Virus record (IMG/VR): IMGVR_UViG_3300033977_000108
Span: 1 to 64,000 of that record
DNA length: 64,000 nucleotides
Reading direction: 5' to 3' (one strand)
Part shown: positions 1 through 64,000 of the stretch, one piece after another
How the letters are laid out: the number at the start of each line of letters is the position of its first letter
Position numbering within the stretch: position 1 is the first letter of the stretch
Program-made: the position numbers and the translations under genes
The notes under the pieces: generated by a model
What the model was told of the DNA's origin: nothing
The model's database searches: none
The model's input: only the letters and a program-made list of their open reading frames with translations

Positions 1-387
1 GCTATTGATAGCGCCGCTCCGGTTCTCTTTGTGCACAGCAGCTGTGTAGAGAGCTTGTTTGCCCTCTCGTCGAGCTTCCTCTCTTCTTCCTCCATCTTTA
101 TTGCTTCTTTATTCCTCTTACTGCAAGGCGAGTCCGACCGCCAGTCAATAGAGAAAATCAGCCAGTAGAAGGAGATACACAGCCATTTTCGCCAGAAGCC
201 TTGTATGATGGAGATAGATACGGTTGGGAGCAGGAATAGCTCATTTGTATCTACAAAGGCGCAGAAGTGCTTGCCGTAGTATGGCTTATACATCTTATTA
301 TCTTGGCGTATTCCGTAGGTGTCTTACTGTCCGCACCAGGAAATACACGCCGGCAAAGTAGATTGCAGTAATCAGAAAACCTAGCAT
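1..387 (-). CDS. Hypothetical membrane protein, partial (runs off left edge)
   Basis: Own translation from ATG at 387: MLGFLITAIYFAGVYFLVRTVRHL..., open to position 1; hydrophobic N-terminus. Confidence 0.55.
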
Positions 388-445
388 TATCCCTAATAGG
401 GCTACTACCACCACCGTTTTTGGACCTCCAACGTGTCGTTAGCTC

Positions 446-646
446 TCATAATGTTCTGTCTCCAGGGCAATAGTTTGCGGGCAAGCCATCTGACAGTTCC
501 GTCTCTCGCAGCCTCTCTTTGACGCACCTAGAGGCGGCATCAATTGCCAGCTCTATTTGCTCGATTGTGGCCTTATCCAGTAGCTGGATCCCAGCTAGGA
601 TTGCGGGCTGTTCATCGAATTGCACGCTAGCACGAATATCTATCAC
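446..646 (-). CDS. Hypothetical protein (66 aa)
   Basis: ORF track; GTGA overlap with the upstream peptide. Confidence 0.55.
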   Translation of the reverse strand: MIDIRASVQFDEQPAILAGIQLLDKATIEQIELAIDAASRCVKERLRETELSDGLPANYCPGDRTL

Positions 647-783
647 TTTGGACCTCCAATGTGGCGTTGGCTCTCTGGAGCCTTACTGCCGAGGTTTCTG
701 CTTCTGCTCGGTTTCGTCGCCCCAGGCCGAACCTTTACCTTCGGTTTCTTGGGCAGTCTAGTCTTTGTGTCAAACGCTGTCAT
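643..783 (-). CDS. Lys/Arg/Pro-rich 46-aa peptide
   Basis: Own translation MTAFDTKTRLPKKPKVKVRPGATKPSRSRNLGSKAPESQRHIGGPK; TAATG and GTGA couplings on both sides. Confidence 0.6.
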   Translation of the reverse strand: MTAFDTKTRLPKKPKVKVRPGATKPSRSRNLGSKAPESQRHIGGPK

Positions 784-965
784 TATCTATGCTCCGGCTG
801 ACATTGGCATTTTAGGACCTTCCAGCCTTCGCCAAGGTTTACGAGCAGGTTCTCCCTGCATTCCTTGTGCCTGCCCAGGTGGCAGAATATGCAGATTTTG
901 CCATAGTCCTTGGAGCGAGCAAATGCCTTGCGCTTTTTTAGGCTGGGCGTCGCATTTATTTTCAC
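783..965 (-). CDS. Small Cys/His zinc-binding protein
   Basis: CIFCHLGRHKEC...CQC pattern; coupled to its neighbours. Confidence 0.6.
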   Translation of the reverse strand: MKINATPSLKKRKAFARSKDYGKICIFCHLGRHKECRENLLVNLGEGWKVLKCQCQPEHR

Positions 966-1102
966 TTATTCTTTACCCTTCCGGCTTTCCTTGTCTTCGG
1001 CTTCTTTGGTTTTGGCATTGCGGGCTTGTCTGTCGGCTTCGGGTGGTATTTACCACCACGGCCTCCAGGGTCAGGCTGGTTGAGCGAGCGTATCTTGCTC
1101 AT
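962..1102 (-). CDS. Lys/Pro-rich 46-aa peptide
   Basis: Own translation MSKIRSLNQPDPGGRGGKYHPKPTDKPAMPKPKKPKTRKAGRVKNK; stop overlaps the next GTG. Confidence 0.55.
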   Translation of the reverse strand: MSKIRSLNQPDPGGRGGKYHPKPTDKPAMPKPKKPKTRKAGRVKNK

Positions 1103-1144
1103 TATGCGAGATTTGCTGTCAAGAAAGATAAGCATCTTTTCCTC

Positions 1145-1318
1145 CTAGTGGCCATGCAATAGCTTTACTATGACCCAGATTGAGAATACGATTACGGCGG
1201 CTGGGATGGCAAATTGGAGTGTGTACAGAACAATCGAAAGCACAAGAATGATGGTGAAATCTATGAAGGATGCTATGCTACTTGCCATTTTATCGAGGAT
1301 TTCCCATACTTTATTCAT
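1145..1318 (-). CDS. Small membrane protein
   Basis: ATGA overlap at 1315-1318; long hydrophobic stretch FTIILVLSIVLYTLQFAIPAAVIVFSIWVIV. Confidence 0.65.
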   Translation of the reverse strand: MNKVWEILDKMASSIASFIDFTIILVLSIVLYTLQFAIPAAVIVFSIWVIVKLLHGH

Positions 1319-1704
1319 TTTGTTTTTCCCCCTGCCAGTGCCCATTTCTTCAGCTTTTCGGCATCTTTTCCGTCGAATAGGCAGCAACCAATCCGTACCG
1401 AGGATGCTCCCATTCTAACTGATGCCCTGCCTGCTATGTTATCCCCTGTCTTGTAGGGTATTGTATAGAGCTCTCTCCGGTTATACCGGTCATACCAGCC
1501 CCGGCGGCTTATCAAGAAAGCTTTGCGGATATCTCTCCTCAAAGCAGAGTATTTTAGATTGCCTTGGTAGCCAGATTCCACCATCCATGTCTTATCCAGC
1601 ACAAAGTCTCCGGCATAGCCGCTGGTAGATGAAAAGACATGAGGCCTGCGTAGTGTGCTTTGCTTTTTGCTCTTCGTGGCGCGTGGTTTCTTTGTAGAAA
1701 TCAT
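1315..1704 (-). CDS. Hypothetical protein, tandem paralog A1
   Basis: Shares blocks with 1701..2063 (KT.MVE.GY.G..KYSALR.DIR.AF; SSV.IGC.LFD..D..KLK.WALA). Confidence 0.8.
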   Translation of the reverse strand: MISTKKPRATKSKKQSTLRRPHVFSSTSGYAGDFVLDKTWMVESGYQGNLKYSALRRDIRKAFLISRRGWYDRYNRRELYTIPYKTGDNIAGRASVRMGASSVRIGCCLFDGKDAEKLKKWALAGGKTK

Positions 1705-2063
1705 CTACCTGCTCCTGCTTCTGCCAGTGCCCACTCTTTCAGCTTTTTGGTATCTTCTTCGTCGAATAGATAGCAACCAATCCACACCGAGGATGCCATC
1801 TTTCTAAACCACGCCCTATTTTCCATGCTATTCCCTACTTTATAGGGCACTGTACTGGTTTCTCCCCGGAAAGCTCTGCGGATGTCTTTCCTCAAGGCAG
1901 AGTATTTCATTGCGCCTTTGTAGCCGAATTCCACCATCCGTGTCTTACCCAGTACGAAGTTCCCGGGGCCGCCGTTGAGAGCTGAGAAAGGGTGCGTATG
2001 AAGCTTACGCGGTTTGCTTCGCTTTTTGCTCTTTATAGCGTGTGATTTCTTTGTAGAAGTCAT
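1701..2063 (-). CDS. Hypothetical protein, tandem paralog A2
   Basis: Paralog of 1315..1704; ATGA coupling. Confidence 0.8.
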   Translation of the reverse strand: MTSTKKSHAIKSKKRSKPRKLHTHPFSALNGGPGNFVLGKTRMVEFGYKGAMKYSALRKDIRRAFRGETSTVPYKVGNSMENRAWFRKMASSVWIGCYLFDEEDTKKLKEWALAEAGAGR

Positions 2064-2304
2064 CTACTTGCTCCCGTGTAAGGATTATAGCATTATTGTC
2101 GTTCGGGTCTCGGGCGAGATTCCCCTCGCCCAGTATCCGAAGCTGACCGTGCTTATCAATCCTAAATGATACCAGTCCGGCGAGGGTTCTCTCCTCGTCC
2201 AGTATAGTCCTTGAAGATCCTGAGGCTCCAATAGAAAGCCTGTAAACCCACAATGCCGCACCAACAACGATAACACCCAGCCAGATAGTCTGCTCACTCG
2301 TCAT
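2005..2304 (-). CDS. Hypothetical membrane-anchored protein
   Basis: Start MTSEQ at an ATGA overlap; N-terminal TM IWLGVIVVGAALWVY. Confidence 0.6.
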   Translation of the reverse strand: MTSEQTIWLGVIVVGAALWVYRLSIGASGSSRTILDEERTLAGLVSFRIDKHGQLRILGEGNLARDPNDNNAIILTREQVDDFYKEITRYKEQKAKQTA

Positions 2305-2774
2305 TCTTTGCCTCCTCTTATTTCTGCGAGCTCGGCCTTGGTCAAACGCACATTCTTGCCTTTTCCTTCCCTGATAAGTGATGTGGCATTCCATTCCTCC
2401 GGCGAATTTGTTATGTCAATCCACATCACTTTGTCGGGGAGTAGTTTGTAGCAGTCTTTGTAGCCAGGCCCTGATTCGGCTGGGTACAGGTTGCGCCATA
2501 GCTTCCCTGTTGCGGCGGCCTTATACAAGATAGCCAGTATGTCCTGTGGTCTATCGCACTCTGCTTCAATGTAGGAAAGATTGACGCCATCCTCATCGAG
2601 GGCGTCCACAAAGACGAAGTAGGCCCGCATTCGGTATTTCATCTTCATTTGATACTCCGTTTTTGCGTGCGGGGGCGGCTGTCCAACGAATGCCTCTAGC
2701 TCGTGGCTTCGCCTCATGTTGGACGGGCCGCCCTGGTCAAAGGTGATACGACCTACTACTTGTTCCTTAGTCAT
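2301..2774 (-). CDS. Hypothetical protein (157 aa)
   Basis: ORF track; coupled on both sides. Confidence 0.7.
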   Translation of the reverse strand: MTKEQVVGRITFDQGGPSNMRRSHELEAFVGQPPPHAKTEYQMKMKYRMRAYFVFVDALDEDGVNLSYIEAECDRPQDILAILYKAAATGKLWRNLYPAESGPGYKDCYKLLPDKVMWIDITNSPEEWNATSLIREGKGKNVRLTKAELAEIRGGKE

Positions 2775-3307
2775 TCTGTTTTACCTTCCACATTGATTAT
2801 CACGCTCTTGATTGGAATGGGCTGTGAGGATACATGGACAATCTGCCCGCCAGTCAGGAAGTGCTGATGGTAGGTTCCACGCACATCCCACCAATAAATG
2901 TAGTCCCCAGAATCTCCATAGGTGCCATCATCGCCAAGTACCTCAGTGGTGGATTGTTGATTACCGGCAAAGTCTATCATAAAGCCCATGCCTTGAACAG
3001 TTGATGGCGTAAGTCTTTTATGGCTACTGGTTACTTTGCCGTTTACAGTTGAGTACAGGATAACCTGCCCGGAATAGGGGCTGATGATATACAGGTGTTT
3101 TATGGAGCCGGGCTTATTATCCTCTAATAGTCTACGGCTAGCATTTCGCTGTTCTACTGTTAGTCCATCCGGGCCGGTTGGCACCTTCACAGTTGTTTTC
3201 GTCAGGCCCGACGAGGACCTTGGCTGGTTACAGCTATCGTCAAAGCCGCAGAATGTAAAGCAGGCGGCCAATAGTAGACTTATCGCTAGTATTTTACCTT
3301 TCTTCAT
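2771..3307 (-). CDS. Predicted lipoprotein
   Basis: MKKGKILAISLLLAAC lipobox-like signal; SD GGAG. Confidence 0.7.
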   Translation of the reverse strand: MKKGKILAISLLLAACFTFCGFDDSCNQPRSSSGLTKTTVKVPTGPDGLTVEQRNASRRLLEDNKPGSIKHLYIISPYSGQVILYSTVNGKVTSSHKRLTPSTVQGMGFMIDFAGNQQSTTEVLGDDGTYGDSGDYIYWWDVRGTYHQHFLTGGQIVHVSSQPIPIKSVIINVEGKTE

Positions 3308-3316
3308 TGCTCCTCC

Positions 3317-3772
3317 CTATTCATCAACGTATTCGCGGTATTCCCGCGGCAATAGTTGATTGGCGCCCTTCGGCAATTCTCCTACATTGCAGAAGCGCCA
3401 GTTGATTTTCGCCATTTCGGCGTTATACTCGGCCGCCAGCTCATTGTAGTTGAGTTTTAGCCCAGAGTATTCTTGCTCCCAAATCATTGCCTGCTCTCTG
3501 GCTGTGCGGTCAAGTTTTCCTTCCTCCTCCAGCTTATGATAGCGGGCGAGCCTGTTTTTGTAGATGTCCAAGCCCGCTTTCTTCGCATCCAAGGCTGCGG
3601 AGGCATCTTTGAACCATTCGTATTTCTTCAGTAGAACTTCTGGGTCTATTTCCTGCTTAGCTACTTCCACGGCCCGGCCGCCAAACCAGGTGGCCGTATT
3701 TACTATACCGAGGATTACAGCAAGCAGGACGATGCTGGCAAAAAGCCCAGTAAAGATGAAGAGCTTCTTCAT
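3317..3772 (-). CDS. N-terminal TM plus helical/coiled-coil membrane protein
   Basis: TM LFIFTGLFASIVLLAVILGIV followed by helical YNELAAEYNAEM; SD GAGGAGG. Confidence 0.75.
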   Translation of the reverse strand: MKKLFIFTGLFASIVLLAVILGIVNTATWFGGRAVEVAKQEIDPEVLLKKYEWFKDASAALDAKKAGLDIYKNRLARYHKLEEEGKLDRTAREQAMIWEQEYSGLKLNYNELAAEYNAEMAKINWRFCNVGELPKGANQLLPREYREYVDE

Positions 3773-3796
3773 TATATTCCTCCTCTGATCATTTCG

Positions 3797-3884
3797 TCTC
3801 CCATAAAATGGAGAATGCTGCCCCTATGCTTGGCGGCTGCGCGCGGCTGAGCCACACGCAGCAATAACACAGGGGCAGCACTCC
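3797..3884 (-). other. Long intergenic stem-loop (processing site or terminator-like)
   Basis: TGCTGCCCCT (3816-3825) pairs with AGGGGCAGCA (3871-3880); the inner 12-bp hairpin has G-U pairs only on the minus strand. Confidence 0.6.
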
Positions 3885-3903
3885 CGAACTGGAGATTGTG
3901 CCG

Positions 3904-5085
3904 CTACTCTCTTTCCAAATAGGCTTTGGACTTGGCTTTTAGTATAACCCGTCCAATAGGCGATTGGTATCGCTCGTGCTTGGGCCGGATTACTATGCCC
4001 TCCATTATGGCCTGGCTTGGCCATAGAAAGGAGGGCTTTTCGGCCAGCTCTAAGAGAAGCGCTTTATCATAAGGTCCATGATAGACGACAGGGGCCCACA
4101 GCGGCCCCAGCCACCGTTCTGTATCTATCGTGTCTGTAAAGCGCAGGATAAGACTAACGGCATCATCGAAGTCCAGCCACTTCCCATTATACCTTATGTC
4201 AAATGGCGCAAAGCCGATGTCTTTATTACTCATTACGCCGTATGGCTTTGGGCCAGTGCCCTTTGTGGTGCGTATTCCCGGTCCATAGAGCTCGCCATAC
4301 AGGCAATGGTCTGGATGAGAACGGCAGAAATCTTCAGCCCACTTATGCTGGCGCAAAGCATGCCACCAGGCATTGTCGCCCTTCGCTTTCCACTGCCGGT
4401 GGCTACCGCACCACATTCGCCCATTGTGGAATAAGTAGCGAGCATTGGCGCCATCCACCTTCTCCGTGGCTATCACGATTTCCCCGGGCTTGAAGACATC
4501 GGCATAGCGATGGAAGTTTTCTATGTCATAGATGGGGAGGTCCATTTCTGGGCCGTCCTCTTGCAGCCCGCCAAGCAGCTTGGGATGCGTGATGCCTAAT
4601 GCTCGCAATACCTTGAAAGTAAGGAACTTAGCCCAGCTCTTCAAGGTCTTTGGCCTTCCACCTTTAGCTCTGGGCGGTCTTTCGGAGTTCCCGCCTTCCA
4701 GTTCGGGCGGGTTCCAGTGAGTGATACCAAGAAGCTCCCCTACATCATCCCCCTCCTTGGCGCCAGGCGGAGCTGGAATAACGAGGCCTTGGGAGAGGAC
4801 ACCTTTGAAGCGTTTGACTTTGATACGCCGATACTTCTCTGGTATTTGGCAGGCGAACGCTCTCTCCGCCAAGGCTTTCTTGTTATTCGCCCAGAGGAAG
4901 TTGAAGGTGCTATTCTCTGGGACGACCGAGTCTGGCTCAATGTAGGCTACCAGGTCCCCTTCCTTATAATCGGCCAGGCCGACTACGAAGATAAAATCGT
5001 GTAGCTTGGTCAGGCCTATCTTGTCGGCGCCTGGGATGCGCTCAATCTTACCTATCTTGAATACTTCTACTGGACTGTAGCTCAT
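3904..5085 (-). CDS. rnl: ATP-dependent RNA ligase, Rnl2/DRB0094-type with N-terminal OB-like domain
   Basis: N-term IERIPGADKI..YKEGDLVAYIEPDSVVP; motif I TEKVDG, III YGELYGPGI, IIIa FAPFDI, IV EGIVIRP, V ILKAKS. Confidence 0.9.
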   Translation of the reverse strand: MSYSPVEVFKIGKIERIPGADKIGLTKLHDFIFVVGLADYKEGDLVAYIEPDSVVPENSTFNFLWANNKKALAERAFACQIPEKYRRIKVKRFKGVLSQGLVIPAPPGAKEGDDVGELLGITHWNPPELEGGNSERPPRAKGGRPKTLKSWAKFLTFKVLRALGITHPKLLGGLQEDGPEMDLPIYDIENFHRYADVFKPGEIVIATEKVDGANARYLFHNGRMWCGSHRQWKAKGDNAWWHALRQHKWAEDFCRSHPDHCLYGELYGPGIRTTKGTGPKPYGVMSNKDIGFAPFDIRYNGKWLDFDDAVSLILRFTDTIDTERWLGPLWAPVVYHGPYDKALLLELAEKPSFLWPSQAIMEGIVIRPKHERYQSPIGRVILKAKSKAYLERE

Positions 5086-5282
5086 AGCAGATACAAGTCA
5101 AAGTCTTCATAGAGATCGTACAGATTGTCAGCATCCTCGTCTTCCAGTTTGCTCAGTAGTGTCAGTGCACTCTCTTCTCCTGTAGCAGCCGGGTATTTAT
5201 CGGCTAATTCTTTCAAGTACTCGGAAAGCTCTTTCGCCATTTTTCCTGCTTTATTCGATTCCTTCTTGGTTGGCTTTTTCAT
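5082..5282 (-). CDS. Hypothetical acidic/basic small protein
   Basis: ORF track; ATGA overlap. Confidence 0.6.
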   Translation of the reverse strand: MKKPTKKESNKAGKMAKELSEYLKELADKYPAATGEESALTLLSKLEDEDADNLYDLYEDFDLYLL

Positions 5283-5291
5283 GTGATTCCC

Positions 5292-5825
5292 TTACGGGGT
5301 ACCTCCTAAGGATGGGGGCGGGAGTTGAAAAGCGTTCTCCTTCTCAAATACTTCTGCCAGTACTTTGTCGGCGTATTGCTCCGCATCTATTTCGCACGGC
5401 CTTTGGTTATAGGGCCGGAAGTCGATAGGTGAGCAATCATGCTCTCCAAACTGTATCTGTTCCGCATGTCTCACTTCGTGGGCTATCGTATCCAGTTCCA
5501 TCCAGGGTGTGTCTCCGCAGATTACGATTTTGTGGGCAAGCCCATACAGGCGGCCGGAAATGCCATCATCGCAAATGCCGTCTGTTAGGTAGTAAACATC
5601 GTATTGTGGGGTTGTAGGGTCGGCATTCAGCCTATTCAGCGTTTTATTGAAGGTAGGCGAGTTCTCCAGCACGCAGAAACTGGCCAGGGTGCGGATGTTG
5701 TGTATTACAAATACAAACTCATTGCCGCGCTTCGGCCGGTAGTATCTAACAAGTATCAGGCCGGCCAGAATCAGCAGAAGTAGTAGTCGGGGCCACTGCA
5801 GCGGGCTCCTCGGAAACCATCTCAT
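5292..5825 (-). CDS. Membrane-anchored zincin-like metallopeptidase
   Basis: SD AAGGAGG before MRWF; TM LLLLLILAGLILV; AHEVRHAEQ ... YNQRPCEIDA. Confidence 0.7.
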   Translation of the reverse strand: MRWFPRSPLQWPRLLLLLILAGLILVRYYRPKRGNEFVFVIHNIRTLASFCVLENSPTFNKTLNRLNADPTTPQYDVYYLTDGICDDGISGRLYGLAHKIVICGDTPWMELDTIAHEVRHAEQIQFGEHDCSPIDFRPYNQRPCEIDAEQYADKVLAEVFEKENAFQLPPPSLGGTP

Positions 5826-6780
5826 TTCCTTCCTCCTTTGGTGCCTTGTCTTCGGTGGCAGCTTTCGCTTTCTCCCTTTCAATGAGTTTGTACTCACTAT
5901 CCGGCCAATCCCGCCATACCATCGGGAAAACCTTGATACCATTGGCTCTCCATACCAGCTCTATCACGCTGGGCCGGTCGTCAATGGCAAACAAAATCCT
6001 GTCCTTTGGAATGTATTTGAGCATCCAGTTCTTTAGTTGATAGTCAGGCCTGCGGTCTCCGCGCGGCCGCATAAACAGGCGATTATAAGGTACCTGGTAC
6101 TTGCCCAGCCACTCTTCCGTCTGCTTGCTGTAGGTGCTGGGTCGGCCGGATACCAGGAAGATGGCAGTGTCCGGGCTTGTGATTATGTCATTCAGCCACG
6201 CGATTACGGGCTTCAACGGCTGGTCATAGGCCATGGCGCCGAAGAAACCCTCATAGTCCTTTGGCGTCTGCTGGATAAACCAGAGACGGCCAGAGGGGTT
6301 GGCTATGGTCCCGTCTATGTCGCAGATTACGATGTCATGGTAGGGTGTATCCAATTCGGGCACCAAGCCGTAGCGAAGGGCCATTGTTTCTATGGCAGCC
6401 CTGCCCAGTTGGCTGGAGCCAGTACGATTGCGGTCATTGAACAGGCAGCTACTAAGTCCAACGGATATGTAGTCAATGAGTTCCAAGTTATAGTTCCCCA
6501 GCCGACAGAACTCCTTCCAGGCATTCTGGGTCTGTACGGACAGATTGGTATCGTCAACCACAACATTATATCCGCTTTTCAGGAAGGCTTCAGCCATAGC
6601 TATCTCGCCTTTGGCCACCGCCTTCTCTTTTCCCGGCGTGAACTTATCCGGCGCGCACATCAGGCGCATAGCGTCCCTATTCACGCGCATGTAGGTACGG
6701 TCTCGTTCAATGATGTATCTGGCTCGGCAGGTCTTGCCGGAGCCGGGAAGACCAACCAGTAGCTTAACCGTTAGGGGCAT
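5746..6780 (-). CDS. pseT: Polynucleotide 5'-kinase/3'-phosphatase (T4 PseT-like)
   Basis: P-loop GLPGSGKT, VNRD, VVVDDTN; HAD ICDIDGT, VSGR, LFMR..D.RPD..K, IDDRPSV. Confidence 0.92.
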   Translation of the reverse strand: MPLTVKLLVGLPGSGKTCRARYIIERDRTYMRVNRDAMRLMCAPDKFTPGKEKAVAKGEIAMAEAFLKSGYNVVVDDTNLSVQTQNAWKEFCRLGNYNLELIDYISVGLSSCLFNDRNRTGSSQLGRAAIETMALRYGLVPELDTPYHDIVICDIDGTIANPSGRLWFIQQTPKDYEGFFGAMAYDQPLKPVIAWLNDIITSPDTAIFLVSGRPSTYSKQTEEWLGKYQVPYNRLFMRPRGDRRPDYQLKNWMLKYIPKDRILFAIDDRPSVIELVWRANGIKVFPMVWRDWPDSEYKLIEREKAKAATEDKAPKEEGNEMVSEEPAAVAPTTTSADSGRPDTC

Positions 6781-6967
6781 TTATCTTCTCCAGTTTGTGC
6801 AGTCTTAGCAGGGCCGTGCAGATGTCTATACCAAGAATGGCAACCTTCACGGTCGAACCATTCAATCTGGCCTCGTCGAACTCCCTTTCGGTCTTTTCGA
6901 TGAACAGCCTGAGTTCGGTAATCGGCATCTCGTCTATGATTTTGGCTATTTCGGTTGCATAGTCCAT
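6764..6967 (-). CDS. Hypothetical protein
   Basis: ORF track, helical. Confidence 0.6.
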   Translation of the reverse strand: MDYATEIAKIIDEMPITELRLFIEKTEREFDEARLNGSTVKVAILGIDICTALLRLHKLEKINAPNG

Positions 6968-6971
6968 GTTA

Positions 6972-7361
6972 TTAGTCCGCGATGATTATCGGATTTTCTC
7001 CGCAAGCCGTGACTTTGGCCATAATGGAGCTGACCAAGGCGAACTCTTCCTGTTCCCCGGTTCCGACATTGGCAGCGCACTCCTGATAGTACTTGACCCA
7101 CAGTCCCTGAAACACATTGAATAGAGGGCGAGTGAGGATGATGGTAGTACTATCGTGTCGGGCGGTGTCGGAAAGCACACGCTCTATGGCATTTATGTCG
7201 TCGTTCATGTCAACGCCATAGAACTTGATGTTGCTCCATTGATCTCCCGATTGTCTCGCCCAGGAGGCCTGGCGTATGGATTGCCAGACGCTCTGGAGGA
7301 GGTTGAACTCTTCTTCTGTAAGGGCAAGTGAAAACATTTCTCTCATGGTATCACCATCCAC
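6972..7361 (-). CDS. Hypothetical protein
   Basis: ORF track; tiles the operon. Confidence 0.65.
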   Translation of the reverse strand: MDGDTMREMFSLALTEEEFNLLQSVWQSIRQASWARQSGDQWSNIKFYGVDMNDDINAIERVLSDTARHDSTTIILTRPLFNVFQGLWVKYYQECAANVGTGEQEEFALVSSIMAKVTACGENPIIIAD

Positions 7362-7367
7362 TGGTTG

Positions 7368-7631
7368 TCATTCTGTCCTCTTTCCATCAGTCTTTACAAG
7401 CGGGTGCCACTCCCTTGTCTCTCTCCGCATCGTCCCGTCTCCCCTGTAGTCGAGCTTTGCGGCTTCTTCCAGTAGTATCTGTACGCAGTCCGTGGAAACA
7501 CTGTCCCTGAGTACATCGTCCAGGAATACATAGATAAGGTAGTCTCCTCGCTTATCAATGTTATGAGCTTCCTTAATCCTGGCCTGTACTCTCAAACTCA
7601 AGGCATCCAGCAACCCGTGAATTGGTATCAT
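7368..7631 (-). CDS. Hypothetical protein
   Basis: ORF track; tiles the operon. Confidence 0.55.
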   Translation of the reverse strand: MIPIHGLLDALSLRVQARIKEAHNIDKRGDYLIYVFLDDVLRDSVSTDCVQILLEEAAKLDYRGDGTMRRETREWHPLVKTDGKRTE

Positions 7632-7858
7632 CTACTCTTCCTTGGGAGGATTGGGTAGACAGCCTGGTTGCCGTATGGATACTTTTTCAGTCCTTTGCCT
7701 TGCTTTGGGACGGATTTCTTCTTCTCTTTGCCCCCGCCAACTGGGCGAAGACCAATCTGTGTCCCGCGCCTTTTGGCATAGCCTTTGGGTTTCTTGCCTT
7801 TGGGGTTACTATGTGCCTTGTTCAGCCCTTGGTCGGTAAATTCGTCCGTGGGCATCAA
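7628..7858 (-). CDS. Lys/Gly-rich basic protein
   Basis: KGKKPKGYAKRR..GKEKKKSVPKQGKGLKK; start site uncertain. Confidence 0.5.
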   Translation of the reverse strand: MMPTDEFTDQGLNKAHSNPKGKKPKGYAKRRGTQIGLRPVGGGKEKKKSVPKQGKGLKKYPYGNQAVYPILPRKSR

Positions 7859-8204
7859 TAAGGCCGGTCCTTCTACCAATATATCTCCCATTTCCGGGTG
7901 CCTCCTCTACACCCGCTGCTCTCAGGCAGCGGATGAGCATCCTGTAGAAGTTGTCATTAATACTGTTGTGGGTCCTTGGGAGTTCATCGCCCATGTACCG
8001 AAGCAACTCCTGCAGGTCCTTACCTTCCTTCGGGCGGAGCACAAAGCGGGGGATTACCCAGAACCCGTACTCTCTGATGTGGACCCGACCGGAAGACCTG
8101 TCTACTGCGTCGATTGTGCCATTGTGCAGGTATGGAAATCGGTCATAATCCCAGAACGCCCGATTCCCAAGCCTGAATGGCTGTTTAGTTGGCCCTTTTA
8201 GCAA
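7809..8204 (-). CDS. Hypothetical protein
   Basis: AAGGAG SD 6 nt before TTG at 8204. Confidence 0.55.
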   Translation of the reverse strand: MLKGPTKQPFRLGNRAFWDYDRFPYLHNGTIDAVDRSSGRVHIREYGFWVIPRFVLRPKEGKDLQELLRYMGDELPRTHNSINDNFYRMLIRCLRAAGVEEAPGNGRYIGRRTGLIDAHGRIYRPRAEQGT

Positions 8205-8577
8205 AGTCAACTCCTTGTAGCAGCCGAGCCTTTTCAATATCCTCGGGCGTAGAATTCTTGAATGCGCAGGTAGCACGCGCGCAGAGGCCTCTGGCATCAT
8301 GTCGCTTGCGCAGTATGCTTACAAGGACATCATAGGGCATCTGTTCAAGGCGCCCTATCGGCTTGTCCTCTCCTATGAGCATCCCAGCGAACGGACCAGA
8401 AGCGTATCTCTCCACGGCAGCCGGCTCTGGATTGGCATCCCCAATAGGCAAGTGGACGATGTTATCAGGGTTCTCGTGGGCCAGCTTGGGACGAAACCGA
8501 GACATCTTGGCCCTCTCTTCGGCGATGTGATTAGCTTTGTCTTGTAGTTCTTCAAGGGTTGGGTGCTTCCTTGACAC
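8185..8577 (-). CDS. Hypothetical protein
   Basis: ORF track; GAGGG upstream of the GTG start. Confidence 0.6.
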   Translation of the reverse strand: MSRKHPTLEELQDKANHIAEERAKMSRFRPKLAHENPDNIVHLPIGDANPEPAAVERYASGPFAGMLIGEDKPIGRLEQMPYDVLVSILRKRHDARGLCARATCAFKNSTPEDIEKARLLQGVDFAKRAN

Positions 8578-8579
8578 GT

Positions 8580-8681
8580 TTAGTCCCTCTCACATTTGGG
8601 GCATAAGAGATGCCCACATTTGCACATTACATTCTTGAGCCACTGGGTAAGAACCTTCCTGAAACACTTGCAGCAAATCAT
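8580..8681 (-). CDS. 33-aa Cys-rich micro-protein (half-RING-like)
   Basis: Own translation MICCKCFRKVLTQWLKNVMCKCGHLLCPKCERD; exactly fills the gap between neighbours. Confidence 0.6.
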   Translation of the reverse strand: MICCKCFRKVLTQWLKNVMCKCGHLLCPKCERD

Positions 8682-8694
8682 GACCATTTTTTCC

Positions 8695-8862
8695 CTACTT
8701 TCTTGTCATTATGTACCAGATAACATAGAGCCAGCCTAGGATACCATGAATGATGGCATACAAGATGCTGGCATTTCTGTGCCAGCTCAGGATTACTGCC
8801 AGCACAGTGCCAATACCTATGCCACATGGCTTGGCATTGATGGGGGCAGGGTCTTCATCCAT
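8695..8862 (-). CDS. Small two-TM membrane protein
   Basis: GIGIGTVLAVILSW..N.SILYAIIHGILGWLYVIWY, a recognisable conserved small membrane family; SD GAGGAGG. Confidence 0.75.
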   Translation of the reverse strand: MDEDPAPINAKPCGIGIGTVLAVILSWHRNASILYAIIHGILGWLYVIWYIMTRK

Positions 8863-9100
8863 TATTTGCCTCCTCGTCCATGGTACCAGGCAAACAACCG
8901 CCGGCCAAGCCCCTGGTTTCTTCAGCACTCACCTCAAAAGTGTAGGCATAGAAATAGACGCGCATAACTTTCCTGCCGCAGATCGCACAGGTCCCGCGCG
9001 CCCCAAAAGAATGTCCGAACTCTATGTGGTTGAACATCACCTGATTGTCTACAGACAGGCCTTCCAGCTTGCTGTCATGGGTACAGTCTTCGTTTGTCAT
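8855..9100 (-). CDS. Hypothetical protein with CxxC
   Basis: MTNEDCTH..GTCAICGRK. Confidence 0.55.
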   Translation of the reverse strand: MTNEDCTHDSKLEGLSVDNQVMFNHIEFGHSFGARGTCAICGRKVMRVYFYAYTFEVSAEETRGLAGGCLPGTMDEEANNG

Positions 9101-9494
9101 TCCAGTATCGCATCCTCTCTGCTTGGGGCAGCTCTTTGAGTGCCTTAACAGCGCTGGTAGAGTAAAAAGAATAGCTGGATTCCAAGAAGTCCCGCTTCCA
9201 GGCCCAATCATCCATAAAGTACCGCTGGACATCTACCTCTGACAATTCCACTTCCTGGCAGTTGTCCAGCTCCAAGATCTTGATTATGCGATCATAATCC
9301 TCTGTGTGGTCCTTTGGGGGAATGGGCCCTGCAGTAAGTTTACCAGCAGCCCTTGCGTCGGCCAAACAACGCTCCCACAAGTCATTATATCGCTGTTTGA
9401 AGCCTTTCAGGGCTTCTTCAAAGATTGTCCTGTGGGCAGCTCTATTCTTCCTCAAGGTTTCCAGGAGCTTACTTTTGCTCATTCTTATGTTCAT
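9075..9494 (-). CDS. Conserved phage hypothetical protein, tandem paralog B1
   Basis: IRMSKSKLLE.L..NRAAHR.IFEEALKG; P.DHT.DYDR.I..LELDN..EVELSE.DVQRY.MDDW.WKRDFL shared with 9558..9935. Confidence 0.85.
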   Translation of the reverse strand: MNIRMSKSKLLETLRKNRAAHRTIFEEALKGFKQRYNDLWERCLADARAAGKLTAGPIPPKDHTEDYDRIIKILELDNCQEVELSEVDVQRYFMDDWAWKRDFLESSYSFYSTSAVKALKELPQAERMRYWNDKRRLYP

Positions 9495-9557
9495 TGCCCT
9501 CCTCCATCTACACCTATTTCCTTGCGGCGGTGGCAATCTTTGTCCAAGGATTCCTCC

Positions 9558-9935
9558 TTAGGACAGCTCTTCGAATGCCTTCGAGGCGCTGATGGAATAG
9601 GCACGGTTGGATGCCAGGAAGTCTCTCTTCCAAGTCCAGTCGTCCATAACATACCGCTGGACATCGGCTTCGGATAATTCCACTTCCTTGCGATTGTCCA
9701 GCTCCAAAGCCCTGATTACGCGGTCATAATCCTTTGTGTGGTCCTCTGGGATCGGCAGGCTAATATAGATAGTGGCCACTTTGCCAGCCCTCAAGTTGGC
9801 CAAGTGTAGCTCCAGTAAGTCAATGTTCTGCTGTTTGTAGCCCTTCAGGGCTTCCTCAAAGATTGCCCTATGAGCGGCTCTGTTCTCTTTCAGGATTTCC
9901 AAGAGCTTGCTTTTGCTCATTCTTATGTCCTTCAT
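9558..9935 (-). CDS. Conserved phage hypothetical protein, tandem paralog B2
   Basis: Paralog of 9075..9494; SD GGAGG. Confidence 0.85.
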   Translation of the reverse strand: MKDIRMSKSKLLEILKENRAAHRAIFEEALKGYKQQNIDLLELHLANLRAGKVATIYISLPIPEDHTKDYDRVIRALELDNRKEVELSEADVQRYVMDDWTWKRDFLASNRAYSISASKAFEELS

Positions 9936-10569
9936 TATTCTCCTCCAAGTGGAATAGTCCAAGTTCGGGAAGACCTATGAACCTGGTTCCTTCAAGCTTT
10001 ACATCTACTTCCTTATGATGATGACCAAAAATCCAAGTCGTAGGGTGCCAGGACCGCCACAAGTGGTCAAGGAACGTACTGGTAGCCGAACGTATTTTGC
10101 CGGGGCCGGTAACCCAGGGAGCGGCTTGTAAGAGGGAGTCTGGCGCCTCGTGTGATACCATTACAGCAGGTTCTATCTGCTGGTATAGAAAGAACGCCTC
10201 ATCCATTTGTGCCGAGGTCAGTTGCTCGTCTCTCCACCAGTCCACGCCTTCTACGCGATACGCCCTATCAACAGAGTAGCCGCCGCCAGCGTAAAACAAG
10301 TCCTTTCCCATTATGTAGCCAAACTCGCCCAGATAGTTGGGATGGCGTCGGCAATCCTCTGGCTTGTCATGGTTGCCGCGAATGAACTTATGCTGGCTCG
10401 GCAGCTCAGGCAGCTCTGCTCCTTGAAAGCCTTCGCCCACGATGTAGAGATTGATACCAAATCCTATGCCCATGTCCCCCACTTGCACCGATGGCTCACC
10501 CGCCGGTAAGCTGTTGATAATGCGCAAGTATCTGGCAAATTGTCCGTGGCAATCGCCAATAAATGTCAT
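9868..10569 (-). CDS. Calcineurin-like metallophosphoesterase
   Basis: GDCHG, VGDMG, RGNHD, VSHEAP, FGHHH motifs. Confidence 0.9.
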   Translation of the reverse strand: MTFIGDCHGQFARYLRIINSLPAGEPSVQVGDMGIGFGINLYIVGEGFQGAELPELPSQHKFIRGNHDKPEDCRRHPNYLGEFGYIMGKDLFYAGGGYSVDRAYRVEGVDWWRDEQLTSAQMDEAFFLYQQIEPAVMVSHEAPDSLLQAAPWVTGPGKIRSATSTFLDHLWRSWHPTTWIFGHHHKEVDVKLEGTRFIGLPELGLFHLEENNEGHKNEQKQALGNPEREQSRS

Positions 10570-10582
10570 AGTGTTGCTCCTG

Positions 10583-10849
10583 TTAGCTCTGTCCTTTTGC
10601 CAATGGCCCACCATCCAGGAGTATTCTGCCGTGCTTGTCTTGAAAGGCATTCATCTCCCGTAGCCATTCCCACACGCTCATGTCAGCGGTCTTTACCGCC
10701 ACATTAGGGCCCGCGCGCACGGCAAGCTCGGCACAGCTAATACAGAGGGCCATGGGAAAGCCACTGGCATTATAGCTTATCTCAACCATGTGGTTCTGGT
10801 CGGTGGTGTAAATACCGACTGATGTCGTGCTTTTCTTTACGGCGGCCAT
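10583..10849 (-). CDS. Hypothetical protein
   Basis: ORF track; CISC. Confidence 0.55.
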   Translation of the reverse strand: MAAVKKSTTSVGIYTTDQNHMVEISYNASGFPMALCISCAELAVRAGPNVAVKTADMSVWEWLREMNAFQDKHGRILLDGGPLAKGQS

Positions 10850-10865
10850 ACTTCTACATTATACA

Positions 10866-11258
10866 CTATTGGGACAGTCCCAAGGCTTGTTCCTGTGTGA
10901 TGCCGTCGTCTTTTACGGCCCGGTAGATAATGCCTATCCTGTGGCCCATTGGCATAGGGCCGCTATCAATCAAACCTTTATCATTCTTCGGCCAAGCGTT
11001 GATATCAAATACCAGGGCGGAGTTACCTTGTCGGTGCCTATAGACGATAGACTTATTGGTGCTGATATCCATTTTTAGCAAGCGGCGGGCAAGATCAGCG
11101 GCGAGTTCGCTTGTCAGCATAGACCTCACCACGCCACCGCCGCGCAGGGTATCCTCCACCAGGCGTTTGGCACCTGCCAAGGTAATCCAATCGTAAATGT
11201 ACCAGCCGGCGATAGTAAGTGTTGGTGATTCAATAAGAAGCAGTTCTTTCCCTATCAT
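10866..11258 (-). CDS. Hypothetical protein
   Basis: SD GGGAG before MIGKELL. Confidence 0.65.
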   Translation of the reverse strand: MIGKELLLIESPTLTIAGWYIYDWITLAGAKRLVEDTLRGGGVVRSMLTSELAADLARRLLKMDISTNKSIVYRHRQGNSALVFDINAWPKNDKGLIDSGPMPMGHRIGIIYRAVKDDGITQEQALGLSQ

Positions 11259-11264
11259 TATCGT

Positions 11265-11480
11265 CTCCCTTCCAAAAGTGGAAATGCCCCTAGGCGGTTT
11301 TCTCGTAGCTTTTCCCCGCGCCGGATTCAAGGCGCTATTTCGGCGCCAACGCGCTCCCAGCGGGGTCCATTTCCAAGGATTGCTCGCCCTTGGGATGGGA
11401 ACCCTTCGCTGCCCACAAGGGCTGGCGGCGGCAGGCAAATAGATTGGGGTACAGGGACGGATTGGCACCGTGCGGCTGGT
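11265..11480 (-). ncRNA. Putative structured intergenic/leader RNA
   Basis: Minus-strand stems CCAAGGG/TCCTTGG, GGCGC/GCGCC, TGGAAATG/CATTTCCA, CTGCC/GGCAG; the in-frame ORF extension lacks an SD. Confidence 0.4.
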
Positions 11481-11507
11481 CTTCAACGCGTTTACGGCCA
11501 GTTGCCC

Positions 11508-11990
11508 CTAGCGAATCCTGTACCCCAATGTCCCATAGGGCCTGTCAAGGCCTTTATAGAAATCGTCCAGACTAAGTCTGCCACGCTTTTCGGTAGCCAG
11601 GTTGTAGCCATAAATAGCTTGGGCAGCCCGGATTGCACGCAGCCAGTGGACTGCAAAATGGGAAGCGACATTAGTGCTATACAATAGCTTCTCCCACAGC
11701 TTCTGCTCTCTCTTGTTCAGCGGTTTCCACCGTACCAGCCAGCCTTCTACATAGTAGCAGCCCGGGAATTCAGCCGAGGCATCAGTCAAGTCGTCCAAGT
11801 CGCCTTCCTTGGCACCAAGGAGAAGGGCCCTAAGTCTGGCAACAGTCATTGCCTTCACCTGATTATCGTTGTTATCTGGCCCGCGCAGGCAGGTGATTAT
11901 CGTGTGGACTGCGCAGGATGCGTATTCTTTATTGTCCTGCTCCTCGGCCCAGTTGATTAAGAACTGGAGACTGTCCAGTAAATCCCTCAT
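11508..11990 (-). CDS. Hypothetical protein
   Basis: ORF track; ATGA overlap; SD AAGGAG. Confidence 0.7.
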   Translation of the reverse strand: MRDLLDSLQFLINWAEEQDNKEYASCAVHTIITCLRGPDNNDNQVKAMTVARLRALLLGAKEGDLDDLTDASAEFPGCYYVEGWLVRWKPLNKREQKLWEKLLYSTNVASHFAVHWLRAIRAAQAIYGYNLATEKRGRLSLDDFYKGLDRPYGTLGYRIR

Positions 11991-12202
11991 CGCTTTGCTC
12001 CTTTAGTAGCAATGGCCCCGGGCCGCTTCACCGGAAACTCAGCACATGCCTGTGCAGGATGGATACTAACCAGGTGATTAGCACCATCAAAATCGTGGGC
12101 GTAAACATCAGGATCACATAGACCACTGACTCGCCTGCGTCGCGCTCGTAAGATTTCCCGTTTTGTCCACCCTTTTTGTTTTCCTTCATGGGTAACCCCC
12201 AT
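11987..12202 (-). CDS. Hypothetical basic protein
   Basis: ORF track. Confidence 0.5.
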   Translation of the reverse strand: MGVTHEGKQKGWTKREILRARRRRVSGLCDPDVYAHDFDGANHLVSIHPAQACAEFPVKRPGAIATKGAKR

Positions 12203-12833
12203 TAGTTGCCTGCCGCACTGATACCGGGCCGCTGATTAAGGCTGGGATCCTACCAGTGGCTTTCAGCTTTCGCATTTCACTGGAGCATCTGGCAAGCACA
12301 GCCTTCTTATCCTTCAATCTCGCGCTGTCGAAAAACAAACCCCCGTCGAGGTGCGCAACCTCATGCTGGATAGCGTGGGCTAACACCCATGAATTCAGGT
12401 AGCCTGGGCTATGCCCCGCTACAACATGCATCAGGTTCCAGTCCTGGTCCCTGTATTGCAGTTCGACTACCAGGCTGCGCGCCACGTGGGCGCTGACCCC
12501 CGGGAAGCTAAGGCAGCCCTCTTCAACCACAATCCTGCCCTCCACAGAGAGTATCTCAGGATTATACATAAGAGGCAACCCTATCAGGTTTCCATCCCTG
12601 TCATAATGGTCGCTCTCTGTAAAGATGTTGAATGGCACGCAGAATCTTCTTGCGTCGCCCAATTGGATTCCCGCTAAATAATATCCATCGTTAGCTTTGC
12701 ACAGCTCGCTAATGTAGTCAATATACCACATTGGGAGCGGTCCATCCAGAGGCTTGGACTTCGTCCGCAGCAGCTCTATGTCAAAGCGGACGATTTTGAC
12801 CTCCCCTACATCGTAGGGCTGACTAATCGTCAT
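12186..12833 (-). CDS. def: Peptide deformylase (divergent motif 1)
   Basis: EGCLSFPG (motif 2), QHEVAHLDG (motif 3), YLAGIQLG (motif 1 variant). Confidence 0.88.
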   Translation of the reverse strand: MTISQPYDVGEVKIVRFDIELLRTKSKPLDGPLPMWYIDYISELCKANDGYYLAGIQLGDARRFCVPFNIFTESDHYDRDGNLIGLPLMYNPEILSVEGRIVVEEGCLSFPGVSAHVARSLVVELQYRDQDWNLMHVVAGHSPGYLNSWVLAHAIQHEVAHLDGGLFFDSARLKDKKAVLARCSSEMRKLKATGRIPALISGPVSVRQATNGGYP

Positions 12834-13233
12834 TGCTCCCTATTGTGGGTATTATTATGAGCGGTGTAAGCCAGTCTGCCAGTATTGTACCGGGAAGCAG
12901 GGAGGAAAGGGGTACTTTCTCAATGTCGTCGGAGTACCATACTTCCCGATATGCCGATCTTTTGGCTTTACAGAGGAGCAGGCGCCTACTTCTGATACTA
13001 GTAAAGTTCAGCGCATCCTGAAGTTTGCCAAAAGCACATAGTGGGCCGGCATCCTCGCACGGTCTTGTTATCCTGCCCAGCGCGTAGCTCACGCTATCAA
13101 AGGTTACAATAGCGGACCGGTAACTGCCAGAATCGTCCCACACCACCTTGAACAGCAAAGATTCGTCTTTGGACTGCTGATCCATGATCTCCCTTGCTTT
13201 GGCGGACAGTCTAAAGTAGTTAACCGCTATCAC
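12823..13233 (-). CDS. Hypothetical protein, tandem paralog C1
   Basis: Highly similar to 13287..13697 (SLLFKVVWDD.GSYRSAIV..LGRITRP.E.AGPLCAFGKL.DAL.F). Confidence 0.85.
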   Translation of the reverse strand: MIAVNYFRLSAKAREIMDQQSKDESLLFKVVWDDSGSYRSAIVTFDSVSYALGRITRPCEDAGPLCAFGKLQDALNFTSIRSRRLLLCKAKRSAYREVWYSDDIEKVPLSSLLPGTILADWLTPLIIIPTIGSNDD

Positions 13234-13286
13234 TGTAGCTCTTTCCCTCCTTGTCGGTTCCTCCAGACCTCTTTGAGAATGCCTGG

Positions 13287-13697
13287 TTAATCATCATTGC
13301 TCCGCCTTATGTATACCCTTTCAAGCGGTATAAGCCAATCTGCCAGTGTTGTACCGGGGGCCAGAGAGGAAAGGCCTACTTTCTTGGGATCATCGGAATA
13401 CCATACTTCCTGGTGTGCTGACCTTTTGGCCTTACAAAGGAGCAGAAACTCGCTTCTGATATTGACAAAATCCAGCGCATCTTTGAGCTTGCCGAAAGCA
13501 CACAGTGGGCCGGCACCCTCCCAAGGCCTTGTTATCCTGCCCAGCTCATAGTTTACGCGGTCGGAGCTTACAATAGCAGATCGGTAGCTGCCAAAGTCAT
13601 CCCATACCACCTTGAACAGCAAGGATTTGTCCTTGGGCTGCTGGTCCATGAGCTCCTTTGCTCTGTTGGATAGCCTGCAATAGTCAACCGTTATCAC
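13287..13697 (-). CDS. Hypothetical protein, tandem paralog C2
   Basis: Paralog of 12823..13233; upstream SD region also duplicated. Confidence 0.85.
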   Translation of the reverse strand: MITVDYCRLSNRAKELMDQQPKDKSLLFKVVWDDFGSYRSAIVSSDRVNYELGRITRPWEGAGPLCAFGKLKDALDFVNIRSEFLLLCKAKRSAHQEVWYSDDPKKVGLSSLAPGTTLADWLIPLERVYIRRSNDD

Positions 13698-13885
13698 TGT
13701 GGCTCTTCTCCCTCCTTATCAGCCCCGCCGGGCCTCTTTGAGAACACTTCATGATACTTCTTGTCTACTGTCTCGTATTCCTGTATTACAATGACGAAGA
13801 ACCTGGATACAAGCTTTGGGGTATGCCCGGCCAGCAAGGAAATGACAACAGCGTATCCTACGCAGGCCATAAAGTCAATTACCAT
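13694..13885 (-). CDS. Small membrane protein
   Basis: Hydrophobic N-terminus; SD AGGAG. Confidence 0.55.
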   Translation of the reverse strand: MVIDFMACVGYAVVISLLAGHTPKLVSRFFVIVIQEYETVDKKYHEVFSKRPGGADKEGEEPQ

Positions 13886-13913
13886 TGCCTTGTCTCCTAA
13901 TCAGTCGCCTCCT

Positions 13914-14072
13914 CTAGTCAGGGCTGGCAGCGTAGGCAACAAGTGCCCAAACAGCGCACATAGCAGCCCAGGCCGCAGCCAGCCAGTTGTGACGGGGAAT
14001 GGCCTGTACGCATACAAAGATGCCAGAAATCGCCACAATCGAGGCAGGGATTCTAATATCCTGCTTCTTCAT
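13914..14072 (-). CDS. Small two-TM membrane protein (52 aa)
   Basis: Own translation MKKQDIRIPASIVAISGIFVCVQAIPRHNWLAAAWAAMCAVWALVAYAASPD. Confidence 0.55.
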   Translation of the reverse strand: MKKQDIRIPASIVAISGIFVCVQAIPRHNWLAAAWAAMCAVWALVAYAASPD

Positions 14073-14517
14073 GCTCAGTCCCTTCTTTCTGCTTGATTGG
14101 TTTTGCCGCCGGCGGCTTGTGGTTTTCCTGTTGCCTGGCTGGCAAGACTTCTACCAGCACTTCCGCCAGGCCCTCGGCCTTGAAGCGCAGGACGACAGCA
14201 ACGCCCAGCGAAGCATCAAGTATTCTACCAGTTTTTGGGGATGGGCCTCTGTCATTCACGCGGGCAATGACAGAGCGTCCGTTTTCCAGATTGGTAATCC
14301 TAACCCACACGCCCATAGGCAGGTGCGGGCTGGCTACCGTCATGGCATACATGTTGAATGTTTCGCCGCTGTATGTCTCTTTGCCGTCCCATCCAGGGCC
14401 GTACCAGGAGGCTATACCCTGCTCTGCGCTGGCGGTGTTGGTCATAGCCACCGATTTGCTGCTGGCCGTGCTGGCCAGCAGATAGGATAGAAGGCACAGT
14501 ATAGCCAATCTTTTCAT
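14053..14517 (-). CDS. rlpA: RlpA-family (DPBB) lytic transglycosylase with signal peptide
   Basis: GIASWYG...SGE.FNMYAMT.AS..LP.G..VR.TNLENGRSV..RVNDRGP...RILD.S. Confidence 0.92.
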   Translation of the reverse strand: MKRLAILCLLSYLLASTASSKSVAMTNTASAEQGIASWYGPGWDGKETYSGETFNMYAMTVASPHLPMGVWVRITNLENGRSVIARVNDRGPSPKTGRILDASLGVAVVLRFKAEGLAEVLVEVLPARQQENHKPPAAKPIKQKEGTEHEEAGY

Positions 14518-14533
14518 ACTGTTCCCCCATGAT

Positions 14534-15016
14534 TTAGCGTTTTGGGATGCCTACCAGCACAATGTTCCTACCAGCCATTGGCAGGCGTAGTTCTTCCACG
14601 GTGTGCGTCCTTGTGGCCAGGTTCTTCAGGTATTGTAGCCAGGCCAGATACGAGTACTTCCCAGTGTAGGCTTTCGCGCTTGGCTTTACGCAGCAGGGGC
14701 ATACAGCAAAAGGTATCCCATGCAGCACTGCATATAGGACGATGTGGTCTGTCGCCTCGTCAGGATGCATACCAGCAACCAGGGCGAACTTGTCCCTGCT
14801 ATCAGAAGTAAAGTAGGCGTATTTCTGCCCAGGTCGCCCTTTCGCCAAGTGGTGTCGCTTATCTATCGTAGTCACTTTCCTAAAGCCACGCTCAAACAAT
14901 GACGCTTTCAAGTAGCCTTTGCCCCCTGCTACATCGGCTATTGGGAAGTCCTTGTAAAGGGGGAACTTAGTGGCTATTAGCCGCGCCATCAAGTCAAATC
15001 GTCGTGAGTCGCCCAT
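14534..15016 (-). CDS. Class I SAM-dependent methyltransferase-like protein
   Basis: IADVAGGKG SAM motif, TTID, AGMHPDEAT, FAVCPCC. Confidence 0.8.
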   Translation of the reverse strand: MGDSRRFDLMARLIATKFPLYKDFPIADVAGGKGYLKASLFERGFRKVTTIDKRHHLAKGRPGQKYAYFTSDSRDKFALVAGMHPDEATDHIVLYAVLHGIPFAVCPCCVKPSAKAYTGKYSYLAWLQYLKNLATRTHTVEELRLPMAGRNIVLVGIPKR

Positions 15017-15109
15017 CAGTCATCTCGGCTTGTAGCATTCGCAAGTATTCCGAATAAGCCAAGGATGAGCAATAGGGCGATGAGCTTCCAACCTTCTACC
15101 AAAGCTATC

Positions 15110-15427
15110 TCACCCTTCAACCTTTGCAGCTGACAGGCGCTGCATCTTATTATACAACGCCTTTCCTATCTTTGCAAGCGGCGCCCTCAATGGGGACCCG
15201 CCCTTTGGCGTCTTCCACTTGCGCCGCTTCTTGGGCTTCATCCTCCAGCCGCACCTTGGCTTCTTCCGTCCCAAGCCGTGAGATGGGAAGAAGCCACCCA
15301 CTGCCAGATAGCGGCAGCCACAAGAGGCATCATCTTCTTCGTACCGCCTATGCTTGCAAAAGGGGCAGGTGGTTATAGGCTTCCTGGGGCCCCTCTCCAA
15401 GTTTGCTCCGCAGACTTTATTCGACAT
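15110..15427 (-). CDS. Basic Cys-rich protein
   Basis: CPFCKH..CGC..C; basic C-terminus. Confidence 0.55.
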   Translation of the reverse strand: MSNKVCGANLERGPRKPITTCPFCKHRRYEEDDASCGCRYLAVGGFFPSHGLGRKKPRCGWRMKPKKRRKWKTPKGGSPLRAPLAKIGKALYNKMQRLSAAKVEG

Positions 15428-15581
15428 CTGCCTGTCTCTCCTTGCGCCGGCTTTCCAGCCAACTTAGGAAGAGCTTCTTTATCAGCGCGTATCCCAAGTC
15501 CGTGCGGAACACCCGGCGCGCGATAAAGTATCCAATGATTAAGCTTGCCGTAGCCACAAAAGCCACATCAACGACCCTCAT
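15417..15581 (-). CDS. Small membrane protein (54 aa)
   Basis: Own translation MRVVDVAFVATASLIIGYFIARRVF...; SD GAGGAGG. Confidence 0.6.
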   Translation of the reverse strand: MRVVDVAFVATASLIIGYFIARRVFRTDLGYALIKKLFLSWLESRRKERQADVE

Positions 15582-15609
15582 TGGCTACCTCCTCGTTGAA
15601 GATAGGATA

Positions 15610-15636
15610 AGGGGCTAGCCGTAGAGACTAGCCCCT
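15610..15636 (-). terminator. Stem-loop, possible terminator or processing site
   Basis: AGGGGCTAG/CTAGCCCCT 9-bp stem after 15673 ORF; U-tail weak. Confidence 0.4.
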
Positions 15637-15672
15637 CTAGACTTGATTACTGCGGCAGGCTCTTACCAGTGC

Positions 15673-16296
15673 CTACGCGGCAATCTCTTCGCCGGACTCC
15701 GGCCTGTCGAACAAAACGCTGCTGTTGATTGGGATGGCGTCGCTAATCGGGCCATCCGAGGCAGACACTCCTGGGTCTTCCGCCGACTCGTTGTCAAACA
15801 CGGCGGCAGGGGCGATGTCCCGATGGCCGACCAGCGCCAAGGACGGAGCCCCGTTCAGGCCGAACAGGTCAGCCCGGACCCAGGCGGAAGTCACGCCGCC
15901 ATACGGGAATTCATAGCCGCCAGGAACCTTCTTCGGATTGACAATCTTGAGGTTCAACAAGTCCCCACGCTGCAATCCAAGGCTCTTGACAGCTTCGATC
16001 ACTTCGGGCGCTTTGGTGAATACTTGCAGTGCCCGGCGCCGGCGTTGGAACGGCTTGGCTGGGTCGCCAGTCGGGTGGTAATAACGGGACCAGCCCACTT
16101 TCAGCTTCAGGAACGGCTCTCCGTCGTAGATGCCGCCGTTGTAAACGCCTTCCTCGACCGCAAACAGCGTGACATTGTACAAGTGGCCGATGTTGAACGG
16201 CTGCTTCCAGCTGTACTGGACGTCGTTCAACGTATCGTAGCGCAGGATGAGCGTCTCGTAAACACGCGGAATCCTCAATTGACTTGTGTTATCCAC
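15673..16296 (-). CDS. Hypothetical beta-rich protein with acidic tail (possible OB-fold nucleic-acid binder), paralog D1
   Basis: Shares G.PF..L..G..R, RR.LQ.F, GL.RGDLLNL, VPGG.E, VGHR.I.P with 20469..20960; acidic C-terminal tail. Confidence 0.75.
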   Translation of the reverse strand: MDNTSQLRIPRVYETLILRYDTLNDVQYSWKQPFNIGHLYNVTLFAVEEGVYNGGIYDGEPFLKLKVGWSRYYHPTGDPAKPFQRRRRALQVFTKAPEVIEAVKSLGLQRGDLLNLKIVNPKKVPGGYEFPYGGVTSAWVRADLFGLNGAPSLALVGHRDIAPAAVFDNESAEDPGVSASDGPISDAIPINSSVLFDRPESGEEIAA

Positions 16297-16329
16297 GGTA
16301 TCCTCCTTAGAGTTGATTTCAGGCTACTT

Positions 16330-17274
16330 TTACGCAGCCTGTCCTTGCTCTTGTGCTTCGGTGTCTTCACCTGCCACAACAGCAGGTGCAGGCATCTCTA
16401 CAACATTATCAGGCGCGGCCGGTGTAGCTTCCGCTCCGCCCTGCTCGGCAGGCACTGTCTGCTGTGCCGATGTAATGGCAGCGTACAGGGCACCCTCTTG
16501 GTACCCTTGTGCAGCACTACGCCAGAGGCGCAGCCAGTTCTTGAACTGCTCAAACAGCTCGACATAGATGGAGTTGTCCGAGCCTTTCTCGATGGCCTCC
16601 CTGGTCGCCGCCAAGGTCATGTGGATTGGAAACCACAAGTCTTTGCGGCTAACGCCAAGGATGGAGAACCACTTGGATAGTTTGCTGCCCAGGCCAACCC
16701 CAGGATAGCGACGCATCTCCTCCCGATTGGTCAGGTAGTCAAACATCTTCAGCTTCTCCTCTGGGCTGATCTGTTCTTCCATGATTTGAAGCACCTCTTC
16801 CTGTTGCTCTGGCGTGAAGACGCCATTGCGGCCCATCAGAGGCGCTGTGTGTTCAGGGCGCAAAGCCTTCTGCTCCCTGTATTTGCCGTGGCTCATGGCA
16901 ATACCTCCTCCAGGTGGAATCACCTGGACATTTGCTTCCATGCTACCCCTATAAAGCCCACAACGCTGGCATTTATTGGTGTAGCATTCCGTGGACTTTG
17001 ACCTGACATCAAAGCCCTCCTTACCGCGAACATAACCGGACCGGCATTCCACGGTCCAGTCATTACCTTTGCCCGTATAGAGCGTTCTGAATGCCGGGCA
17101 AAGCTCTCTGGCAGCGCCTCTCAGTTGCGAAACCATTGTGTGTAAAGCGCCTGAGAAGCGCTCAACGAACGGGCCGTTGTAGATGCCGCGCCCCAGCTCG
17201 TCGAGCAGCTGTCCACAATAAGTGGAAGTTGCTTCGACTTGCTCAAGTGCGACCATAGTAACGTCAGTATCCAC
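16330..17274 (-). CDS. Hypothetical protein (314 aa)
   Basis: Long ORF; SD AGGAGG; CQRC. Confidence 0.8.
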   Translation of the reverse strand: MDTDVTMVALEQVEATSTYCGQLLDELGRGIYNGPFVERFSGALHTMVSQLRGAARELCPAFRTLYTGKGNDWTVECRSGYVRGKEGFDVRSKSTECYTNKCQRCGLYRGSMEANVQVIPPGGGIAMSHGKYREQKALRPEHTAPLMGRNGVFTPEQQEEVLQIMEEQISPEEKLKMFDYLTNREEMRRYPGVGLGSKLSKWFSILGVSRKDLWFPIHMTLAATREAIEKGSDNSIYVELFEQFKNWLRLWRSAAQGYQEGALYAAITSAQQTVPAEQGGAEATPAAPDNVVEMPAPAVVAGEDTEAQEQGQAA

Positions 17275-17344
17275 TTCTTACCTCCTTTGGAATGCCACTG
17301 GTGCAACCAGTGGTTATTCGCATCCGTCCTGGCTTTCGTAGGTA

Positions 17345-17542
17345 TTACATCCTACCGCCGGCCAGGATGTAGAGAACGACAGGCCAGAGAAGTACGCCCT
17401 TGATATATTCAGACCTGCTGATATACATAGTCTTCACAGAATCCCAATGTATATCAGCCAGGCCCTCGACCACGAGCAGGCCTATACAAGTGTAAACAGC
17501 CAGCACAACAAAGAAGAAGAACAACCACAGACCATAGTTCAT
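17345..17542 (-). CDS. Small membrane protein
   Basis: LWLFFFFVVLAVYTCIGLLVV; SD AAAGGAGG. Confidence 0.7.
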   Translation of the reverse strand: MNYGLWLFFFFVVLAVYTCIGLLVVEGLADIHWDSVKTMYISRSEYIKGVLLWPVVLYILAGGRM

Positions 17543-17561
17543 GGCTTGGTCCTCCTTTATA

Positions 17562-17846
17562 GCAGAGCCAGTAATGTGGTTCGTCTATACCGTAGCCTAC
17601 TGTTGCTACCTAACGGTATGGCCTCTAGCCTACCCTAAAAGAACAGCAGCAGAGGAACTTATGTCCTAGACACATGGGTGTTTACTAAACAGGCACGACC
17701 AATCAGAGGCTCCTGTGGAGCTTGCTTGGAACGGTGTCCGTAAAGTGTATGCCCTTTGTTATCTGCGCTGTAGCTATTGGTGGCAAAGGTGAGGCCACCA
17801 GGCCTAAGTAACGACAGTAATATAGACGACGTATTACTGGCTCTGC
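17562..17846 (-). ncRNA. Large structured non-coding RNA candidate (about 285 nt, closed terminal stem)
   Basis: Terminal 14-bp plus 9-bp stem GCAGAGCCAGTAAT..TCGTCTATA / TATAGACGA..ATTACTGGCTCTGC; nested stems TACTGT/ACAGTA, TGGTGGC/GCCACCA, ACAGC-GCAGA/TCTGC-GCTGT, GGCAT/GTGCC, GCTCC/GGAGC. Confidence 0.75.
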
Positions 17847-17879
17847 AAGATTGTGGGCAGCGCGGAAACAACCGCCAAA

Positions 17880-18101
17880 TGATGGGGCCCTGTAAGATCA
17901 AAGGGGCGGCAGGAAGCCAGGTGGGTCGGCGGTGAGGTCCCCGGCTTCAACACATCCGCCCCTTGTAGGGGCAGGGGGACCAGCGAGGCGCTTGGCGCCT
18001 CAATCTGGCCCATCACCCGCCCCTAACTTGATGGGCTAGAACCAGTCTGCCGGGACTCGTAGGCCCTCCAACATAAGCAGACCCTCCTACGTTCTAGCCC
18101 A
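17880..18101 (-). ncRNA. Two stem-enclosed pseudoknot domains (putative ncRNA)
   Basis: TGGGCTAGAAC/GTTCTAGCCCA encloses crossing GTAGG/CCTAC and GTCTGC/GCAGAC; TGATGGG/CCCATCA encloses crossing GTCCCC/GGGGAC and AGGGGCGG/CCGCCCCT. Confidence 0.7.
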
Positions 18102-18107
18102 AGCTTA

Positions 18108-18719
18108 TCACTGCTTTGGCTCGCCGAACAGGTGCAGTTGAGCCTTTTGGTCAGGCGTGCAGGCACAAATGCAGGGGCCGCCTGTCAGATGTATGCGGCT
18201 GTTCTTGTCAGATCGGCGGACGGAGCGTCGGATACTCCCCCTCCTCTTGGCCACCGCCGTGCTGTGAATGTCCTCGTGGTAGTCGCAGTAGTGCTCGTAG
18301 TGTGTGAGTGGCCTCTCACAATGGACCATTCTACAGAGGCCTGCTGCCTTCCGCGCCGCCCTCCTGATTTGGCAGGTGGTCGGAATAGAAGCAGTGTAGA
18401 GATAGGACCTATCCCTCCGCCAGTTCCTGCCCTGTAGGTAATCAAGCCGGCTTTCATCCCATACGCGGACTGACAAACCGTACTTCTTTGATGGGATGGC
18501 GGCATCCCATAAGCGGAGAACGTGGTCGGCCAGGAAGCCCTCGTCCTCTACAATGTGGCCTCCTAAAATGTGGATAACCGAATGTATCTCCGCGTCCTTT
18601 CCTACAGGCCCGGACTGCGGCAGGCCGCGGCCAGAAGCCTGCCAGACCCAGATGGTGCGCTCGGTCAAGGTAAGCAACACGGCAGTCTTGCTGTTGGAGA
18701 TGCCGATTAGTCTAGGCAT
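18108..18719 (-). CDS. Hypothetical protein with Cys/His-rich C-terminus
   Basis: SD AAGGAGG before MPRL; CRMVHC..YCDYH. Confidence 0.65.
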   Translation of the reverse strand: MPRLIGISNSKTAVLLTLTERTIWVWQASGRGLPQSGPVGKDAEIHSVIHILGGHIVEDEGFLADHVLRLWDAAIPSKKYGLSVRVWDESRLDYLQGRNWRRDRSYLYTASIPTTCQIRRAARKAAGLCRMVHCERPLTHYEHYCDYHEDIHSTAVAKRRGSIRRSVRRSDKNSRIHLTGGPCICACTPDQKAQLHLFGEPKQ

Positions 18720-18990
18720 TGAGCACCTCCTTATAGGCAAGCAGAGTGACCACTGGCGGAACGACTTTGATCTTACCGCGGTCGCTCCTGTCCAGTGCCA
18801 TAGAATCCTTAGGCATAAGCTGGCGTGGATTTCCTTTCTCGTCGCGCACGATCCCCAACTCCTTGTCATCCAGCATCAGCTTGTAGCCGCGGGACAAAGC
18901 ACGCCGTAAGTAGCTGAAACCACGGCGTTTCTTGAGGTTGGCTGCCCTACGTCGCTCTTCTCTCAGCTGGGCAGCTTGGTTGTCAGTCAT
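18712..18990 (-). CDS. Hypothetical basic protein
   Basis: SD AGGAGG before MTDNQ. Confidence 0.65.
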   Translation of the reverse strand: MTDNQAAQLREERRRAANLKKRRGFSYLRRALSRGYKLMLDDKELGIVRDEKGNPRQLMPKDSMALDRSDRGKIKVVPPVVTLLAYKEVLNA

Positions 18991-19174
18991 GTTTCCTCCT
19001 TGGGGCGGCTCGCAGCCATTCTTCGTATCCCGCCTGTAGGATGGCACATGTTTCAGAGCAGTAGAGGCTGTTAGGCTTGGCGACATTCAAGCCGCAGTAA
19101 AGACAGAACTCTACCGATTTCTTCTTGCTTTCCTTCTCTTTCTCTTTCCTCTTGCGTTCCCTTGCATCAAGCAT
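18983..19174 (-). CDS. Zinc-finger protein (CxxCG...YCSxxC)
   Basis: FCLYCG..LYCSETC; SD GGAGG. Confidence 0.65.
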   Translation of the reverse strand: MLDARERKRKEKEKESKKKSVEFCLYCGLNVAKPNSLYCSETCAILQAGYEEWLRAAPRRKHD

Positions 19175-19254
19175 AGGGACACCTCCATTCGGAAGTAGCT
19201 GGCCCATCGGTGCAACCAGCGGCCACAACCCATTGGCTGGATTGCGGTCGCCGA

Positions 19255-19614
19255 CTACTCCTCTGGTATGTCTTCAATGCGTTCAATACACTGCTCTTCG
19301 GTTAGGCTCTCATTGGCCACCCAGGCCAGAACCTCGGCATGGCAGAGCTCTGGGGCGCACCAGCAGCCGAGAGTCTGTCCTCGCAGCTCACGCCTTGCCT
19401 TCTCCACAAGCCCAGGCGTTTCAAAGAGATAGCGGGTGAATAGCATAAGAACAGTCTTGCGGTTCTTTACATTGTCGTGCCCCAGATGGTAGGGGTTGTG
19501 GAAGTCAGATTGAGTGAAATTCCCGTGCCTGGAACAGTGCCGCCTGCCAACATAGACACAAGGCTGCTTAGAGCGGATATTGATGACGAGTGGGTGTTGT
19601 TCGCGCATCGTCAA
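19255..19614 (-). CDS. DUF4326-domain protein
   Basis: VYVGR..F.NPY..G..R..V...F..YL..ARRELRG.TLGCWCAP..CHAEVL. Confidence 0.85.
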   Translation of the reverse strand: MTMREQHPLVINIRSKQPCVYVGRRHCSRHGNFTQSDFHNPYHLGHDNVKNRKTVLMLFTRYLFETPGLVEKARRELRGQTLGCWCAPELCHAEVLAWVANESLTEEQCIERIEDIPEE

Positions 19615-19772
19615 CCTCCTATCTCTACCATTTCATAACCGTGCTCGGTTAGAAACAGTTCAAACGTGTTGTAGACGTCCTCCGCATACATAAGAGGCGT
19701 CGGGTCAGAGTACTGAGACAGAAAGCTCTCAATGGTAAGACGCAAGAGCAGTCTAATCATTTCTTTATTCAT
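19611..19772 (-). CDS. Hypothetical protein
   Basis: SD GGAGGAG before MNKEM. Confidence 0.6.
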   Translation of the reverse strand: MNKEMIRLLLRLTIESFLSQYSDPTPLMYAEDVYNTFELFLTEHGYEMVEIGG

Positions 19773-19840
19773 TGACTCCTCCTTTCTTCGGTTGGGCTGG
19801 TGGGGACGGAGGGGCTTGAATTCCATCCCCATCAAGCTTA

Positions 19841-20185
19841 TCAGAGATTGCCTTTCAGGCTCTTATCAAGCCAGTAGCGTAGAACGCCGATGGCTTTGGC
19901 GGCCTTTCTGGCATAGTCTGTGTCGCCCTTCTGCGCCTGGTGGTTGGCTACCCAGACAAACTCGTAGAACTTACGGGCAGTGTCGCGGCTCAGCTCAAAG
20001 AAAACCATCACTGGGACATTATGCCGCCAGGCGAGCTGCTCATCAATACCAGACTGCAAGCGGTCAGTGGTGATGTGGCAGGCTCTGACGATTTCAGCAT
20101 TCGTCTCCGACGATTTTGCGGCTTCCTTGAGATACTGGGTCAAAAAGGCCGCGTATTGTCGTGATGCTTCTATCTTGATTTTCAC
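19841..20185 (-). CDS. Hypothetical helical protein
   Basis: SD AAAGGAGG, GTG start. Confidence 0.7.
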   Translation of the reverse strand: MKIKIEASRQYAAFLTQYLKEAAKSSETNAEIVRACHITTDRLQSGIDEQLAWRHNVPVMVFFELSRDTARKFYEFVWVANHQAQKGDTDYARKAAKAIGVLRYWLDKSLKGNL

Positions 20186-20203
20186 GGATACCTCCTTTCG
20201 CTC

Positions 20204-20455
20204 AACCCACGGGCACCCAGCTAAAGCTTAGCCGCCCTATGCTGGGCGTTCAGCCCGTGGGCTGATTGTGACCCATACCCAGTAGAGGCAGGGAGCCGAA
20301 TCTACACTCCGCCCAAGACGACGGGGAGTAGGTGGTCCTCGGGTGGGACACCGTATTGCCTCTATTTCGGACCCTCCCCAAAGTATAGGCCACAATCAAC
20401 TCACGATGAGTTGGCGCCAGGGCACGGCAACCCCGACGAAGCATGCCCTGGGGTC
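20204..20455 (-). ncRNA. Large structured non-coding RNA candidate with pseudoknot (about 250 nt)
   Basis: 14-bp stem ATTGTGGCCTATAC/GTATGGGTCACAAT (G-U on minus strand); crossing GGGAG..CCGAA/TTCGGCTCCC and TAGAGGCA/TGCCTCTA; AGCCCACGGGC/GCCCGTGGGTT; CAGGGCATG/CGTGCCCTG. Confidence 0.75.
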
Positions 20456-20468
20456 AGCCAATCGCCGA

Positions 20469-20960
20469 CTACTGCAACTCGGGCTCTGTTTCAGCCCAAG
20501 ATAGCCGGTCGGGAAGAGGCTTGATTTCCCGATGGCCGACATACTGGATGGCAGGTACGCCATCCTTGACAAGCAGCCGAGAGGCACAAAAAGCCTTCGT
20601 CTTGCCCTCAAAGCCGCCGGGAACCTCATGTGTGCGCTCCACAATAAGGTTTAGCAAATCCCCGCGGTTGAGGCCCATGTCAAGGATGTACTGCATGGCT
20701 TCCGGTATGGATACGAAAATCTGAAGCGGCCTGCGCTTCCACTTTCCGTCCCAGAACCGGCCGAAGCCTAACCTCAAGTTGATGAACGGCTTACCGGCAT
20801 CCGGCCCACGCTGGAACATCCCTACTGACATGCCGAAATACATGGCGGCTTTCAGTATGGAAGCAAGCCGGGTTGTCTGTACCACGGCATTGATGCCGTT
20901 GACAGAGATGTTCTCTGTGATCACGAACTGGCTTAAAAATGGTGCCCATCTTTTAGCCAT
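20469..20960 (-). CDS. Hypothetical beta-rich protein, paralog D2
   Basis: Paralog of 15673..16296; SD AAGGAG. Confidence 0.75.
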   Translation of the reverse strand: MAKRWAPFLSQFVITENISVNGINAVVQTTRLASILKAAMYFGMSVGMFQRGPDAGKPFINLRLGFGRFWDGKWKRRPLQIFVSIPEAMQYILDMGLNRGDLLNLIVERTHEVPGGFEGKTKAFCASRLLVKDGVPAIQYVGHREIKPLPDRLSWAETEPELQ

Positions 20961-21058
20961 GGGTTTATCTCCTTTCTCCAGTCCCCAGCGGACTGGCGCC
21001 ATACCGCAGATGGGCTACGGCATGGTGTCAAGCCGCCAAAGGCTACCAAGCCCGGGCA

Positions 21059-21268
21059 TCAAGGCCAGTAAATAGACCCCTTGATCTCAACAGTTTCCAG
21101 CTGGTCGCACAGCTTGTGTCCACGCGTGGACAAGTCGTCGTTGAGAATAGCTGCCGCTTCCTCGGCGAATTCCGCCATGACAACCGCTGTCATGGGCAAT
21201 CTCTTGTGTAATCCGCCGTAAGTCCTGTCTTGAAGTTCAACATCAAAGTGGAAAGCAAACAGTTTCAT
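21059..21268 (-). CDS. Hypothetical protein
   Basis: SD AAGGAGG. Confidence 0.65.
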   Translation of the reverse strand: MKLFAFHFDVELQDRTYGGLHKRLPMTAVVMAEFAEEAAAILNDDLSTRGHKLCDQLETVEIKGSIYWP

Positions 21269-21300
21269 AAGCCACCTCCTTTCAGTGATTTATCTAACAT

Positions 21301-21410
21301 TCTCTCTCTTAGGTCCGCGCCATAAGAGAGAAAAAAGAACACAATAACACAGCACAGACACATACATACAGAGAGAGAATAGAATAGGGAATAAAGATGC
21401 AAGGGAGGGA
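21301..21410. repeat. Low-complexity strand-biased tract with flanking hairpin
   Basis: Plus strand nearly T-free AC/AG runs (acacaataacacagcacagacacatacatacagagagag); CTCTCTTA/TAAGAGAG stem. Confidence 0.5.
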
Positions 21411-21581
21411 AACCCTATACTAGTGGCTGCCTACCATGGCAGACTGCCACAGCAGGTGGCTGAAAGTGGGCAGGGAAGGCTTATGCCTGCTGACTGGCCT
21501 AGGTACCCCTCCATCCCGCATGCCGATATATCGGCACTCCCCGAATCGTATCTCCTCCACCTTCAAGGAGATACGAGTCCG

Positions 21582-21914
21582 TTAGTGTTGATACTTCTGC
21601 TGCCTCTTCTGACTGGCTTTCAGCTTCACCGGCCTCTCGAAGGTAAGATTCTTGGAGACTTCCATCTCCATGATACTCATCTTGACTGGCCGGCCCTGAT
21701 ACACACGGATGGGCCCCAGCTTGTCCCACATTACATGCCTGTTCTTGTCGGCTGACCCATTCATGTGCCTTCTCAGCCGCCGCGGGCTGGTAAAGGTAAT
21801 GCCGCAGCTATGGCAGGTAGACCTTATCTTATACAGCTCTCTTGACTTACTTGTCTTACCTGACGACCTTGGCCTGCCGCTCTCCTTCTTGGAGAGCTTC
21901 TTCTTGTCTTCCAT
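21582..21914 (-). CDS. Basic protein with C2H2-type zinc finger
   Basis: C-x2-C-x3-F-x5-L-x2-H: CHSCGITFTSPRRLRRH; SD GAGGAGG. Confidence 0.7.
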   Translation of the reverse strand: MEDKKKLSKKESGRPRSSGKTSKSRELYKIRSTCHSCGITFTSPRRLRRHMNGSADKNRHVMWDKLGPIRVYQGRPVKMSIMEMEVSKNLTFERPVKLKASQKRQQKYQH

Positions 21915-22173
21915 GGCTCACCTCCTCTCTCATTACTTGTATTACCCTGGAAACAGAGCACATAGCTGCCTTCTCAATGAAGTGAGCGTGTCCTTCAGCC
22001 TCTATGCGCCCCAGCCTTCTGATGTCCTTCTGTATTTGCCACCCAAGACCACTCTGTCTATTCCCGCCGTGGGTCAGAAGGACATGTCTTCCGTACTCAA
22101 TACCGCCTACCGGCTTGCCGCACCGGAAAAAGATGTAAAACTGCCTTCCACAGTCGGAACAGGTCTTAATCAT
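21856..22173 (-). CDS. Hypothetical protein with CxxC...HxxxH
   Basis: MIKTCSDCGRQF...RHVLLTH; SD GGAGGAGG. Confidence 0.55.
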   Translation of the reverse strand: MIKTCSDCGRQFYIFFRCGKPVGGIEYGRHVLLTHGGNRQSGLGWQIQKDIRRLGRIEAEGHAHFIEKAAMCSVSRVIQVMREEVSHGRQEEALQEGERQAKVVR

Positions 22174-22599
22174 TCCTCCTCCTTTCTCCTTCCTCCCAAC
22201 CTTCAACCAATCTGCCTTCCTCGGCTGGAACAAAGCTCAAACTTCAACCCTTATAAGGCAGATTCCCCTGCCTTATAAGTAATCCCATCGGAATCCGCCT
22301 GCTTCTTGCGAATTCCCAGGCTTTTATGTAATCCCTTGCCTGCCAAGCAGCCAGGCTTAGGAACTACAAAGAAATAAGAACGTAAAGAGATTGCCCCGTA
22401 CTTCAGCCTTCGGGCTAACATACCAGCCTGGAGGTTGTTGGCATAAGGTACTACCTCCTTTCCAGTACAAGATTTACTCCTGGGGGTACTACCTTTCATC
22501 CCAAGACCCGCTTGCCTTCAACCTTCAACCAGCAAGCTCAATACATTCCATACTTTAGCAGGGTCCCAGCGTGTTAGGCCCACCAGGACCCTGCCCCGC

Positions 22600-22782
22600 T
22601 CAACAAGCGAGCGATGTTGCGTGCATACGGTATCTGCCAGGCAATACAAGCCTGTACTCATCGTCCGGCAAAGTGCCGTACAGATCCTCCAAATCGAGGA
22701 TCCGTCTCCTCTTCTTCGACTTCGGATTAGGAGGACCTTTACCCTTACGCTTCATATGCCCGTTTGCTCGACCTCCGGGCAT
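22600..22782 (-). CDS. Small basic protein
   Basis: SD AAGGAGG; KRKGKGPPNPKSKKRRR. Confidence 0.55.
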   Translation of the reverse strand: MPGGRANGHMKRKGKGPPNPKSKKRRRILDLEDLYGTLPDDEYRLVLPGRYRMHATSLAC

Positions 22783-22799
22783 AAAACACCTCCTTTCTT

Positions 22800-24449
22800 C
22801 TACTTACGCTTCCAGCCCGCCGAGGTCTTCAAGGCATACAACATACCTCTAGCCTCTTTCTGGCTGGTTGTCCCTGCCAGCCTCTCAGAGTACATCAAGA
22901 GGCCGGCTTCAGACTGCGACGGATGAAAACGGATAAAGTTGCCCTTCAGGATAGCTCCTGTCGGTCCCCTGCCTTGGGTAGTCACTTCAGCCACATCACC
23001 CTTCAGCAGGTCCCTATTCCGCCACATCCAATCCCTATACTCGTCGGGGATGGCAAAACTGCCTATCTCCCCAACGCCACTGCCTGTCCTTACATCCAGC
23101 GGCTGGACAAGAATACCACCCAATGTGCCCTTATACTTGCCAGCCCCCTCAATGAAATCAAGGACTTCCACATCAATCGTATCCCTGGCCTTGCCTTTAT
23201 AAACCAGGTCTATGGCTCTGCCATCCACCGGCTTCACCATAATCCCTTCAGACCAAGGCAGCCCTCTTGGATCATTCACCACAAGCTCATAATAAGCCTC
23301 CAGTGGCATCCAGCCGGGCTTACGCTCAACGATGTGGACATGCTTGTTGAATGGCCTTATCCCAGCGACCGCTTCTTCCATCATCGCCCGCCGCTCAGAA
23401 TACGGTAAGTTACTGACATTCTTACCTTTATACTTCAGAATGTCAGTCACATAAGCCTCAATCGGCCCATGCTCCCGCTGATAACCAATAGCCTTATCAG
23501 CTCCGCTGTTCAGCAGACCGCCCAGCCTACTGGCGCCGTCCTTGTGGAACAGCTCCACTCTGAACAGAGTGCCATGCATCTCCGGCTTGAACAATAGCCG
23601 ATCCAGCAACACATGGCTCCTATTCTGCAGCCATTCAAGAGCAGGCAGCTTGAATGTATAGCATGGAACATCCCGCCAGCTTTGAAAGATAGCTCTTTCC
23701 AACCCTTCTCTGCTGGTGCTTTCAATAGCCATGGATGCCATACTACCATCCATCTTACGCTCAACGATAACTCCTTTAGGGTCAAGGCTTGCCAGCCATT
23801 CCAGTGCTTTCAGAGCAGCCTTTGGCTTGGGAACCATCACCCCTCTGTCCTTCATCCTAACCAGAAGGCCTCGTCCTTTCTCCATGCCTTCTGGCCGGCG
23901 GACAGAATACGAACCCTTGAACTCACCACGGGGTATGTTAAAATCGAACTCCCGGGTACCGGGCTTTATGCCAACAGCCACAAAGTCCCAATGCCTCCCT
24001 GCCACCTCGGCATCGTGCTGATGTATGTTCGCCTTGGCGACACTCAGCCTATCGCCAACCTTCAAGACAATGTCTTCCTTATACAAGAGCTTCTTCATGC
24101 CCTTGCCTCGGCCCTCGCCTATCAAGCCGCTGAAATCATTGACTTTATGCGGCTCGTCTTCCCCTACCAGCACAGGACTACCCGTCTTCGTAGGAAACGG
24201 CTTGGCTCCTCGACGGGGCAGCAGATGAAGCTTCTCGTAATGATTGGCACCAGGCCCACTAACCAGCCTGCCGTCTATATCGCTCTTCGACAGCAGCCTG
24301 GCAGACAATAGTCTGGTAGCAGGCTTTACTTTGACCGCGGCAACGGATGAAAGCATACCCATGCCAGCATCCCAGAAAGTGTTCCAGCATACCTTGGACA
24401 AAGCAGCCGCACCATCAAGAATAGCGGTAATTCGTTTCCTAATACCCAC
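22800..24449 (-). CDS. lig: ATP-dependent DNA ligase with LigD phosphoesterase-like N-terminal region
   Basis: ERKMDG (I), FRVELF (III), YVTDILKYKG..LPYSERR (IIIa), SEGIMVK (IV), YKGK (V), OB domain GAGKYKGTLGGILV; N-terminal HQHDA..GRHWDF. Confidence 0.88.
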   Translation of the reverse strand: MGIRKRITAILDGAAALSKVCWNTFWDAGMGMLSSVAAVKVKPATRLLSARLLSKSDIDGRLVSGPGANHYEKLHLLPRRGAKPFPTKTGSPVLVGEDEPHKVNDFSGLIGEGRGKGMKKLLYKEDIVLKVGDRLSVAKANIHQHDAEVAGRHWDFVAVGIKPGTREFDFNIPRGEFKGSYSVRRPEGMEKGRGLLVRMKDRGVMVPKPKAALKALEWLASLDPKGVIVERKMDGSMASMAIESTSREGLERAIFQSWRDVPCYTFKLPALEWLQNRSHVLLDRLLFKPEMHGTLFRVELFHKDGASRLGGLLNSGADKAIGYQREHGPIEAYVTDILKYKGKNVSNLPYSERRAMMEEAVAGIRPFNKHVHIVERKPGWMPLEAYYELVVNDPRGLPWSEGIMVKPVDGRAIDLVYKGKARDTIDVEVLDFIEGAGKYKGTLGGILVQPLDVRTGSGVGEIGSFAIPDEYRDWMWRNRDLLKGDVAEVTTQGRGPTGAILKGNFIRFHPSQSEAGLLMYSERLAGTTSQKEARGMLYALKTSAGWKRK

Positions 24450-24822
24450 GCCGTCTCCTCCTTTCTCTGTAATTCATGATGACATCCTTGCTAACTATGC
24501 CAATAACCGCAGCTGCCATCAAGCTCAGCAGCTCTATAGCCCAGTTAGCTAAATGCCCTAGACTGATGGCGATAGCGCAGGTAAGCACCCCCAGCATGTA
24601 CTTGCTGTGCAATTTGAGATGCCCGCTAATCCAGATGACAATCATACTTACCAGCAGAGCCGGAGCATAGGCAGCCATCAACACTATTACCGCCGCCTCT
24701 ATCAGGCTCTTGACCACGTTCCACTTCCAGCTCTGATACTTACCATCCCAGAAGAAGTTCTTCAGAGCCAGAAGTCCAAACAAGCCTGCTATCAGGCTTA
24801 TGTACAAGGCTCGTCTGGTCAT
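24439..24822 (-). CDS. Multi-TM membrane protein
   Basis: Three to four hydrophobic helices; SD AAGGAGG. Confidence 0.75.
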   Translation of the reverse strand: MTRRALYISLIAGLFGLLALKNFFWDGKYQSWKWNVVKSLIEAAVIVLMAAYAPALLVSMIVIWISGHLKLHSKYMLGVLTCAIAISLGHLANWAIELLSLMAAAVIGIVSKDVIMNYRERRRRRGY

Positions 24823-24873
24823 ACACTTACCTCCTTTCAGAGCGGCTTTGTAGTCGCTCGGAAGTGGGCTCCG

Positions 24874-25143
24874 TCAATACAAAGCCCACTCCCCAGACCC
24901 TACAACACAATCCTGTCTGGTCAGAGCCTTGGAGAACCTGCCATAATCCAGGTCCTCCAGGTCATAATCAACAACTACCATGACCCTATCCCAATCCACA
25001 AAAGCTATGAGATAGTAATGATGGCCGTTCTTGAAACAATACCACCTGCCATCATCCTGCAACTCATAGCCTTGAAGAGAGATAGTCCTAAGAAACCAAG
25101 GCGGAAGGCGGTCTAACACCGCCTTCCGTTCAATGGTAGTCAT
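24874..25143 (-). CDS. Hypothetical protein
   Basis: ATGA coupling. Confidence 0.65.
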   Translation of the reverse strand: MTTIERKAVLDRLPPWFLRTISLQGYELQDDGRWYCFKNGHHYYLIAFVDWDRVMVVVDYDLEDLDYGRFSKALTRQDCVVGSGEWALY

Positions 25144-25316
25144 TGTGGATCAACCACTGACCCCTGGAACCAGCTGCCAACCTTGCTGAATACAGGAGAC
25201 AGCTTGGTAACAACAGCAGCCCGGTCCTGCGCATAACTGCGGCCAGACAGGGCATACCAAACAATAACCCCTGCCGCAGCTGCTACACCGAGCAGAACTG
25301 CTACTCCAGTCTTCAT
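25140..25316 (-). CDS. Small membrane protein (58 aa)
   Basis: Own translation MKTGVAVLLGVAAAAGVIVWYAL...; SD AAGGAGG. Confidence 0.65.
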   Translation of the reverse strand: MKTGVAVLLGVAAAAGVIVWYALSGRSYAQDRAAVVTKLSPVFSKVGSWFQGSVVDPQ

Positions 25317-25615
25317 CGGTCACCTCCTTTCTTCGGTCTGTAGGGCACGTACTTGCCGTCTACAGCTCTTCCAATATACCGATTAGTACGCTGGTCCATC
25401 AACTGATAGACCTGGTGGCCCTCCCTGGCCAAACGAGCCCAAACAGAGGTCTTATTAGGATTCTGCTGGACTAGCTTGGCAGGGCCACGCCTAAACGGCA
25501 TATTCTCCAACTGCCTGAGATGTTGCTTGGATGTATAGGTAATGGGCTGAGCCCATTCACCTACCCGTACGACGACCTGGTTCATCTGCTGCAAGCACGA
25601 AGTCAAGAAGCCCAT
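25313..25615 (-). CDS. Hypothetical protein
   Basis: SD GGAGG before MGFLT. Confidence 0.65.
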   Translation of the reverse strand: MGFLTSCLQQMNQVVVRVGEWAQPITYTSKQHLRQLENMPFRRGPAKLVQQNPNKTSVWARLAREGHQVYQLMDQRTNRYIGRAVDGKYVPYRPKKGGDR

Positions 25616-25833
25616 GTTATCTGCCTCCTTATCAAAGCACCAACTGCAAAGAAAGGCCATAACAAAGTCTTGAGCAGATACTCCAGGAAAATGAGCCTAC
25701 GCCGGCTGAACCGCCAGCATCCCAGTGCTGAAAGGAGCGGGATGCCAACGACGGTATAAGCCCAGCCTGCCAGGAAGAACAGGAAGTAAATCAATCTGAG
25801 ACTAACCACAGGAACCACCTCCTTCCTAAGCAT
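25603..25833 (-). CDS. Two-TM membrane protein
   Basis: Hydrophobic helices LIYFLFFLAGWAYTVVGI, LLWPFFAVGALI. Confidence 0.65.
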   Translation of the reverse strand: MLRKEVVPVVSLRLIYFLFFLAGWAYTVVGIPLLSALGCWRFSRRRLIFLEYLLKTLLWPFFAVGALIRRQITWAS

Positions 25834-25924
25834 TTGATAAAATCAACGGCTATATCGCCGATAATGATACCCATTACTATACCGGCAACATCAGCCGCGA
25901 AAGGCCAGCAAATGAATGCTTTCT

Positions 25925-26248
25925 TCATTTCGCCTCCCTTCCAAAGAAAGCACACCACAGAGGAACGATAAAGAACACAACGAAGAAGTTCATTATCGTC
26001 CCACCCAGAGCAAAATCAACGCTCAACGGATTAGTAATCCCATGGGTGCCGTAATTGACGCCCTCTGTCACAGCCAACGTCACTATCTTGTGCCTATTGA
26101 CCCATGACAGAATGGCTCTCGTCGGCCGTCTGTCCTTCATGCCGAAGAAAGCTACCATCTCGTTCATCTTCAATACTCCAAGCCAGCCAAACATCCAAAA
26201 GACCAGCCCAGAGATGAAGCTTGAACGCGAACTAGGAGTGAATGTCAC
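25925..26248 (-). CDS. Membrane protein
   Basis: Multiple TM segments; SD GGAGG. Confidence 0.7.
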   Translation of the reverse strand: MTFTPSSRSSFISGLVFWMFGWLGVLKMNEMVAFFGMKDRRPTRAILSWVNRHKIVTLAVTEGVNYGTHGITNPLSVDFALGGTIMNFFVVFFIVPLWCAFFGREAK

Positions 26249-26251
26249 AAA

Positions 26252-26833
26252 TCACCTCCCTTCCTTAAGGTCTATCCAAGCCCGTCTCGCACCCCACAAG
26301 CCCTTCCAGGTATACTTGACGGTGTTCTTGATGACGAACCAAGAGCCTTTGCGAATGCCTTTGCTTATGGCTCTGGCAGCACGCGCGCTGGGTTTATTAC
26401 GCCTTATCTCCCTCTCACGCGCCTGCCGCTCAAAGTACTCTCTCATCATGGCTGTGTTCTCCTTTTCAGTATTCACTGCCCAAAAGACGGCACAAATGAA
26501 AAGGATAATCCATCCTATTCCTGGAACCATAAGCATGAATAGGATGAAGAACAGCCTCTTCCAGTAAAGCTTGAGAAGCCTCCACCAAAGCCCCTTCCAC
26601 TTGATGTGCTCAATATCACAGGCCTCGTGAAGCAGAGCTTCATACTCCTCAAGCTTTATCACCGGCTTGTCTGGCTTTGGATGTGCCAAATTGTGCGCCA
26701 ATTGCCACAAGCCTCGGATGAACAGCACCACCATGATAAGAATGGCTATCAAACCGATAAGTATCTCGGCGAAGAGCCACCACATCGTGGGGTAATACGC
26801 TTGCATCATTTGACGTAGTTGAGGATCGCCCAA
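26252..26833 (-). CDS. Membrane protein with basic C-terminus
   Basis: Two TM regions; SD GGGAGG. Confidence 0.75.
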   Translation of the reverse strand: MGDPQLRQMMQAYYPTMWWLFAEILIGLIAILIMVVLFIRGLWQLAHNLAHPKPDKPVIKLEEYEALLHEACDIEHIKWKGLWWRLLKLYWKRLFFILFMLMVPGIGWIILFICAVFWAVNTEKENTAMMREYFERQAREREIRRNKPSARAARAISKGIRKGSWFVIKNTVKYTWKGLWGARRAWIDLKEGR

Positions 26834-27150
26834 ACACCACCTCCCTTCTGCTTCGGCTTACGCCTCTGCCGAAGCCAATTCACCGCCAGGCCTTCCACGA
26901 ACCACTTGAAGGCCTGATACGGAGCAACCTTACGAATCATAAATACGAGGGCATCCGCCACTTTTATCGCTCGCTCCTCGTATTTATTCTTCGGCACAGG
27001 CTTGTGCTTGCGGATTGTTTCATCCACAGGACTCGCCTGTTCACCAGGCAGCCGCCAGAACAAGGCCTGCATTTTATGCCGCCTGAACCGCATCCTGACC
27101 CAGCTGGCGCCGGCAGCGGCGCTCTCAAGAGCCAATAACAGACCAAGCAT
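26806..27150 (-). CDS. Hypothetical protein
   Basis: SD GAGG; hydrophobic N-terminus. Confidence 0.6.
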   Translation of the reverse strand: MLGLLLALESAAAGASWVRMRFRRHKMQALFWRLPGEQASPVDETIRKHKPVPKNKYEERAIKVADALVFMIRKVAPYQAFKWFVEGLAVNWLRQRRKPKQKGGGVWAILNYVK

Positions 27151-27153
27151 GGG

Positions 27154-27570
27154 TCACCTCACAAACCAGTGGAAAGCCCAATGAGCCAGGCCGAGCCATC
27201 CACCAACGATAATCGCCGACGCCAAAGCAAGGAGCAAGCCCCAAACAGCCTTGGCTTTATCGGGTGCTTTCGGAGTGTCCGGCTTCGCCAAGCCGCAGAG
27301 AAAGCGGATGTTAGGAATAAGAGCGGTGACTTCACTACGCTCAACGCCATATTCATAACAATACTGAAACACGGCTTCGGCAACCGTCTTGGCAAGATGG
27401 ACAAACTCCGGAGAGCCATGAGGCACTCCTTTCTCCTCATGACCCTGGGCGCGAAGAGAATAATCAGCAATCTTACTCTCCAAGCGCTTGAAGTCCCACC
27501 ACTTATGGGCACGACGGCAGGAAGCCTTGATGCCAACATAAGCGTCTTTCACTTCATTGTAGGCTTTCAT
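27154..27570 (-). CDS. Hypothetical protein with C-terminal TM
   Basis: SD AGGAGG before MKAYN; C-terminal VWGLLLALASAIIVGGWLGL. Confidence 0.7.
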   Translation of the reverse strand: MKAYNEVKDAYVGIKASCRRAHKWWDFKRLESKIADYSLRAQGHEEKGVPHGSPEFVHLAKTVAEAVFQYCYEYGVERSEVTALIPNIRFLCGLAKPDTPKAPDKAKAVWGLLLALASAIIVGGWLGLAHWAFHWFVR

Positions 27571-27659
27571 AGCCCACCTCCTTTCACGTTGCTTACGGAC
27601 AATTAAGTCCTTGATGCTCATAGACTTACGCTATGAGCATCGGGGAACTAATCCTCCTT

Positions 27660-27773
27660 TCAGTCTTTCTTCTTGGTAGCGACATAGCCGGCGAGAAAGC
27701 TGAAAACAGCCGCCAACACAAACAAGCAAATAGACACAAGAAGCGGCCCATTTATAAACATGTGGTAATGCAC
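27660..27773 (-). CDS. 37-aa single-TM micro-protein
   Basis: SD GAGGAGG plus GTG; MHYHMFINGPLLVSICLFVLAAVFSFLAGYVATKKKD. Confidence 0.55.
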   Translation of the reverse strand: MHYHMFINGPLLVSICLFVLAAVFSFLAGYVATKKKD

Positions 27774-27776
27774 AGC

Positions 27777-27881
27777 TTAACCTCCTCTCTTCCTGATTTC
27801 CCGCCGCACCATGATGCCAAAGGCTGTAAAGAAAAAGACCAGCCCTAGCATGATGGAAACGACAAAGATGGCGTCGTACAT
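27777..27881 (-). CDS. 34-aa single-TM micro-protein
   Basis: SD GGAGG; MYDAIFVVSIMLGLVFFFTAFGIMVRREIRKRGG. Confidence 0.5.
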   Translation of the reverse strand: MYDAIFVVSIMLGLVFFFTAFGIMVRREIRKRGG

Positions 27882-28165
27882 TCCATTCCTCCTTCCCGTC
27901 TGTCCAAGCCGGCCAGCTCCATAGCAGCAATAACACTAAGCATGTCAGAAAAACTGACAAGCTCAGCGAGTGCTCCAATGATAGCTATAAAGGCCTCAGT
28001 CGCCTGTTCAGGCGACTTATCAGCCAAAGCCCGCATGAACAAGATACATGCTATCTCCGTCTTACTAATAACCACAATCTTCTCCTTTCGTCTGCGTTCA
28101 GTCCTGAACGCAGACCAAAAGACACCAAGTGCCGGGTAGAAAGGTGAGGAATCCCTATTCACCAA
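27845..28165 (-). CDS. Hypothetical protein
   Basis: ORF track. Confidence 0.5.
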   Translation of the reverse strand: MVNRDSSPFYPALGVFWSAFRTERRRKEKIVVISKTEIACILFMRALADKSPEQATEAFIAIIGALAELVSFSDMLSVIAAMELAGLDRREGGMECTTPSLSFPSC

Positions 28166-28216
28166 GAGGACAAATGAATAGAGAACAATCTATCCGGCAC
28201 CCAGTGCTAACCACAG

Positions 28217-28489
28217 CTAGGCTTTATCCGGCCCAAACAGACCACAGACAATCTGTGTCCATTCCAAAGGGCCGAAATAAGCATAGAGAATGTAAGCCAT
28301 CAGTGCGCTGGGGCAACTGACCCCAACCGCATCACAAGCACACCGAATGTGGGCATCAACAATCTCTTCTGTCAAATTCAACTCCTTGGCAATCGACAGA
28401 GGAGTCTGGCCTTTCATCATCATAGCCACTACCCTACATTCTGTAGCAGTCAGCGTTTTACCGCCTAACAGCAATTTAGCCTTAGCCAT
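28217..28489 (-). CDS. LuxR/sigma-region-4-type HTH DNA-binding protein
   Basis: LTATECRVVAMMMKGQT..SIAKELNLTEEIVDAHI matches the LuxR C-terminal pattern LTxRExEVL..L..G....EIA..L.LS..TV..H. Confidence 0.8.
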   Translation of the reverse strand: MAKAKLLLGGKTLTATECRVVAMMMKGQTPLSIAKELNLTEEIVDAHIRCACDAVGVSCPSALMAYILYAYFGPLEWTQIVCGLFGPDKA

Positions 28490-31400
28490 TGTTCACCTCC
28501 TTTCCGGCGTCCGGGACGCCTTGATTTAGGACTTTCAAAGGCACATACAGCCGAAGGTCAAGGGCATAAGGACTTGTCCCAGAAGACCCTATATGCCAAG
28601 CCAATGCCCCTCTCACCTCGCCGACCGCCGGGTCGGTAATCCAAGGGAATAGATGAATAAGCGTATCCTTGGTAATCCAGCCTACATGCTGGTCTGTCTC
28701 ACTGAACACCTCAACCGCGGGTTCTCCCTCATACAGAGTCGGCTTCAGTTTGACCACAGAACCCGCCATAGCAATAAACTGCCTACGAGCTTGTTCCAGT
28801 TCAGCACGCTTATCACCAGTCGCTGCCTTGAGCTTTGTCTCCCAGCCATCCACTACACGGACAGTAAGACCGGAAGACGCCCCACAAGGAGGCGTCTCCG
28901 GCTTATCACTGACCAGCAGAAAGCCATGGTCAAGAGTATACTCGCCCTCGGACAGCGGCTCAATCAGCTCACCAATAGCATTGTGAAGATGAGCTGTAGT
29001 TCCCTTGATTCTGAATGTCATACCAGTTGGGTCATAGTCCGTCTTCTCCACTACCACTTGCTCGCGGACTTGCCCATAATCATTCTCAAAGCTGTCCTTG
29101 GTAACAGCTCTGTCATACCACCTAAATGGCGTGCGCTTGGTTGTGAGCCCGCACGCGCGCAGCGCCATGATAAAGCCATCCACAGTATGCTTGCCATACA
29201 GGATGCCGTCCCGGACCTCTCTGAGGTCCATCTCAGCCCCCTCATTGCGTGGTATCTCTTTATCAGAGGTGGGATGAGGAAGATTGTTATAGATATTCCG
29301 AGCCAGAGCCACATAGACTTCGGTCGCCAGCCCGGACGCCATAATGAAGGAATGAACACGCTCCTCTGCAAAGAAATAGGCAGAGATAGCAGCCTCATCC
29401 TCGGTCATTATTACCCTGTCGCGGTGGTCTTTGTGAGCGGCAAGGAACTCATTCTTCTTCGTCTGCAGCAGGCCATTATAATAAACCTGCGCTTGATTCG
29501 CCAGGCGAGCTGCAGAATCACTGACCTGGAAGGACTCCATCTCAGGAGGCACACGCCAGATATGGCTCCAATCCTCTGCTTTGGCTTCTTCCACAGCCTG
29601 CGCATAACGATGGCGCCACGCTTCCAGCTCCGCGCTGATAGGAGTAGGAATAGGAATAGGCTCATCAGGAGTTCCCAGCCTACTGACTGGTATCCTGCCT
29701 CGCCCTTCCCAACCACCCTCCCACATCCAGGCGCCAGCCACAGGACACTCCCTCCTGAAGCTGGAACAAGCTGCCTGCTCCCTATCTATAGGCAGCCCGG
29801 TCTGTTTAGAGCTATCAATAATGCGTTGAGTCTCACCACAGACCATCGGCATCTCGGACTCCCAGAAGTCCTTCTCCATCCAGGCGATAGCCGCCTTGAT
29901 CTTCTCGTTCTGCGGCATAGCCCGGAGAGTATCCATTACCAAGCTATAGTTATTGAAGATGTCGATATACCACAGCTCAGTATTCACCGCACAACCGATG
30001 CCAAGCCTGCTCTCCTTGAGCTTGCCCAGCATATCGCAGATTACATCCTCGTCATAGCTGGGCTTCTCAATAGCCTTAGTAAAACGCCTTGGCACAGGCT
30101 CCACAACCGCTTCCTCCGGCCTGAATTTGACATTGAACGCAGGCAGAGCGCGCAGGAACGCATTGATAGCCGGGTCGAAGATGAAGATATCAGAATCATC
30201 ACAATCGCCCACATCCTGTCCCTTTACCGGCTTGGGATAATCAGGATGGATAAAGATACAAGTAGCCTCTTTGTCCAGAGCCCGCAGAGCAGGATGGCTA
30301 ATAGCATCCAGGAACCTGGCATCGTTCCTGGAACCATTTGGATTCCTGATGAGGGTGCCTTGACCAACAAAGCCACCGAAATAACACTGGCCTGGTTTCA
30401 GCACACCACCTTCCGGCTTGGGCCGGCCCCAGCCATCAAATGCCGTCGGGTCGGCAGTCAGATGACCCCTAAGAGCACAGGCTCTGAAATCGCCATGCGG
30501 GTCATCCAGCCTCGCCGGCACACGGAATCCAATCCTTGCCCGCCCGGGGTCATGGTCAAATCCCTTCATACGCAGAGCGGACAGCCGCCTGGCCCTACGA
30601 AAGCCAGGCATCCTATTCAGCCCCTTGACCCCGGACTCAAGGAGCTTCCAAACCTTCCAGTCCTCAATAGTGGCACGTATTGGCCGTATCTCAGTCTCGC
30701 CTCGCTCATCCACTATCTCCTCAAAGTCCATCGGCTTATAAAAGCCGATGGACTGCTTGAGGCCGGTAAGGTCTTCCTCTTCAAGCTCTTTGAAGATTCT
30801 GCCCATATACTCATCTGTAAGAATCTCAAAGAACTTACCGTCCAGCGCGTGAGCGAGCTCGAAATTGATGGCAGTTTGAATGTCAGTCCGTGCCGGACTG
30901 CCATGCTTCTCAGAGAGCACACCCAGGAAGACATTGCCATCCCAAGCTCTGACAGAAGACTTGGGCTCATAGACAATCAAGTCCACGTTCTTCATGTCAC
31001 GAACCACGAGGACATTTGCCTTCATCATTCCCGGGCTCATCAGGCCAGTGATGGCGAATAAATCCCCTGGACTGGCAGACTTACGATGCAGCATGCGCTT
31101 GGCAAAGCGCGCGCTGCAATAGGCCTGACCAGCTACCCTCCAATCCGGCCACCGGCCGGAAGGAGGAGCAAATAGAATATCCAAAGTCCCGCCCTCTTCG
31201 AGTTTGACTTTGATTACCTCATCAAACTCATTCAGGCGATACCGGCCCACTTCCTTGCCAAACAGGGCATAAGGATGAGGAGCCAGCAGCCTCTGCAGCC
31301 GCTTCGGGATATCCGGCTTGAACTCAGGAATATCCAAGCCAAACAGACGCCAGGCCTCCGCGCTAGGCAGATGCCTGTCAATCATCACACCGCTAAGTCC

Positions 31401-31754
31401 ATTAGGATCACGGACATAACTAACGACCCTGAACCAGCGGCTATTGTCCGCAGGAACAAACACACCTTGGGCTGACTTCAGAAAAGCCCTCGCCATTGCG
31501 AAGTTCTCTTCTGTAATGCGCTCAGCCTCAGAAGTATTGCCTATTCCTTTGGCAACAGAAAGGCGGGAATAAGGAATCCCCGCATGTTCCAGGAACGGGC
31601 TCCAGGCAGCTGGACCGATACACTTCTTCGGATCCAGTTTCTGGCCTGGAACCTGGGGCAGCAAATAGCTACACTTACCATCACTGCCCATAGAGACCGT
31701 CCACCTAAGATTAGGTGGCCTTATCACTTGTTGAATATTTGTAGGCGTTTTCAT
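28482..31754 (-). CDS. Putative single-subunit two-barrel RNA polymerase (YonO/QDE-1-like) with C-terminal HIRAN-like segment
   Basis: AGQAYCSARFAKRM (cf. DG.G.IS..LA), GMMKANVLVV (cf. G.KG.L.V), IRNP...D.R...A..HP.L..L....IF...GDCDDSDIFIFDP (cf. R.P...GGD.DGD...WD); C-terminal VKLKPTLYEGEPAVEVF...HVGWITK. Confidence 0.7.
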   Translation of the reverse strand: MKTPTNIQQVIRPPNLRWTVSMGSDGKCSYLLPQVPGQKLDPKKCIGPAAWSPFLEHAGIPYSRLSVAKGIGNTSEAERITEENFAMARAFLKSAQGVFVPADNSRWFRVVSYVRDPNGLSGVMIDRHLPSAEAWRLFGLDIPEFKPDIPKRLQRLLAPHPYALFGKEVGRYRLNEFDEVIKVKLEEGGTLDILFAPPSGRWPDWRVAGQAYCSARFAKRMLHRKSASPGDLFAITGLMSPGMMKANVLVVRDMKNVDLIVYEPKSSVRAWDGNVFLGVLSEKHGSPARTDIQTAINFELAHALDGKFFEILTDEYMGRIFKELEEEDLTGLKQSIGFYKPMDFEEIVDERGETEIRPIRATIEDWKVWKLLESGVKGLNRMPGFRRARRLSALRMKGFDHDPGRARIGFRVPARLDDPHGDFRACALRGHLTADPTAFDGWGRPKPEGGVLKPGQCYFGGFVGQGTLIRNPNGSRNDARFLDAISHPALRALDKEATCIFIHPDYPKPVKGQDVGDCDDSDIFIFDPAINAFLRALPAFNVKFRPEEAVVEPVPRRFTKAIEKPSYDEDVICDMLGKLKESRLGIGCAVNTELWYIDIFNNYSLVMDTLRAMPQNEKIKAAIAWMEKDFWESEMPMVCGETQRIIDSSKQTGLPIDREQAACSSFRRECPVAGAWMWEGGWEGRGRIPVSRLGTPDEPIPIPTPISAELEAWRHRYAQAVEEAKAEDWSHIWRVPPEMESFQVSDSAARLANQAQVYYNGLLQTKKNEFLAAHKDHRDRVIMTEDEAAISAYFFAEERVHSFIMASGLATEVYVALARNIYNNLPHPTSDKEIPRNEGAEMDLREVRDGILYGKHTVDGFIMALRACGLTTKRTPFRWYDRAVTKDSFENDYGQVREQVVVEKTDYDPTGMTFRIKGTTAHLHNAIGELIEPLSEGEYTLDHGFLLVSDKPETPPCGASSGLTVRVVDGWETKLKAATGDKRAELEQARRQFIAMAGSVVKLKPTLYEGEPAVEVFSETDQHVGWITKDTLIHLFPWITDPAVGEVRGALAWHIGSSGTSPYALDLRLYVPLKVLNQGVPDAGKEVNNG

Positions 31755-31873
31755 ACGCCTACCTCCTCTCTACTTACACAGCAGGCAATGCCTTAGCCTC
31801 TCACAGCTTGGCATTGCATGTGGACAGTTAAGTCCTGACTGCCCAAGGACTTATGCCCTTGGGCAGCAGGGAA

Positions 31874-32113
31874 TCAACCCTCCAATGCTGCTGAGTCCCC
31901 AGGTATAAGTCGATGGTAGAACCCACGACCATAACATGAACCAAAGCTGGTCAGAAGCTCCAACTTAACTACTACATACCCTGGGTTCTCAGCAGCATAA
32001 TTATGCAGCACCTGCCGAGCACAGGCCTCATCAAGTTCAAGAACAACATACGTTTCCTCAGCAGTCTCACCTTCCCAGCTGAAAACCACACGAAATACGA
32101 AATAGGTAAGCAC
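31874..32113 (-). CDS. Early hypothetical protein
   Basis: SD GAGGAGG. Confidence 0.65.
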   Translation of the reverse strand: MLTYFVFRVVFSWEGETAEETYVVLELDEACARQVLHNYAAENPGYVVVKLELLTSFGSCYGRGFYHRLIPGDSAALEG

Positions 32114-32201
32114 AGCTCACCTCCTCATAACATGTTGAATTTAACAACAGTGCCTAATTTGGCACATCCCAAGCCTTCTGTCACTAGGCTTGGGTCTACC
32201 A

Positions 32202-32405
32202 TCAGGCTCTATCAATAGGACTCTCACAGCTTGTCAATAAACTTATTGACAAGCCAGCCAAGAACACCCGCCAAACCAATGACTGCCAATTTGCCATACC
32301 AAGGCAGCCATAGGCAGGCACACCAAAAGACGAACAAAACAACGACACAAATAACAACAGAGAGAAAAGATACAATACGGTCCATGTTAAGTTCTCCTTT
32401 TTCAT
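32202..32405 (-). CDS. Early membrane protein
   Basis: TM WTVLYLFSLLLFVSLFCSSFGV. Confidence 0.5.
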   Translation of the reverse strand: MKKENLTWTVLYLFSLLLFVSLFCSSFGVPAYGCLGMANWQSLVWRVFLAGLSISLLTSCESPIDRA

Positions 32406-32463
32406 TGATTTACAGCCCGGCCTGCCGGCTGGCAGTCCGACAGGCAAGGCCGGCTATCAATCA

Positions 32464-32646
32464 TCAAGGCTGAATAGCCATGACTTCCTCTATGGAGAGC
32501 CCCTCCATACGGAGAGCGACTATACAGTCTACCTCTCCGATGTAAGCCACTTCATAGTCCTTGCAATTGGGATCCGCTAAATCCCGACGGTATGCCAACA
32601 GCATCTCCTTCAGTTCGTTCACACGCATCTCTTTCGGCTTGTCCAT
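32464..32646 (-). CDS. Early hypothetical protein
   Basis: SD GGAGG. Confidence 0.65.
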   Translation of the reverse strand: MDKPKEMRVNELKEMLLAYRRDLADPNCKDYEVAYIGEVDCIVALRMEGLSIEEVMAIQP

Positions 32647-32655
32647 ACATCCTCC

Positions 32656-32877
32656 CTAAGCCTCTGAAACAAAGGCTCTTGGCTGGCTGAATGGCCCCCA
32701 CTCAGGGAACCTACGCAGCTCAAATGGTTTGATCCGCAAGGCATTGCAGAAAGCCGCTTTCTCTGCTTGCGCAGCCCGCTCAATGCCCAGATTCTCACAG
32801 AAGCAATAAAGCTCAAACTCCTTCTTAACCGCTGAACCAACAACGGACTCATAAAACAACATCTTCAGTTGAGCCAT
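32656..32877 (-). CDS. Early hypothetical protein
   Basis: SD GGAGG. Confidence 0.65.
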   Translation of the reverse strand: MAQLKMLFYESVVGSAVKKEFELYCFCENLGIERAAQAEKAAFCNALRIKPFELRRFPEWGPFSQPRAFVSEA

Positions 32878-32961
32878 ACATCACCTCCACTAAGTTGTTC
32901 TAATCAAAGTAGATAGGCCAATGCCTACCACACTGCCCTGCTGTCACCAGGGCAGTCGCTG

Positions 32962-33216
32962 CTAGACATCAGGCAAGCCGGCCTCACAGCGCTTCTGCAA
33001 CCAGGCATCAATCACCTGCTGCTCAGTAGCAGGCCCGCCTCCAGGCCGGAGAGAGGGAAGAACCGCTTGCGACTTGCTCGCAAACAGACGAGCTAAACCG
33101 CGCTCTGAAAGCAGCTCAGAAATTCTCTTGAGATTGATATAGCGTTTCACTATAACAATCCCAAGAATAGTGACAACAACTACAGCCACTCCACCAATGA
33201 CCATGATTTTAGTCAT
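32962..33216 (-). CDS. First leftward gene, N-terminal TM protein
   Basis: SD AGGAG; IMVIGGVAVVVVTILGIVIV. Confidence 0.65.
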   Translation of the reverse strand: MTKIMVIGGVAVVVVTILGIVIVKRYINLKRISELLSERGLARLFASKSQAVLPSLRPGGGPATEQQVIDAWLQKRCEAGLPDV

Positions 33217-33424
33217 CTTGATTCTCCTATTCCCACGAAGTATTCTCACTTACGACCGTGCACGGAATACCCCGTGGGCTCGAAACGATAGATGGGAAGG
33301 GTCCCATACCCTCATGTCCCCTAGTCACCAGCTGGCTTCTCCTTCCCCGCCTCGCGTCCGAAGCCGGGTATCCATTTTCTAAGCTTGCCAGCCCTCGCGC
33401 GGAGCCTGCCTGCTGAAGCACATA

Positions 33425-33433
33425 TGCTATAAT
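33425..33433 (+). promoter_or_regulatory. Extended -10 promoter, leaderless start at 33440
   Basis: TGCTATAAT with ATG 6 nt downstream and no SD. Confidence 0.65.
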
Positions 33434-33439
33434 ATAGCC

Positions 33440-33640
33440 ATGGATAAACTTCTTCTTCGTTCCACTATTGAGGCACGGCGCAGAGAGATAATGGCCCTGA
33501 TCAATGCCCAAATCCGCAATCCTACTTGGCCTTATTTGGCTGGGACGGAAAACTGGCTGCCCAAACCCGATATCTCTTTGGAAGATGTTGAGGCTATTAG
33601 GGTTGAAATGCTCACACCGGGCTGCGATAGAGACTTGTAG
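33440..33640 (+). CDS. Hypothetical protein
   Basis: First rightward ORF, behind the extended -10. Confidence 0.6.
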   Translation: MDKLLLRSTIEARRREIMALINAQIRNPTWPYLAGTENWLPKPDISLEDVEAIRVEMLTPGCDRDL

Positions 33641-33654
33641 CTATACTAACCAGG
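33641..33654 (+). promoter_or_regulatory. CTATACTAACCAGG motif copy 1 (putative late promoter)
   Basis: Exact copies at 40279 and 49456. Confidence 0.6.
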
Positions 33655-33657
33655 AGT

Positions 33658-33957
33658 GTGAAATGCCAAGCCTATCGCATAGCCAGCGCTAAAGAGCTGT
33701 ATTGTGATCCCTCCTCCCTGAATTGCTTCGACGATATCCGTATGTGTTATTGGAAGGAAGATGACGGGTGGTGGCTTTATATCCCTTATTGTGGCGCCGG
33801 GCGTCTGCATCTACACCAAGTAACCGAGCATGAAGACGGCACTATCACCGTCACCCCTTCTATCCGCATGACAGGCCATCACAACGGTCGGCCTGCCGCC
33901 CATCATGGCTATCTAATCAAAGGAATATGGGAGGGTTGTAATGATGATGGGGTGTAA
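33658..33957 (+). CDS. DUF6527-like metal-binding protein
   Basis: C...H...EDGTITVTPSI...HHGYLIKGIW. Confidence 0.6.
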   Translation: MKCQAYRIASAKELYCDPSSLNCFDDIRMCYWKEDDGWWLYIPYCGAGRLHLHQVTEHEDGTITVTPSIRMTGHHNGRPAAHHGYLIKGIWEGCNDDGV

Positions 33958-34170
33958 AATGGTGGCTCTCTTTGTAGCAGGCACTTTCATCTTCTTTATT
34001 CTCCTGGATGTTATCATCCAGAAGCTCAAGCATAAACTCTAAGTCGTTCTAATATCAGGACATTTTTTGTTTCGGGGGCCAAATTAGGCCATACTAACCA
34101 CGAGTAGAGATATCTAAAAGCAGAGTTGGATGCCCTAAAGAATAAATCTAACCCCGGCGCCGGATAAAAG

Positions 34171-34179
34171 TGATATAAT
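34171..34179 (+). promoter_or_regulatory. Extended -10 promoter
   Basis: TGATATAAT upstream of the phosphatase gene. Confidence 0.55.
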
Positions 34180-34211
34180 ATCCCTTGGTGCGATTATGGC
34201 TGTGACAAGGT

Positions 34212-34685
34212 GTGACTATGGCTGTGACAACGCTTTGGTACCCAGACGGCAACCAGCACTACATAGGGCGGATTATGGACCGCCTATTTGTATCTAACAT
34301 CCATACTGCTAGGGCTTTAGCCCAGATAAACCCTTTTGGTATCCGCTTCGTGGTCAATGCTACTATGTGGCCGGTAGACTTGCCGCCTGATATCCAGGTC
34401 ATAAAACTGGACCTAAAGGACGATGCGGCCATCCCAAAGGAAGTATTATATGCTACACTAGGCTGGATGCACGAAATGATAAAGTATGACCCTGTTCTTG
34501 TTAATTGCTGGGCCGGCCGGTCGCGCTCGGCAGCCATCGTTGCGGCTTATCTTTGCCGCTGCGGTATGGACTGGGAGGAAGCCGAGAGGTTCATAAAGGA
34601 CAAATGGGTAAAGACCAATATACATCCATTGGTGGCCGCCAGCGTAAGAGAAGCTGTGAATGAAATGGCAACAGCCGCGATATAA
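34212..34685 (+). CDS. Dual-specificity (CX5R) phosphatase
   Basis: GIRFVVN, LKDD, VLVNCWAGRSRSAAIVAAYL. Confidence 0.88.
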   Translation: MTMAVTTLWYPDGNQHYIGRIMDRLFVSNIHTARALAQINPFGIRFVVNATMWPVDLPPDIQVIKLDLKDDAAIPKEVLYATLGWMHEMIKYDPVLVNCWAGRSRSAAIVAAYLCRCGMDWEEAERFIKDKWVKTNIHPLVAASVREAVNEMATAAI

Positions 34686-34693
34686 GAGGAGTT

Positions 34694-35227
34694 ATGGAAA
34701 CAAAACTCAAGCAGAAACTGCCGCAACTTCCGAAGCGCGAGCCCACAGCGATTATAAAGCAATGGGTCTGGGAACTGGCTATTCGCGCGCAGAGCACCCT
34801 AATGACAGCCACCCGGGATTATGATGGCGCCACAAGGGATTGGCCTGGACGGCCTATTATAAGGGCTATCAGGGCAATAACCTTGATTAGCGCCGATCCA
34901 CGAGAGAATGACCCGAAACACCCGGCCTATGATCCGAATGCATTTTGTTCAGCACGGCTGGATGAATTAGACCACGCTTTCAAGGAGTTCCTACGGGGCG
35001 TGGAGCCGTTGACACTACATTTTTATGACCATCTAAAAGATGCTTGTGAGATAATTGGCTATAAGTACAAGAAAGACCCGAAAGTGGCGGATGCTTTTCG
35101 CCGGGGCTATGAGGCTATGTGCCATAAAATAGCCATGAATCCGGAAACCGAGGAGCAAATGGACGAGCGCCAAAACGAAGACAGAACGAAACGGCCCAAA
35201 CAGACTAATGTTGATCCGAAGATATAG
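34694..35227 (+). CDS. Conserved phage hypothetical protein
   Basis: W...L..R.QS.L..A.R..D...LHFYDHL..A.EIIGY pattern; SD GAGGAG. Confidence 0.75.
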   Translation: METKLKQKLPQLPKREPTAIIKQWVWELAIRAQSTLMTATRDYDGATRDWPGRPIIRAIRAITLISADPRENDPKHPAYDPNAFCSARLDELDHAFKEFLRGVEPLTLHFYDHLKDACEIIGYKYKKDPKVADAFRRGYEAMCHKIAMNPETEEQMDERQNEDRTKRPKQTNVDPKI

Positions 35228-35423
35228 CCAGCTGTATAGGCTATCTCTATGTTAAATGATGCTATAGATCCGAGCCAGTCTTGCGTAGGGAGCCACCTCC
35301 AGTCTGTGGGAGCAGCCAAAGCCCACAGCGTAGTACAGAGTCTCCAGCACCTCGACACGGCCGTTAAATTAGAATGGTTTATAAACTTGAATAGTTTAGT
35401 AAATTTGATCTGCGAGACAGGCT

Positions 35424-36083
35424 ATGATTCTAGTAAATTCAGAGTTCAATTCAAAAGGCTTCGGTATTAGCCTCCCTTTCAGGCCCCCGCGCCAACGCTC
35501 TTCCTTTGATCCCAACTATCCGTATGGACAGCCGCAGGAGATTGATTATAGTCTCTTGGACCAGGCTGGCGTGGAGTTGGTACAAGAGATGAATCGTCAT
35601 CCTTGGCTTGCTACGGTGGATTATTGTTCCGGGCACCCAAGCGACCGCCCGCCATCAGAAAATACACCAATCTCTATAGCCAGAGACGAGCTCGCTGCTC
35701 GCTTTATGCCTAATGCATTTAGATGGAATTATTGGGAAGAGATAAAGGGATGTATGGATGCCTATGTGGCTGGCAATAAGAGTAAAACAGATTATCTTAT
35801 AGCCAGAAATGGTCTAACCGAGCTTTCAAAGACTACACTGCGTATTGCTATGTTTGTAGGCTCTTTGAAGCCTTTTATATACTGGATGCGGCTGGTTTTT
35901 ATGGGCATTTCCGCGGCTTTTCTTGGCCTACCAGAATACGAGATGCCAAAACTCACGCTAAATCCAATGAAGTGTGCGAAGCATGAATTGAATTTCATCT
36001 TTGAGTTTGAATACTTTGGGGTGGCGCACCGCCAGGTTGTTCATGATATTATGCTGGACGCCTTGCGTGAAATCCCCCTATAA
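35424..36083 (+). CDS. Hypothetical protein with TYW3-like N-terminal signature
   Basis: LDQAGVELVQEMNRHPWLATVDYCSGH resembles D..I..LV..LN......T..SCSG(R/H). Confidence 0.5.
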   Translation: MILVNSEFNSKGFGISLPFRPPRQRSSFDPNYPYGQPQEIDYSLLDQAGVELVQEMNRHPWLATVDYCSGHPSDRPPSENTPISIARDELAARFMPNAFRWNYWEEIKGCMDAYVAGNKSKTDYLIARNGLTELSKTTLRIAMFVGSLKPFIYWMRLVFMGISAAFLGLPEYEMPKLTLNPMKCAKHELNFIFEFEYFGVAHRQVVHDIMLDALREIPL

Positions 36084-36091
36084 GGTATAAT
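36063..36091 (+). promoter_or_regulatory. Sigma70-type promoter, leaderless start at 36098
   Basis: TTGCGT-17 nt-TATAAT with ATG 6 nt downstream. Confidence 0.7.
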
Positions 36092-36097
36092 AAATAC

Positions 36098-36565
36098 ATG
36101 GACCAGCAACAAATAAGCAACATCGTTAGTTCCGCTATTTCAGCAAACTTGCCAGCAGCCAATCTTTCGGCTGCTTTCGTCGGTCAGGTTGGGGAGGATT
36201 ATCAATTTACTGTATCCCCGATGCCTTTCACAACGGGGAATTCTACTACAGGCCCAATCCCACCACCTGCGACCACCTGGTATGTTATAACCACGCCCAT
36301 TCTTACAACTATGGGTGGTGCAGCTCAGAATGGTATGTGGTTACCTCCTAGCCCAGCGCCTCTACCCATAGACTCGCCTGTGCCTATGACACCGGAGCAA
36401 CTACAACAGCTTTATGAGATGCTCAAGCAACCGGTAATTATAGGAGATAAGGAACTGGAAAGGGCTGCTAAACAGGAACTACAGCGCGAGCCGACCCAAG
36501 AAGAGATGGATGAAATAAAAAGGATGATACTCGACCGACGAGATAATGGTGAACGGATTCTATAA
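36098..36565 (+). CDS. Pro/Thr-rich protein with C-terminal PxQEE motif
   Basis: C-terminus EPTQEEMDEIKRMILDRRDNGERIL. Confidence 0.7.
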   Translation: MDQQQISNIVSSAISANLPAANLSAAFVGQVGEDYQFTVSPMPFTTGNSTTGPIPPPATTWYVITTPILTTMGGAAQNGMWLPPSPAPLPIDSPVPMTPEQLQQLYEMLKQPVIIGDKELERAAKQELQREPTQEEMDEIKRMILDRRDNGERIL

Positions 36566-37095
36566 TGTCAGATATGGACTACAAGACGCCTCCTGGATGC
36601 GTACCAAAGGATGCCTATTTTCCCAATGTAATGAGCATAGTGACGGAATCGGGGAAAATGGAATACATTAAAGGCCCTGGGGTGGGGAATCCTCCGATGA
36701 ATACTTCCCATTGGGGACCAAAGGGAATTACACACCTAGCTGATTACGCAAATCCAGTGAATACTTCCCATATCTATGAGTATTGCAGCATCTGGAGACC
36801 AGCGGGACTTACAAGCTCAGCTGATTATTTAGGTCCAGCCGGAGTGACAGGCTACACAGGACCAGTTGGTGTTACTGGTTCCTTAGGTCAAACCGGAATG
36901 ATGGGATCAATAGGACCAGTTGGTGTTACTGGTACAGAGGCCTGGTTTTCTGAGATCGTATTTGAGGAAGTTTCTATAGATAAGGCGCCAGCAGGAGATA
37001 GCGGAGTGCTTGAATACATCCCATCTCAGGAAGAACTGGAAACTATACGGAGGGACATACTTATCAGGCAGTTAGACGATGAGAGATTGATTTGA
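36565..37095 (+). CDS. Protein with short collagen-like repeat and C-terminal PxQEE motif
   Basis: GPAGVTGYTGPVGVTG...; C-terminus IPSQEELETIRRDILIRQLDDERLI. Confidence 0.7.
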   Translation: MSDMDYKTPPGCVPKDAYFPNVMSIVTESGKMEYIKGPGVGNPPMNTSHWGPKGITHLADYANPVNTSHIYEYCSIWRPAGLTSSADYLGPAGVTGYTGPVGVTGSLGQTGMMGSIGPVGVTGTEAWFSEIVFEEVSIDKAPAGDSGVLEYIPSQEELETIRRDILIRQLDDERLI

Positions 37096-37901
37096 TGTTA
37101 GAGGATAAGCCAATACGAAGCTCTCCCGCCGAGACAGGTATTCAGCCGGCGCCAGAAGCCCCACCTTTAGACGCTTTGTTCAAAGCGCCGGCACCTGCCC
37201 CAGACCCAGAGCCAAAACCACCCTCTGATGACCTGACAGCTATTGTACCTATTGGTGTGCCCAAGGACTTATTGAAGCTATTGCCTATGGCAGAATTGAA
37301 TCTGTCTCCTGAACAGGCGGCTATTGTCGCGCGTTACCATGAAGCCAATGTGGTTCTTGGGGCCGCAGGCCAGATACTTATTTGTTCCGAAGCCTGCCCG
37401 TTCAAAAAGCGCTGTCCGCTCTATAAAATAGGCAAGGCTCCCTTCTGTTATCCATGTCCCTTTGAAGCGAACTATGCCGTAGAACGCTTCGCCGCTTGGT
37501 TGAAAGTCATTGTTCCGCCAGGTCAGCACATGACCGAGACCGAGCGTTCAACAATCGCAACATTGACTTATTTAGACATAGACGAATTGCGTTGTCGCAA
37601 CATCTTAGCCGACGCCGAGAATGCCAAGCTAACATCCTTAGTTGTCAGGGACTTAGACATAGAAACCAAGACGCCCCTGGCCTATGAAGAAGTAATAGCC
37701 GCCAACTCAGAAAGACTAAGCAAAATCCTCTATGAGAGGATGACCATCCTCAACGCTTTCGAGCTAACCCCAAGAGAAAAGACCCGCAAGAACAAATTCG
37801 CAAAGAAGACCGGCAGCGACCTGGCATCTAGACAATCCGCGGCAGCCGATAGAATAAGACAGACATCTATCGACGCCGAGATTGTCGAAGAGTCAGAATA
37901 A
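37092..37901 (+). CDS. Cys-cluster helical protein (candidate terminase small subunit)
   Basis: CSEACPFKKRCP..CYPCPFE; basic C-terminal helix; TerS assignment rests on position only. Confidence 0.45.
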   Translation: MMLEDKPIRSSPAETGIQPAPEAPPLDALFKAPAPAPDPEPKPPSDDLTAIVPIGVPKDLLKLLPMAELNLSPEQAAIVARYHEANVVLGAAGQILICSEACPFKKRCPLYKIGKAPFCYPCPFEANYAVERFAAWLKVIVPPGQHMTETERSTIATLTYLDIDELRCRNILADAENAKLTSLVVRDLDIETKTPLAYEEVIAANSERLSKILYERMTILNAFELTPREKTRKNKFAKKTGSDLASRQSAAADRIRQTSIDAEIVEESE

Positions 37902-40261
37902 TGCCACTTTTAGCTTTCACTTCACGTTTTCTCAAAGCCAATCCGACCTTTATAAAGGACATTACAGGTGTGCCTATTCAATTCCCGGGCTTGCCGGAAA
38001 GTGGAGAGGCTCAGCGCCGTCGCAGGCAATATACGGATTTTGGTTCTGGATGGCAGGGTTTCCTAAAACAAGAGGGAGTTAACGAGAAGAAAACAAAGAG
38101 GAAAAAAGCAGGGAAATCGCTCATAAGGATTGCTGCTGAGCTTAATGCGCTGCAGGTAGCTCTTTTTCCTCTGGAATCCGCAATGTCTGCGGCTATGTTT
38201 CTACAAAATCGGCCTTTTTTCAAGTTGCTATTTGATTGGAGAAAGGTCGGAAGCGAAGAAGGTAAGATAGCTTGGACGCAACTTGCTTCGCAGCATTATG
38301 GTTTGGATAGGAAGGCAAACTTATATCCTAGTGCTTTTGGTGGCCTTGAAACTTCCAATTTAATTGAAACTGGTAAATATAAACCTTATGTCAGTTTTCT
38401 AAGAAAGTTCTCACAATGGAACTATCGTTTACTTGGCGGTAATTATGCATACCGCGGTGTGCTAGGAAAACAAGCCGAGGACATATTACAGTCTGTTGAG
38501 AAAATAGGCAAGGCCACTGTTGATTTGAATGCTTTATCGGCTTGGTCAACTAATCCGGTGGTGGCAGGTCGGTTTGCTGCGAGTTCCAATCCAGATCCAG
38601 CGCTCAGTTGGTTGGCTACGGATGCTGGTGTTGTAATAAAGCGCCGTGTATCTGCGAAAGATGTGTGGTTTTTCTCTCCAACAATTGGTGGTTCTCCATC
38701 CGAAGTAGTAGTTGGGACTGCAACTGGTAAGATAGAAGTTACGGCTAAAGATATATTCAAACTGCCACGCGGAAGTGCAGAAGCGCCGTTCGGTGTATTC
38801 GGCCCTACATTTTATAAAGATGCTATGCGATGGAAGCTGCATCTTTGGGGAGATTGGAATCCAAGAAGTCTAGGATTTGCTCACATTTTACCGACGGCTA
38901 TTGTTGCCGGAGCCGCGTATTTCTTGTATAAGCACGGCAGGAACAAATCTCTCAACGAAATAGAAGCATTATCACACGGTGGTGAGTCTGCAAGTTCAAG
39001 ACGTAAGCATTCTGACTTTGGATCGGGATGGCGTGGATTATTAGAGGCATTAGCCACACGTGGTAGAATTGCATTGAATTTAGGTCTAACGGGACCTACA
39101 GGTTTAACTTACACAGTAAAAGAATTGGATGCCTTGAGACTGGCTCAGAGCCTGGCAATTAGACGCAGTGGTCTTTCAGCAGCTAGAATCCAGCGTGTTT
39201 CAAAAGATATTCTGAGATTAGCCCCAAGTCAGTTCTCTAATATAAGCGAAATAGAAGCTATACGACCTAATAGGTTGGGCTATGAAAGGATTAGGGCTCT
39301 AAACAGATGGTCACGCGCAACAGGAATGCCTGGTATTTTATTGAATGAAATACAAATGAAGGCCATGACCCCAGGTACGGTAGCAGAAATACTGAGACAC
39401 GAAGAAATACATGCTGCCCAATTTGCCGCCTATGGACATCCATTCTTTGCAAAACTAAGGAAGGAAACCGGTGGTATTCTTAATGAATTGATCTATGCTG
39501 TCCAACAGCCAAAGGCACAGGCTTATGCTCGCAAACAGGCAGGATTCATGTCACGGGGAAGAGCGGAGATGCCATGGATACCTAAGCTAGACCCAGAACG
39601 CATGGCTGAGGACATCTTAGTTCGATATGTGGATCTCACAAGCTCTTTTTACACACGACAAGGCATTAATCTTATAGAATCTAAGCAGTTCGGGACGTTG
39701 AATAGGATGCTTGAATCCGAGCCTATTGCTTATCATTTCCAGTCGAATCCACAAATAATGAAAGAGATGGAAAAAGCTGGTATAGAAACTACCAGAACTG
39801 CAACGCAGAAACTGAGACATAGCCTGCAGGAAAAGGGGATTGCCCCTCAACTTAGACGTAGATTGACAGATTTCGGCTCCGGCTGGCAAGGCATTTTACG
39901 CGCGGTTAAAGGCTTTCGGCAAGAAGGCGTGGTCTTCAAAGTACATCCTGAGAACTTCCTGCGCAAAGTCGGCGGCAATGTAGGAGTAAAAAGAAGCGTA
40001 ATAGAGGAACTTAAAGACAAGCTGCTCAGAGGAATACAGCTGGACCCAGGAGAGATACATTTTGATGAGTTTGGCAATGTGATAGGAGCCGAGGGACGGC
40101 ACCGGGCAACGGCTTATATGGAACTGGGCAGACAGATGCCTGTCCGTCGCATGGTAAGAGCTTCTGACATCATGCGCACTGGAGAGGGCTATGATGCAAC
40201 TACTATGCTTTCACGGCGGGTCCATGTGAGAGGTTCAAGGGAAATGTCCCACGCCCTGTAA
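37901..40261 (+). CDS. Modular polyvalent-like protein: ART-like, HExxH zincin and ParB-like domains separated by DFGSGW repeats
   Basis: YRG..SAWSTNPVVAGRFA..SEVVV; ILRHEEIHAAQ; AEGRHRATAY; DFGSGW at aa 46, 372 and 657. Confidence 0.75.
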   Translation: MPLLAFTSRFLKANPTFIKDITGVPIQFPGLPESGEAQRRRRQYTDFGSGWQGFLKQEGVNEKKTKRKKAGKSLIRIAAELNALQVALFPLESAMSAAMFLQNRPFFKLLFDWRKVGSEEGKIAWTQLASQHYGLDRKANLYPSAFGGLETSNLIETGKYKPYVSFLRKFSQWNYRLLGGNYAYRGVLGKQAEDILQSVEKIGKATVDLNALSAWSTNPVVAGRFAASSNPDPALSWLATDAGVVIKRRVSAKDVWFFSPTIGGSPSEVVVGTATGKIEVTAKDIFKLPRGSAEAPFGVFGPTFYKDAMRWKLHLWGDWNPRSLGFAHILPTAIVAGAAYFLYKHGRNKSLNEIEALSHGGESASSRRKHSDFGSGWRGLLEALATRGRIALNLGLTGPTGLTYTVKELDALRLAQSLAIRRSGLSAARIQRVSKDILRLAPSQFSNISEIEAIRPNRLGYERIRALNRWSRATGMPGILLNEIQMKAMTPGTVAEILRHEEIHAAQFAAYGHPFFAKLRKETGGILNELIYAVQQPKAQAYARKQAGFMSRGRAEMPWIPKLDPERMAEDILVRYVDLTSSFYTRQGINLIESKQFGTLNRMLESEPIAYHFQSNPQIMKEMEKAGIETTRTATQKLRHSLQEKGIAPQLRRRLTDFGSGWQGILRAVKGFRQEGVVFKVHPENFLRKVGGNVGVKRSVIEELKDKLLRGIQLDPGEIHFDEFGNVIGAEGRHRATAYMELGRQMPVRRMVRASDIMRTGEGYDATTMLSRRVHVRGSREMSHAL

Positions 40262-40278
40262 ATCAAAGAAATCGCAGA

Positions 40279-40292
40279 CTATACTAACCAGG
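40279..40292 (+). promoter_or_regulatory. CTATACTAACCAGG motif copy 2 (putative late promoter)
   Basis: Intergenic, 15 nt upstream of the 40308 ATG. Confidence 0.65.
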
Positions 40293-40307
40293 CAGAGAAG
40301 GTGACAT

Positions 40308-40964
40308 ATGCCAGCATTTGCTTCTTTAACTAGAGCTTTTGGACAGTTTCGTGGGTTATTCAATGACATTGGTGCAGCTGCATCTGCCGCGGGTCGAGAT
40401 CTGCTCACTTCAACCAGAGTCGCAAAGTCTTCCACTATTGCAGATATGGAGCCGTTCTTGGCAAGGGCGGTGGGCACACCAACCCGTGCCAATATATTGG
40501 GCGCAGCGAGAGGCATGGGACGCACAATCTGGGGGAACCCAGCAACACGTACTATGGCCGTCGGCGCTGGTGCGGGCGCGGGAATCGGTGGTCTATACGG
40601 CCTGAGTTCTGATAGACATCCCTATTTAAAGGGCTATGTGGGCTCGAACCTGGGTGCGCTTGGAGGACTCACAGCGGGTGCTGCGTTTGCTGGACGTGGG
40701 GGCATGGCAGCTGCCGCAAGACTCGGTTTTGGAGCACGGCACGTTGGAGCGGCTGCCGAGACTATAGGGCAAATGGGTTTTGATTTTGCTGCCGCTGCCA
40801 GGGCGGGGCGTGTAGGTATACCACCTATCCAACCGTTTCAGATGGGCTTCACCTTCGGTCAATATGGCATGCATGTACCAGGAGCCCCTCGAACGGCTCC
40901 GGGCTTATGGGGTAGCACCGTAAATAGGCTTGGGAATATAGTTGGACGCATGCGAGGCTTATAA
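40308..40964 (+). CDS. Gly/Ala-rich glycine-zipper protein (candidate ejection/pilot protein)
   Basis: GAGAGAGIGGLYG, GSNLGALGGLTAGAAFAG. Confidence 0.65.
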   Translation: MPAFASLTRAFGQFRGLFNDIGAAASAAGRDLLTSTRVAKSSTIADMEPFLARAVGTPTRANILGAARGMGRTIWGNPATRTMAVGAGAGAGIGGLYGLSSDRHPYLKGYVGSNLGALGGLTAGAAFAGRGGMAAAARLGFGARHVGAAAETIGQMGFDFAAAARAGRVGIPPIQPFQMGFTFGQYGMHVPGAPRTAPGLWGSTVNRLGNIVGRMRGL

Positions 40965-41065
40965 TGCCTGCGGACCAAGAAACTGGTATGGTATGGCCAA
41001 TCGTTTCAATAGGATAGGGCACGCCACCAGAGCCGGTGCAAGGTCCCTGTTCTAATCTGTGATTT

Positions 41066-41851
41066 ATGCCACCTATTCAGAACTATGCAAAAGCATTCTG
41101 GGGCTTTTTTAGGTCATCCATCAAGTCAGAGGAGCCTATCTTCCGCCTTGCTGCGGGGGCAGGCTATGGTTTGAGCGCAGCCCATGTAGGAGACCGCCTT
41201 TTCATTGGTGCGGCGGGCGGCGCCGCATTAGGCGGTATCTTTGGAGACCGCGAGGCTCCTTTATCTACAAGATTGCTCCACGGAGCCGCTCTGGGTGCTG
41301 GCATTGGTCTTTTTATAGCGCCGATAGGTTATGGTATTGGAAAAGCCGGTCAATGGACCTATAGGACGGGGCGCTGGTCTACTGGCTTTGCTGGCCGTCG
41401 TATGGCCGCAGCAGGACGAAGATGGATGGCTGGCACAGGTCCTTGGTATAGCCCAGGCAGGGCATATAAAGCATTTGGTACTTTTGGCTTGATGATGGGC
41501 GCTGGTGCCATTGCTGGCGGAGCGATTGGCGCCTATGAAGGGCATCCAGTCCGGGGCGCCCTTATTGGCGCTGGTGCTGGATTGGGCCTCCGAGTTGGCA
41601 CTGGCATAGCTCGCCAATGGTCGCAGTCTGGTTTTCTGGGTAAAACGGCCCTTACGGCTGGTGGCGTAGGCCTTGCCTATGGTATCACATCTGCTCTACA
41701 GGGACCGGATTTATCCCAATCGGTGGCCCTGGCCCCTGATGTGGCCGGCTTGCCCGAATATGGGCCGCCAGGCTCTGGAGTGCGTGCCAGAATGGATGCT
41801 ATGCAGGCTTCCGGTGACATCGTATTAGGACTTCACAATCGGCGTAGATAA
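41066..41851 (+). CDS. Gly-zipper membrane-associated virion protein
   Basis: GAAGGAALGGIFG, GAALGAGIG, GAGAIAGGAIG; C-terminal A.GD.VL.LHNRR. Confidence 0.7.
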   Translation: MPPIQNYAKAFWGFFRSSIKSEEPIFRLAAGAGYGLSAAHVGDRLFIGAAGGAALGGIFGDREAPLSTRLLHGAALGAGIGLFIAPIGYGIGKAGQWTYRTGRWSTGFAGRRMAAAGRRWMAGTGPWYSPGRAYKAFGTFGLMMGAGAIAGGAIGAYEGHPVRGALIGAGAGLGLRVGTGIARQWSQSGFLGKTALTAGGVGLAYGITSALQGPDLSQSVALAPDVAGLPEYGPPGSGVRARMDAMQASGDIVLGLHNRRR

Positions 41852-42417
41852 TGCCTAACATCGTTCCTCTTTTAGCACTCTCAGATGACGTTGTGCGTCT
41901 AGCCTATCAGACGCACGAATGGACTGGCTGGGATTATAATCGTCAGCGTTTTCGCCGGCCGGAGTCAGATGAATATGATTGGGATGAATTACGCTGGGCC
42001 CAGGGCGCTTTGACAAATCTAACACCAGCCAGCTTCAGCGTAAAGCACCGCCCCAGAGGCGAATTTATAAGCAGAACAATCGGTACTACGACTTCTCTTT
42101 GTATTATGTTGCAGGCGCCTTTTGCTATGGCACCACTACTGCGTATGGGCATTCCAATGCTGGGCATAACCGGCTCAAAAGCAGTTTCAATGTTTGCGAC
42201 TCTATATCCAGCTATTGGTCTGGGGAACTTTGCAACCCGCGCCGTTCGCTACATGGCCAACTACGGCTATCATATGAGGCGGATTGAAATGGGCGGGGAT
42301 TATGAGGATAGCGCCACTGCCGCGGCTTTACGCTTTGCCGCCCTTCGGGACATGAGCGCGGCCCACGGCATAGCAAGAAGCTATTTGGGGCGTGAAGCTC
42401 TATATTTGAACAGATAA
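41851..42417 (+). CDS. Hypothetical virion protein
   Basis: TAATG coupling; amphipathic C-terminal half. Confidence 0.65.
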   Translation: MPNIVPLLALSDDVVRLAYQTHEWTGWDYNRQRFRRPESDEYDWDELRWAQGALTNLTPASFSVKHRPRGEFISRTIGTTTSLCIMLQAPFAMAPLLRMGIPMLGITGSKAVSMFATLYPAIGLGNFATRAVRYMANYGYHMRRIEMGGDYEDSATAAALRFAALRDMSAAHGIARSYLGREALYLNR

Positions 42418-42418
42418 C

Positions 42419-42661
42419 ATGAATCAACCAGTAAATCGCATCCTTTCTACATTGAAAACCCACTGGCCTTATGCTGTTGCGGGTGCTGCTGGTTTAGGTC
42501 TGGCGGGTTACATGACCCGCAAAATAAGAGCGCGCCAAAGAGGAAACGCTGCCATTGCTGATTTGATGGCTTATAGTCGGGGATTCGATGCCAATAAAGA
42601 ACGAATCTTTGCCGAGGTTCAGAGGAATCCAGATCGGTTTTTCAACCGGCGGATGCGCTAA
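42419..42661 (+). CDS. Small TM protein
   Basis: YAVAGAAGLGLAGY. Confidence 0.6.
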   Translation: MNQPVNRILSTLKTHWPYAVAGAAGLGLAGYMTRKIRARQRGNAAIADLMAYSRGFDANKERIFAEVQRNPDRFFNRRMR

Positions 42662-42837
42662 TGCAGCAATGGGTAGACATCAACAGATACATGGATGTAT
42701 CTGAAGACGAAATATATGTTATATATTTGCAGCGCTATGCTCATTGTCGGCTAGGATACGAGGTAAGCGTTTTACGAGAGGGGCCTCCCCGAATATGGCG
42801 GTGGTCCTTGAAATGGATTGAAGTAATCGAGGAGTAA
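42661..42837 (+). CDS. Hypothetical protein (58 aa)
   Basis: Own translation MQQWVDINRY...; TAATG coupling. Confidence 0.5.
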   Translation: MQQWVDINRYMDVSEDEIYVIYLQRYAHCRLGYEVSVLREGPPRIWRWSLKWIEVIEE

Positions 42838-42839
42838 AT

Positions 42840-43451
42840 ATGCCATTCGATCAGAATTTCAGCAGTCAACCACCTTATGCCGGGAGCGGTTCGCTCGGGC
42901 CCACGCCGCCAAATGTAACATTACCGGCTACACAAGATTATCCTGTGCCGCCTAATGTATCAAATTTGCCTTATAATCCGCCAGATTTACCAGAAGGTTT
43001 TGCCAATGAAGGCGAGACCTATTTCCCAACCACAAGTGCGGTATATGGAATTCCTCTGCAATGGAAATCGTCCGACCTTCCTTCGGAGGGTGGTGGATAT
43101 GCAGAAGCAATCAAGTTAGTTGACAAGGCCTCTTCTAATACCACCAGTAACCCGGCAGCCATTGGTGCACGCGGCGTACAGGTTATCGTTCAATTCTTTC
43201 CTACTATGTCTGGCGCTTATAGTTTGACGGCAGCAGCCATGTCTTGTAATGTTGCTTTGTATACTTACAATCCAGAGACCAGCGTGACCACAGAAGTTAC
43301 TTCATGGCTCGGCGTAACGCCAGGCGATGACTTGAATGATATGTTTGTCGGCAATCTGGAAGAGGTAGACCTAAATGGACTGCCTTTATCAATAAGTGTG
43401 TCTAGTATTGTGGGAGGCAGCGTTTCGGTATATGTCGTTCCGCTTTCCTAA
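42840..43451 (+). CDS. Hypothetical virion structural protein
   Basis: SD GAGGAG; Pro-rich N-terminus, beta-rich C-terminus. Confidence 0.65.
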   Translation: MPFDQNFSSQPPYAGSGSLGPTPPNVTLPATQDYPVPPNVSNLPYNPPDLPEGFANEGETYFPTTSAVYGIPLQWKSSDLPSEGGGYAEAIKLVDKASSNTTSNPAAIGARGVQVIVQFFPTMSGAYSLTAAAMSCNVALYTYNPETSVTTEVTSWLGVTPGDDLNDMFVGNLEEVDLNGLPLSISVSSIVGGSVSVYVVPLS

Positions 43452-45403
43452 TGGAAACAGCGAGAGCCAGTTTTGAGCACCAGATGATAGAACAAGAATT
43501 CCTTGCCCCAGTCATAAAACGAAGCGAAAAAGACCCAGGCCTTATTCGCCGGATGCAAAATCCTATCTGCAAAGCCTGTCATGCAGAATACCAGAAGAAA
43601 TATCCAGGTTCTCCGTTTAAAATAATCTGCAATGGTATCCCCGATGAGCAGGATTTCAAAGAGGCCTCTGAAAAGACGGGTATGCCTTATGAACAGGTTC
43701 GGGAGGTGATGGATTTACAATACTGGACTGAAAGGCACATGAAGGTAACCGATGAAAGAGGCGATGTAATATCTTTCCGTGCCCGCGATTATCAAGTGCC
43801 TATTCTCCGCTGTACGGCGAATAGGAAGGTCAATCGCTGCGGTCGCGGATTAGGAAAAACACTCCTTAGCACTTTTGAAGAATTGCATTGGGCATTGAAC
43901 AATAAGAACTTTCCTATCCTTGTTGTCTCCCCCGCCAAAGCCCAGGCCAAGAAATGGTATGATGACATTCTGTGGGCAGCGGACCAGGATCCCGAGATTT
44001 CAGAATCCATTATACAAAGGCTACAGCAGCCTTTTTATCTCATCCGTTTCTCTAATGGCTCAAGTATCTCTATTTTTACGGCCGGTTCAGAATCAGGTCG
44101 CGGTGCCGGTTCAATCCGTTCTCAAAGCCCTAGGCGCGTCCGATTAGAGGAACAGGACGGCTTGAATGAAGCCGATTACAAGCCCATACAGCCCTTATTC
44201 CGCCGCTATAAAAACAGCACCGTCCATGGACAAAGTACCCCATGTGGAGACCGGAGCTTCTTTTGGAAGATGTGCTGCCGGTTCAAGGACTATAAGGAAT
44301 TCCATGTTCCCATTACGCGGCACCCGGACTGGGGTAAGGAAATGGAGGAAGCCTGCCGGAGAGAAGCTGGGACTTACATCAACTTCCAGCATGAATTCCT
44401 GGCAGAATTCGGAGACCCAGAGGAGGGCGTATTCAAAGCTCGGTTCATTGATGCCTCGCGTCGGCCCTATTACTACAAAGATTGTAAGCATGTCCCCGGA
44501 CGCGCTTACTTCCTCGGTGTAGATTGGAATGGCGAAGGCACTGGTATGCGGGCGCGCGTTCTTGAGTTTAACCCGGAGGATGAAATCCGCCGTGTAGTGG
44601 ATACCGCCCTGGTATCAGGCGAAAAATCCACCACTATGGATGTTTTATACACCATACGCAATCTAAACCGAAAGTGGCACTGTGAAGAGATTTATCTTGA
44701 TTATGGCTATGGAGCATTCCAAGCCGGCATGTTGAGGGAAATGGGCAATCCGGCGATAATAACTTCGCCTGATGACTTGCGTCTCCGATTTATCAAGACT
44801 GTGGATTTCGGCGCCAATCTGAAAACCAATAAGCTAATCCCAAAGCGAGGTCGTCCAAAGTTCCTGAAGATAGACGAGGAAAAGAAGGCTACCAAGCCAT
44901 TCATGGTTGAAAGTGCGGTGATGGTATTAGAGAATGATAAGTTCAAGTTTGCCGAATCTGATGCCACCCTCGATTCCGAGTTCCGAGCCTATAAGGTCAA
45001 GACATGGAGCCTTCATGGCCACGCCAATACTTATACAGGCGGCAAAATAGGAGACCACGACCTTACGGCTACAATGCTGGCCATGATGGCTATTGATTTG
45101 AAGTATGGTGCCCTTTCAGCCACGGCGCCTGTTCATCAACCTGTGATGCGTAATGTTTCCACAATGACGCAGGATGGTATGCCAGTGCGCGCGCGTGCTG
45201 ATTCTGTTACGCCCCGGGCCGAAGGTAATCCAGATTCTCCATTTACACCATCCAAGCAGCCAAGAATAGTAGCGGCAACCAGGCAAGCCGTTGTAGTCGT
45301 ACCGCCCAGGGCCTCGCCGACTTCGCGTGCAGGGCGTTCAGTATTTCCTTCACGCACGCGATTACGCTCACCTTTTGTCCGCGCGCCTTATAGGGGATTC
45401 TAA
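43451..45403 (+). CDS. terL: Terminase large subunit
   Basis: Adenine-binding RDYQ, Walker A GRGLGKT, coupling motif QSTP, FxxEFLAEF, RNase H-like LGVDWN, YLDYG, GDHD. Confidence 0.92.
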   Translation: METARASFEHQMIEQEFLAPVIKRSEKDPGLIRRMQNPICKACHAEYQKKYPGSPFKIICNGIPDEQDFKEASEKTGMPYEQVREVMDLQYWTERHMKVTDERGDVISFRARDYQVPILRCTANRKVNRCGRGLGKTLLSTFEELHWALNNKNFPILVVSPAKAQAKKWYDDILWAADQDPEISESIIQRLQQPFYLIRFSNGSSISIFTAGSESGRGAGSIRSQSPRRVRLEEQDGLNEADYKPIQPLFRRYKNSTVHGQSTPCGDRSFFWKMCCRFKDYKEFHVPITRHPDWGKEMEEACRREAGTYINFQHEFLAEFGDPEEGVFKARFIDASRRPYYYKDCKHVPGRAYFLGVDWNGEGTGMRARVLEFNPEDEIRRVVDTALVSGEKSTTMDVLYTIRNLNRKWHCEEIYLDYGYGAFQAGMLREMGNPAIITSPDDLRLRFIKTVDFGANLKTNKLIPKRGRPKFLKIDEEKKATKPFMVESAVMVLENDKFKFAESDATLDSEFRAYKVKTWSLHGHANTYTGGKIGDHDLTATMLAMMAIDLKYGALSATAPVHQPVMRNVSTMTQDGMPVRARADSVTPRAEGNPDSPFTPSKQPRIVAATRQAVVVVPPRASPTSRAGRSVFPSRTRLRSPFVRAPYRGF

Positions 45404-45825
45404 TGATAGTACAAGAAGCGCAAGCTATAGCTACCCTGAACTCTTATCACCTGCCGCTAAATGTTCAGATAATACAAAAAGCAACTGATTGGCAAGGCAG
45501 GCAATATCTTGCCTATTGGGCCATGAAAGAATGTATTCGGGAAGACTTTCTTGGCATCGCAGATTGGTTTGATCAGATTACAAGATATTCAGCGGCCAAT
45601 CCAGAAGCGTTATCGGGACCATATAAAGTCATCTCACCACCTAACCCGAGATGGGAACTTGCTAATGCTATGACTATTTTGACCGAAGCCCCCATGCCAA
45701 ATACCAATCCTCCTTTTCTTGTAGATATCAATTTGGCAGTAATGACTGGCTTTGGCGATGTGTTTGTTATAACCCCTGATCAGATGATGGGAAATCAATC
45801 TGAACTCGGCGGTCTGATAGGATAA
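45403..45825 (+). CDS. Hypothetical protein
   Basis: TAATG coupling to terL. Confidence 0.65.
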   Translation: MIVQEAQAIATLNSYHLPLNVQIIQKATDWQGRQYLAYWAMKECIREDFLGIADWFDQITRYSAANPEALSGPYKVISPPNPRWELANAMTILTEAPMPNTNPPFLVDINLAVMTGFGDVFVITPDQMMGNQSELGGLIG

Positions 45826-45859
45826 TGAGTTTCTATACTTATCTTTGGAGCAGAAATAG

Positions 45860-47530
45860 ATGTCTTGGGAGCCTATCACATTTACATATATCCCGCCACT
45901 CACTGTGCCCAGCCCGCCAGTGCAGCCTCAAAGTGTAGCTTCTTCTCCTTCCACAGCCCCAGCTACTTTAGGAGGTTCTGTATTTCAAAATAGCGGGGCC
46001 GGACAGCTAATCCAACGCTTCCAAGCCTTGTCGGCCACTTCTGATTATTTGACATCCATAGTGAATACTCTTTGTGACACTTTGAACATAGCAATAAATC
46101 CGGGTACAGATTTCAATGTTGCCACAGCCCTGGGTCGCCTATATAAGTCCACTACGCCAGTCCCAGGAATAGACATGGTTATGTATAATAACCTATTGCA
46201 GGCAGAATTGGGGATTACCAGGATTGATATAGTGCAAAGCCCAAATTCTACACAGATGGTATTGCCAATACAAAGGGATGATCTCGGCGTAGTAAATAGG
46301 GCCTTTGAGAATGCTTTGGTCAACGACGGCACTTATACGCATCAGCTTCCTTTGCTATTACGCCCGCTGGCCGGGGATAAACTGCTTTTTGATTATACAA
46401 CCACGGAGCTTCAGAATTATCCTATCCTGACAACCAATAATCCCTCGGCTACCGATGTATCCCCTGGAATCAGCGATAAATTGAATAATCTTTGTGACCG
46501 CTATCAGACTTTATATGCTTCAAATTATACCATGATGATAGCCCCCGATCCAATTTCTGCCGGGGCGCCTACTATCATAGCTGCGTTGACGCCCAGTATC
46601 AATGCTCCGGTTAATGCTTTGACTTCAGCCGGCAATGCCATTTCCAGCACTTTGACTAAAACTACCTCTGCTATAGCAGGAGTGGAGAGCACAGTTATCT
46701 CTGAGGTTTCCAAAGTCTTGACACCCGCCAGTGAGATAGTATTTGCTTTGGGGTCCATTGTAGCTACACTCACGGCACTGAAAGCCATCTTCTTTGCTAC
46801 TTCAATGACGAACATTATATCCAGTCTATCCTTTATATTACCTCGTCTGGCGGTTGAGCTGGTTATGAATATGCTGCATGTTGATCGTTTTATGCAGCTG
46901 GCTACGACGGAAGTGGCAGTTATAAATTCAAAGCTACAGAATGCTATTGATGCTACTTCTCAATTATACAGCACGCTTCTGGGTATAGGCTTGACGCCGA
47001 TTCTTCTGAAACATCAATTGGATACTATTGCTTCTTTGACCAAGCAACAGTCTATATCCAAGCAGCCAATGCCGAATTTGAATGAGACCGGTATCCCCAG
47101 TGAATTGTTGCAAGTAGGGTCAATTATAAATTGGGCTGGGAATGAGACGCAGCGCTATGCCCAGGATATAGAACTAAACTGTCAGAAAATCCTTGATAGT
47201 CGGCTCAATTCCAGCGGCGATATGACGGAAATAATGTCCAGCCTGAAATCCGTAGAGGCGCTCATTGCTATGGCGCAATGCATTTTGAATGTGCAAGGTT
47301 CTATGGCAAGCGTGCCTACTACAGCCGTTGGGATAACCAGTTCTTTACAGGCCTTTGGTCAAGTAATGAATGAGATGAACACTCCCGCTGGCGCCTCTTA
47401 TACAGTAGTCGGCAATCAGCTAGTAATCACGCCGCCTAATATACCCGCCCCTTCTTCAAATGTGGCCAATGTTTTGACCAGTGGAGGAGCCACGGTAGGA
47501 AATACGAAATACACGGCGAGTTCAGCATAA
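45860..47530 (+). CDS. Ser/Thr/Ala-rich virion structural protein
   Basis: 556 aa, located between terL and portal. Confidence 0.6.
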   Translation: MSWEPITFTYIPPLTVPSPPVQPQSVASSPSTAPATLGGSVFQNSGAGQLIQRFQALSATSDYLTSIVNTLCDTLNIAINPGTDFNVATALGRLYKSTTPVPGIDMVMYNNLLQAELGITRIDIVQSPNSTQMVLPIQRDDLGVVNRAFENALVNDGTYTHQLPLLLRPLAGDKLLFDYTTTELQNYPILTTNNPSATDVSPGISDKLNNLCDRYQTLYASNYTMMIAPDPISAGAPTIIAALTPSINAPVNALTSAGNAISSTLTKTTSAIAGVESTVISEVSKVLTPASEIVFALGSIVATLTALKAIFFATSMTNIISSLSFILPRLAVELVMNMLHVDRFMQLATTEVAVINSKLQNAIDATSQLYSTLLGIGLTPILLKHQLDTIASLTKQQSISKQPMPNLNETGIPSELLQVGSIINWAGNETQRYAQDIELNCQKILDSRLNSSGDMTEIMSSLKSVEALIAMAQCILNVQGSMASVPTTAVGITSSLQAFGQVMNEMNTPAGASYTVVGNQLVITPPNIPAPSSNVANVLTSGGATVGNTKYTASSA

Positions 47531-47539
47531 GGAGTTTCT

Positions 47540-49753
47540 ATGCCACGCACCAAGAAAATGACTGAAAAAGAGGAACAGAAAGCGCAGCGTTTAGACCGCC
47601 TAGCTCGCTTCAAGCGCGGTAAATTTGTCTCTCCTATGGCTGTAGCAGCCGTGCCGAAATCAAAAGGCCTGTTGCCAGAGCCGAGAATGGATAACTGGGG
47701 AGTGCGGGCTATTCAGAAGCCCCTTACTTGGTCGCCCCTTACCGAACGGATAAGACTAGCCACGCGTATAAAAGATAAAGCGGCTACCCAAGAACAGAGA
47801 GACAAGACTGGTGGTTTTTACTTGAAAGATGTAGGCTCTTCTGACCTGCCAAAAGTATTTGCCAAGGTCGCCGCCAAAATACAGAACGAACAGGATTACA
47901 TGAACTCGTACTGGGGCTGGATTGGCATTATACAGCCGGAGTATGAGCTCCTAGAACCATGGACCATCTTTGATACCGAAGCTTATCTGCGTGTTGCCAC
48001 GGAGCGGAAACAAAGCCTGATGTTTAGGAACGGCTTCAAAGTCATGGGCGATAATGAGACCTTCCGCCAATACATAGAGAAGCGATTTGCCCAGATTGCC
48101 TATTTCATGGATCTCACGACCGAGAACTTCTTCAAGAGGATACTGATCCAACTTTTGGTCTCTTCAAACTGTATAGTATTGAAAATACGTGATGAGAATG
48201 CTTCCGGCGGCACGGCTAACGACAAGAATAAGAATAAGAAACCTGTGGCTGCCTATACCATTGTCCCATCCCATACTATTTATCCCTACTTGGATGGCAA
48301 GGGCCGAATAGAGAAGTGGCGCAGGTTTTTCGCCGACGGCCGCACATTTGAAGATTATCCGGTAGAAGATATCATTCATTTTTACTGGGACAAAAAGGAA
48401 GGCCACATCTTTGGCACTCCTCGGACAGTTGCTATCCGCGATGACATTTTGGCTTTGCGCCGGCTGGAAGAGAATGTGGAACTGTTGATGATACATCACC
48501 TGTTCCCATTATTTCATGTGGCAGTGGGCACCCCAGACCAGCCCGCGGATTACGAAGTGGAAGGCGTCAGCGAGGTAGATTTCGTCCGTAATGCCATTGA
48601 ACAGATGCCCAAAGAAGGTATGCTGGTCACCGATGAGCGCGTGCGGGTGGAAGCCGTAGGTGCCAAAACCACTGCCCTGGAATATGACAAGATTGTCCAG
48701 CACTATAAGACCCGTGTTTTCACAGGGTTAGGGGTAAGCGGCGTGGATATGGGAGAGGGGGATACCTCTAATAGAAGTACCGCTGAAACAGTATCCCAGA
48801 ACTTGAAGGATAGCGTAAAAGCTGACCTGGACTGGTTCTGTGGGCAGATTCAGATGTTGATGATAAAGGAATTCTTCCAAGAGGCGCCATTTGACCTTAG
48901 CGTTCAGAATGCCGTTGCTGATGTCCATCTGGCGTTCTCTGAGATAGATGTGGATGGGATGATAAAGACCGAGAACCATCATCTCAATCTGTATAACAGC
49001 CATTTGATTGATGAGACCGAAGCCCGTCAAAGGCTCGGCCGCCAGCCATTGACTGAAGAGCAGCGCAAGAATACGCATTATCATCGCCATATCCTGGATT
49101 TGGCTCTCAGGACGGCCAAGGCGCGCGCCCAATATGCCTATGAATACGCTATTCCAAGAGGCGAAGGCACGCCTGGCGGCAAGAGTACAGGAGGTGGCGG
49201 CAAAGGCTCGCCAGCAAAGAAAGCCACGCCCCGGTACAAAAGTCCAAAAGTGGCCGAGCAGCCTGAAAATCAGCATGGAAGGAACCTAGACCCTCATCGT
49301 GCTAGGTCCAGTACAAGTCTAGAATCCCTCCGCGATCTTCTTTTGGCCCTGCGCGCTGCTTTGGATAAGGAAGGCCGGCTGACCTTGGATGAATGGAGAA
49401 ACAATGCCGAGAAGGCTATCTATCTCTATTTCAGTGATTTGATGGGTGAGAACGCCTATACTAACCAGGAGCGAATGGAACAAGTCCGAGATAGGGCTCT
49501 GGCACTTATCCGTGAAACACATAATCCAGACCTGATTTCGGTGATTTTAGATGATGCGGAAGTAGATCTTCTGCAAGAGGAAACTGAGACACATGGCGAA
49601 CAAGAAACAGATGCCCGACCCGCTATTGAACCTGCACAAGGCGCCATTACCGCAGGTGATTCAGAACCTGGGCAAAGCCTCGGGGATGAATCCACAACAA
49701 CGGAAGGAACGAGTTCTGGAGTTGGCACTGGGGCCGAAACGAACGACTCCTAA
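47540..49753 (+). CDS. Portal protein
   Basis: Y...DIIHF....G..FG.P.., HYK..VF.GLGVS..D.G.G..SNRSTA; position between terL and protease. Confidence 0.85.
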   Translation: MPRTKKMTEKEEQKAQRLDRLARFKRGKFVSPMAVAAVPKSKGLLPEPRMDNWGVRAIQKPLTWSPLTERIRLATRIKDKAATQEQRDKTGGFYLKDVGSSDLPKVFAKVAAKIQNEQDYMNSYWGWIGIIQPEYELLEPWTIFDTEAYLRVATERKQSLMFRNGFKVMGDNETFRQYIEKRFAQIAYFMDLTTENFFKRILIQLLVSSNCIVLKIRDENASGGTANDKNKNKKPVAAYTIVPSHTIYPYLDGKGRIEKWRRFFADGRTFEDYPVEDIIHFYWDKKEGHIFGTPRTVAIRDDILALRRLEENVELLMIHHLFPLFHVAVGTPDQPADYEVEGVSEVDFVRNAIEQMPKEGMLVTDERVRVEAVGAKTTALEYDKIVQHYKTRVFTGLGVSGVDMGEGDTSNRSTAETVSQNLKDSVKADLDWFCGQIQMLMIKEFFQEAPFDLSVQNAVADVHLAFSEIDVDGMIKTENHHLNLYNSHLIDETEARQRLGRQPLTEEQRKNTHYHRHILDLALRTAKARAQYAYEYAIPRGEGTPGGKSTGGGGKGSPAKKATPRYKSPKVAEQPENQHGRNLDPHRARSSTSLESLRDLLLALRAALDKEGRLTLDEWRNNAEKAIYLYFSDLMGENAYTNQERMEQVRDRALALIRETHNPDLISVILDDAEVDLLQEETETHGEQETDARPAIEPAQGAITAGDSEPGQSLGDESTTTEGTSSGVGTGAETNDS
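49456..49469 (+). promoter_or_regulatory. CTATACTAACCAGG motif copy 3 (internal to portal, upstream of the head genes)
   Basis: Exact 14-mer, 300 nt before the protease gene. Confidence 0.5.
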
Positions 49754-49768
49754 TCAATAAGGATACCA

Positions 49769-52063
49769 ATGAAGCATCGTCTCGGAATGAGGGATTTCTT
49801 GACGTTCCGACCGAAGGAAGTCCTGGAAAACAAGAAATTGCTATTTGAATGTTCCGATGAGATGAGCCCAACCGGTTCTAGTCTTCTGGTAAGGGTTGAG
49901 GCTACCCATGCTGGTATCATTAATGGCAATCATCGGTTTTATCGGCCGGACCGAATGCAAGATTCCGTTTCGACCTGGACCGATGGCTTTGCAAAGCCTG
50001 TCTTGGCTCATCACCAAGAAGACAGCGATGCTTTAGGTCGGGTGCTCCGCGCGAAGTATCAGGACCTATCCTATAAATACGCGCAAGATTATCCAATAGT
50101 CCGAAGCACTCTTTTTTATAATACGGATGCCAAGGAACGGTTTAATCTGTTTGAGTCAGTTGATTGGATCGCCGAACACCTGATGAGTTTCGACGATTAT
50201 CGTGGTCTGGGCTTTATTGAATTGGGTCTCAACATCACTAACCCAGACGCCATTCGCAAAGTTTTGAACGACGAGTACCTGACTGTTTCAGTCGGGTTTG
50301 ACACCGATCAGGCCTTCTGTTCTGTATGTCATCAGGATTGGGCCGAAGATGATCGTTGTGAGCACAAACTGGGCACCCGGGTTGATGGAAAGAAAGCATT
50401 TCTGATTTCCGGGTATTTTGATTATCACGAAATGAGCTATATCAATTTCCCAGCCGATCCATTCGCTGGGACTATTGACAAGGGCAGATTGGAAGATAAT
50501 CTGAATAGAGTATTCTTCCTTGGGCTGCCCGTCCGGGAACAGGCTACCGTCCTGGGCCGGATTAGCGACCAGAAATGTATTGATGCTATCAGTTACGAGT
50601 CAGATATTCAGGTGGTGCCAGCAAAGGATAGCCTAATGAGCGACAAACTGAAACAGTTCCTTGAAGAGCTTGGCAAGCCAGAGCTGACGAAAGAAAAGGC
50701 TCTGGAGATAAGGGACGCAGCAACTGCCATTACGCCAGAAGGCACGGAAGAGATAAAGCTACATAAACGGGTCGTTTCTACCGCCCGGGCCATTATACGA
50801 AAGAATGGCTGGGGTGAGACGAAAGATACCCTAACAAAAGAACAAGTTGAAGCCAAGGTTGCCAGCATAGTGGATATGCTGCGCAACATGTCCAAGGAAG
50901 CACGGCCGAATTATATAGCCCAAGTGGCCGCGCAGGCTAAGGAAGTTGGTGTTGAATTCACCCCTCCCAATCTGGACGAAATTGAGGAAGCAGACGAGTG
51001 GAAGCTGGAAGACCTGCCCGAAGATGAGCGTGAGTACTTCAAGGATCCAGATAAGTTATACGAGCTATTAGCTGCCGAGATTGACGCGGCTGTGGCCGAT
51101 GGCGAGCTTGAAGCCGAGGCAGTGAAAGATGCGAAACTGAGTACATCGGCTCGTAAGAAGCTCAAGAGCGGAACTTTCTGTGGTCCCAATAGATCGTTTC
51201 CGGTCCCAGATTGCGCTCACGTTGTGGCTGCTCGCCGGCTAATCGGCCGTTATAAGGGCGGCGGTTCCAAGGAGAGAATCCTGGCTTGTGTATCACGTAA
51301 AGCTTCAGCCCTTGGCTGTGGCGGCGGCAGCAAGAAAGCGGGCGATGAGAAAAGCCTTGAAGACACTGTGAAGTCACTCCATGGCTGGAAGGACAGTGAT
51401 GTCACCAATGCCGCCCTGCCCCACTTGAAAGAATTGGATGGACTTCATAAGAAGGCTGAAGATAGTGACAAGTATCTGCTCCATTCAGCCACTCAAGCTA
51501 TGCTTGAGCATTGGAGCAGCCTGAGACAGTTTGAGTATTACCGAACGAAGTTGGCCGAAGATAAAGACTATATTGTCATCCCCAAGAGCGAGCACGAAGC
51601 GTTGCAGGATGGCGTGGTCAAGGCCGAGAATGCCTTGCAAGAACAAAAGACTGCCGCTGACACCTGGCAGAATACTTCCGAGAGCCTTGTAGCAAAACTG
51701 AAGAAAACAAAGGCCGCTCAAATCGTAATGTTCCGTATCCTGACCGGCGAGAAAGGGTATCAAAACCTGGATACGGAAACCGTAAAGGGCAAGATTGAAG
51801 AGTTGACAAAGCGCACCGTTGGAAGCTTGGACGATGCTTTGGCTGACATCTTTGACAAGCTGGCCGGATTTGAAGTGACCAGCCCAACCGCCCAGCCCGC
51901 AGCGAAGGAAGTAAATGATAACGCGCAGCCTCCCCAGGAAAGTGATGGGAAGCCCGCAGAGAAGAAACCAGATCCCCAAATGGATCCAGTGCTAGAGAAT
52001 ACACGAGACCCACAATTGCGCGCGCTCCGCGTAGCGTATAACGCTCTCGGGAGCACAAAGTAA
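49769..52063 (+). CDS. Prohead protease fused to scaffold-like region
   Basis: ATHAG..N.N...Y, PVL.HH, GRV, YLTVSVG, CSVC..C.H, E.S.IN.PAD; acidic coiled-coil C-terminal half with FCGPNRSFPVPDCAH domain. Confidence 0.85.
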   Translation: MKHRLGMRDFLTFRPKEVLENKKLLFECSDEMSPTGSSLLVRVEATHAGIINGNHRFYRPDRMQDSVSTWTDGFAKPVLAHHQEDSDALGRVLRAKYQDLSYKYAQDYPIVRSTLFYNTDAKERFNLFESVDWIAEHLMSFDDYRGLGFIELGLNITNPDAIRKVLNDEYLTVSVGFDTDQAFCSVCHQDWAEDDRCEHKLGTRVDGKKAFLISGYFDYHEMSYINFPADPFAGTIDKGRLEDNLNRVFFLGLPVREQATVLGRISDQKCIDAISYESDIQVVPAKDSLMSDKLKQFLEELGKPELTKEKALEIRDAATAITPEGTEEIKLHKRVVSTARAIIRKNGWGETKDTLTKEQVEAKVASIVDMLRNMSKEARPNYIAQVAAQAKEVGVEFTPPNLDEIEEADEWKLEDLPEDEREYFKDPDKLYELLAAEIDAAVADGELEAEAVKDAKLSTSARKKLKSGTFCGPNRSFPVPDCAHVVAARRLIGRYKGGGSKERILACVSRKASALGCGGGSKKAGDEKSLEDTVKSLHGWKDSDVTNAALPHLKELDGLHKKAEDSDKYLLHSATQAMLEHWSSLRQFEYYRTKLAEDKDYIVIPKSEHEALQDGVVKAENALQEQKTAADTWQNTSESLVAKLKKTKAAQIVMFRILTGEKGYQNLDTETVKGKIEELTKRTVGSLDDALADIFDKLAGFEVTSPTAQPAAKEVNDNAQPPQESDGKPAEKKPDPQMDPVLENTRDPQLRALRVAYNALGSTK

Positions 52064-52074
52064 CAGGAGCTAAC

Positions 52075-53280
52075 ATGGCTTTTGACATTAACAGCAACTA
52101 TCGTGGCGACTTTTATGGTCGAGATCGTTTGGGCTTCACGACCCCTGATGTGGATGCTTCCCAATGGGAACGTCCATATCTGACTATTCCATATCCTGCC
52201 CCTTGGCTGCCTGGTAAACGGCGTGATGATGCACATCCTGCCGGTGCCCAGGTAGTTATCAGCACCGGTCAACTGGTCGGTCTGGATAAATCAGGGGCTC
52301 TGATACCCGCTGGCTATTTCTGTGGCAAATCTGCCTTGAGTGCCGCAGAAGGCGGTGCCTATTGCCTGGTTGTCTATGGTGCTGATGACGTTGGTTTTGC
52401 CATCAATCCGCAGACCGGTAATAAGGTAGCATCTGCAGGCGAGTATGTTTGCTTGGGCTGCCCCTCGGACGCCGCTGGTGCAACATCCTTGCTATCAGGC
52501 GACGTTGTAAAACTGCCTAATGGCACTGTCATTGACATTCAAGCCTCCGATGTGGCTTTCGCAACTTCCTGCAACCTAATTCCTGGCGGCTATGGTCGTC
52601 CGGTTGGTTATGCAGTGCGAAATGTCTTCCAGTATTTGGGCGGCGTGAATAGCGTCACCACAATTGGTGGTATCCATTACCTTTTGGATGGCGTGAACCC
52701 AGTTGGTTTCCGTGCCCATAACTACATGCATGAAATGGGTACGGCTATCGCAACCAAGTTCGTCATTCACGTGCCTTGGATTGGTGCTACTTTGACAACT
52801 TTGCAAAGTATGGCCCAAAGTTTGGGATTGACCAACTACGTGCAGACGGATTTCAGCCGTAGCTTCGCCCACTTTACAGGCGCCCTTGGCAATAATCCCG
52901 GCGACCTGTTCCCAGGTTGTTCCGTGGTTGCTTCTCGGCAGCCCGGCGATGCTGGAAACTACGCTCCGTATAATCCAAGTGACCCAACTTGTACTGTGGA
53001 CTTGATTTGCGGACGTGTTCTGGCCGTCGAACCAATCTATCCGATTTTGGATTATGCCAACCGCGTTCGTACACAATTCGAGCGCGCTAATGAGCAGATT
53101 GGTCCGTTCCGTGAGCCCAACGCTGTGATCGGACTCATGGGAGGCTCGGCTACTCGTGGTATCGACTATGCAGTAAACCTGAGCACCAATGGCTTGTTCC
53201 GGTTGGCTAATGATGCCAATCTGGCGAATGCGTTGACTGGCGAGGCTTACAGTTACGTCTATATCCACGTGAGTTGCTAA
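52075..53280 (+). CDS. Capsid decoration/minor head protein
   Basis: Between protease and MCP; GQLVGLDKSG.LIPAG. Confidence 0.65.
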   Translation: MAFDINSNYRGDFYGRDRLGFTTPDVDASQWERPYLTIPYPAPWLPGKRRDDAHPAGAQVVISTGQLVGLDKSGALIPAGYFCGKSALSAAEGGAYCLVVYGADDVGFAINPQTGNKVASAGEYVCLGCPSDAAGATSLLSGDVVKLPNGTVIDIQASDVAFATSCNLIPGGYGRPVGYAVRNVFQYLGGVNSVTTIGGIHYLLDGVNPVGFRAHNYMHEMGTAIATKFVIHVPWIGATLTTLQSMAQSLGLTNYVQTDFSRSFAHFTGALGNNPGDLFPGCSVVASRQPGDAGNYAPYNPSDPTCTVDLICGRVLAVEPIYPILDYANRVRTQFERANEQIGPFREPNAVIGLMGGSATRGIDYAVNLSTNGLFRLANDANLANALTGEAYSYVYIHVSC

Positions 53281-53302
53281 TTCTAGTCGCTGGATTCTCA
53301 AT

Positions 53303-53519
53303 GATTCGCCTAACGACGAGCATTACGAAGGGTAAGGCACTTTTTGTCGGCGCGGATTTACGCTGTAATGCCCCGCGCCCCAACGGGCAGCGAAAAACCT
53401 GTAATAAGCTGCTCTGTAAGAAGAACGAACTGGGACAGCTCGCTGGCAATTATCGTTGTGAACGTTGCGGGCAGAGCGTCGAGGTTAGTTTGATCCCAGC
53501 CGAAGAATTTCGGCAGTAA
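53303..53519 (+). CDS. Com-like zinc-ribbon protein
   Basis: LRC..CNKLL..YRCERCG, the Mu Com family pattern. Confidence 0.6.
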
Positions 53520-53564
53520 GTTCCTATTGAGGTTCCAGAGGCCCGTAAATACGAGAGGACCATT

Positions 53565-54911
53565 ATGCAAAAAGACATATTGGAACAGACTAAATTGACC
53601 GAGGAACAGCTGAAGAAAGCTGAATTCCGGTTTGACTCTATCTTCCGGTATGGTGGGAAGGACGTTGAAACCGGCAAGTCCCTTGGTATGAAAGACGCCA
53701 TGGACCTGCCCAATGCTGCATTCCTTATTCCGCGCGTCCTGACAACCTTCATGCAGGAAGGTATTGAGCCGTTGCTCATTGGAACATCACTGTTGCAGCG
53801 TATTCAATACGTGCCTGGTATGCAGACAATCTTTCCAGCCATCGACGTATTGACCGCGCGCGAGGTGGGAGATGGGGCTTCACTGCCTATCTTCAACGTC
53901 AATGTGGGTGGCGGACAGACCATGGGCGTGAAAGTCAGCCGTCACGGGCTGAGCCTGCGTATAAGCGAGCGCTTCATTGAAGCGAGCACTTATCCCTGGA
54001 TTCAGTACTGGATGAGGCTGGCTGGCAATGCTCTGGCTCGCCACAAAGAGGAATATATTTTCACCTTTATTACCTCTTTGGGCACCGTGATCTTTGACAA
54101 CTCTGTTGCGGGTCGTACTTCCGGCGCCGTCCCAGAGCCGGTAAAAGGTATCACAACTGGCCGTACTCTGCGCGGCACATTCAACGGCTCCATGACTATG
54201 GACGACATTTTTGACATGTATGCCCATATCATGTCCCAGGGCTTCATTCCTGAGACCTTGCTGGTCCACCCCATGACATGGTTGATGTGGGTCAAGGACC
54301 CTGTGCTCCGTGAGTTCGCCATTCAAGCTGGAGGCGGAAGCTTCTTCGCACAATGGACGGGTAATGCAGCTGCACAGGCCAACCGGTTCTTCAACTTCGC
54401 AGGCCTTGGTCGCGGAGTTGGTCAGACCGGTCAATACACCGCTGGAGAGCTGACTGGCGGACAAGTTAGTACACCTGCTGGTTTGCCACAAACCCAGACT
54501 TCTGCGCCAATGCTGCCCAATTACCTTGGGTTGCCATTCCGCATCCTGGTGTCTCCATTCGTCCGTTTCGATCCAGTGAACCGGGTCACCGACATTATGA
54601 TGTTCAATAGTGTTAACCTGGGCGCCTTGATTGTTGACGAAGACCCGCACGTGGTCAGCTGGAATGAACCGCAGTACAGCATCCGCAATGTGGGTATTGA
54701 GGAAACCTACGGTTTGGCCATCTTGAACGAAGGTCAAGCCATTGGCACTGCAAAGAACGTAGCTATCAAACCGAATGAGTTGGTACTGCCTGCTCGTAGC
54801 GTTCTGGATATCAGCACTGAGTCGGCATTCCAGACCATCGACCAGATCTCCAACTTCGGTTCGAGCCCGACCCCTGTTCTTACGTATTCCGACACGATGA
54901 ACAGCGCGTAA
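53565..54911 (+). CDS. Major capsid protein (HK97 fold)
   Basis: 448 aa; AREVGDG..LP, R.GL.L.ISE..IE, RLAG.ALARHKEE, L.HP..W; strong codon bias; followed by a terminator. Confidence 0.88.
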   Translation: MQKDILEQTKLTEEQLKKAEFRFDSIFRYGGKDVETGKSLGMKDAMDLPNAAFLIPRVLTTFMQEGIEPLLIGTSLLQRIQYVPGMQTIFPAIDVLTAREVGDGASLPIFNVNVGGGQTMGVKVSRHGLSLRISERFIEASTYPWIQYWMRLAGNALARHKEEYIFTFITSLGTVIFDNSVAGRTSGAVPEPVKGITTGRTLRGTFNGSMTMDDIFDMYAHIMSQGFIPETLLVHPMTWLMWVKDPVLREFAIQAGGGSFFAQWTGNAAAQANRFFNFAGLGRGVGQTGQYTAGELTGGQVSTPAGLPQTQTSAPMLPNYLGLPFRILVSPFVRFDPVNRVTDIMMFNSVNLGALIVDEDPHVVSWNEPQYSIRNVGIEETYGLAILNEGQAIGTAKNVAIKPNELVLPARSVLDISTESAFQTIDQISNFGSSPTPVLTYSDTMNSA

Positions 54912-54938
54912 TCGGAGACTGATAGTATCCAACGGCGG

Positions 54939-54980
54939 GGCCGCTAATCTGAAAAGACTGGCGGCCTAGTCTGTCTTTTT
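54939..54980 (+). terminator. Rho-independent terminator after MCP
   Basis: AGACT/AGTCT (alternative GGCCGC/GCGGCC) stem followed by GTCTTTTT. Confidence 0.6.
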
Positions 54981-55007
54981 GCATAGACCCACTATTGTCT
55001 AGAGGCA

Positions 55008-55490
55008 GTGATGGGCAACCTCCTTACAACACCTCCTTCCACTGATTTCTCCGGCCGAACCTTGGCCTTGAATCCGGAAAAAGCTGTCAAATTCCAATGC
55101 CGTGAATTCACCCTTGGCCCTTTGCGACCTTGGGGAGTTGTGCCTCCGGCAGCCGGTCAATCGCCGGCTTTGCTGACTGCCTTGATGGACGGCAGGCTGT
55201 TGGACATCACCGACAGCCACGCCACCGGTATAAAAACCAGGGACATAGCCATAAGCCCAGTGACCGAGACGCCGTTAGAAGATAAAAAGATCTATTTCGT
55301 GAAGGAAAAAGACAAAGACGGCAATATTATCACTATCATGGCCGTTCCCAAGGATGAATTGCAAGCCAAAGACTGGGATAAACAGATTGAGGAGACCGGC
55401 ACCATAAAATTAGACTTGCCTAAAGAAGAGATAGAAGCACCGACTGGGCTTACGCCGGTGTATACCGTAGAACTAACGGATAAGGAATAA
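55008..55490 (+). CDS. Hypothetical virion-associated protein
   Basis: ORF track. Confidence 0.65.
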   Translation: MMGNLLTTPPSTDFSGRTLALNPEKAVKFQCREFTLGPLRPWGVVPPAAGQSPALLTALMDGRLLDITDSHATGIKTRDIAISPVTETPLEDKKIYFVKEKDKDGNIITIMAVPKDELQAKDWDKQIEETGTIKLDLPKEEIEAPTGLTPVYTVELTDKE

Positions 55491-55491
55491 C

Positions 55492-56214
55492 ATGTCAGCA
55501 CCTGTTCTACTTTCTTCGGTACCCGAGCCAAATGATACCAACATTGTATTGGGTACTAACATCGTTCTCACCTTTGACCAAGCTATTGATACTACTACAC
55601 TTACAGATGCTACTTTCTCTCTGACGGCGCCGCTGCAAGGAGGCGTTTTGACAACCCCAGAGGAAATGCAGCGCAATCCTTTGCTCGGCCCACAGCAGGA
55701 ATACATTCCAGGCATTTTTAGCTTCTCTCCCGATAATACAACTGCTACTTTTACTATTAGTCGGCCTTTGCGCCCTGGTGTCGTTTATACTATTCTCATA
55801 GTAGGCGCCGACGCCACTCTTACCGCCAATTCGGTAGCCAATCCGGCCGGTGAGAAAATGGCGCAGTCCTATCAGTTTTCCTTTACCACTGGCATACTGG
55901 ATTTGGCGATCCCTCCACCTCAATCTCCCCTGCCTTATCAGTTTGCCAGGATTGATATCAATGAGATTATCGTGCGCCCTACCGCCGCAGAAGGGAACGA
56001 TGTAACGAAGAGTATTGAGCTGATTTTCCCAGGTCCCATTGACATTACCAGCTTCGACCCGACCGATGTGGAAGTAGGCGTGGAAGCTATTTTGAATGAT
56101 TTACATGTAAGAGTTCCACAAGGCTTGACATCGGCTATTTCTGTTGATGGCAATACGATGACCGTTATTATAAGCGGCTGGCCAACAGAGCCGGAATATA
56201 AATGGGATTGGTAA
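55492..56214 (+). CDS. Ig-like (Big_5/SbsA-type) domain protein
   Basis: SVP.PNDTNI.LGTNIVLTFDQAID..TL; PLRPG..YTI.I.. Confidence 0.8.
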   Translation: MSAPVLLSSVPEPNDTNIVLGTNIVLTFDQAIDTTTLTDATFSLTAPLQGGVLTTPEEMQRNPLLGPQQEYIPGIFSFSPDNTTATFTISRPLRPGVVYTILIVGADATLTANSVANPAGEKMAQSYQFSFTTGILDLAIPPPQSPLPYQFARIDINEIIVRPTAAEGNDVTKSIELIFPGPIDITSFDPTDVEVGVEAILNDLHVRVPQGLTSAISVDGNTMTVIISGWPTEPEYKWDW

Positions 56215-56221
56215 TAAATAC

Positions 56222-56515
56222 GTGGGGGTTTCTATGAATGGCAATCTTTGGAAGCACTTGGGGCTGGTTATTGCCCTCCTGGTCGCCGGCGTTGGCGCCG
56301 GTGTCACAGGATTGCTCCTGTTTCCTTTCTTGTCCCTGGCGGCTTATACCTTTGCCAAGTTCTGCCTGGCTTTACTCCTCTACGCCGCGGCTGACGGAAT
56401 TTACTTCCGTGAGTGGACTACTGCCGAGGAGCTAAAGAAGTATAACGTGGCTATCGGAATCTTTAATTCTGCTTTGCTTCTTGTCTGTTTCGCCGTGGTT
56501 TTCCTGGGTATGTAA
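56222..56515 (+). CDS. Three-TM holin-like protein (DUF350-like)
   Basis: Three hydrophobic helices; EELKKYNVAIGIF; adjacent to the endolysin. Confidence 0.65.
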   Translation: MGVSMNGNLWKHLGLVIALLVAGVGAGVTGLLLFPFLSLAAYTFAKFCLALLLYAAADGIYFREWTTAEELKKYNVAIGIFNSALLLVCFAVVFLGM

Positions 56516-57075
56516 TGCGTAAGATAATCTTATTCCTTATTCTTCTATGGCTGCTGGCTTCTCATCCTGCTGCCTTGCCGGCGCATCACGAATACGATGC
56601 CGATTTCCAAGCCGCTGCCTTGAAATACTTCCCCAACCAGCCATCATTGGAAGTCCCCATCTGGCAGGCGGCCCGGGCTTACGCTGAGAGTGATTTCCAC
56701 CCAAACTCTATCAGCCCTGTTGGTGCCCTAGGTCTTATGCAAATAATGCCTTCTACCGGCAAGGAGTTGGGCTTGACGCCGCAGCAATTGATGGACCCTG
56801 TGAAGGCTATCTATGCCAGCACGGCTTATGTGAAGTGGCTTACGCACTACTTCCCCTCTATAAAGGACGCCACTGATTTACAGGAGATGACGGATTTCTC
56901 CTATAATGCGGGACCGGGCTGGGCACTAAAATCCCAACTGATAGCCAAGGCGGCCGGCAAAGATAACACGAAATGGGCAGTAGACATGGAATTCATAATG
57001 ACTTCGCCCGCAAGCCAAAGACAGACAAGGGATTATGTCGCAAGGATACAGATGAACATAAGCCTGTTGAAATAG
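56515..57075 (+). CDS. SLT lytic transglycosylase endolysin with N-terminal signal/SAR
   Basis: AESDF.P...S.VGALGLMQIMP.T; YNAGPG. Confidence 0.9.
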   Translation: MRKIILFLILLWLLASHPAALPAHHEYDADFQAAALKYFPNQPSLEVPIWQAARAYAESDFHPNSISPVGALGLMQIMPSTGKELGLTPQQLMDPVKAIYASTAYVKWLTHYFPSIKDATDLQEMTDFSYNAGPGWALKSQLIAKAAGKDNTKWAVDMEFIMTSPASQRQTRDYVARIQMNISLLK

Positions 57076-57078
57076 GAG

Positions 57079-57834
57079 ATGAAAATGCCTGACATTCAAA
57101 CTACTCCACAGCTACATCCGGTAGTGGCAAATTATATAGCCTTCTTGAAGAGCCATGAAAAGATTGTGGCTGTCGTTTTGGGCGCCTTGCTTATCTGGCA
57201 TTGCTGGGGCGGTTGGATACAGCACCAGATAGATAAAGATAAACTCGCTGCTTCACAAGCTGCTCAAGTGGCTGCGGTTCAAGCCCAATCCAATCAGGAT
57301 AAGCAAACCGCTCTGACTAAGCAGATAGCCGACCTGAAAACGGCTATGGGGCAAGTACAAGCAAATGATGCTGTGCTAACACAAGCCGTTGCTGCGAGAG
57401 ATGCGGCACTGGCGAAGACAAAAGCTCAAATAGCTTCCGCCACTTTACCAGAAGTTATTACTACTTGGCAGAGCCTTGTGCCCAATGTGATTGCTGCTGA
57501 TTTTACGCCCCTGGACCAGGGGATGACGGCAGTCAGCGATAATGCTGCCCGCAACACGGTCAGTGCCTTGGAAGAATTATCTGTAGACCGCGCTAACATC
57601 AAAGATTTGAACAATGTAGTGGCCGGAAAAGACGACATTATAGGCAAGCAAAGCGATGCTATTACCTCCAGCAGCACTCTGATAGATGGGCTGCACAAAC
57701 AAATAGACGCCGACCAGAAAGCCTGCCAGGCGCAGATTACTTCACTGCAAGCCCAGCAGAAGAAGAAGTCTCGCTCTTGGTTCCTGCGCGGGCTCGGTAT
57801 CGGTGCCGGAATCGTTGCTTTCATTCTAAAATAA
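57079..57834 (+). CDS. Spanin-like coiled-coil membrane protein
   Basis: N-terminal TM, long Q/A coiled coil, C-terminal hydrophobic LGIGAGIVAFIL. Confidence 0.6.
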   Translation: MKMPDIQTTPQLHPVVANYIAFLKSHEKIVAVVLGALLIWHCWGGWIQHQIDKDKLAASQAAQVAAVQAQSNQDKQTALTKQIADLKTAMGQVQANDAVLTQAVAARDAALAKTKAQIASATLPEVITTWQSLVPNVIAADFTPLDQGMTAVSDNAARNTVSALEELSVDRANIKDLNNVVAGKDDIIGKQSDAITSSSTLIDGLHKQIDADQKACQAQITSLQAQQKKKSRSWFLRGLGIGAGIVAFILK

Positions 57835-57844
57835 GGAATAGTTT

Positions 57845-58462
57845 ATGCGCTATCCAGGTGATGTAATAAGTTTGATATATGCCCCCGTGGGTGTTGTTAC
57901 AACTACTCCCTCGGTGGCTATCGTGCAGCTCTCCAGCTCACAAGTTATTATCAGCAACGGAACTATGTCTTTGATACCCAGCACGGCTATTTGGGTGTAT
58001 CAATGGAATACGACCGGATTATCCAATGGGGACTATGTGGTTGTAGTCAGCGCCGTTGTGGGCGGGGTTACTATCAATGCCCAGTTCTTACAACTCGTCA
58101 CCCTGGGCGATAGCCGTATAACCGGCAATGTAGCCTTGGACGCCACAGTAGCGAAGGATGCCACGGTAGCCAAAGCCGCTCTTACTCTTCAAGCTTCGCA
58201 ATACGTCTCCCCGGATAGCTCTACTACTGTGAGAAACATTCTCAATCAAGTCAATCTTTTGCCCAATGACCCGGCCTCGTTCAGCGCTTTGGTGTCTTAT
58301 TTTGGCCAGAATGTTCAAGACACACGCGACGCTGTAGTGGGTAAATGGGTCGTAGATAATGTAGCCAATACGCTTACTTTCTTCCGAGATAATGGGAGCA
58401 TCCTCCGTCAGTTCAGCCTGACGAATAATAGTACCCAAGCCGCGCGCACCCCAACAGCATAA
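57845..58462 (+). CDS. Virion structural protein
   Basis: Beta-rich; C-terminal VDNVANTLTFFRDNG. Confidence 0.65.
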   Translation: MRYPGDVISLIYAPVGVVTTTPSVAIVQLSSSQVIISNGTMSLIPSTAIWVYQWNTTGLSNGDYVVVVSAVVGGVTINAQFLQLVTLGDSRITGNVALDATVAKDATVAKAALTLQASQYVSPDSSTTVRNILNQVNLLPNDPASFSALVSYFGQNVQDTRDAVVGKWVVDNVANTLTFFRDNGSILRQFSLTNNSTQAARTPTA

Positions 58463-58463
58463 C

Positions 58464-61400
58464 ATGTCGCAATATCCTGACACAAGCGTTGTCGTAGATT
58501 TGAATCAGGACTATCCGACAGTAGGCAGTTTACTGGTAACGGTTTCAAATCCTTCCCAGTATACCCTTTTTATTTATAGGTCGGCCGACTGGACGATAGA
58601 CAATAGGGCTGATGCCTATGCACTGGGGTGTACCCGAATCAACTTAGACGGCAGCTGGGTAAATTCCATACCGGTTATACCGGATACTTACCACGTAGTC
58701 CTAAAAGACCTATCCACTTACATCGTAATGTCGCCTTATCTGGTTGTGCTGGCGCCCTCCATTCCTTCTTTTCCAAGCGGCACGGGCCCAACCGGAACAA
58801 CAGGTCCTGAAGGTGGGACTGGGGGAACAGGGCCGACAGGTGGGCTCGGCCCTACTGGTCCCACAGGTCCTACCGGACTGGGAGGTGGTGGTAGTGGCGG
58901 CAGTGGGCCAACAGGTTCCACTGGGCCGGAAGGTCCAACGGGACCCGAAGGACCAGAAGGCCCCACAGGACCAACAGGGCCTCCAGGACCAATAGGGCCG
59001 ACTGGAGGTTGGTCTGGCTCTGGTATTGTGACTATTGGCGGACAAACTTATCCGCCGCCGGAAATAGTTCAATGGGCAAGCGGGGGCGATGTTGCTGGTA
59101 ATTCAGTGGTCACTCTCACTAATCCACCGACCCCAGGAAACACACTGCTCGCCATAATCCAGTGGACAGATAGCCAGGATGTAGATGTAGAACTACCAGC
59201 TGGCTTCACAACTTTATCTGATTATCCAGGAGCGACTGGTTCTATCGTAGGCTATCATGATGTCGTTTCTGGAGATGGCACTTCTTGGGAATTCCCCAGT
59301 GGTCAGTTCGTCTGGTTTGTAGAAGGTTATCAAGTACAATTTGGCGCTGTCTATGCTTACATCATAGAGCTGGAGGGCACGCCCGATATAGAGGGAAGCA
59401 CAGGCTTGGGAGGTTCAGTAGATACCTATTATACTCATGAAAGCCCCATGCAGACCTGTGCTGCGGCTGCGACTGTGCCTACTCTGGCTATTGTGGGCTT
59501 CATCTGGTATTCTCTTGGCTCTGTAGCAGTTGATGGATGGACGCCTAGTGACTTCAATACTCCAACCTGGACTTTCAACCCAGCTAGTTTCCTAACTGTA
59601 TTAGAAGGAACAGATGTAGATTCCCTATCCGGGCCGATAACGGCCACCCATGTTGGGTACACAGGAACTGAGGGCATGGAGCCAACGGCTTATGTCTTGG
59701 CTCTTTGCTACTTCCCTGCTTCACCAATAGAGCAAACTATACCTGGCCTGCCTCTCCTTCCCAAAGGCGCCTTGATTACCAGTGATGGAACCCAAGATAC
59801 CGTCCTGGAACTCCCCGGCGGCACAGGAACTGATGGTTGGGTATTGACCATAGATCCTACCCAAATCTATGGAATACAATGGGAGCCTCCCACCGGTGGA
59901 GGCGGCGGAAGTGGAGGGACCGGGTACACAGGTTATACAGGATATACTGGATTTACCGGGCCTGGCAATTTCACCGGCTTCACTGGCGATACCGGCTACA
60001 CAGGGTCAGGAGAAACAGGCTATACAGGCTACACTTCTTATACAGGATACACAGGGTATACAGGATACACAGGGTCAGGGAACTTCACTGGGTTCACTGG
60101 CTGCACCGGTTATACCGGATATACAAGCTATACCGGCTACACTGGATACACTGGGACTACGGGTTATAGCGGATACACGGGACCTGGTAATTTCACTGGG
60201 TTTACTGGCTATACCGGATTTACCGGTTATACCGGGCCGAACATGACTGGTTACACTGGGTACACTGGATCCGCCCAGACTGGGTACACAGGATATACTG
60301 GATATACTGGATATACTGGCATGTCTGCCCCGGCCATCTGGAATGGTAGGAAGGGCGACGGAAGCACGGGAGAAGTGGCCTCCTCTTCTTCCTTCACCTA
60401 TGGCGGTGGGGCCATCAGCATCTCCTTTTGGTTCAATCCCAATACTTCACCACTTTACAGCCAATCCCACGCCCAGCAACAATGGGGCCTCTGGGACAGT
60501 GGCAACCGGCCAGCCCTATCCTTCTGGTGGGACACTACGGTCGCAGGTGGGGACGGCTCGCCGCTTGGCTTCAGCGTAACGGGCTATGGAGGCTATCCCT
60601 ACTACCGGGCGGATTACTGGAACGGCTCCTGGACAACGCCCACGGTCAATGCCTGGAATCACATTGCCATCACCTCGGCGGACGGGAGTACGTTCCAAGT
60701 CTATGTGAACGGCAGTTTGCAGGGCACGATCTCCGATTTACTTTCCAGCGGCACCTTTTCCCGTGCCGTCTATCCCTACGCCCTGACGGACTATGCATTG
60801 GTGCAGTATAGCCAGCATGCCGTGGCAGAATGCGCCGCTTGGACGACGCAACTGACAGCCGGGGATGTTTCCAATCTGTATGGCGGCATGCCTGCTCCCC
60901 TGATTGAGCCCTCCTCCCTTCAAGTCTATTGGAAGTTTATGGGTACCAGTCCTGAGCCCGACCTGTCGGGAAATTCAGAGACGGGGACGGTCACGGATAC
61001 TACGGTAGTCCCAGGGCCCCAGACTTCGGTCCCAGAAGGTCCCCAGGGAGCCACCGGCTATACTGGCTATACCGGGTATACCGGGTCTGCTGGTGGCGGC
61101 GGTGCCATGGGATCGACTGGTTACACTGGGTATACCGGATCTGGTAATTTCACTGGTTATACGGGATACACCGGTTACACAGGCTATACCGGTCCTTCCG
61201 GATACACCGGATATACCGGATACACCGGCGGGACGGGGTATACCGGCTACACAGGCTATACAGGAAGCGGTCTCTCCGGCGTCAATTACCAATCCAGCCC
61301 TTACTATGCCACAGCAGCGGACAATGGAAAGATAATAGTCCTGCCAGGCGGCACTCTTTATTTGCCCGCTGTCTCCTCCATCCCAAGCACCTGGGCCATC

Positions 61401-64000
61401 TTTGTAAGAAATAATGGCCCAACCACCCTGACGGTAGCAGCACAAGGAAGCTCCATCATCAATTACGGGCCCGGCCAAGGAAGCCTGACGGTCTACATGG
61501 GAGAAGGATCCGTCATCTTCACGGATGGCACGAACTTCTGGACAGAGGAAGGCTCCCCGCCTATCTTCTATGGGGTCAATTCGCAAAATGGCAACTACTC
61601 GGTCACTACCAGCGATGCCGGTTTACTCCTTCTCATGACCTCGGCGTCGGCGAAAACACTCAATCTACCTAGTCCTCCGCCGACCGGCATCTTCTCTTGC
61701 TACGTCCAAAATTACGGCGCAGGGCCCCTTACCATTTCCGCCGCCGTCGGGGCACAGATAGACGGGGCATCGTCCATTACTGTATCACAGAGCCAAGGTT
61801 GCTACCTTATCACAGACGGCACCAATTACTGGACGATGAGGGGCATGAATGCGACCGGCTACACCGGCTATACCGGCTATACCGGCTATAGTGGATATAC
61901 AGGGGGTTCTGGATACACAGGATACACGGGCTATACCGGTCTCCAGGGAGGAAGCGGGGTAGGCGGGGCGACCGGCTATACTGGTTATACCGGCTATACT
62001 GGTCCTTCTGGTTACACCGGCTATATGGGAAATACGGGGTATACTGGTTATACTGGTGGTACAGGGTATACAGGCACAAGCGCTACTGCCCCCCGTAGCG
62101 GCAGAAAGGGCGATGGCGCGACGGGCATTGTAGTGTCGCCCTCCATGACCGTCTCGACAGACAATGTCTCCCTGAGCTTCTGGTTCAAGCCGCAAGCGCA
62201 GCCTACTACCAGCACCGATGGCTCCATACTCGCTGCGGTTGACAACTGGCAGGCTATCGCAAGCTCTCATGCGATAAGCTTTGCCTGGAACGGCAAATCG
62301 GGTGGATACGGTGCGGCGACGCTCTACTTCTCCACCTGGAGCGGCGTCAGCGACACATGGTATTTGGGCGTTGGCGCGCAAATCCCGAGCTCCTATTGGT
62401 CTGGGATGGTCGGCATCTGGAACCACATTGCCTGCACCTTGCAATGGACGAATCCAGGATGCGTTGACACCATCTACCTGAACGGTACGCAGGTCGCCCA
62501 GGTGACGGACAGCGGCGGCAATTATGAATATGGTCCCACCGGCTCGGGCTTCTATCTGAGCGCACTAAGCGGCTGTTGGGGCACGGCCAATACGGCGACC
62601 GAGTATTCCAGCGACAGCGTGGCGGAGGTAGCGTTCTACGAATGCACGCTGACCGCTACAGATGTGACCAATCTCGCCAGTGGCGCTCCTGCCTCAACGG
62701 TCGAGGCTTCCTCTCTCCAAGCCTATTGGAAGTTCATGGGCACCAGCCCAGAATCTGATTTGACCGGAAATAATAACAATGGCACAGTAACGGATACCAC
62801 TATTGTATCTGGCCCAAGTGGCACAGCAGCGCTGGGCATGCCAGGAATGACGGGTTATACAGGATACACAGGAGCAGGTAATTTCACTGGGTATACGGGT
62901 TATACAGGGTATACCGGTTATACGGGACGCACCGGGTATACCGGCTATACTGGTCCCGCAGGTGGCTCTGTATGGGCATGGCTGGGCAGTGCTTCGGGGA
63001 CTGCTATTACCCTGACTACCGCCAGCACTTGGTATGCTTTGGGCTCTTGGGGATTCAGTGGAACTTCTTTAGTAACGGTGAATACCAGCACTGGGATTAT
63101 TACTATTACCCAAGCTGGTACTTATTGTATTGATTTCTCAGGCGAGGTAACTTCATCTGCTACAGGGACCGTTGCCTTATTCCACAATAGCACCGAGCTT
63201 TATTCAGCCCAGGCGCTCGGAGGAACCAGCAATCAAACCATCTCCTTATCGGCAATTATTACCTGCGCCGCTGCTGATACACTAACGGTACAAGCACAGA
63301 GCGGAACCAGTGGGGCGACGGTTACACCAAACAACTCAACCCTTAGCGTCTCTTTAGTGGGCGGAATGGGGAATACAGGGTATACCGGTTCTACGGGATA
63401 TACAGGTCTTACGGGATATACGGGTTATACCAGCTATACCGGCTACACAGGGTATACCAGCTACACGGGCTACACTGGTTATACCAGCTATACAGGCTAC
63501 ACAGGGTATACTGGGGTAGGGAATTTTACTGGTTTTACAGGGTATACAGGATATACTGGTTATACCGGCATACCGGGCAGCGCGACAAGTACTGGGGCAA
63601 CGGGGTATACCGGGCCAAGCGAATGGTCCAGCATATCCCCCACTACTTCATCCACCTCGGTGCTCGGCTGCACCGTCTTCTCCGCCGGGACGTTTACCAT
63701 CTCAGCGGGTCAGACAAAGCGTTGGAAGTTGTCCGCCGCATACGGGACGTCCGGTTCCTACCCCGTCGGCTTCGTAATCTCACAGGGCGGCACCAACGGC
63801 TACGCCACGCAGGTTGCGGCGGGTGGCATAGGCATCTACTATACGACGAACTCTGGCTCTAGTTGGTCGGAGCCCGCCAGCACGTCCTGCACCAATACGG
63901 CGGGAACCTACATCGTCGATTTCGGCATTGCGGTAGACTCTGGCCATACCACATTATGGATAATGGTGAATGGTGCCCCTGCCTGTCAGTACGTGGATGC
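58464..64000 (+). CDS. Giant collagen-like fibre protein (GPT then GYT repeats, two LamG-like domains, C1q/BclA-like domain), partial
   Basis: Absent from the ORF track because it is open to the window end; frame checked at 59922, 61920 and 63960; (GYT)n runs; LamG FWF.P..WNHIA.T..YVNG..E.A.W...LTA.DV.NL twice. Confidence 0.85.
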   Translation, partial: MSQYPDTSVVVDLNQDYPTVGSLLVTVSNPSQYTLFIYRSADWTIDNRADAYALGCTRINLDGSWVNSIPVIPDTYHVVLKDLSTYIVMSPYLVVLAPSIPSFPSGTGPTGTTGPEGGTGGTGPTGGLGPTGPTGPTGLGGGGSGGSGPTGSTGPEGPTGPEGPEGPTGPTGPPGPIGPTGGWSGSGIVTIGGQTYPPPEIVQWASGGDVAGNSVVTLTNPPTPGNTLLAIIQWTDSQDVDVELPAGFTTLSDYPGATGSIVGYHDVVSGDGTSWEFPSGQFVWFVEGYQVQFGAVYAYIIELEGTPDIEGSTGLGGSVDTYYTHESPMQTCAAAATVPTLAIVGFIWYSLGSVAVDGWTPSDFNTPTWTFNPASFLTVLEGTDVDSLSGPITATHVGYTGTEGMEPTAYVLALCYFPASPIEQTIPGLPLLPKGALITSDGTQDTVLELPGGTGTDGWVLTIDPTQIYGIQWEPPTGGGGGSGGTGYTGYTGYTGFTGPGNFTGFTGDTGYTGSGETGYTGYTSYTGYTGYTGYTGSGNFTGFTGCTGYTGYTSYTGYTGYTGTTGYSGYTGPGNFTGFTGYTGFTGYTGPNMTGYTGYTGSAQTGYTGYTGYTGYTGMSAPAIWNGRKGDGSTGEVASSSSFTYGGGAISISFWFNPNTSPLYSQSHAQQQWGLWDSGNRPALSFWWDTTVAGGDGSPLGFSVTGYGGYPYYRADYWNGSWTTPTVNAWNHIAITSADGSTFQVYVNGSLQGTISDLLSSGTFSRAVYPYALTDYALVQYSQHAVAECAAWTTQLTAGDVSNLYGGMPAPLIEPSSLQVYWKFMGTSPEPDLSGNSETGTVTDTTVVPGPQTSVPEGPQGATGYTGYTGYTGSAGGGGAMGSTGYTGYTGSGNFTGYTGYTGYTGYTGPSGYTGYTGYTGGTGYTGYTGYTGSGLSGVNYQSSPYYATAADNGKIIVLPGGTLYLPAVSSIPSTWAIFVRNNGPTTLTVAAQGSSIINYGPGQGSLTVYMGEGSVIFTDGTNFWTEEGSPPIFYGVNSQNGNYSVTTSDAGLLLLMTSASAKTLNLPSPPPTGIFSCYVQNYGAGPLTISAAVGAQIDGASSITVSQSQGCYLITDGTNYWTMRGMNATGYTGYTGYTGYSGYTGGSGYTGYTGYTGLQGGSGVGGATGYTGYTGYTGPSGYTGYMGNTGYTGYTGGTGYTGTSATAPRSGRKGDGATGIVVSPSMTVSTDNVSLSFWFKPQAQPTTSTDGSILAAVDNWQAIASSHAISFAWNGKSGGYGAATLYFSTWSGVSDTWYLGVGAQIPSSYWSGMVGIWNHIACTLQWTNPGCVDTIYLNGTQVAQVTDSGGNYEYGPTGSGFYLSALSGCWGTANTATEYSSDSVAEVAFYECTLTATDVTNLASGAPASTVEASSLQAYWKFMGTSPESDLTGNNNNGTVTDTTIVSGPSGTAALGMPGMTGYTGYTGAGNFTGYTGYTGYTGYTGRTGYTGYTGPAGGSVWAWLGSASGTAITLTTASTWYALGSWGFSGTSLVTVNTSTGIITITQAGTYCIDFSGEVTSSATGTVALFHNSTELYSAQALGGTSNQTISLSAIITCAAADTLTVQAQSGTSGATVTPNNSTLSVSLVGGMGNTGYTGSTGYTGLTGYTGYTSYTGYTGYTSYTGYTGYTSYTGYTGYTGVGNFTGFTGYTGYTGYTGIPGSATSTGATGYTGPSEWSSISPTTSSTSVLGCTVFSAGTFTISAGQTKRWKLSAAYGTSGSYPVGFVISQGGTNGYATQVAAGGIGIYYTTNSGSSWSEPASTSCTNTAGTYIVDFGIAVDSGHTTLWIMVNGAPACQYVD

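Follow-up and report, generated by a model that had tools for sequence, protein, structure and literature searches.

The lambda N-leader and sib are leader and intercistronic hairpins processed by the host RNase III. In the processing stalks of rRNA operons, long-range pairing of flanking sequences juxtaposes the ends of the enclosed RNA in an RNase III-cleavable stem. Paired termini recur in elements of other kinds. MITE-like repeats such as Correia, ERIC and RUP measure 100-300 bp, are best conserved at their tips, occupy intergenic sites where they can be co-transcribed and are in some cases sensitive to RNase III. Invertons of the fimS type and those of Bacteroides have an inverted repeat flanking a segment upstream of a gene, and the msr-msd region of retrons carries the a1/a2 repeats. 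The precursor of T7 polycistronic mRNA contains five RNase III processing signals, and an idealised E. coli RNase III substrate comprises two helical turns (22 bp), with cleavage modulated by internal loops (PMC3867540).

The element analysed here (17562..17846, minus strand) is a single-copy, 285-bp imperfect inverted repeat whose MFE structure is a long interrupted hairpin. It resembles the T7 early sites (R1.1), the lambda N-leader and sib in being an intergenic hairpin with internal loops between genes of the same strand, and it lies just 5' of the ribosome-binding site of the next cistron, as the T7 and lambda RNase III sites do. Those sites span ~50-70 nt, whereas the element extends over 285 nt, with arms of ~85-90 nt and an apex of 107 nt, and there is no sequence relationship between them. 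Its cleavage, unlike that of the T7 and lambda sites, is a prediction only. The rRNA stalks are alike in their long-range stem, but the RNA enclosed by the element bears no sign of a structured or conserved product. The element is best classed as a large, unique and non-conserved hairpin, an unusually big case of the known intercistronic phage hairpin; the original prediction, which saw in it a novel large multibranch RNA, over-interpreted it.

The window (the whole 64,000-nt stretch analysed) covers the initial 64 kb of a jumbo-phage genome, a virus record of 204,633 bp that has direct terminal repeats, and the only public run that contains it comes from a peat metagenome. The genes for terminase, portal and major head protein are located at 43-55 kb. 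Judged by the portal, the nearest isolates are the jumbo myoviruses of the Bacillus phage 0305phi8-36 group (~33% identity), which are too distant for a comparison of synteny, and neither blastn nor megablast found nucleotide similarity to GenBank phages. From ~1 to 34 kb genes run leftward on the minus strand, as do all those flanking the element; the turn in GC skew at ~34 kb is away from the element. The element sits in a non-coding spacer of 565 nt (17543..18107, minus strand) between two leftward genes; nowhere else does the genome run so long without a credible ORF. A coding region in this spacer was ruled out by stops in all six frames. An assembly artefact was ruled out too, as an independent assembly of the source run matches 15200-20800 exactly, at 66.7x word depth.

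Downstream of the element lies a 65-aa gene with two hydrophobic segments (17345..17542, minus strand; ATG at 17542), identified from the ORF list and the sequence. Its Shine-Dalgarno (SD) sequence AAAGGAGG, read from the sequence at 17551..17558 (minus strand), begins 3 nt past the end of the hairpin, and the original prediction was right in placing that end directly before the SD of a small membrane gene. The neighbourhood is otherwise poor in recognizable functions. Pfam and PHROG models identified among the neighbours only a DUF4326 protein, a weak methyltransferase-like match and an RlpA-like lipoprotein, most proteins matching nothing, and ten neighbouring proteins scanned against PADLOC models gave no match. 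Two genes at 15673-16296 and 20469-21002 (both minus strand) encode a pair of paralogous proteins, 33% identical and sharing the motif RGDLLNL...VPGG, that match no Pfam, PHROG or PADLOC model.

The two arms of the element are most complementary at their tips. On the minus strand, the 5' half of a perfect 14-bp terminal stem is GCAGAGCCAGUAAU (17833..17846) and the 3' half AUUACUGGCUCUGC (17562..17575), both located by an inverted-repeat search and in the MFE structure. This is the longest perfect inverted repeat at a spacing of <=400 nt in the 204.6-kb genome, where 15 such repeats of >=12 bp occur at that spacing, against 2-6 in shuffled genomes. The terminal stem claimed in the original prediction, bringing the two ends together, is hence present and highly non-random. 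Beyond the perfect repeat and a short gap, 9 more bases are common to both arms. The arms, delimited by the helices of the MFE structure and by alignment, comprise ~85 nt on the 5' side (17762..17846, minus strand) and ~92 nt on the 3' side (17562..17653, minus strand), and enclose an apical interior of ~107 nt (17654..17761, minus strand). Complementarity decays inward from the perfect tips with many indels, the arm alignment containing 67 Watson-Crick columns, 13 mismatches and 27 gap columns.

The predicted stem proceeds from the 14 bp through a 3x5 internal loop to segments of 10+6 bp, 9 bp and 8 bp, followed by further helices; the longest uninterrupted helix is the 14-bp one, less than two helical turns. 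The inner stems listed in the original prediction all recur in the minus-strand MFE structure. Its 9-bp stem is there a 10-bp helix (9 Watson-Crick pairs and 1 G-U pair), and TACTGT/ACAGTA, a helix containing GGCC/GGCC, and ACAGC+GCAGA/UCUGC+GCUGU are likewise formed, together with GUGGCCUC/GAGGCCAU and a 9-bp helix with three G-U pairs. The GC content of the element is 49.5%, against 61.7% in the rest of the spacer.

The element folds far better than chance. The minus strand of 17562-17846 has an MFE of -116 kcal/mol, compared with -82 +/- 4.7 kcal/mol for dinucleotide shuffles (z -7.2), the plus strand one of -116.7 kcal/mol (z -5.6), and none of 200 shuffles folded as well. The stability is distributed very unevenly, however, between arms and interior. 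Shuffling one arm costs ~33 kcal/mol (z -9.7), whereas shuffling only the 107-nt interior hardly alters the energy (z -1.5, matched by 5 of 100 shuffles). Folded alone, the interior has a z of -1.8 and is equalled by 9 of 200 shuffles. The arm duplex by itself contributes -88 of the -116 kcal/mol, against -37.6 +/- 5.1 kcal/mol for shuffled arms. Since the excess stability comes entirely from pairing between the arms, a multibranch junction is no better supported than chance, and the interior of the MFE structure consists of one irregular hairpin and one small hairpin in place of the junction with four or more hairpins that had been claimed. As modelled, then, the element is a long interrupted hairpin encoded by a 285-bp imperfect inverted repeat and not a multi-helix junction RNA. 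The case carries a general caution, in that a very strong folding z-score may stem wholly from a simple inverted repeat and be uninformative on complex RNA structure.

Nor do the two strands differ in a way that would mark one of them as the functional RNA. G-U pairs had been described as confined to the minus strand, the strand of the flanking genes, whereas we count 12 in the plus-strand MFE structure and 7 in that of the minus strand. The helix GUUACUUAG/UUAGGUAGC does acquire 3 G-U pairs on the minus strand, and the plus strand gains G-U pairs of its own by extension of the terminal stem. Mirroring the MFE structure of each strand onto the other loses 8-10 kcal/mol. An alignment of the arms that is independent of energy, read on the minus strand, contains 4 mismatches of the G·U type and 5 of the A·C type. 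The sequence favours neither strand, and there is no sign that either matters.

Searches for known RNAs and for further copies of the element returned nothing that matches it. The Rfam 15 covariance models gave no match at gathering score over the whole window and, at E<=10 over 17300-18200, only miRNA and pestivirus noise outside the element, in agreement with the original statement that hallmarks of known RNA families are missing. A tRNA or tmRNA was rejected as an identity for the element, as ARAGORN detected neither in the window. ROOL, GOLLD, HEARO/omega RNA and the 6S/SRP rods are likewise a few hundred nucleotides long, and ROOL and GOLLD share the phage context, but these RNAs have intricate conserved cores where the element has a random-like one, and none of their covariance models matched at E<=10. 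There is no second copy in the phage's own genome, no copy among GenBank phages by blastn or megablast, and no match in IMG/VR to patterns of the paired termini. The 23-base terminus shared by the arms is absent from IMG/VR, JGI metagenome contigs and GTDB genome contigs, and among the source-run contigs there are no alternative joints and, at >=80% identity, no further contig similar to the element. No homologue was found in the phage collection, IMG/VR, or the metagenome, genome and source-run contigs, so that covariation, including compensatory base changes, is not measurable.

The locus could nonetheless be compared with one syntenic relative, recovered through the neighbouring proteins. 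Word-based searches with the 314-aa and 207-aa neighbours returned no relative, and neither the portal protein nor an alignment of the 207-aa family found one in IMG/VR. When 1.84 billion representatives were searched exhaustively with HMMER, however, a single relative emerged, P0003, 35% identical and encoded on a 3.4-kb ENA contig (L005). A search with P0003 led in turn to P0004 on a further contig, L006, which ends short of the spacer; both contigs encode homologues of the paralogous pair described above. On L005 the spacer precedes, in this order, the gene of a 72-aa protein that has two hydrophobic segments, an additional gene of 113 aa, and homologues of 306 aa and 190 aa, the latter 42% identical to the 207-aa protein of the window. 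The 65-aa protein of the window has weak similarity to the 72-aa protein, which holds the same position.

The spacer of L005, 254 nt long, lacks a counterpart of the element (best local alignment 18, against 17.5 +/- 2.3 for shuffles). Its absence from this closest relative shows the element to be dispensable for the module. In its place, between a conserved hairpin described below (HP1) and the SD of the small transmembrane gene, L005 has an unrelated 116-nt hairpin with an 11-bp perfect closing stem (-50.5 kcal/mol, z -4.7). At this site structure is kept while sequence is not, and the hairpin of L005 hints at selection for structure there.

What the two spacers do share is HP1, a hairpin occupying the first ~85 nt of the spacer (18022..18106, minus strand; 446-528, plus strand, in L005), recognized by its identity between the phages. 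It begins a few bases past the upstream stop codon. Two blocks are identical in L005, 18076-18088 (13 nt) and 18041-18068 (28 nt), giving a core of ~48 nt with the sequence AGGAGGGTCTGCT..TGT..GAGGGCCTACGAGTCCCGGCAGACTGGT, and an outer stem pairs 18091-18101 with 18032-18042. The enclosing stem differs between the two phages, GGGCTAGAAC/GTTCTAGCCC against GGGCTGGAC/GTCCAGCCC, with a compensatory change of A-T to G-C and the loss of one base pair. This identity is kept although the flanking proteins of the two phages share only 35-42%. Moreover, the upstream boundary of the shared module falls exactly at HP1, beyond which the genes of the two phages are unrelated. It contains an SD-like AGGAGG, and 8 nt on an ATG (window) or TTG (L005) opens the peptide M[L/S]EGLRVPADW; the perfect nucleotide identity across these codons argues for constraint at the level of nucleic acid.

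HP1 is single-copy in the genome, has no match in Rfam and was not found by a scan of IMG/VR with its core. A 19-mer of the core has 19 exact matches in the metagenome and genome collections, all of them chance occurrences within coding sequence. One 110-nt contig of the source run (depth 30) is similar to HP1 over 18041-18092 (5 differences), diverges thereafter and may represent a third variant, from another phage. HP1 is a better candidate than the element for a functional RNA or DNA element of the spacer, and it is the more promising lead of the two.

Between HP1 and the element lie two GC-rich hairpins in tandem, HP2 (17966..18025, minus strand; 62 nt, -44.9 kcal/mol, z -6.5) and HP3 (17900..17964, minus strand; -33.4 kcal/mol, z -3.4), with a common base stem AGGGGCGG/CCGCCCCU. 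HP3 is followed by UUUGAUCUU and is terminator-like. Scans near the element found neither a consensus sigma-70 promoter nor a minus-strand terminator; the long loop of HP3 could have hidden an intrinsic terminator from the scan. A weak promoter-like sequence, TTGGCG-17 nt-CACAAT (17878-17850), has 8 of 12 matches, which is under the scan threshold, and would start transcription approximately where the element begins.

A hairpin ahead of an SD is a recurrent arrangement in this genome. In the minus-strand block of 1-34 kb, we folded the 70 nt before 53 SD-plus-start sites and compared them with 600 positions drawn at random from that block and strand. The segments before SDs fold to a mean of -20.6 kcal/mol, as opposed to -17.9 kcal/mol at random positions (Mann-Whitney p 0.0045), and 26% of them reach <=-25 kcal/mol, as opposed to 11% (Fisher p 0.003). 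A number of strong hairpins stop no more than a few bases from SDs of the AAAGGAG type. Hairpins end right at the SD of the genes starting at 20185, 24822, 20960, 32385 and 33216, and near 28078 the stem at 28090-28115 abuts the AAAGGAG of a GTG start.

Because the element has the same placement as these hairpins, and L005 a different long hairpin at the same site, we tentatively read it as an oversized member of the class, a cis-acting intercistronic or leader hairpin of the RNase III type that would serve the small gene with two transmembrane segments. The element would be part of the phage's leftward transcript, where its ~85-90-nt arms would pair into an interrupted duplex beneath a loosely structured apex of ~107 nt. 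This duplex would be a substrate of the host's double-strand-specific RNase III or else would merely act as a very stable 5' structure. Cleavage or folding would part the downstream cistron from the upstream RNA, and the stability and translatability of the mRNA for the small membrane protein would be set thereby, on the model of the lambda N-leader hairpin and of the RNase III sites that separate T7 early genes. The original prediction had also proposed an RNA excisable by RNase III. A hairpin cleavable by the host enzyme is still a reasonable reading, because the long terminal stem is real and highly non-random; the multibranch RNA that it was thought to enclose is unsupported.

The predicted fold does offer the extended helix of about two turns, interrupted by internal loops, that characterizes RNase III substrates (arm duplex of -88 kcal/mol). 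Several points nevertheless weigh against reading the element as a processing hairpin. It is absent from L005, its longest unbroken helix has 14 bp, and the phage itself lacks RNase III, no such protein and no dsRBD protein being found in its complete genome. At 285 nt the element is several-fold above known processing hairpins and the other hairpins of this genome, and a DNA-level or neutral palindrome would fit the strand symmetry equally well. If processing were shown, the locus would give the T7/lambda paradigm of RNase III-controlled early expression a jumbo-phage case, with a small membrane protein as its subject.

The alternative that comes closest is a neutral or selfish palindrome, born of an inverted duplication (for example by template switching) or left as a MITE-like relic, and now decaying in a tolerant, fast-evolving spacer. 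We consider this rather unlikely, although much of the evidence is compatible with it. Perfect tips with inward decay by indels are what terminal inverted repeats look like, the balance of G·U and A·C mismatches (4 to 5) is that expected without selection at the RNA level, both strands fold equally around an unstructured interior, the GC content departs from that of the remaining spacer, and the element is missing from syntenic L005. It further shares with MITE-like repeats its size, its terminal inverted repeats (14 bp and 9 more bases) and its intergenic site. MITE-like repeats are not, however, expected to stand alone as the element does, in a single copy both in the genome and among the source contigs (>=80% identity), with no representative in the collections searched and no match to its 23-base arm terminus in IMG/VR, JGI metagenome or GTDB genome contigs. 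Its flanks (CTT / TAT; ...AATCTT - element - TATAAA...) have no target-site duplication, the three transposase families searched for, IS110 and DDE_Tnp_1 among them, are absent from the complete phage genome, and the presence of another long hairpin at this site in L005 hints at selection for structure. A site acting at the level of DNA, either an inverton that switches the small membrane gene or a replication or recombination site extruded as a cruciform or single-strand hairpin, also accords with the strand symmetry of the fold, and a perfect 14-bp inverted repeat around 257 bp immediately upstream of a gene has the geometry of fimS and Bacteroides invertons, in which short perfect inverted repeats surround ~200-300 bp before a gene. 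Such a site is nevertheless improbable. No serine or tyrosine recombinase (Resolvase or Phage_integrase domains) is encoded in the complete phage genome, although an enzyme of the host might serve instead, neither strand of the element contains a sigma-70-like promoter, and the complementarity reaches ~90 nt inward, further than an inverton needs. The source-run contigs, at 66.7x, show one orientation with no flipped form and no strand-switch joints, which is weak evidence as contigs drop minor variants. The GC skew, finally, turns at ~34 kb and not at the element.

The original reading, a stand-alone stable non-coding RNA cut out at the terminal stem, its ends perhaps joined, and acting in trans as a protein decoy or regulator, is in our judgement also improbable. 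The terminal stem does juxtapose the 5' and 3' ends, the terminator-like HP3 lies ~50 nt upstream with the weak promoter-like TTGGCG-17-CACAAT just before the element, and an Rnl-type RNA ligase and a polynucleotide kinase-phosphatase (PNKP) are encoded 11-13 kb off. But the promoter match is under the scan threshold, no terminator follows the element, which runs straight into the SD, and long near-perfect helices are atypical of compact functional RNAs. A novel large multibranch phage RNA is further contradicted by a core that behaves like shuffled sequence, by the lack of a strand signal, of Rfam similarity, of any homologue and hence of covariation, and by the absence of the element from L005. 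Circularisation of the RNA is pure speculation, and nothing ties the ligase and PNKP to this locus. The fullest version of the idea, in which a ~250-nt RNA is excised, perhaps sealed by the phage's Rnl ligase and PNKP, and persists as a stable linear or circular molecule acting in trans (for instance as a dsRNA decoy for a sensor of the host), with L005-type hairpins filling the same role in relatives, is very improbable. Least likely of all, and effectively refuted, is an RNA that serves a mobile or defence system as guide or template, in the manner of a retron RNA, omega RNA or bridge RNA. The paired ends and long hairpin look superficially like msr-msd, and a small protein with two transmembrane segments lies downstream, yet the complete genome encodes no reverse transcriptase (RVT_1), no TnpB-type domain and no IS110 transposase, and the ten neighbours have no PADLOC match and no relevant Pfam or PHROG family. 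The missing enzymes, together with uninformative neighbours, dispose of the retron, omega RNA and bridge RNA readings and of an inverton driven by the phage itself. Against these alternatives, the oversized intercistronic hairpin is the reading that we tentatively retain.

Other features of the genome were noted in passing. The block at 22000-34000 (minus strand) has a strongly negative GC skew, its sense RNA being G-rich. Very stable local structures (z -8 to -12) occur at, for example, 24450-25312, 27900-28220, 31700-32020 and 3796-3895; many end at SDs, and some of those in the 22000-34000 block exceed the element in folding energy per length. The 65-aa ORF itself contains a perfect inverted repeat of 12 bp around an 18-nt loop (17417-17458; GCTGATATACAT...ATGTATATCAGC); none is reported within the L005 homologue of this gene. 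The Rnl-type RNA ligase (PF09414 and a PHA02142 OB domain) and the PNKP, which together form the classical tRNA-repair pair of phages, are encoded at 3904-5085 and 5746-6780 (both minus strand), and a peptide deformylase at 12186-12833.

The 12-mer ATACTAACCAGG, in its fuller form (C)TATACTAACCAGGAG, has 9 copies in the genome, at 12063, 33643, 40281, 49458, 69574, 73028 and 95751 on the plus strand and at 127600 and 127738 on the minus strand. Most are on the strand of the local genes, and the motif may combine a promoter of the phage with a ribosome-binding site, possibly for late genes. An ORF of 1879 aa (58464-64000, plus strand, ending at 64103) is rich in repeated 10-12-mers, among them GCTATACCGG and TATACCGGCT, some of which lie 9 nt apart; it probably encodes a repetitive protein of structural or fibre type. 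The genome has three tRNA genes, all of them beyond the window and on the minus strand (124521-124597, 145230-145304 and 199831-199907); they are Met-CAT, Phe-AAA and Pro-TGG, the Phe-AAA anticodon being unusual.

What the first reader, a model, noticed from the sequence alone, without database searches (positions are those of the whole stretch)
17880..18101. Two stem-enclosed pseudoknots with a duplicated AGGGGCGG that allows conformational switching
Seen (minus strand): domain 18032-18101 has an 11-bp stem enclosing crossing GTAGG/CCTAC and GTCTGC/GCAGAC. Domain 17880-18015 has TGATGGG/CCCATCA enclosing crossing GTCCCC/GGGGAC and AGGGGCGG/CCGCCCCT, plus GAAGCC/GGCTTC. AGGGGCGG occurs twice and has two possible partners (CTGCCCCT and CCGCCCCT). 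Together with the 17562-17846 element this gives about 540 nt of non-coding folded RNA. Inference: a ribozyme, a riboswitch-like module, or the 5' domains of one large ncRNA.
Basis: partly seen in the sequence, partly recalled or inferred. Interest (0 to 1): 0.72.

Follow-up and report, generated by a model that had tools for sequence, protein, structure and literature searches.

The report
Conserved phage leader hairpin, variable neighbours
In a 565-base non-coding stretch of an uncultivated 205-kb peat phage, only the first ~70 bases are a conserved RNA hairpin that matches no described RNA family, while the proposed "switching pseudoknot" domain is better read as two ordinary tandem hairpins that related phages lack.

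Summary
The stretch 17543-18107 (minus strand) is non-coding in all six frames and folds better than shuffles (z -5.9).

Domain 1 (18100-18033) is a real, selected element. Near-identical copies occur in four related metagenomic phage contigs. It is 87-88% identical between lineages whose flanks align at only ~50%. It is 98.5-100% identical within a group whose flanking genes are 80-95% identical. Its outer stem covaries. Its inner 48 nt are almost invariant. It matches no Rfam family.

One pair is broken in 2 of 4 distinct sequences, and that variable base fits an alternative nested fold.

Domain 2 (18015-17880) is not a pseudoknot module. Relatives carry either an unrelated 107-nt hairpin or nothing at this place.

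So there is no conserved 540-nt RNA. There is one new conserved ~70-nt motif followed by lineage-specific hairpins. I infer a cis-acting processing or translational-control element. This is not shown.

The parts
18033..18100 (-). Domain 1 (D1): the conserved 68-nt hairpin module. Outer stem P1 is 18100-18091 with 18042-18033, plus a U18101-A18032 closing pair. The core is 48 nt.
   Evidence: Covariance model R1 scores 97.7 bits here and 91.6-91.9 bits in L003, L013, L014 and L015. It is a single copy in the 204.6-kb genome. P1 covaries. There is no Rfam match.
18084..18090 (-). A 7-nt 5' bulge, G(U/C)AGGAG, carrying a Shine-Dalgarno-like AGGAGG (18088-18083). Its second base is the only variable core position outside the apical loop.
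Evidence: Alignment A6. The base is U in the window and L015, and C in L003, L013 and L014.
18044..18083 (-). Inner helix P2 (18083-18076 with 18051-18044; six invariant WC pairs flanked by G.U and U.G) and its 24-nt apical loop (18075-18052). The first 9 nt of the loop vary; the last 15 are invariant.
   Evidence: P2 never varies, so it is neither supported nor refuted by covariation. The G.U pairs fit the minus strand only.
18036..18074 (-). Mini-ORF inside D1. The start codon is AUG here and UUG in relatives, 8 nt after the AGGAGG. It has 12 codons here and 19 or 29 in relatives.
   Evidence: Read. Nine shared codons show no synonymous change, so the constraint is at nucleotide level. Whether it is translated is unknown.
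18101..18108 (-). 5' linker AUAAGCUU. It overlaps the last base of the upstream stop codon.
   Evidence: The same 8-9 nt word (AUHAAGYUU) flanks D1 on both sides in the window and in L003/L015, and flanks the extra hairpin of L003/L015. It is not enriched genome-wide.
18025..18032 (-). 3' linker AUCAAGUU between D1 and hairpin H2.
17966..18025 (-). Hairpin H2, closed by UAGGGGCGG / CUGCCCCUA.
   Evidence: MFE fold. Not present in any relative.
17901..17965 (-). Hairpin H3, closed by AAGGGGCGG / CCGCCCCUU with the inner GAAGCC/GGCUUC helix. It is a diverged tandem copy of H2.
   Evidence: MFE fold. The H2-H3 alignment scores 42 against shuffles at 19.4 +/- 6.8, with 0 of 500 as high.
17880..17886 (-). 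It is unpaired in the MFE fold.
   Evidence: Forcing this stem costs 7 kcal/mol (-72.5 against -79.5).
17562..17846 (-). A 285-nt rod-like hairpin closed by a perfect 14-bp stem. It ends 5 nt before the Shine-Dalgarno sequence of the next gene.
   Evidence: I2, I11. Single copy. No counterpart in relatives.
17345..17542 (-). A 65-aa two-helix membrane protein gene (Shine-Dalgarno AAGGAGG at 17557-17551). It is the first gene downstream of D1 in every locus.
   Evidence: Weak BLASTP match to the 72-aa ORF of L003 (E 0.012) plus conserved gene order. The protein atlas places it among small phage membrane proteins.
16330..17274 (-). A 314-aa Cys-rich protein gene. It served as the synteny anchor that led to the related contigs.
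   Evidence: P0003 (E 8e-28) and P0004. No Pfam or PHROG match. The structure model has low confidence, pLDDT 42.
18108..18869 (-). Upstream ORF (called product 203 aa). It has no homologue, and it is not the gene that lies upstream of D1 in relatives.

Best explanation
The 565-nt gap is a modular leader inside a minus-strand gene cluster of a 204.6-kb phage with direct terminal repeats. Only its first module, D1 (18100-18033), is conserved and under selection.

**Anatomy of D1**
- A 10-11 bp outer stem whose sequence is free to covary.
- A near-invariant 48-nt interior.
- The interior can fold in two ways:
  - Fold A: one long inner helix. A Shine-Dalgarno-like AGGAG sits in a 7-nt bulge and a start codon sits in the apical loop.
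  - Fold B: a three-way junction in which the AGGAG is partly paired.
- The two folds lie within 0.4-2.6 kcal/mol of each other.

**The rest of the leader**
- They are gained, lost and duplicated in this interval.

**Most likely role (inferred, not shown)**
- D1 acts in cis on the polycistronic transcript, at the head of a conserved operon: small membrane protein, then a Cys-rich 306-314 aa protein, then a 190-207 aa protein.
- I propose it is a sequence-specific recognition element for a protein, a nuclease or the ribosome.
- It would set mRNA processing or stability, or local translation.
- It would not be a ligand-sensing switch coupled to a nearby expression platform.
For: **Shown**
- The stretch is non-coding and structured.
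- D1 is found in L003, L013, L014 and L015 at 91.6-91.9 bits.
- D1 is 87-88% identical to those copies, while the flanking ORFs and leader align at only 13-54%.
- Within the L003 group D1 is 98.5-100% identical, against 80-95% for the neighbouring genes.
- P1 keeps pairing through one A-U to G-C exchange and one lost base pair.
- G.U pairs at both ends of P2 fit the gene-sense strand.
- Nine shared codons of the mini-ORF show no synonymous change, so the constraint is on nucleotides.
- D1 always precedes the small membrane-protein gene. The upstream gene differs between lineages.
- The distance to the downstream gene is 66, 179 or 490 nt. This argues against a coupled expression platform.
- Domain 2 folds as H2 + H3 at -79.5 kcal/mol. 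H2 and H3 are related.
- L013 and L014 lack the 107-nt hairpin that L003 and L015 carry at the same place.
- Other intergenic stretches of this phage are also packed with hairpins.
Against: - There are only four distinct D1 sequences from two lineages, all from a few metagenomes of which at least one is peat. Covariation rests on essentially one deep comparison.
- There are no transcript data. No RNA run was listed, so the strand, the RNA ends and any processing are all unproven.
- No partner protein, nuclease site or ligand was identified.
- A scan for a consistent base-pairing target found none.
- Near-identity could partly reflect recent exchange between co-occurring phages. The peat run that holds this genome also holds an L003-type copy.
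- The interior fold (A or B) is undecided, because the core hardly varies.
Confidence: 0.4

Rival explanations
1. D1 is a new class of ligand-binding riboswitch aptamer or small self-cleaving ribozyme. The invariant core would form a tertiary pocket or active site, and the variable stem would only close it.
For: The conservation pattern is the one typical of aptamers and small ribozymes: a covarying closing stem around about 40 invariant core nucleotides. The two interior folds are near-isoenergetic. A crossing 5 + 6 bp pair is rare in shuffles, 13 of 2000. A ribozyme would explain why the distance to the next gene does not matter.
Against: No Rfam family matches, even at E up to 10. There is no conserved terminator or sequestering helix after D1, and the spacing to the gene varies from 66 to 490 nt. 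The only candidate tertiary helix is broken in 2 of 4 distinct sequences. No cleavage or ligand data exist.
Confidence: 0.12
2. D1 and the other hairpins are small mobile or recombination cassettes (MITE-like: terminal inverted repeat plus short flanking direct repeat). D1 would be near-identical between phages because it spread or was exchanged recently, not because the phage needs it.
For: D1 has 9-11 bp terminal inverted arms. The 107-nt hairpin of L003/L015 has 10-11 bp arms. Both are flanked by the 8-9 nt word AUHAAGYUU. L013 and L014 show an 'empty site' with a single copy of that word. Both phage types occur in the same peat run. MITEs shared between prokaryotes and viruses have been described (PMC11602168, title and abstract seen).
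Against: In D1 the arms vary while the interior is frozen, the reverse of what a transposase-recognised element shows. D1 is a single copy per genome. No further copies of D1 or of the 107-nt hairpin turned up in the viral, metagenome or genome scans. D1 sits at the same syntenic place in both lineages, which fits inheritance. The changes in D1 are clustered rather than uniform: P1 and a 9-nt loop segment vary, and only 1 other position in the remaining 39 nt of the core varies. The flanking word is kept in a lineage whose other intergenic sequence is unalignable, which suggests it is itself functional.
Confidence: 0.15
3. D1 is a translated leader (a uORF with its own Shine-Dalgarno sequence). 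Ribosome traffic through the hairpin would remodel the downstream leader, and the overlap of coding and structural constraints would freeze the sequence.
For: AGGAGG is followed after 8 nt by AUG (window) or UUG (relatives) at the same column. Both lie in single-stranded parts of fold A. The first 11 codons are shared. The phage's own genes use the same strong Shine-Dalgarno sequence.
Against: The ORF is 12, 19 or 29 codons long with unrelated tails. It ends far from the next start codon, so there is no coupling. The 8-nt spacer is the 5' strand of P2. Given the conserved UG, 3 of 4 possible bases at the first codon position give a start codon, so start-codon 'conservation' is weak evidence. 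There are no synonymous changes at all, which points to RNA-level constraint.
Confidence: 0.1
4. One reading: two stem-enclosed pseudoknots, with switching through the duplicated AGGGGCGG, form the 5' domains of one ~540-nt ncRNA, ribozyme or riboswitch.
For: All named complementary strings exist. The whole region folds better than shuffles.
Against: The domain 2 scheme is at least 20 kcal/mol worse than the tandem-hairpin fold. Domain 2 and the 285-nt rod are absent from all relatives. The domain 1 crossing helix is not maintained. No Rfam match.
Confidence: 0.05
5. D1 works at DNA level, for example as a single-strand hairpin or a recombination or replication site, rather than as RNA.
For: Inverted arms flanking a conserved core, with short direct repeats outside. 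The plus strand also folds well (z -4.5).
Against: Conserved G.U pairs at both ends of P2 would be A.C mismatches on the other strand. The site lies inside a co-oriented gene cluster, away from the GC-skew turn near 32-34 kb. No recombinase or replication gene was recognised nearby.
Confidence: 0.05

Closest known systems
Intercistronic RNase III processing hairpins of T7-like phage early transcripts (e.g. R1.1); from my own knowledge, not tested here
   Same: About 60-70 nt. Two stems of about 10 bp are separated by an asymmetric internal loop. The hairpin is placed just after a stop codon inside a polycistronic phage transcript. Its function does not depend on the distance to the next gene.
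   Different: D1 has an invariant 7-nt bulge and an invariant 15-nt loop segment, which RNase III recognition does not require. No cleavage data exist and the host is unknown.
Riboswitch aptamers and small self-cleaving ribozymes (Rfam classes such as twister, pistol, hatchet, guanidine-III, preQ1)
   Same: A variable closing stem around a highly conserved core, with possible alternative folds.
   Different: No family matches, at gathering score or at E up to 10. There is no expression platform. The candidate pseudoknot is not maintained.
Prokaryotic and viral MITEs and REP-like hairpin insertions (PMC11602168)
   Same: This applies to the accessory hairpins: terminal inverted arms, short flanking direct repeats, a presence/absence polymorphism between close relatives (L003/L015 against L013/L014), and tandem duplication (H2/H3).
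   Different: They are single copy in every genome seen. No copies were found elsewhere. No transposase was identified. For D1 the interior, not the arms, is conserved.
Cis-acting phage antitermination RNAs (HK022 put) and leader-peptide attenuators; from my own knowledge, not tested here
   Same: A short structured element early in a phage operon, competing helices, and in the attenuator case a Shine-Dalgarno sequence plus a short ORF inside the structure.
   Different: No terminator-like hairpin with a U-tract follows. No sequence relationship was tested. The uORF length is not conserved.

Membership tests
Any Rfam 15 family (ribozymes, riboswitches, tmRNA, RNase P, GOLLD/ROOL, group I/II introns) | A covariance-model score at or above the family's gathering threshold | tested here: not met
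   There are 0 matches in the 64-kb window at gathering score. In 17200-18400 there are only chance-level hits, at most 20 bits with E at least 1.7.
tRNA / tmRNA | A cloverleaf or tRNA-like domain detectable by ARAGORN | tested here: not met
   0 genes in the window.
   GUCUGC/GCAGAC is invariant, so it is uninformative. GUAGG/CCUAC has pair 12-41 as U-A in 2 distinct sequences and C.A in the other 2. The variable base fits the alternative nested helix 11-15/20-24 as C-G or U.G.
The nested MFE is -79.5 kcal/mol. The best fold with the UGAUGGG/CCCAUCA stem forced is -72.5.
   No similarity beyond D1 was found in L003, L013, L014 or L015.
Riboswitch | An aptamer followed by a conserved expression platform (terminator or Shine-Dalgarno-sequestering helix) at fixed spacing | tested here: not met
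   The spacing to the gene is 66, 179 or 490 nt. There is no terminator-like site on the minus strand. The apparent anti-P1 sequence lies inside a hairpin that L013/L014 lack.
Riboswitch | Specific ligand binding | not testable with these tools
   This needs in-line probing or calorimetry.
Self-cleaving ribozyme | Site-specific self-scission | not testable with these tools
   This needs an in-vitro transcription and cleavage assay. No known class matched.
MITE | Terminal inverted repeats | tested here: met
   D1 has 9-11 bp arms, the L003/L015 hairpin 10-11 bp, H2 and H3 8-9 bp, and the rod 14 bp.
MITE | A target-site duplication flanking the element | tested here: inconclusive
   Imperfect 8-9 nt direct repeats (AUHAAGYUU) flank D1 and the L003/L015 hairpin, and L013 has a single copy at the empty site. 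Deletion between pre-existing repeats explains this equally well.
MITE | Multiple copies in a genome or in other genomes | tested here: not met
   Single copy in the 204.6-kb genome. No other copies in the viral-contig scans.
Intrinsic terminator | A G+C-rich hairpin followed by a U-tract | tested here: not met
   No minus-strand terminator-like site in 16000-20000. D1 is followed by AUCAAGUU.

The most novel reading that the evidence does not exclude
D1 is the founding member of a new class of small catalytic or ligand-sensing RNA carried by large peat phages. It would be a bistable ~70-nt module whose invariant core toggles between a long-helix fold that exposes a Shine-Dalgarno sequence and start codon, and a three-way-junction fold that hides them. 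It would thereby cleave or gate the early polycistronic transcript.
Probability: 0.1. Interest if true: 0.75.

Novelty: new variant of a known kind. Interest (0 to 1): 0.42.

Why it matters
- If D1 is functional, it adds a phage-specific structured RNA family with no relative in Rfam. It comes from a very poorly sampled lineage of large soil and peat phages in which almost every neighbouring protein is an orphan.
- Its conservation is far above that of the flanking genes, so it is a tractable entry point into the regulation of that operon.
- The result also carries a caution. Runs of stable hairpins with shared arms generate many 'crossing' complementarities that look like pseudoknots or switches. 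One presence/absence comparison with a relative was enough to separate the conserved module from the variable hairpins.

Tried and rejected
- **Known RNA families.** Rfam at gathering score and at E up to 10 and ARAGORN found nothing.
- **Coding, or another genetic code.** All six frames carry mixed TAA, TAG and TGA stops, while the genome has long table-11 ORFs. No recoding is indicated.
- **Repeat family within the genome.** BLAST and model R1 find a single copy. The linker word is not enriched.
- **Promoter or terminator.** None on the minus strand near the element.
- **Cultured phages.** No similarity.
- **Relatives through flanking proteins in IMG/VR.** None, apart from one 6.9-kb contig found through the terminase, which has no D1.
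- **Pattern scans.** Viral contigs gave none. JGI metagenomes gave 3 chance hits. The 185,579 species genomes gave 4 chance hits inside high-GC coding DNA.
- **Model R1 on possible hosts.** No match in 151 genomes sampled from the phylum of L009, a MAG labelled Solibacteraceae.
- **Transcript evidence.** No RNA run was listed. The one DNA run is kept only as contigs. It shows the source contig plus a 110-nt L003-type D1 contig.
- **Function from neighbours.**
  - Pfam and PHROGs were empty for the flanking ORFs and for the ORFs of the related contigs.
  - The AlphaFold model of the 314-aa protein has pLDDT 42 and was not searched further.
  - Atlas hits were uninformative.
- **Trans or cis base-pairing target of the D1 loop or bulge.** No target position recurs across loci.
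- **Conserved anti-P1 'switching' sequence downstream of D1.** One is present in the window and in L003, but in L003 it lies inside the hairpin that L013/L014 lack. I rejected it as a conserved feature.
- **Retron, DGR or guide-RNA ideas.** No reverse transcriptase or nuclease domain was found in the neighbours.

Full report
**Context**

The window is the first 64 kb of a 204,633-bp virus record with direct terminal repeats, estimated complete. A peat metagenome run holds it in one piece.

Genes from about 1 to 32 kb lie on the minus strand and structural genes on the plus strand. The finding sits in a 565-nt gap (17543-18107) between three minus-strand ORFs:
- an orphan ORF at 18108-18869, whose called product is 203 aa and which has no homologue among 5.8 billion proteins;
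- a 65-aa two-helix membrane protein gene at 17345-17542, with a strong Shine-Dalgarno sequence;
- a 314-aa Cys-rich ORF at 16330-17274.

**Checking the observation**

The gap has 6-11 stops of all three kinds in each of the six frames, so it is non-coding under the code this genome uses.

| Stretch | z-score against dinucleotide shuffles |
|---|---|
| Whole 566 nt, minus strand | -5.9 (-240.3 kcal/mol) |
| Whole 566 nt, plus strand | -4.5 |
| Domain 2 with flanks | -3.45 |
| Domain 1 alone | -1.8 |

A crossing pair of Watson-Crick helices of at least 5 and at least 6 bp arises in 13 of 2000 shuffles of the 48-nt loop of domain 1.

No Rfam family matches, either at gathering score over the whole window or at E up to 10 over 17200-18400. 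No tRNA or tmRNA was found. No terminator- or promoter-like site lies on the minus strand nearby. The region is unique in the genome.

**Finding relatives**

The flanking proteins are nearly orphans. An exhaustive profile-free search with the 314-aa protein found one other cluster, P0003, at 35% identity. A word-based search with the alignment added P0004.

- P0003 lies on a 3.4-kb ENA contig, L003. Reading its upstream region showed a near-copy of domain 1 just after the stop codon of an unrelated 111-aa gene. An unrelated 107-nt hairpin follows, and then a 72-aa membrane-protein gene.
- BLASTN between the two loci finds domain 1 as by far the best match, 87% over 68 nt (E 4e-16). Protein-coding DNA is barely detectable.
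- Homologues of the 72-aa protein led to three more contigs: L013 (JGI), L014 and L015.
- A covariance model built from the two copies (R1) scores 91.6-97.7 bits in all five loci. It finds nothing else in the 204.6-kb genome, in the other fetched loci, or in 151 genomes sampled from the phylum of L009, a MAG labelled Solibacteraceae.
- Pattern scans of IMG/VR, JGI metagenome contigs and the species genomes gave only chance hits.
- The peat run that holds this genome also holds a 110-nt contig of the L003 type at depth 30.

**Domain 1 (D1) is under selection**

| Comparison | D1 identity | Flanking sequence identity |
|---|---|---|
| Window vs L003 group | 87-88% | 51-54% (ORFs); rest of leader 13-33% |
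| Within the L003 group | 98.5-100% | 80-95% (neighbouring genes) |

L003 and L013 share 66 of 66 D1 bases, while their flanking genes differ at 12-16% of positions.

The differences between lineages are clustered.
- The outer stem P1 changes GGGCUAGAAC/GUUCUAGCCC into GGGCUGGAC/GUCCAGCCC. That is one A-U to G-C exchange plus the loss of one base pair on both arms.
- Four of the five core differences fall in a 9-nt stretch of the apical loop.
- The fifth is the second base of the bulge, U or C.
- The nine codons shared by a possible mini-ORF carry no synonymous change, so the constraint is on the nucleotides.
- G.U pairs at both ends of the inner helix fit the gene-sense strand.

**The pseudoknot in D1**

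I counted pairs on the model-guided alignment of 4 distinct sequences.

| Helix | Result |
|---|---|
| P1 | Keeps pairing through changes on both sides |
| GUCUGC/GCAGAC (P2) | Never varies, so uninformative |

RNAalifold prefers a nested three-way junction (fold B). In it, bases 11-15 pair with 20-24, and the variable base forms C-G or U.G. Bases 29-33 pair with 52-56.

Fold A is the long P2 helix with a 7-nt bulge. Constrained folding puts fold A and fold B within 0.4-2.6 kcal/mol of each other in all three variants. Fold A is favoured in the window and fold B in L003. The interior fold is therefore undecided. Bistability is possible, and the crossing helix has no comparative support.

**Domain 2**

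With that copy included, the region folds into two consecutive hairpins at -79.5 kcal/mol:
- H2 (18025-17966), closed by UAGGGGCGG/CUGCCCCUA;
- H3 (17965-17901), closed by AAGGGGCGG/CCGCCCCUU.

Forcing the UGAUGGG/CCCAUCA stem gives -72.5 kcal/mol at best.

H2 and H3 align with each other in direct orientation far better than shuffles do: score 42 against 19.4 +/- 6.8, with 0 of 500 shuffles as high. The duplicated AGGGGCGG is therefore the shared arm of a tandem duplication. It is not a switch element.

No relative has anything resembling H2, H3 or the 285-nt rod.

**A variable interval**

- L003 and L015 carry a 107-nt hairpin with 10-11 bp terminal arms between D1 and the membrane-protein gene. 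L013 and L014 lack exactly this hairpin.
- The filled site has the word AUUAAG(C)UU on both sides. The empty site has one copy, AUUUAGUU.
- The same word flanks D1 in all lineages, as AUAAGCUU and AUCAAGUU in the window. It is not enriched elsewhere in the genome.
- Two histories fit this pattern: insertion with a target duplication, or deletion between functional linker repeats.
- Because the word survives in a lineage whose other intergenic sequence is unalignable, I lean towards a functional linker, for example a cleavage site. This is inference.

A genome-wide fold scan shows that hairpin-rich intergenic stretches are common in this phage. The stretch 31700-32210 has z -9.8 and 24820-25320 has z -7.05, both on the minus strand. 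The '540 nt of folded RNA' is therefore not special in itself.

**Mechanism**

The following is shown:
- D1 is a conserved, single-copy, sense-strand hairpin module.
- It has a covarying stem and a frozen core.
- It always heads the same operon, at a variable distance from it.

The following is inferred:
- D1 acts in cis as a sequence-specific recognition element for processing, stability or translational control. Its architecture resembles the intercistronic processing hairpins of T7-type early transcripts: two ~10-bp stems around an asymmetric internal loop, just after a stop codon. Here there is in addition an invariant bulge carrying AGGAG and an invariant loop segment.
- A coupled riboswitch is unlikely, because no expression platform is conserved.
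- A new ribozyme or aptamer, a translated leader, and a mobile or recently exchanged cassette all remain open at lower probability.

**Novelty and verdict**

D1 is a credible new structured RNA motif with a very narrow known distribution: two lineages of uncultivated phages. Its function is unknown. The rest of the finding is ordinary hairpin-rich leader sequence. Interest is moderate, at 0.42. It would rise sharply if self-cleavage, ligand binding or a defined processing role were demonstrated.

Noticed in passing
window 31700-32210 (-) and 24820-25320 (-); genome 147951-148200 (+), outside the window: Other stretches of this phage fold even more strongly than the finding, as chains of long near-perfect hairpins. 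The z-scores against shuffles are -9.8 and -7.05. In a genome-wide scan of 200-nt windows the third stretch scores -5.7.
   Followed up: partly
L003:1240-1442 and L007:353-566: A second structured leader lies in front of the 306/312-aa gene of the relatives. Its closing stem shows a compensatory change, CAUUACUGCUG/CAGCAGUAAUG against CAUUGCUGCUG/CAGCAGCAAUG. The fold z-scores are -5.2 and -3.5.
   Followed up: partly
L003:601-609 and 689-697: The 107-nt accessory hairpin of L003 contains CCUCCUCCU. This is perfectly complementary to the AGGAGGAGG Shine-Dalgarno region of the 72-aa gene 80 nt downstream, so it is a possible anti-Shine-Dalgarno sequence. In L015 both sides differ and the match is not clearly kept.
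   Followed up: partly
window 18061-18083 and 17460-17482: A 23-nt stretch of D1 (the P2 5' strand plus the loop) is 78% identical to a stretch inside the 65-aa gene. Both read ...EGL... in frame. This is probably chance, and it is not seen in relatives.
   Followed up: partly
window 18004-18015 and 18029-18040: The 3' arm of P1 plus CCCAUCA can pair with UGAUGGGCCAGA of hairpin H2 (12 nt, 92% complementary). This would be an anti-P1 alternative. The analogous pairing in L003 lies inside the hairpin that L013/L014 lack.
   Followed up: yes
window 12186-12833 (-), 14053-14517 (-), 9868-10650 (-), 19255-19614 (-), 22800-24449 (-): These are the recognisable genes near the finding: a polypeptide deformylase, a DPBB/RlpA-like lytic transglycosylase domain, a metallophosphoesterase, a DUF4326 protein, and a weak ATP-dependent DNA ligase match. 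Most other ORFs have no family.
   Followed up: no
run X1, record 2, laid on window 18041-18092: The peat run that holds this genome also holds a 110-nt contig (depth 30) with the L003-type D1 and its upstream flank. Two D1-bearing phage lineages therefore co-occur in one sample.
   Followed up: partly
JGI contig Ga0314861_0062540 (L013): This JGI contig matches the pattern used in the metagenome-contig scan, but the scan did not return it. That collection is therefore incomplete for this family, and absence from it means little.
   Followed up: no

What the first reader, a model, noticed from the sequence alone, without database searches (positions are those of the whole stretch)
28482..31754. 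Single-subunit two-barrel RNA polymerase candidate with non-canonical DxDD(S) catalytic loop and HIRAN-like tail
Seen: the order AGQAYCSARFAKRM, then GMMKANVLVV, then IRNP..D.RFLDAISHPALRAL..IFIHP..GDCDDSDIFIFDP (motif at nt 30189-30209) parallels QDE-1/YonO double-psi-barrel polymerases (DG.G.IS, KG.L, R.P, GGD.DGD..WD). The usual DxDGD reads DCDDS here. The C-terminus resembles HIRAN. The gene lies near the start of the early arm, as T7 gene 1 does, and is coupled to a LuxR-type HTH. Inference: a divergent phage RNAP, possibly with the HTH as specificity factor. RNA-templated activity on the nearby structured RNAs cannot be excluded.
Basis: partly seen in the sequence, partly recalled or inferred. 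Interest (0 to 1): 0.85.

Follow-up and report, generated by a model that had tools for sequence, protein, structure and literature searches.

The report
Phage RdRP-like two-barrel RNA polymerase
This 1090-residue gene of an uncultivated ~205 kb phage encodes a single-chain RNA polymerase related to the enzymes that drive RNA interference in eukaryotes; the kind is already known from a few phages, but this branch has an unusual shortened catalytic loop kept in every relative found.

Summary
No single-sequence search found anything. A full scan of 1.84 billion protein representatives found a rare family (61 hits). In it D517, D519 and D520 are present in 32/32 sequences, with near-invariant R470-x-P472, K245 and K265. 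The family profile hits only eukaryotic cellular RdRPs in the PDB, five relatives hit Pfam RdRP, and hhalign links the family to Bacillus phage 0305phi8-36 gp99 (96.6 %), annotated since 2007 as a putative RNAP. An alignment-based AlphaFold model (pLDDT 84) matches RDR2 and QDE-1 (Foldseek E 1e-13 to 1e-8, over 900 columns), then the Thermus-phage non-virion RNAPs.

So the core reading holds: a two-barrel, single-chain phage polymerase with an invariant DxDD loop, one residue shorter than the universal DxDxD. The gene's position, a few small ORFs into the arm diverging from the structural genes, is conserved in relatives and in 0305phi8-36. The HIRAN tail is not supported. The LuxR HTH overlaps the stop codon but is not conserved elsewhere. 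DNA-templated transcription is inferred, not shown. A 14-nt motif (CTATACTAACCAGG) heading late genes is a candidate promoter.

The parts
28482..31754 (-). Gene for the 1090-aa RdRP/QDE-1-like single-chain two-barrel polymerase
   Evidence: ORF. Family of 61 representatives. AF2 model pLDDT 84.1, pTM 0.80. Foldseek matches to RDR2 and QDE-1, E 1.5e-13 to 8e-8.
31143..31754 (-). N-terminal beta-rich region (residues 1-204) with helix 149-157 carrying near-invariant K151 and R155, just before the first barrel
   Evidence: DSSP of the model. Conservation. Equivalence to the QDE-1 slab domain and DPBB1 auxiliary helix is inferred only.
30900..31142 (-). First barrel (beta-subunit-like DPBB, residues ~205-285): G209, T236, K245 (query MKAN, family KGH) and K265
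   Evidence: Strands 210-213, 232-238, 243-250, 259-261 and 274-282. Conservation. Assignment rests on fold match and motif order; hhalign of this half to gp99 is not significant.
30480..30899 (-). Connector of ~140 residues between the two barrels (residues 286-425), starting with the TDxQSxINF element (Q293)
   Evidence: Model helices 292-335 and 367-398. A ~140-residue connector is described for QDE-1 and crAss gp66.
30165..30479 (-). Second barrel (beta-prime-like DPBB, residues 426-530) with the R-x-P motif and the catalytic loop
   Evidence: Six strands: 427-434, 456-458, 464-470, 479-484, 499-502 and 521-525. HMM alignment to RDR2 and QDE-1 across this region. hhalign to gp99.
30339..30347 (-). 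R470-N-P472, equivalent of the invariant Rpb1 R446/P448 pair
   Evidence: R in 30/32 and P in 33/33. Aligned to the RNPclHPGD region of RDR2 and the RSP of QDE-1.
30195..30209 (-). Catalytic loop G516-D517-C-D519-D520 (family consensus GGGDxDD), one residue shorter than DxDGD
   Evidence: D517, D519 and D520 in 32/32. Aligned with a one-residue gap to GGDLDGD of RDR2, GGDYDGD of QDE-1 and GGADTDGD of gp99. Translation check.
29145..30164 (-). Helical region (residues 531-870) holding IGxxVN (G587, N591), LExIID (I646, D647), R687 and PDGxLWG (D849); likely the bridge-helix, trigger-loop and clamp parts
   Evidence: Invariant and near-invariant columns. Helices in the model. Covered by the hhalign match to gp99. 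The functional labels are inferred.
28521..29144 (-).
   Evidence: Model strands. Conserved in five of six compared relatives and absent from P0037. The last module aligns to gp99 962-998. No HIRAN or any other match.
28217..28489 (-). 90-aa stand-alone LuxR/GerE-type HTH protein whose start overlaps the polymerase stop by 8 nt
   Evidence: Pfam GerE E 3.3e-7. Overlap and Shine-Dalgarno sequence. No homologue beside other family members.
31874..33249 (-). Five small ORFs (53-95 aa, two with hydrophobic stretches) between the strand-switch region and the polymerase gene, separated by hairpins
   Evidence: No Pfam matches. The same layout, a run of small ORFs and then the polymerase, is seen in L003, L004, and the P0006 and P0037 contigs.
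33641..33654 (+). Candidate phage promoter or leader motif CTATACTAACCAGG, pointing away from the polymerase arm and abutting the SD of ORF 33658-33957
   Evidence: Variants sit at the same junction in L003/L005 and L004.
34089..34102 (+). Variant copy CCATACTAACCACG ahead of the rightward structural arm
40279..40292 (+). Exact copy of the motif in the 46-nt gap before ORF 40308-40964
49456..49469 (+). Exact copy inside the 3' part of the portal gene, ~300 nt before the next gene; the same place in a related phage whose portal is 44 % identical

Best explanation
The gene encodes a non-virion, single-chain, two-barrel RNA polymerase. It belongs to the clade that holds the eukaryotic RNAi polymerases (QDE-1, RDR2) and their phage relatives. 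Its nearest annotated relative is gp99 of Bacillus jumbo phage 0305phi8-36. Shown here: homology, fold, and strict conservation of the active-site residues. Inferred from here on: the gene is expressed early, from the leftward arm that starts at about 33.3 kb, together with the translationally coupled LuxR-type HTH protein. The enzyme then makes RNA on phage DNA by the usual two-metal mechanism. D517 and D519, plus D520 in a loop one residue shorter than usual, would hold the metal in the second barrel. R470 and P472 would shape that site. K245 and K265 of the first barrel would bind the RNA 3' end and the incoming NTP. Its most likely task is transcription of middle and late genes, as shown for the distant relatives YonO and P23-45 gp64. 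The conserved word CTATACTAACCAGG in front of rightward (structural) genes is the best promoter candidate.
For: Family and conservation: 61 relatives among 1.84 billion representatives. D517, D519 and D520 are invariant, and R470, P472, K245, K265, N591, D647 and D849 are nearly so. Homology: the family profile hits only RDR2 (E 7.9e-4) and QDE-1 (5e-3 to 1e-2) in the PDB, aligned on RxP...GGDxD(G)D. Pfam RdRP is hit by 5 of 29 members, best 1.5e-10; P0037 scores 33.2 bits against a cut-off of 23.8. hhalign to gp99 gives 96.6 %, E 7e-10, 504 columns, and gp99 is itself a full-length Pfam RdRP member at 67.6 bits. Fold: AF2 pLDDT 84.1 and pTM 0.80. The Foldseek top 20 are all RDR2 or QDE-1 (E 1.5e-13 to 8e-8, 784-992 aligned columns, over 900 in all but one), followed by the Thermus-phage nvRNAPs 8f5m and 8f72. 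BFVD returns phage proteins named RdRP and the crAss-type RNAPs. Context: the terminase's nearest cultured relatives include 0305phi8-36, where gp99 sits second in the arm diverging from the structural genes. L003, L004 and L005 share the junction genes, and L003 and L005 also the downstream genes. No other ORF of at least 150 aa in the window carries a DxDGD or DFDxD signature, and no RNAP appeared among 20 other ORFs scanned. Motif: three exact 14-mers in the window and three more in the rest of the contig. All 8 window matches are on the + strand. The motif is shared with the related RNAP-bearing contig, including the orthologous site in the portal gene. Precedent: YonO is a DNA-dependent RNAP for SPbeta late genes (PMC5467207). 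gp64 is an nvRNAP with its own promoters (PMC10770324). QDE-1 also uses DNA templates (PMC9508822).
Against: No member of this family, nor gp99, has been assayed. The catalytic loop is not the universal DxDxD. The position that by motif order corresponds to the fourth invariant Asp (QDE-1 D709) is Ala208 in the query and Asp in only 20 of 35 relatives; D709A weakens QDE-1 strongly. The first-barrel assignments rest on fold match and motif order only (hhalign probability 0.8 %). 140 kb of the contig was not examined, so another RNAP or a sigma factor cannot be excluded. The motif contains TATACT, a good sigma-70 -10 hexamer, so host RNAP could read it. Only about 7-9 copies were seen in 205 kb.
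Confidence: 0.62

Rival explanations
1. The enzyme is active, but its job is not promoter-driven transcription. It copies RNA or single-stranded DNA, as QDE-1 and the RDRs do, to make antisense or double-stranded RNA. That RNA might be used for host shut-off, for counter-defence, or for regulating the phage's own hairpin-rich early transcripts.
For: The closest solved structures are RNA-templated enzymes. QDE-1 has dual template use with the same active site. The early arm has many stable hairpins without U tracts between genes; terminator-like sites number 16 against 6.8 expected. The window also carries an RNA-repair set, RNA ligase plus PNKP. The altered loop and the missing fourth Asp could go with altered substrate handling.
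Against: Every phage two-barrel single-chain enzyme tested so far is DNA-dependent (YonO, gp64, crAss gp66). The authors of the gp99 analysis noted that an RdRP role in a DNA phage would be unprecedented (PMC2147016). The gene's position and a phage-specific upstream motif fit a transcriptase. No match to PADLOC defence models.
Confidence: 0.15
2. It makes RNA primers or R-loops for replication of the large genome, rather than messenger RNA.
For: The gene lies in the arm that holds nucleic-acid enzymes (DNA ligase 22800-24449). QDE-1-type enzymes start de novo on single-stranded DNA. No primase was seen in the window.
Against: Only 64 of 205 kb was seen. The distant relative 0305phi8-36 has two primases as well as gp99. 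A ~120 kDa enzyme with clamp-like helical domains is more than priming needs. The gene sits with host-takeover-like small ORFs, not with replication genes.
Confidence: 0.07
3. It is a catalytically dead or repurposed two-barrel protein, for example a nucleic-acid-binding scaffold. On this view the non-canonical loop and the missing fourth Asp mark loss of polymerase activity.
For: DxDD departs from a signature otherwise reported as invariant in the superfamily (PMC2919709). The query has Ala208 at the presumed D709 position.
Against: Dead enzymes lose their active-site residues. Here three Asp, the R-x-P pair, two Lys, N591 and D647 are kept across sequences that are only ~20 % identical, which implies selection on catalysis. 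crAss gp66 (DFDID) shows the loop tolerates change at the fourth position.
Confidence: 0.06
4. The resemblance is a chance motif match in an unrelated large phage protein.
For: No Pfam, PHROGs, NCBIfam or PDB hit with the single sequence.
Against: Profile, profile-profile and fold searches all converge on the same superfamily, with E values of 1e-3 to 1e-13 and collinear motifs.
Confidence: 0.01

Closest known systems
Bacillus phage 0305phi8-36 gp99 (ABS83659.1), 'hypothetical DNA-directed RNA polymerase, similar to Pfam05183'
   Same: Single chain of ~1100-1200 aa. hhalign 96.6 %, E 7e-10 over 504 columns that include R-x-P, the catalytic loop, IGxxxN and part of the C-terminal module. Same genome layout: near the start of the arm diverging from the structural genes of a ~200 kb myovirus-type genome with a related terminase. 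Not flagged as a virion protein in that record. Activity untested in both.
   Different: gp99 has the canonical GGADTDGD and is a full-length Pfam RdRP hit (67.6 bits). The query family has GGGDxDD and mostly escapes Pfam. Pairwise BLAST is only 2e-4, and hmmsearch with the family profile does not find gp99. Firmicute host versus an unknown host, possibly Gram-negative. No HTH neighbour in 0305phi8-36.
Eukaryotic cellular RdRPs: Neurospora QDE-1, plant RDR2 (Pfam PF05183)
   Same: Best structural matches (Foldseek E 1.5e-13 to 8e-8, over 900 columns in all but one). They are the only PDB sequence matches of the family profile, aligned at RxP...GGDxD(G)D...D. Two barrels in one chain joined by a ~140-residue connector.
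   Different: 12-14 % identity. The loop is one residue shorter. The presumed D709 equivalent is not conserved. There are extra C-terminal beta modules. It is encoded by a phage. Template preference is unknown. The query itself is below Pfam's threshold.
YonO of Bacillus prophage SPbeta
   Same: A phage-encoded single-chain two-barrel enzyme of similar size. YonO is the only close functional precedent for 'late-gene RNAP of this superfamily'.
   Different: Only marginal profile similarity (hhalign probability 24.5 %, 56 columns around R-x-P). The link runs through gp99 (tblastn of gp99 against SPbeta-like phages, 1e-4).
Thermus phage non-virion RNAPs (P23-45 gp64, P74-26 gp62; PDB 8f72, 8f5m)
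   Same: Next-best solved structures (E 2.6e-6 to 1.7e-5). A non-virion single-chain RNAP encoded among the earliest genes that recognises its own promoter motif.
   Different: About half the size (~590 aa). No detectable sequence similarity. Canonical DxDxD.
crAss-like phage virion RNAP (phi14:2 gp66)
   Same: The same clade of single-chain two-barrel enzymes, and also non-canonical at the fourth loop position (DFDID). Weak Foldseek matches.
   Different: gp66 is a domain of a 2180-aa virion-packaged protein. Here the protein is free-standing and lies in a non-structural arm.

Membership tests
Two-barrel (double-psi beta-barrel) RNA polymerase superfamily | Two DPBB domains forming one active-site cleft, here within one chain | tested here: met
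   AF2 model (pLDDT 84) shows two beta-barrel-sized strand clusters, at 205-285 and 426-530. Foldseek gives full-length matches (over 900 columns in all but one) only to two-barrel enzymes: RDR2, QDE-1 and the Thermus-phage nvRNAPs.
Two-barrel (double-psi beta-barrel) RNA polymerase superfamily | Three invariant acidic residues in the loop between the last strands of the beta-prime-like barrel | tested here: met
   D517, D519 and D520 in 32/32 sequences. The loop lies between strands 499-502 and 521-525.
Two-barrel (double-psi beta-barrel) RNA polymerase superfamily | Canonical D-x-D-x-D spacing of that triad | tested here: not met
   The family has D-x-D-D. HMM and hhalign alignments need a one-residue gap against DLDGD, DYDGD and DTDGD. 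I treat this as a derived variant within the superfamily, since homology is established independently.
Two-barrel (double-psi beta-barrel) RNA polymerase superfamily | Invariant Arg and Pro (Rpb1 R446 and P448) ahead of the triad | tested here: met
   R470 in 30/32 and P472 in 33/33, aligned to the RNP of RDR2 and the RSP of QDE-1. The list of invariant residues comes from PMC2919709.
Two-barrel (double-psi beta-barrel) RNA polymerase superfamily | Two basic residues in the beta-like barrel (Rpb2 K979 and K987; Q736/R738 and K743 in QDE-1) | tested here: inconclusive
   K245 (36/37) and K265 (34/36) are near-invariant and lie in first-barrel strands. Residue-level equivalence rests on motif order only (hhalign probability 0.8 %).
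Two-barrel (double-psi beta-barrel) RNA polymerase superfamily | Fourth invariant Asp in the beta-like barrel (Rpb2 D837, QDE-1 D709) | tested here: inconclusive
   The column before invariant G209 (family DGM, gp99 LDGQG) is Asp in 20 of 35 relatives and Ala in the query. If the equivalence holds, the feature is not met in the query.
Pfam RdRP PF05183 (cellular RNA-dependent RNA polymerases) | Score above Pfam's gathering threshold | tested here: not met
   The query has no hit at E<=1. 5 of 29 relatives hit, best 1.5e-10. P0037 passes at 33.2 bits against 23.8, and P0044 falls just below at 23.3 bits. So the family borders PF05183 rather than sitting inside it.
Pfam RdRP PF05183 (cellular RNA-dependent RNA polymerases) | RNA-templated RNA synthesis | not testable with these tools
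   Needs biochemistry.
0305phi8-36 gp99-like phage polymerases | Profile-level homology over the catalytic half and the same genome position | tested here: met
   hhalign 96.6 %, 504 columns. Position in the arm diverging from the structural genes.
YonO-like RNAPs (SPbeta) | Detectable homology to YonO | tested here: inconclusive
   hhalign probability 24.5 %, E 8e-4, 56 columns.
YonO-like RNAPs (SPbeta) | DNA-dependent, rifampicin-resistant transcription of late genes | not testable with these tools
   Needs an assay or a cultivable relative.
HIRAN domain (C-terminal tail) | Match to the HIRAN profile or to a HIRAN structure | tested here: not met
   No Pfam family for the full protein at E<=1, for 29 relatives, or for six isolated C-termini at E<=10. 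The C-terminal profile against PDB sequences returns only a chance globin hit. No HIRAN entry in the Foldseek top 50; weak OB-fold-like hits only.
LuxR/GerE-type HTH (neighbour gene 28217-28489) | Pfam GerE above threshold | tested here: met
   30.3 bits against 23.5, E 3.3e-7.

The most novel reading that the evidence does not exclude
The DxDD clade is a mechanistically distinct branch of two-barrel polymerases. The shortened catalytic loop, together with loss of the fourth barrel Asp, rearranges metal binding. The enzyme then serves something other than ordinary promoter-driven transcription, for example RNA- or ssDNA-templated synthesis of antisense or double-stranded RNA during infection. 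That would make it a prokaryotic-virus counterpart of the RNAi polymerases in function as well as in fold.
Probability: 0.12. Interest if true: 0.85.

Novelty: new variant of a known kind. Interest (0 to 1): 0.55.

Why it matters
Single-chain two-barrel polymerases of phages are the proposed source of the eukaryotic RNAi polymerases, and they are models for the ancestor of all cellular RNA polymerases. Only three or four of them have been studied. This family adds a rare branch found only in uncultivated phages. No current library (Pfam, PHROGs, NCBIfam) names it, so such genes are left as 'hypothetical' in jumbo-phage genomes. Its invariant DxDD loop breaks the one signature reported as invariant in the whole superfamily, so it is a natural experiment on how much the metal-binding loop can change. 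With the candidate promoter word, it also offers a compact polymerase-promoter pair that could be tested in vitro. If the enzyme proved to be RNA-templated, that would be the first such role in a DNA phage.

Tried and rejected
Searches that found nothing:
- Single-sequence searches of the polymerase: Pfam, PHROGs, PDB sequences, NCBIfam and PADLOC, plus tblastn against 50,697 phage records. Relatives P0037 and P0007 also found no cultured phage.
- megablast of 24 kb of the window against the phage records.
- Rfam and tRNA scans of the window.

Tools or searches that failed:
- The single-sequence AlphaFold model was useless (pLDDT 33.6).
- The search for related loci with the broad alignment A1 failed for lack of a conserved 7-10-column stretch.
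- The metagenome scan with the single protein found no relative.
- The tighter subfamily profile A3 lost the PDB hits that the broader A1 profile gives.

Tests that came out negative or insignificant:
- hhalign of the N-terminal halves (family against gp99) is not significant.
- The HIRAN tests were negative.
- Sigma-70-like promoter sites in 27.5-35 kb are at chance level (7 found, 7.0 expected), so no early promoter could be named.
- My first motif guesses were mixed. With mismatches allowed, TGGTTAGTATRG and ATTAGAACRACTTAG are not enriched. Only the exact copies of the former stand out; it is the reverse complement of the CTATACTAACCA core. The motif is absent from the parts of 0305phi8-36 that I fetched.

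Rejected readings:
- A defence-system component.
- A chance motif match.
- A second canonical two-barrel signature elsewhere in the window.

Full report
**1. What is there.**
The window is the first 64 kb of IMG/VR contig IMGVR_UViG_3300033977_000108 (204,633 bp), and window coordinates equal contig coordinates. It is a tailed-phage genome:
- A rightward arm starts at about 33.4-34.2 kb. It carries the large terminase (43451-45403), the portal (47540-49753) and the major head protein (53565-54911).
- A leftward arm carries nucleic-acid enzymes: DNA ligase (22800-24449), PNKP (5746-6780), RNA ligase (3904-5085), a metallophosphoesterase and a peptide deformylase.
- GC skew flips at the junction.

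The finding's ORF is exactly as described: 28482..31754, minus strand, 1090 aa. All quoted peptides are present, and nt 30189-30209 encode GDCDDSD. Five small ORFs separate the gene from the strand-switch region. A 90-aa LuxR/GerE HTH gene (Pfam GerE 30.3 bits) starts 8 nt before the polymerase stop codon and has its own Shine-Dalgarno sequence.

**2. Is it more than chance?**
The single sequence matches nothing in Pfam, PHROGs, the PDB, NCBIfam, PADLOC or 50,697 phage records. An exhaustive phmmer search of 1.84 billion cluster representatives found 61 proteins (32 at E<=1e-10). About 30 of them are full length, at 860-1060 aa. In alignments of 29 and 61 sequences that are only ~20-25 % identical to the query:
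- D517, D519 and D520 are present in every sequence that covers the loop (32/32).
- R470, P472, K151, R155, G209, T236, K245, K265, Q293, G587, N591, I646, D647 and D849 are invariant or nearly so.

The family consensus around the loop is hRQPNxHxxE ... GGGDxDD......DP.

**3. What it is.**
- The family profile, searched against all PDB sequences, hits only eukaryotic cellular RdRPs: Arabidopsis RDR2 (E 7.9e-4) and QDE-1 (5e-3 to 1e-2). The alignment falls exactly on R-x-P ... GGD-x-D-(G)-D ... D and needs a one-residue gap at the Gly.
- Five of 29 members hit Pfam RdRP (PF05183) on their own, best 1.5e-10. P0037 passes the curated threshold at 33.2 bits against 23.8.
- With the 61-sequence alignment, AlphaFold2 gives a confident model (pLDDT 84.1, pTM 0.80). 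The single-sequence model had been useless.
- Foldseek against the PDB returns RDR2 and QDE-1 as the top 20 hits (E 1.5e-13 to 8e-8, probability 1.00, 784-992 aligned columns, over 900 in all but one). The Thermus-phage non-virion RNAPs 8f5m and 8f72 follow (E 2.6e-6 to 1.7e-5). Multisubunit RNAPs appear only above E 0.1.
- Against predicted viral structures, the best hits are uncultured-phage proteins. One is already named 'RNA dependent RNA polymerase'. A7KVB1 and crAss-type RNAPs also appear.

The model's strand clusters at 205-285 and 426-530 fit the two barrels, and the ~140 residues between them fit the connector described for QDE-1 and crAss gp66.

**4. The link to known phage genes.**
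- The terminase's nearest cultured relatives are ~180-235 kb phages: Moorella MTATph1, Acinetobacter ME3 and Bacillus 0305phi8-36.
- In 0305phi8-36, ORF099 (gp99, 1218 aa) is annotated 'hypothetical DNA-directed RNA polymerase; similar to ... Pfam05183'. It is the second gene of the arm that diverges from the structural genes.
- gp99 is a full-length Pfam RdRP member (67.6 bits).
- hhalign of the family profile against gp99 gives 96.6 % probability, E 7e-10, over 504 columns. The match runs from the second barrel into the C-terminal module. gp99 has GGADTDGD where the family has GGGDxDD. Pairwise BLAST gives 2e-4.
- gp99 was discussed in 2007 as a probable DNA-directed RNAP (PMC2147016). It is counted among 'YonO-like' enzymes in later reviews (PMC2919709; PMC7824862).
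- The family's link to YonO proper is marginal (hhalign 24.5 %, 56 columns). gp99 bridges the two.

Three related uncultivated phages (L003 in a 215 kb contig, L004, L005) keep the layout. The polymerase gene lies a few small ORFs after a divergent junction. Homologues of window genes 34206-34682 and/or 35409-36080 lie across that junction. In L003 and L005, homologues of 25928-26251 and 24442-24873 also lie downstream. The P0006 and P0037 contigs show the same pattern of a run of tiny ORFs followed by the polymerase.

**5. What differs from the known kind.**
- The review of two-barrel enzymes lists eight invariant residues: DxDxD, a fourth Asp in the other barrel, R and P, and two Lys. Here R-x-P is kept, and three Asp are kept in a loop one residue shorter.
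- Two Lys (K245, K265) are kept in the first barrel. Their exact equivalence is by motif order and fold only, since hhalign of the N-terminal halves is insignificant.
- The presumed fourth Asp is Ala208 in the query and Asp in only 20 of 35 relatives.
- I found no paper in the library mentioning a DxDD loop in this superfamily. Absence from that library is not proof.
- Strict conservation of the triad across such divergent sequences argues for a working active site. I could not check the geometry because model coordinates are not exposed.

**6. The tail and the HTH.**
- Residues ~871-1078 form two beta-rich modules. They are conserved in most relatives, absent from P0037, and partly alignable to gp99.
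- Nothing supports HIRAN. There is no Pfam hit for the whole protein, for 29 relatives, or for six isolated tails at E<=10. The PDB-profile search gave no hit. No HIRAN entry is in the Foldseek top 50, which shows only weak OB-fold-like matches.
- The HTH is real and translationally coupled. No homologue sits beside the polymerase gene in L002-L008 or in 0305phi8-36. A role as a dedicated specificity subunit is therefore unsupported, though not excluded for this phage.

**7. How it most likely works.**
Shown: homology, fold, conserved catalytic residues and conserved genome position.

Inferred, step by step:
- The gene is expressed early, from the leftward arm.
- The enzyme polymerises NTPs by the two-metal mechanism of its relatives.
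- It uses phage DNA as template, by analogy with YonO, gp64, crAss gp66 and the DNA-templated activity of QDE-1.
- Its task is middle and late gene transcription.

A possible promoter emerged. The 14-mer CTATACTAACCAGG occurs exactly at 33641, 40279 and 49456, and variants occur at 34089 and 12061. All eight matches with up to 3 mismatches are on the + strand. Three more exact copies lie elsewhere in the contig, with a one-mismatch copy 138 nt from one of them.

The motif usually abuts the Shine-Dalgarno sequence of a downstream gene. It is also exact in the related contig that carries L004, including the orthologous spot inside a portal gene that is only 44 % identical in protein. Two-mismatch variants sit in the divergent junctions of L003/L005 and L004 and point away from the polymerase gene, as in the window.

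It contains TATACT, so host RNAP cannot be excluded as its reader.

**8. Rivals.**
- An RNA- or ssDNA-templated, non-transcriptional role: about 0.15.
- A priming role in replication: about 0.07.
- A dead scaffold: about 0.06. The conservation pattern argues against it.
- Chance: about 0.01. Refuted.

**9. Verdict.**
The enzyme belongs to a kind already known and annotated in phages since 2003-2007. It is best filed as a new, rare, uncultivated-phage variant of the RdRP/gp99-like single-chain two-barrel polymerases, marked by an invariant DxDD loop. Function as a phage transcriptase is the best-supported inference (about 0.6) but is untested.

**Limits.**
- 140 kb of the contig was not examined.
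- No coordinates were available for geometric checks.

Noticed in passing
window 33641-33654, 34089-34102, 40279-40292, 49456-49469 (+); contig positions 69572, 73026, 127600; L017 7690(-), L037 2568(-), L066 7203(-): The conserved word CTATACTAACCAGG(AG) lies directly upstream of the Shine-Dalgarno sequences of rightward genes. It has six exact copies in this contig, is shared with a related RNAP-bearing phage contig, and occupies the same spot inside both portal genes. It is a candidate phage-specific promoter or leader element. It contains a -10-like TATACT.
   Followed up: partly
window 32890-32904 (-) and 34039-34053 (-): A second repeated 15-mer, ATTAGAACRACTTAG, occurs twice on the leftward strand. 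One copy abuts the Shine-Dalgarno sequence of ORF 32656-32877. With only two copies and no enrichment when mismatches are allowed, its meaning is open.
   Followed up: partly
window 27500-35000, e.g. 31821-31884, 32168-32194, 32932-32956, 28083-28122: Stable hairpins follow the stop codons of the small early ORFs, mostly without U tracts, and two have a GTGACAG loop. Terminator-like sites number 16 against 6.8 expected. No Rfam family matches. They could be processing or termination sites.
   Followed up: partly
window ~59800-63900: Long runs of 9-nt coding repeats (GGnTAYACn, i.e. Gly-Tyr-Thr-type triplets) span several ORFs on the + strand, probably collagen-like or fibre proteins. My ORF calls there are unreliable.
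   Followed up: no
window 3904-5085 (-), 5746-6780 (-), 9868-10650 (-), 12186-12833 (-), 22800-24449 (-): An RNA-repair-type set (RNA ligase with PHA02142 OB domain, polynucleotide kinase/phosphatase) sits in the leftward arm with a metallophosphoesterase, a peptide deformylase and an ATP-dependent DNA ligase.
   Followed up: no
window 28653-31061 (+): An 802-aa ORF lies antisense to the polymerase gene. A matching antisense ORF is seen opposite the P0002 gene. It is most likely a shadow ORF produced by codon composition, not a gene.
   Followed up: no
L002 1-2106 and 5290-8274: P0002 is the closest relative (about 30 % identity: 32 % by phmmer, 29 % in the alignment). Its 8.7 kb contig also holds fragments of an RND efflux pump and an outer-membrane factor. 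This suggests a prophage or integrated element in a Gram-negative host, or a chimeric assembly. No tRNA is present. A partial relative lies on a 6 kb contig binned to a Solibacteraceae MAG.
   Followed up: partly
L008 3041-3601: In the P0037 contig the polymerase gene is immediately preceded by an RNase H-like gene, which may be relevant to handling of RNA-DNA hybrids.
   Followed up: no
window 37901-40261, 45860-47530, 49769-52063, 52075-53280 (+): Four large ORFs in the structural arm (401-786 aa) have no match, or only unknown-function matches, in Pfam and PHROGs. All but the first (37901-40261) have homologues in the related contig.
   Followed up: no
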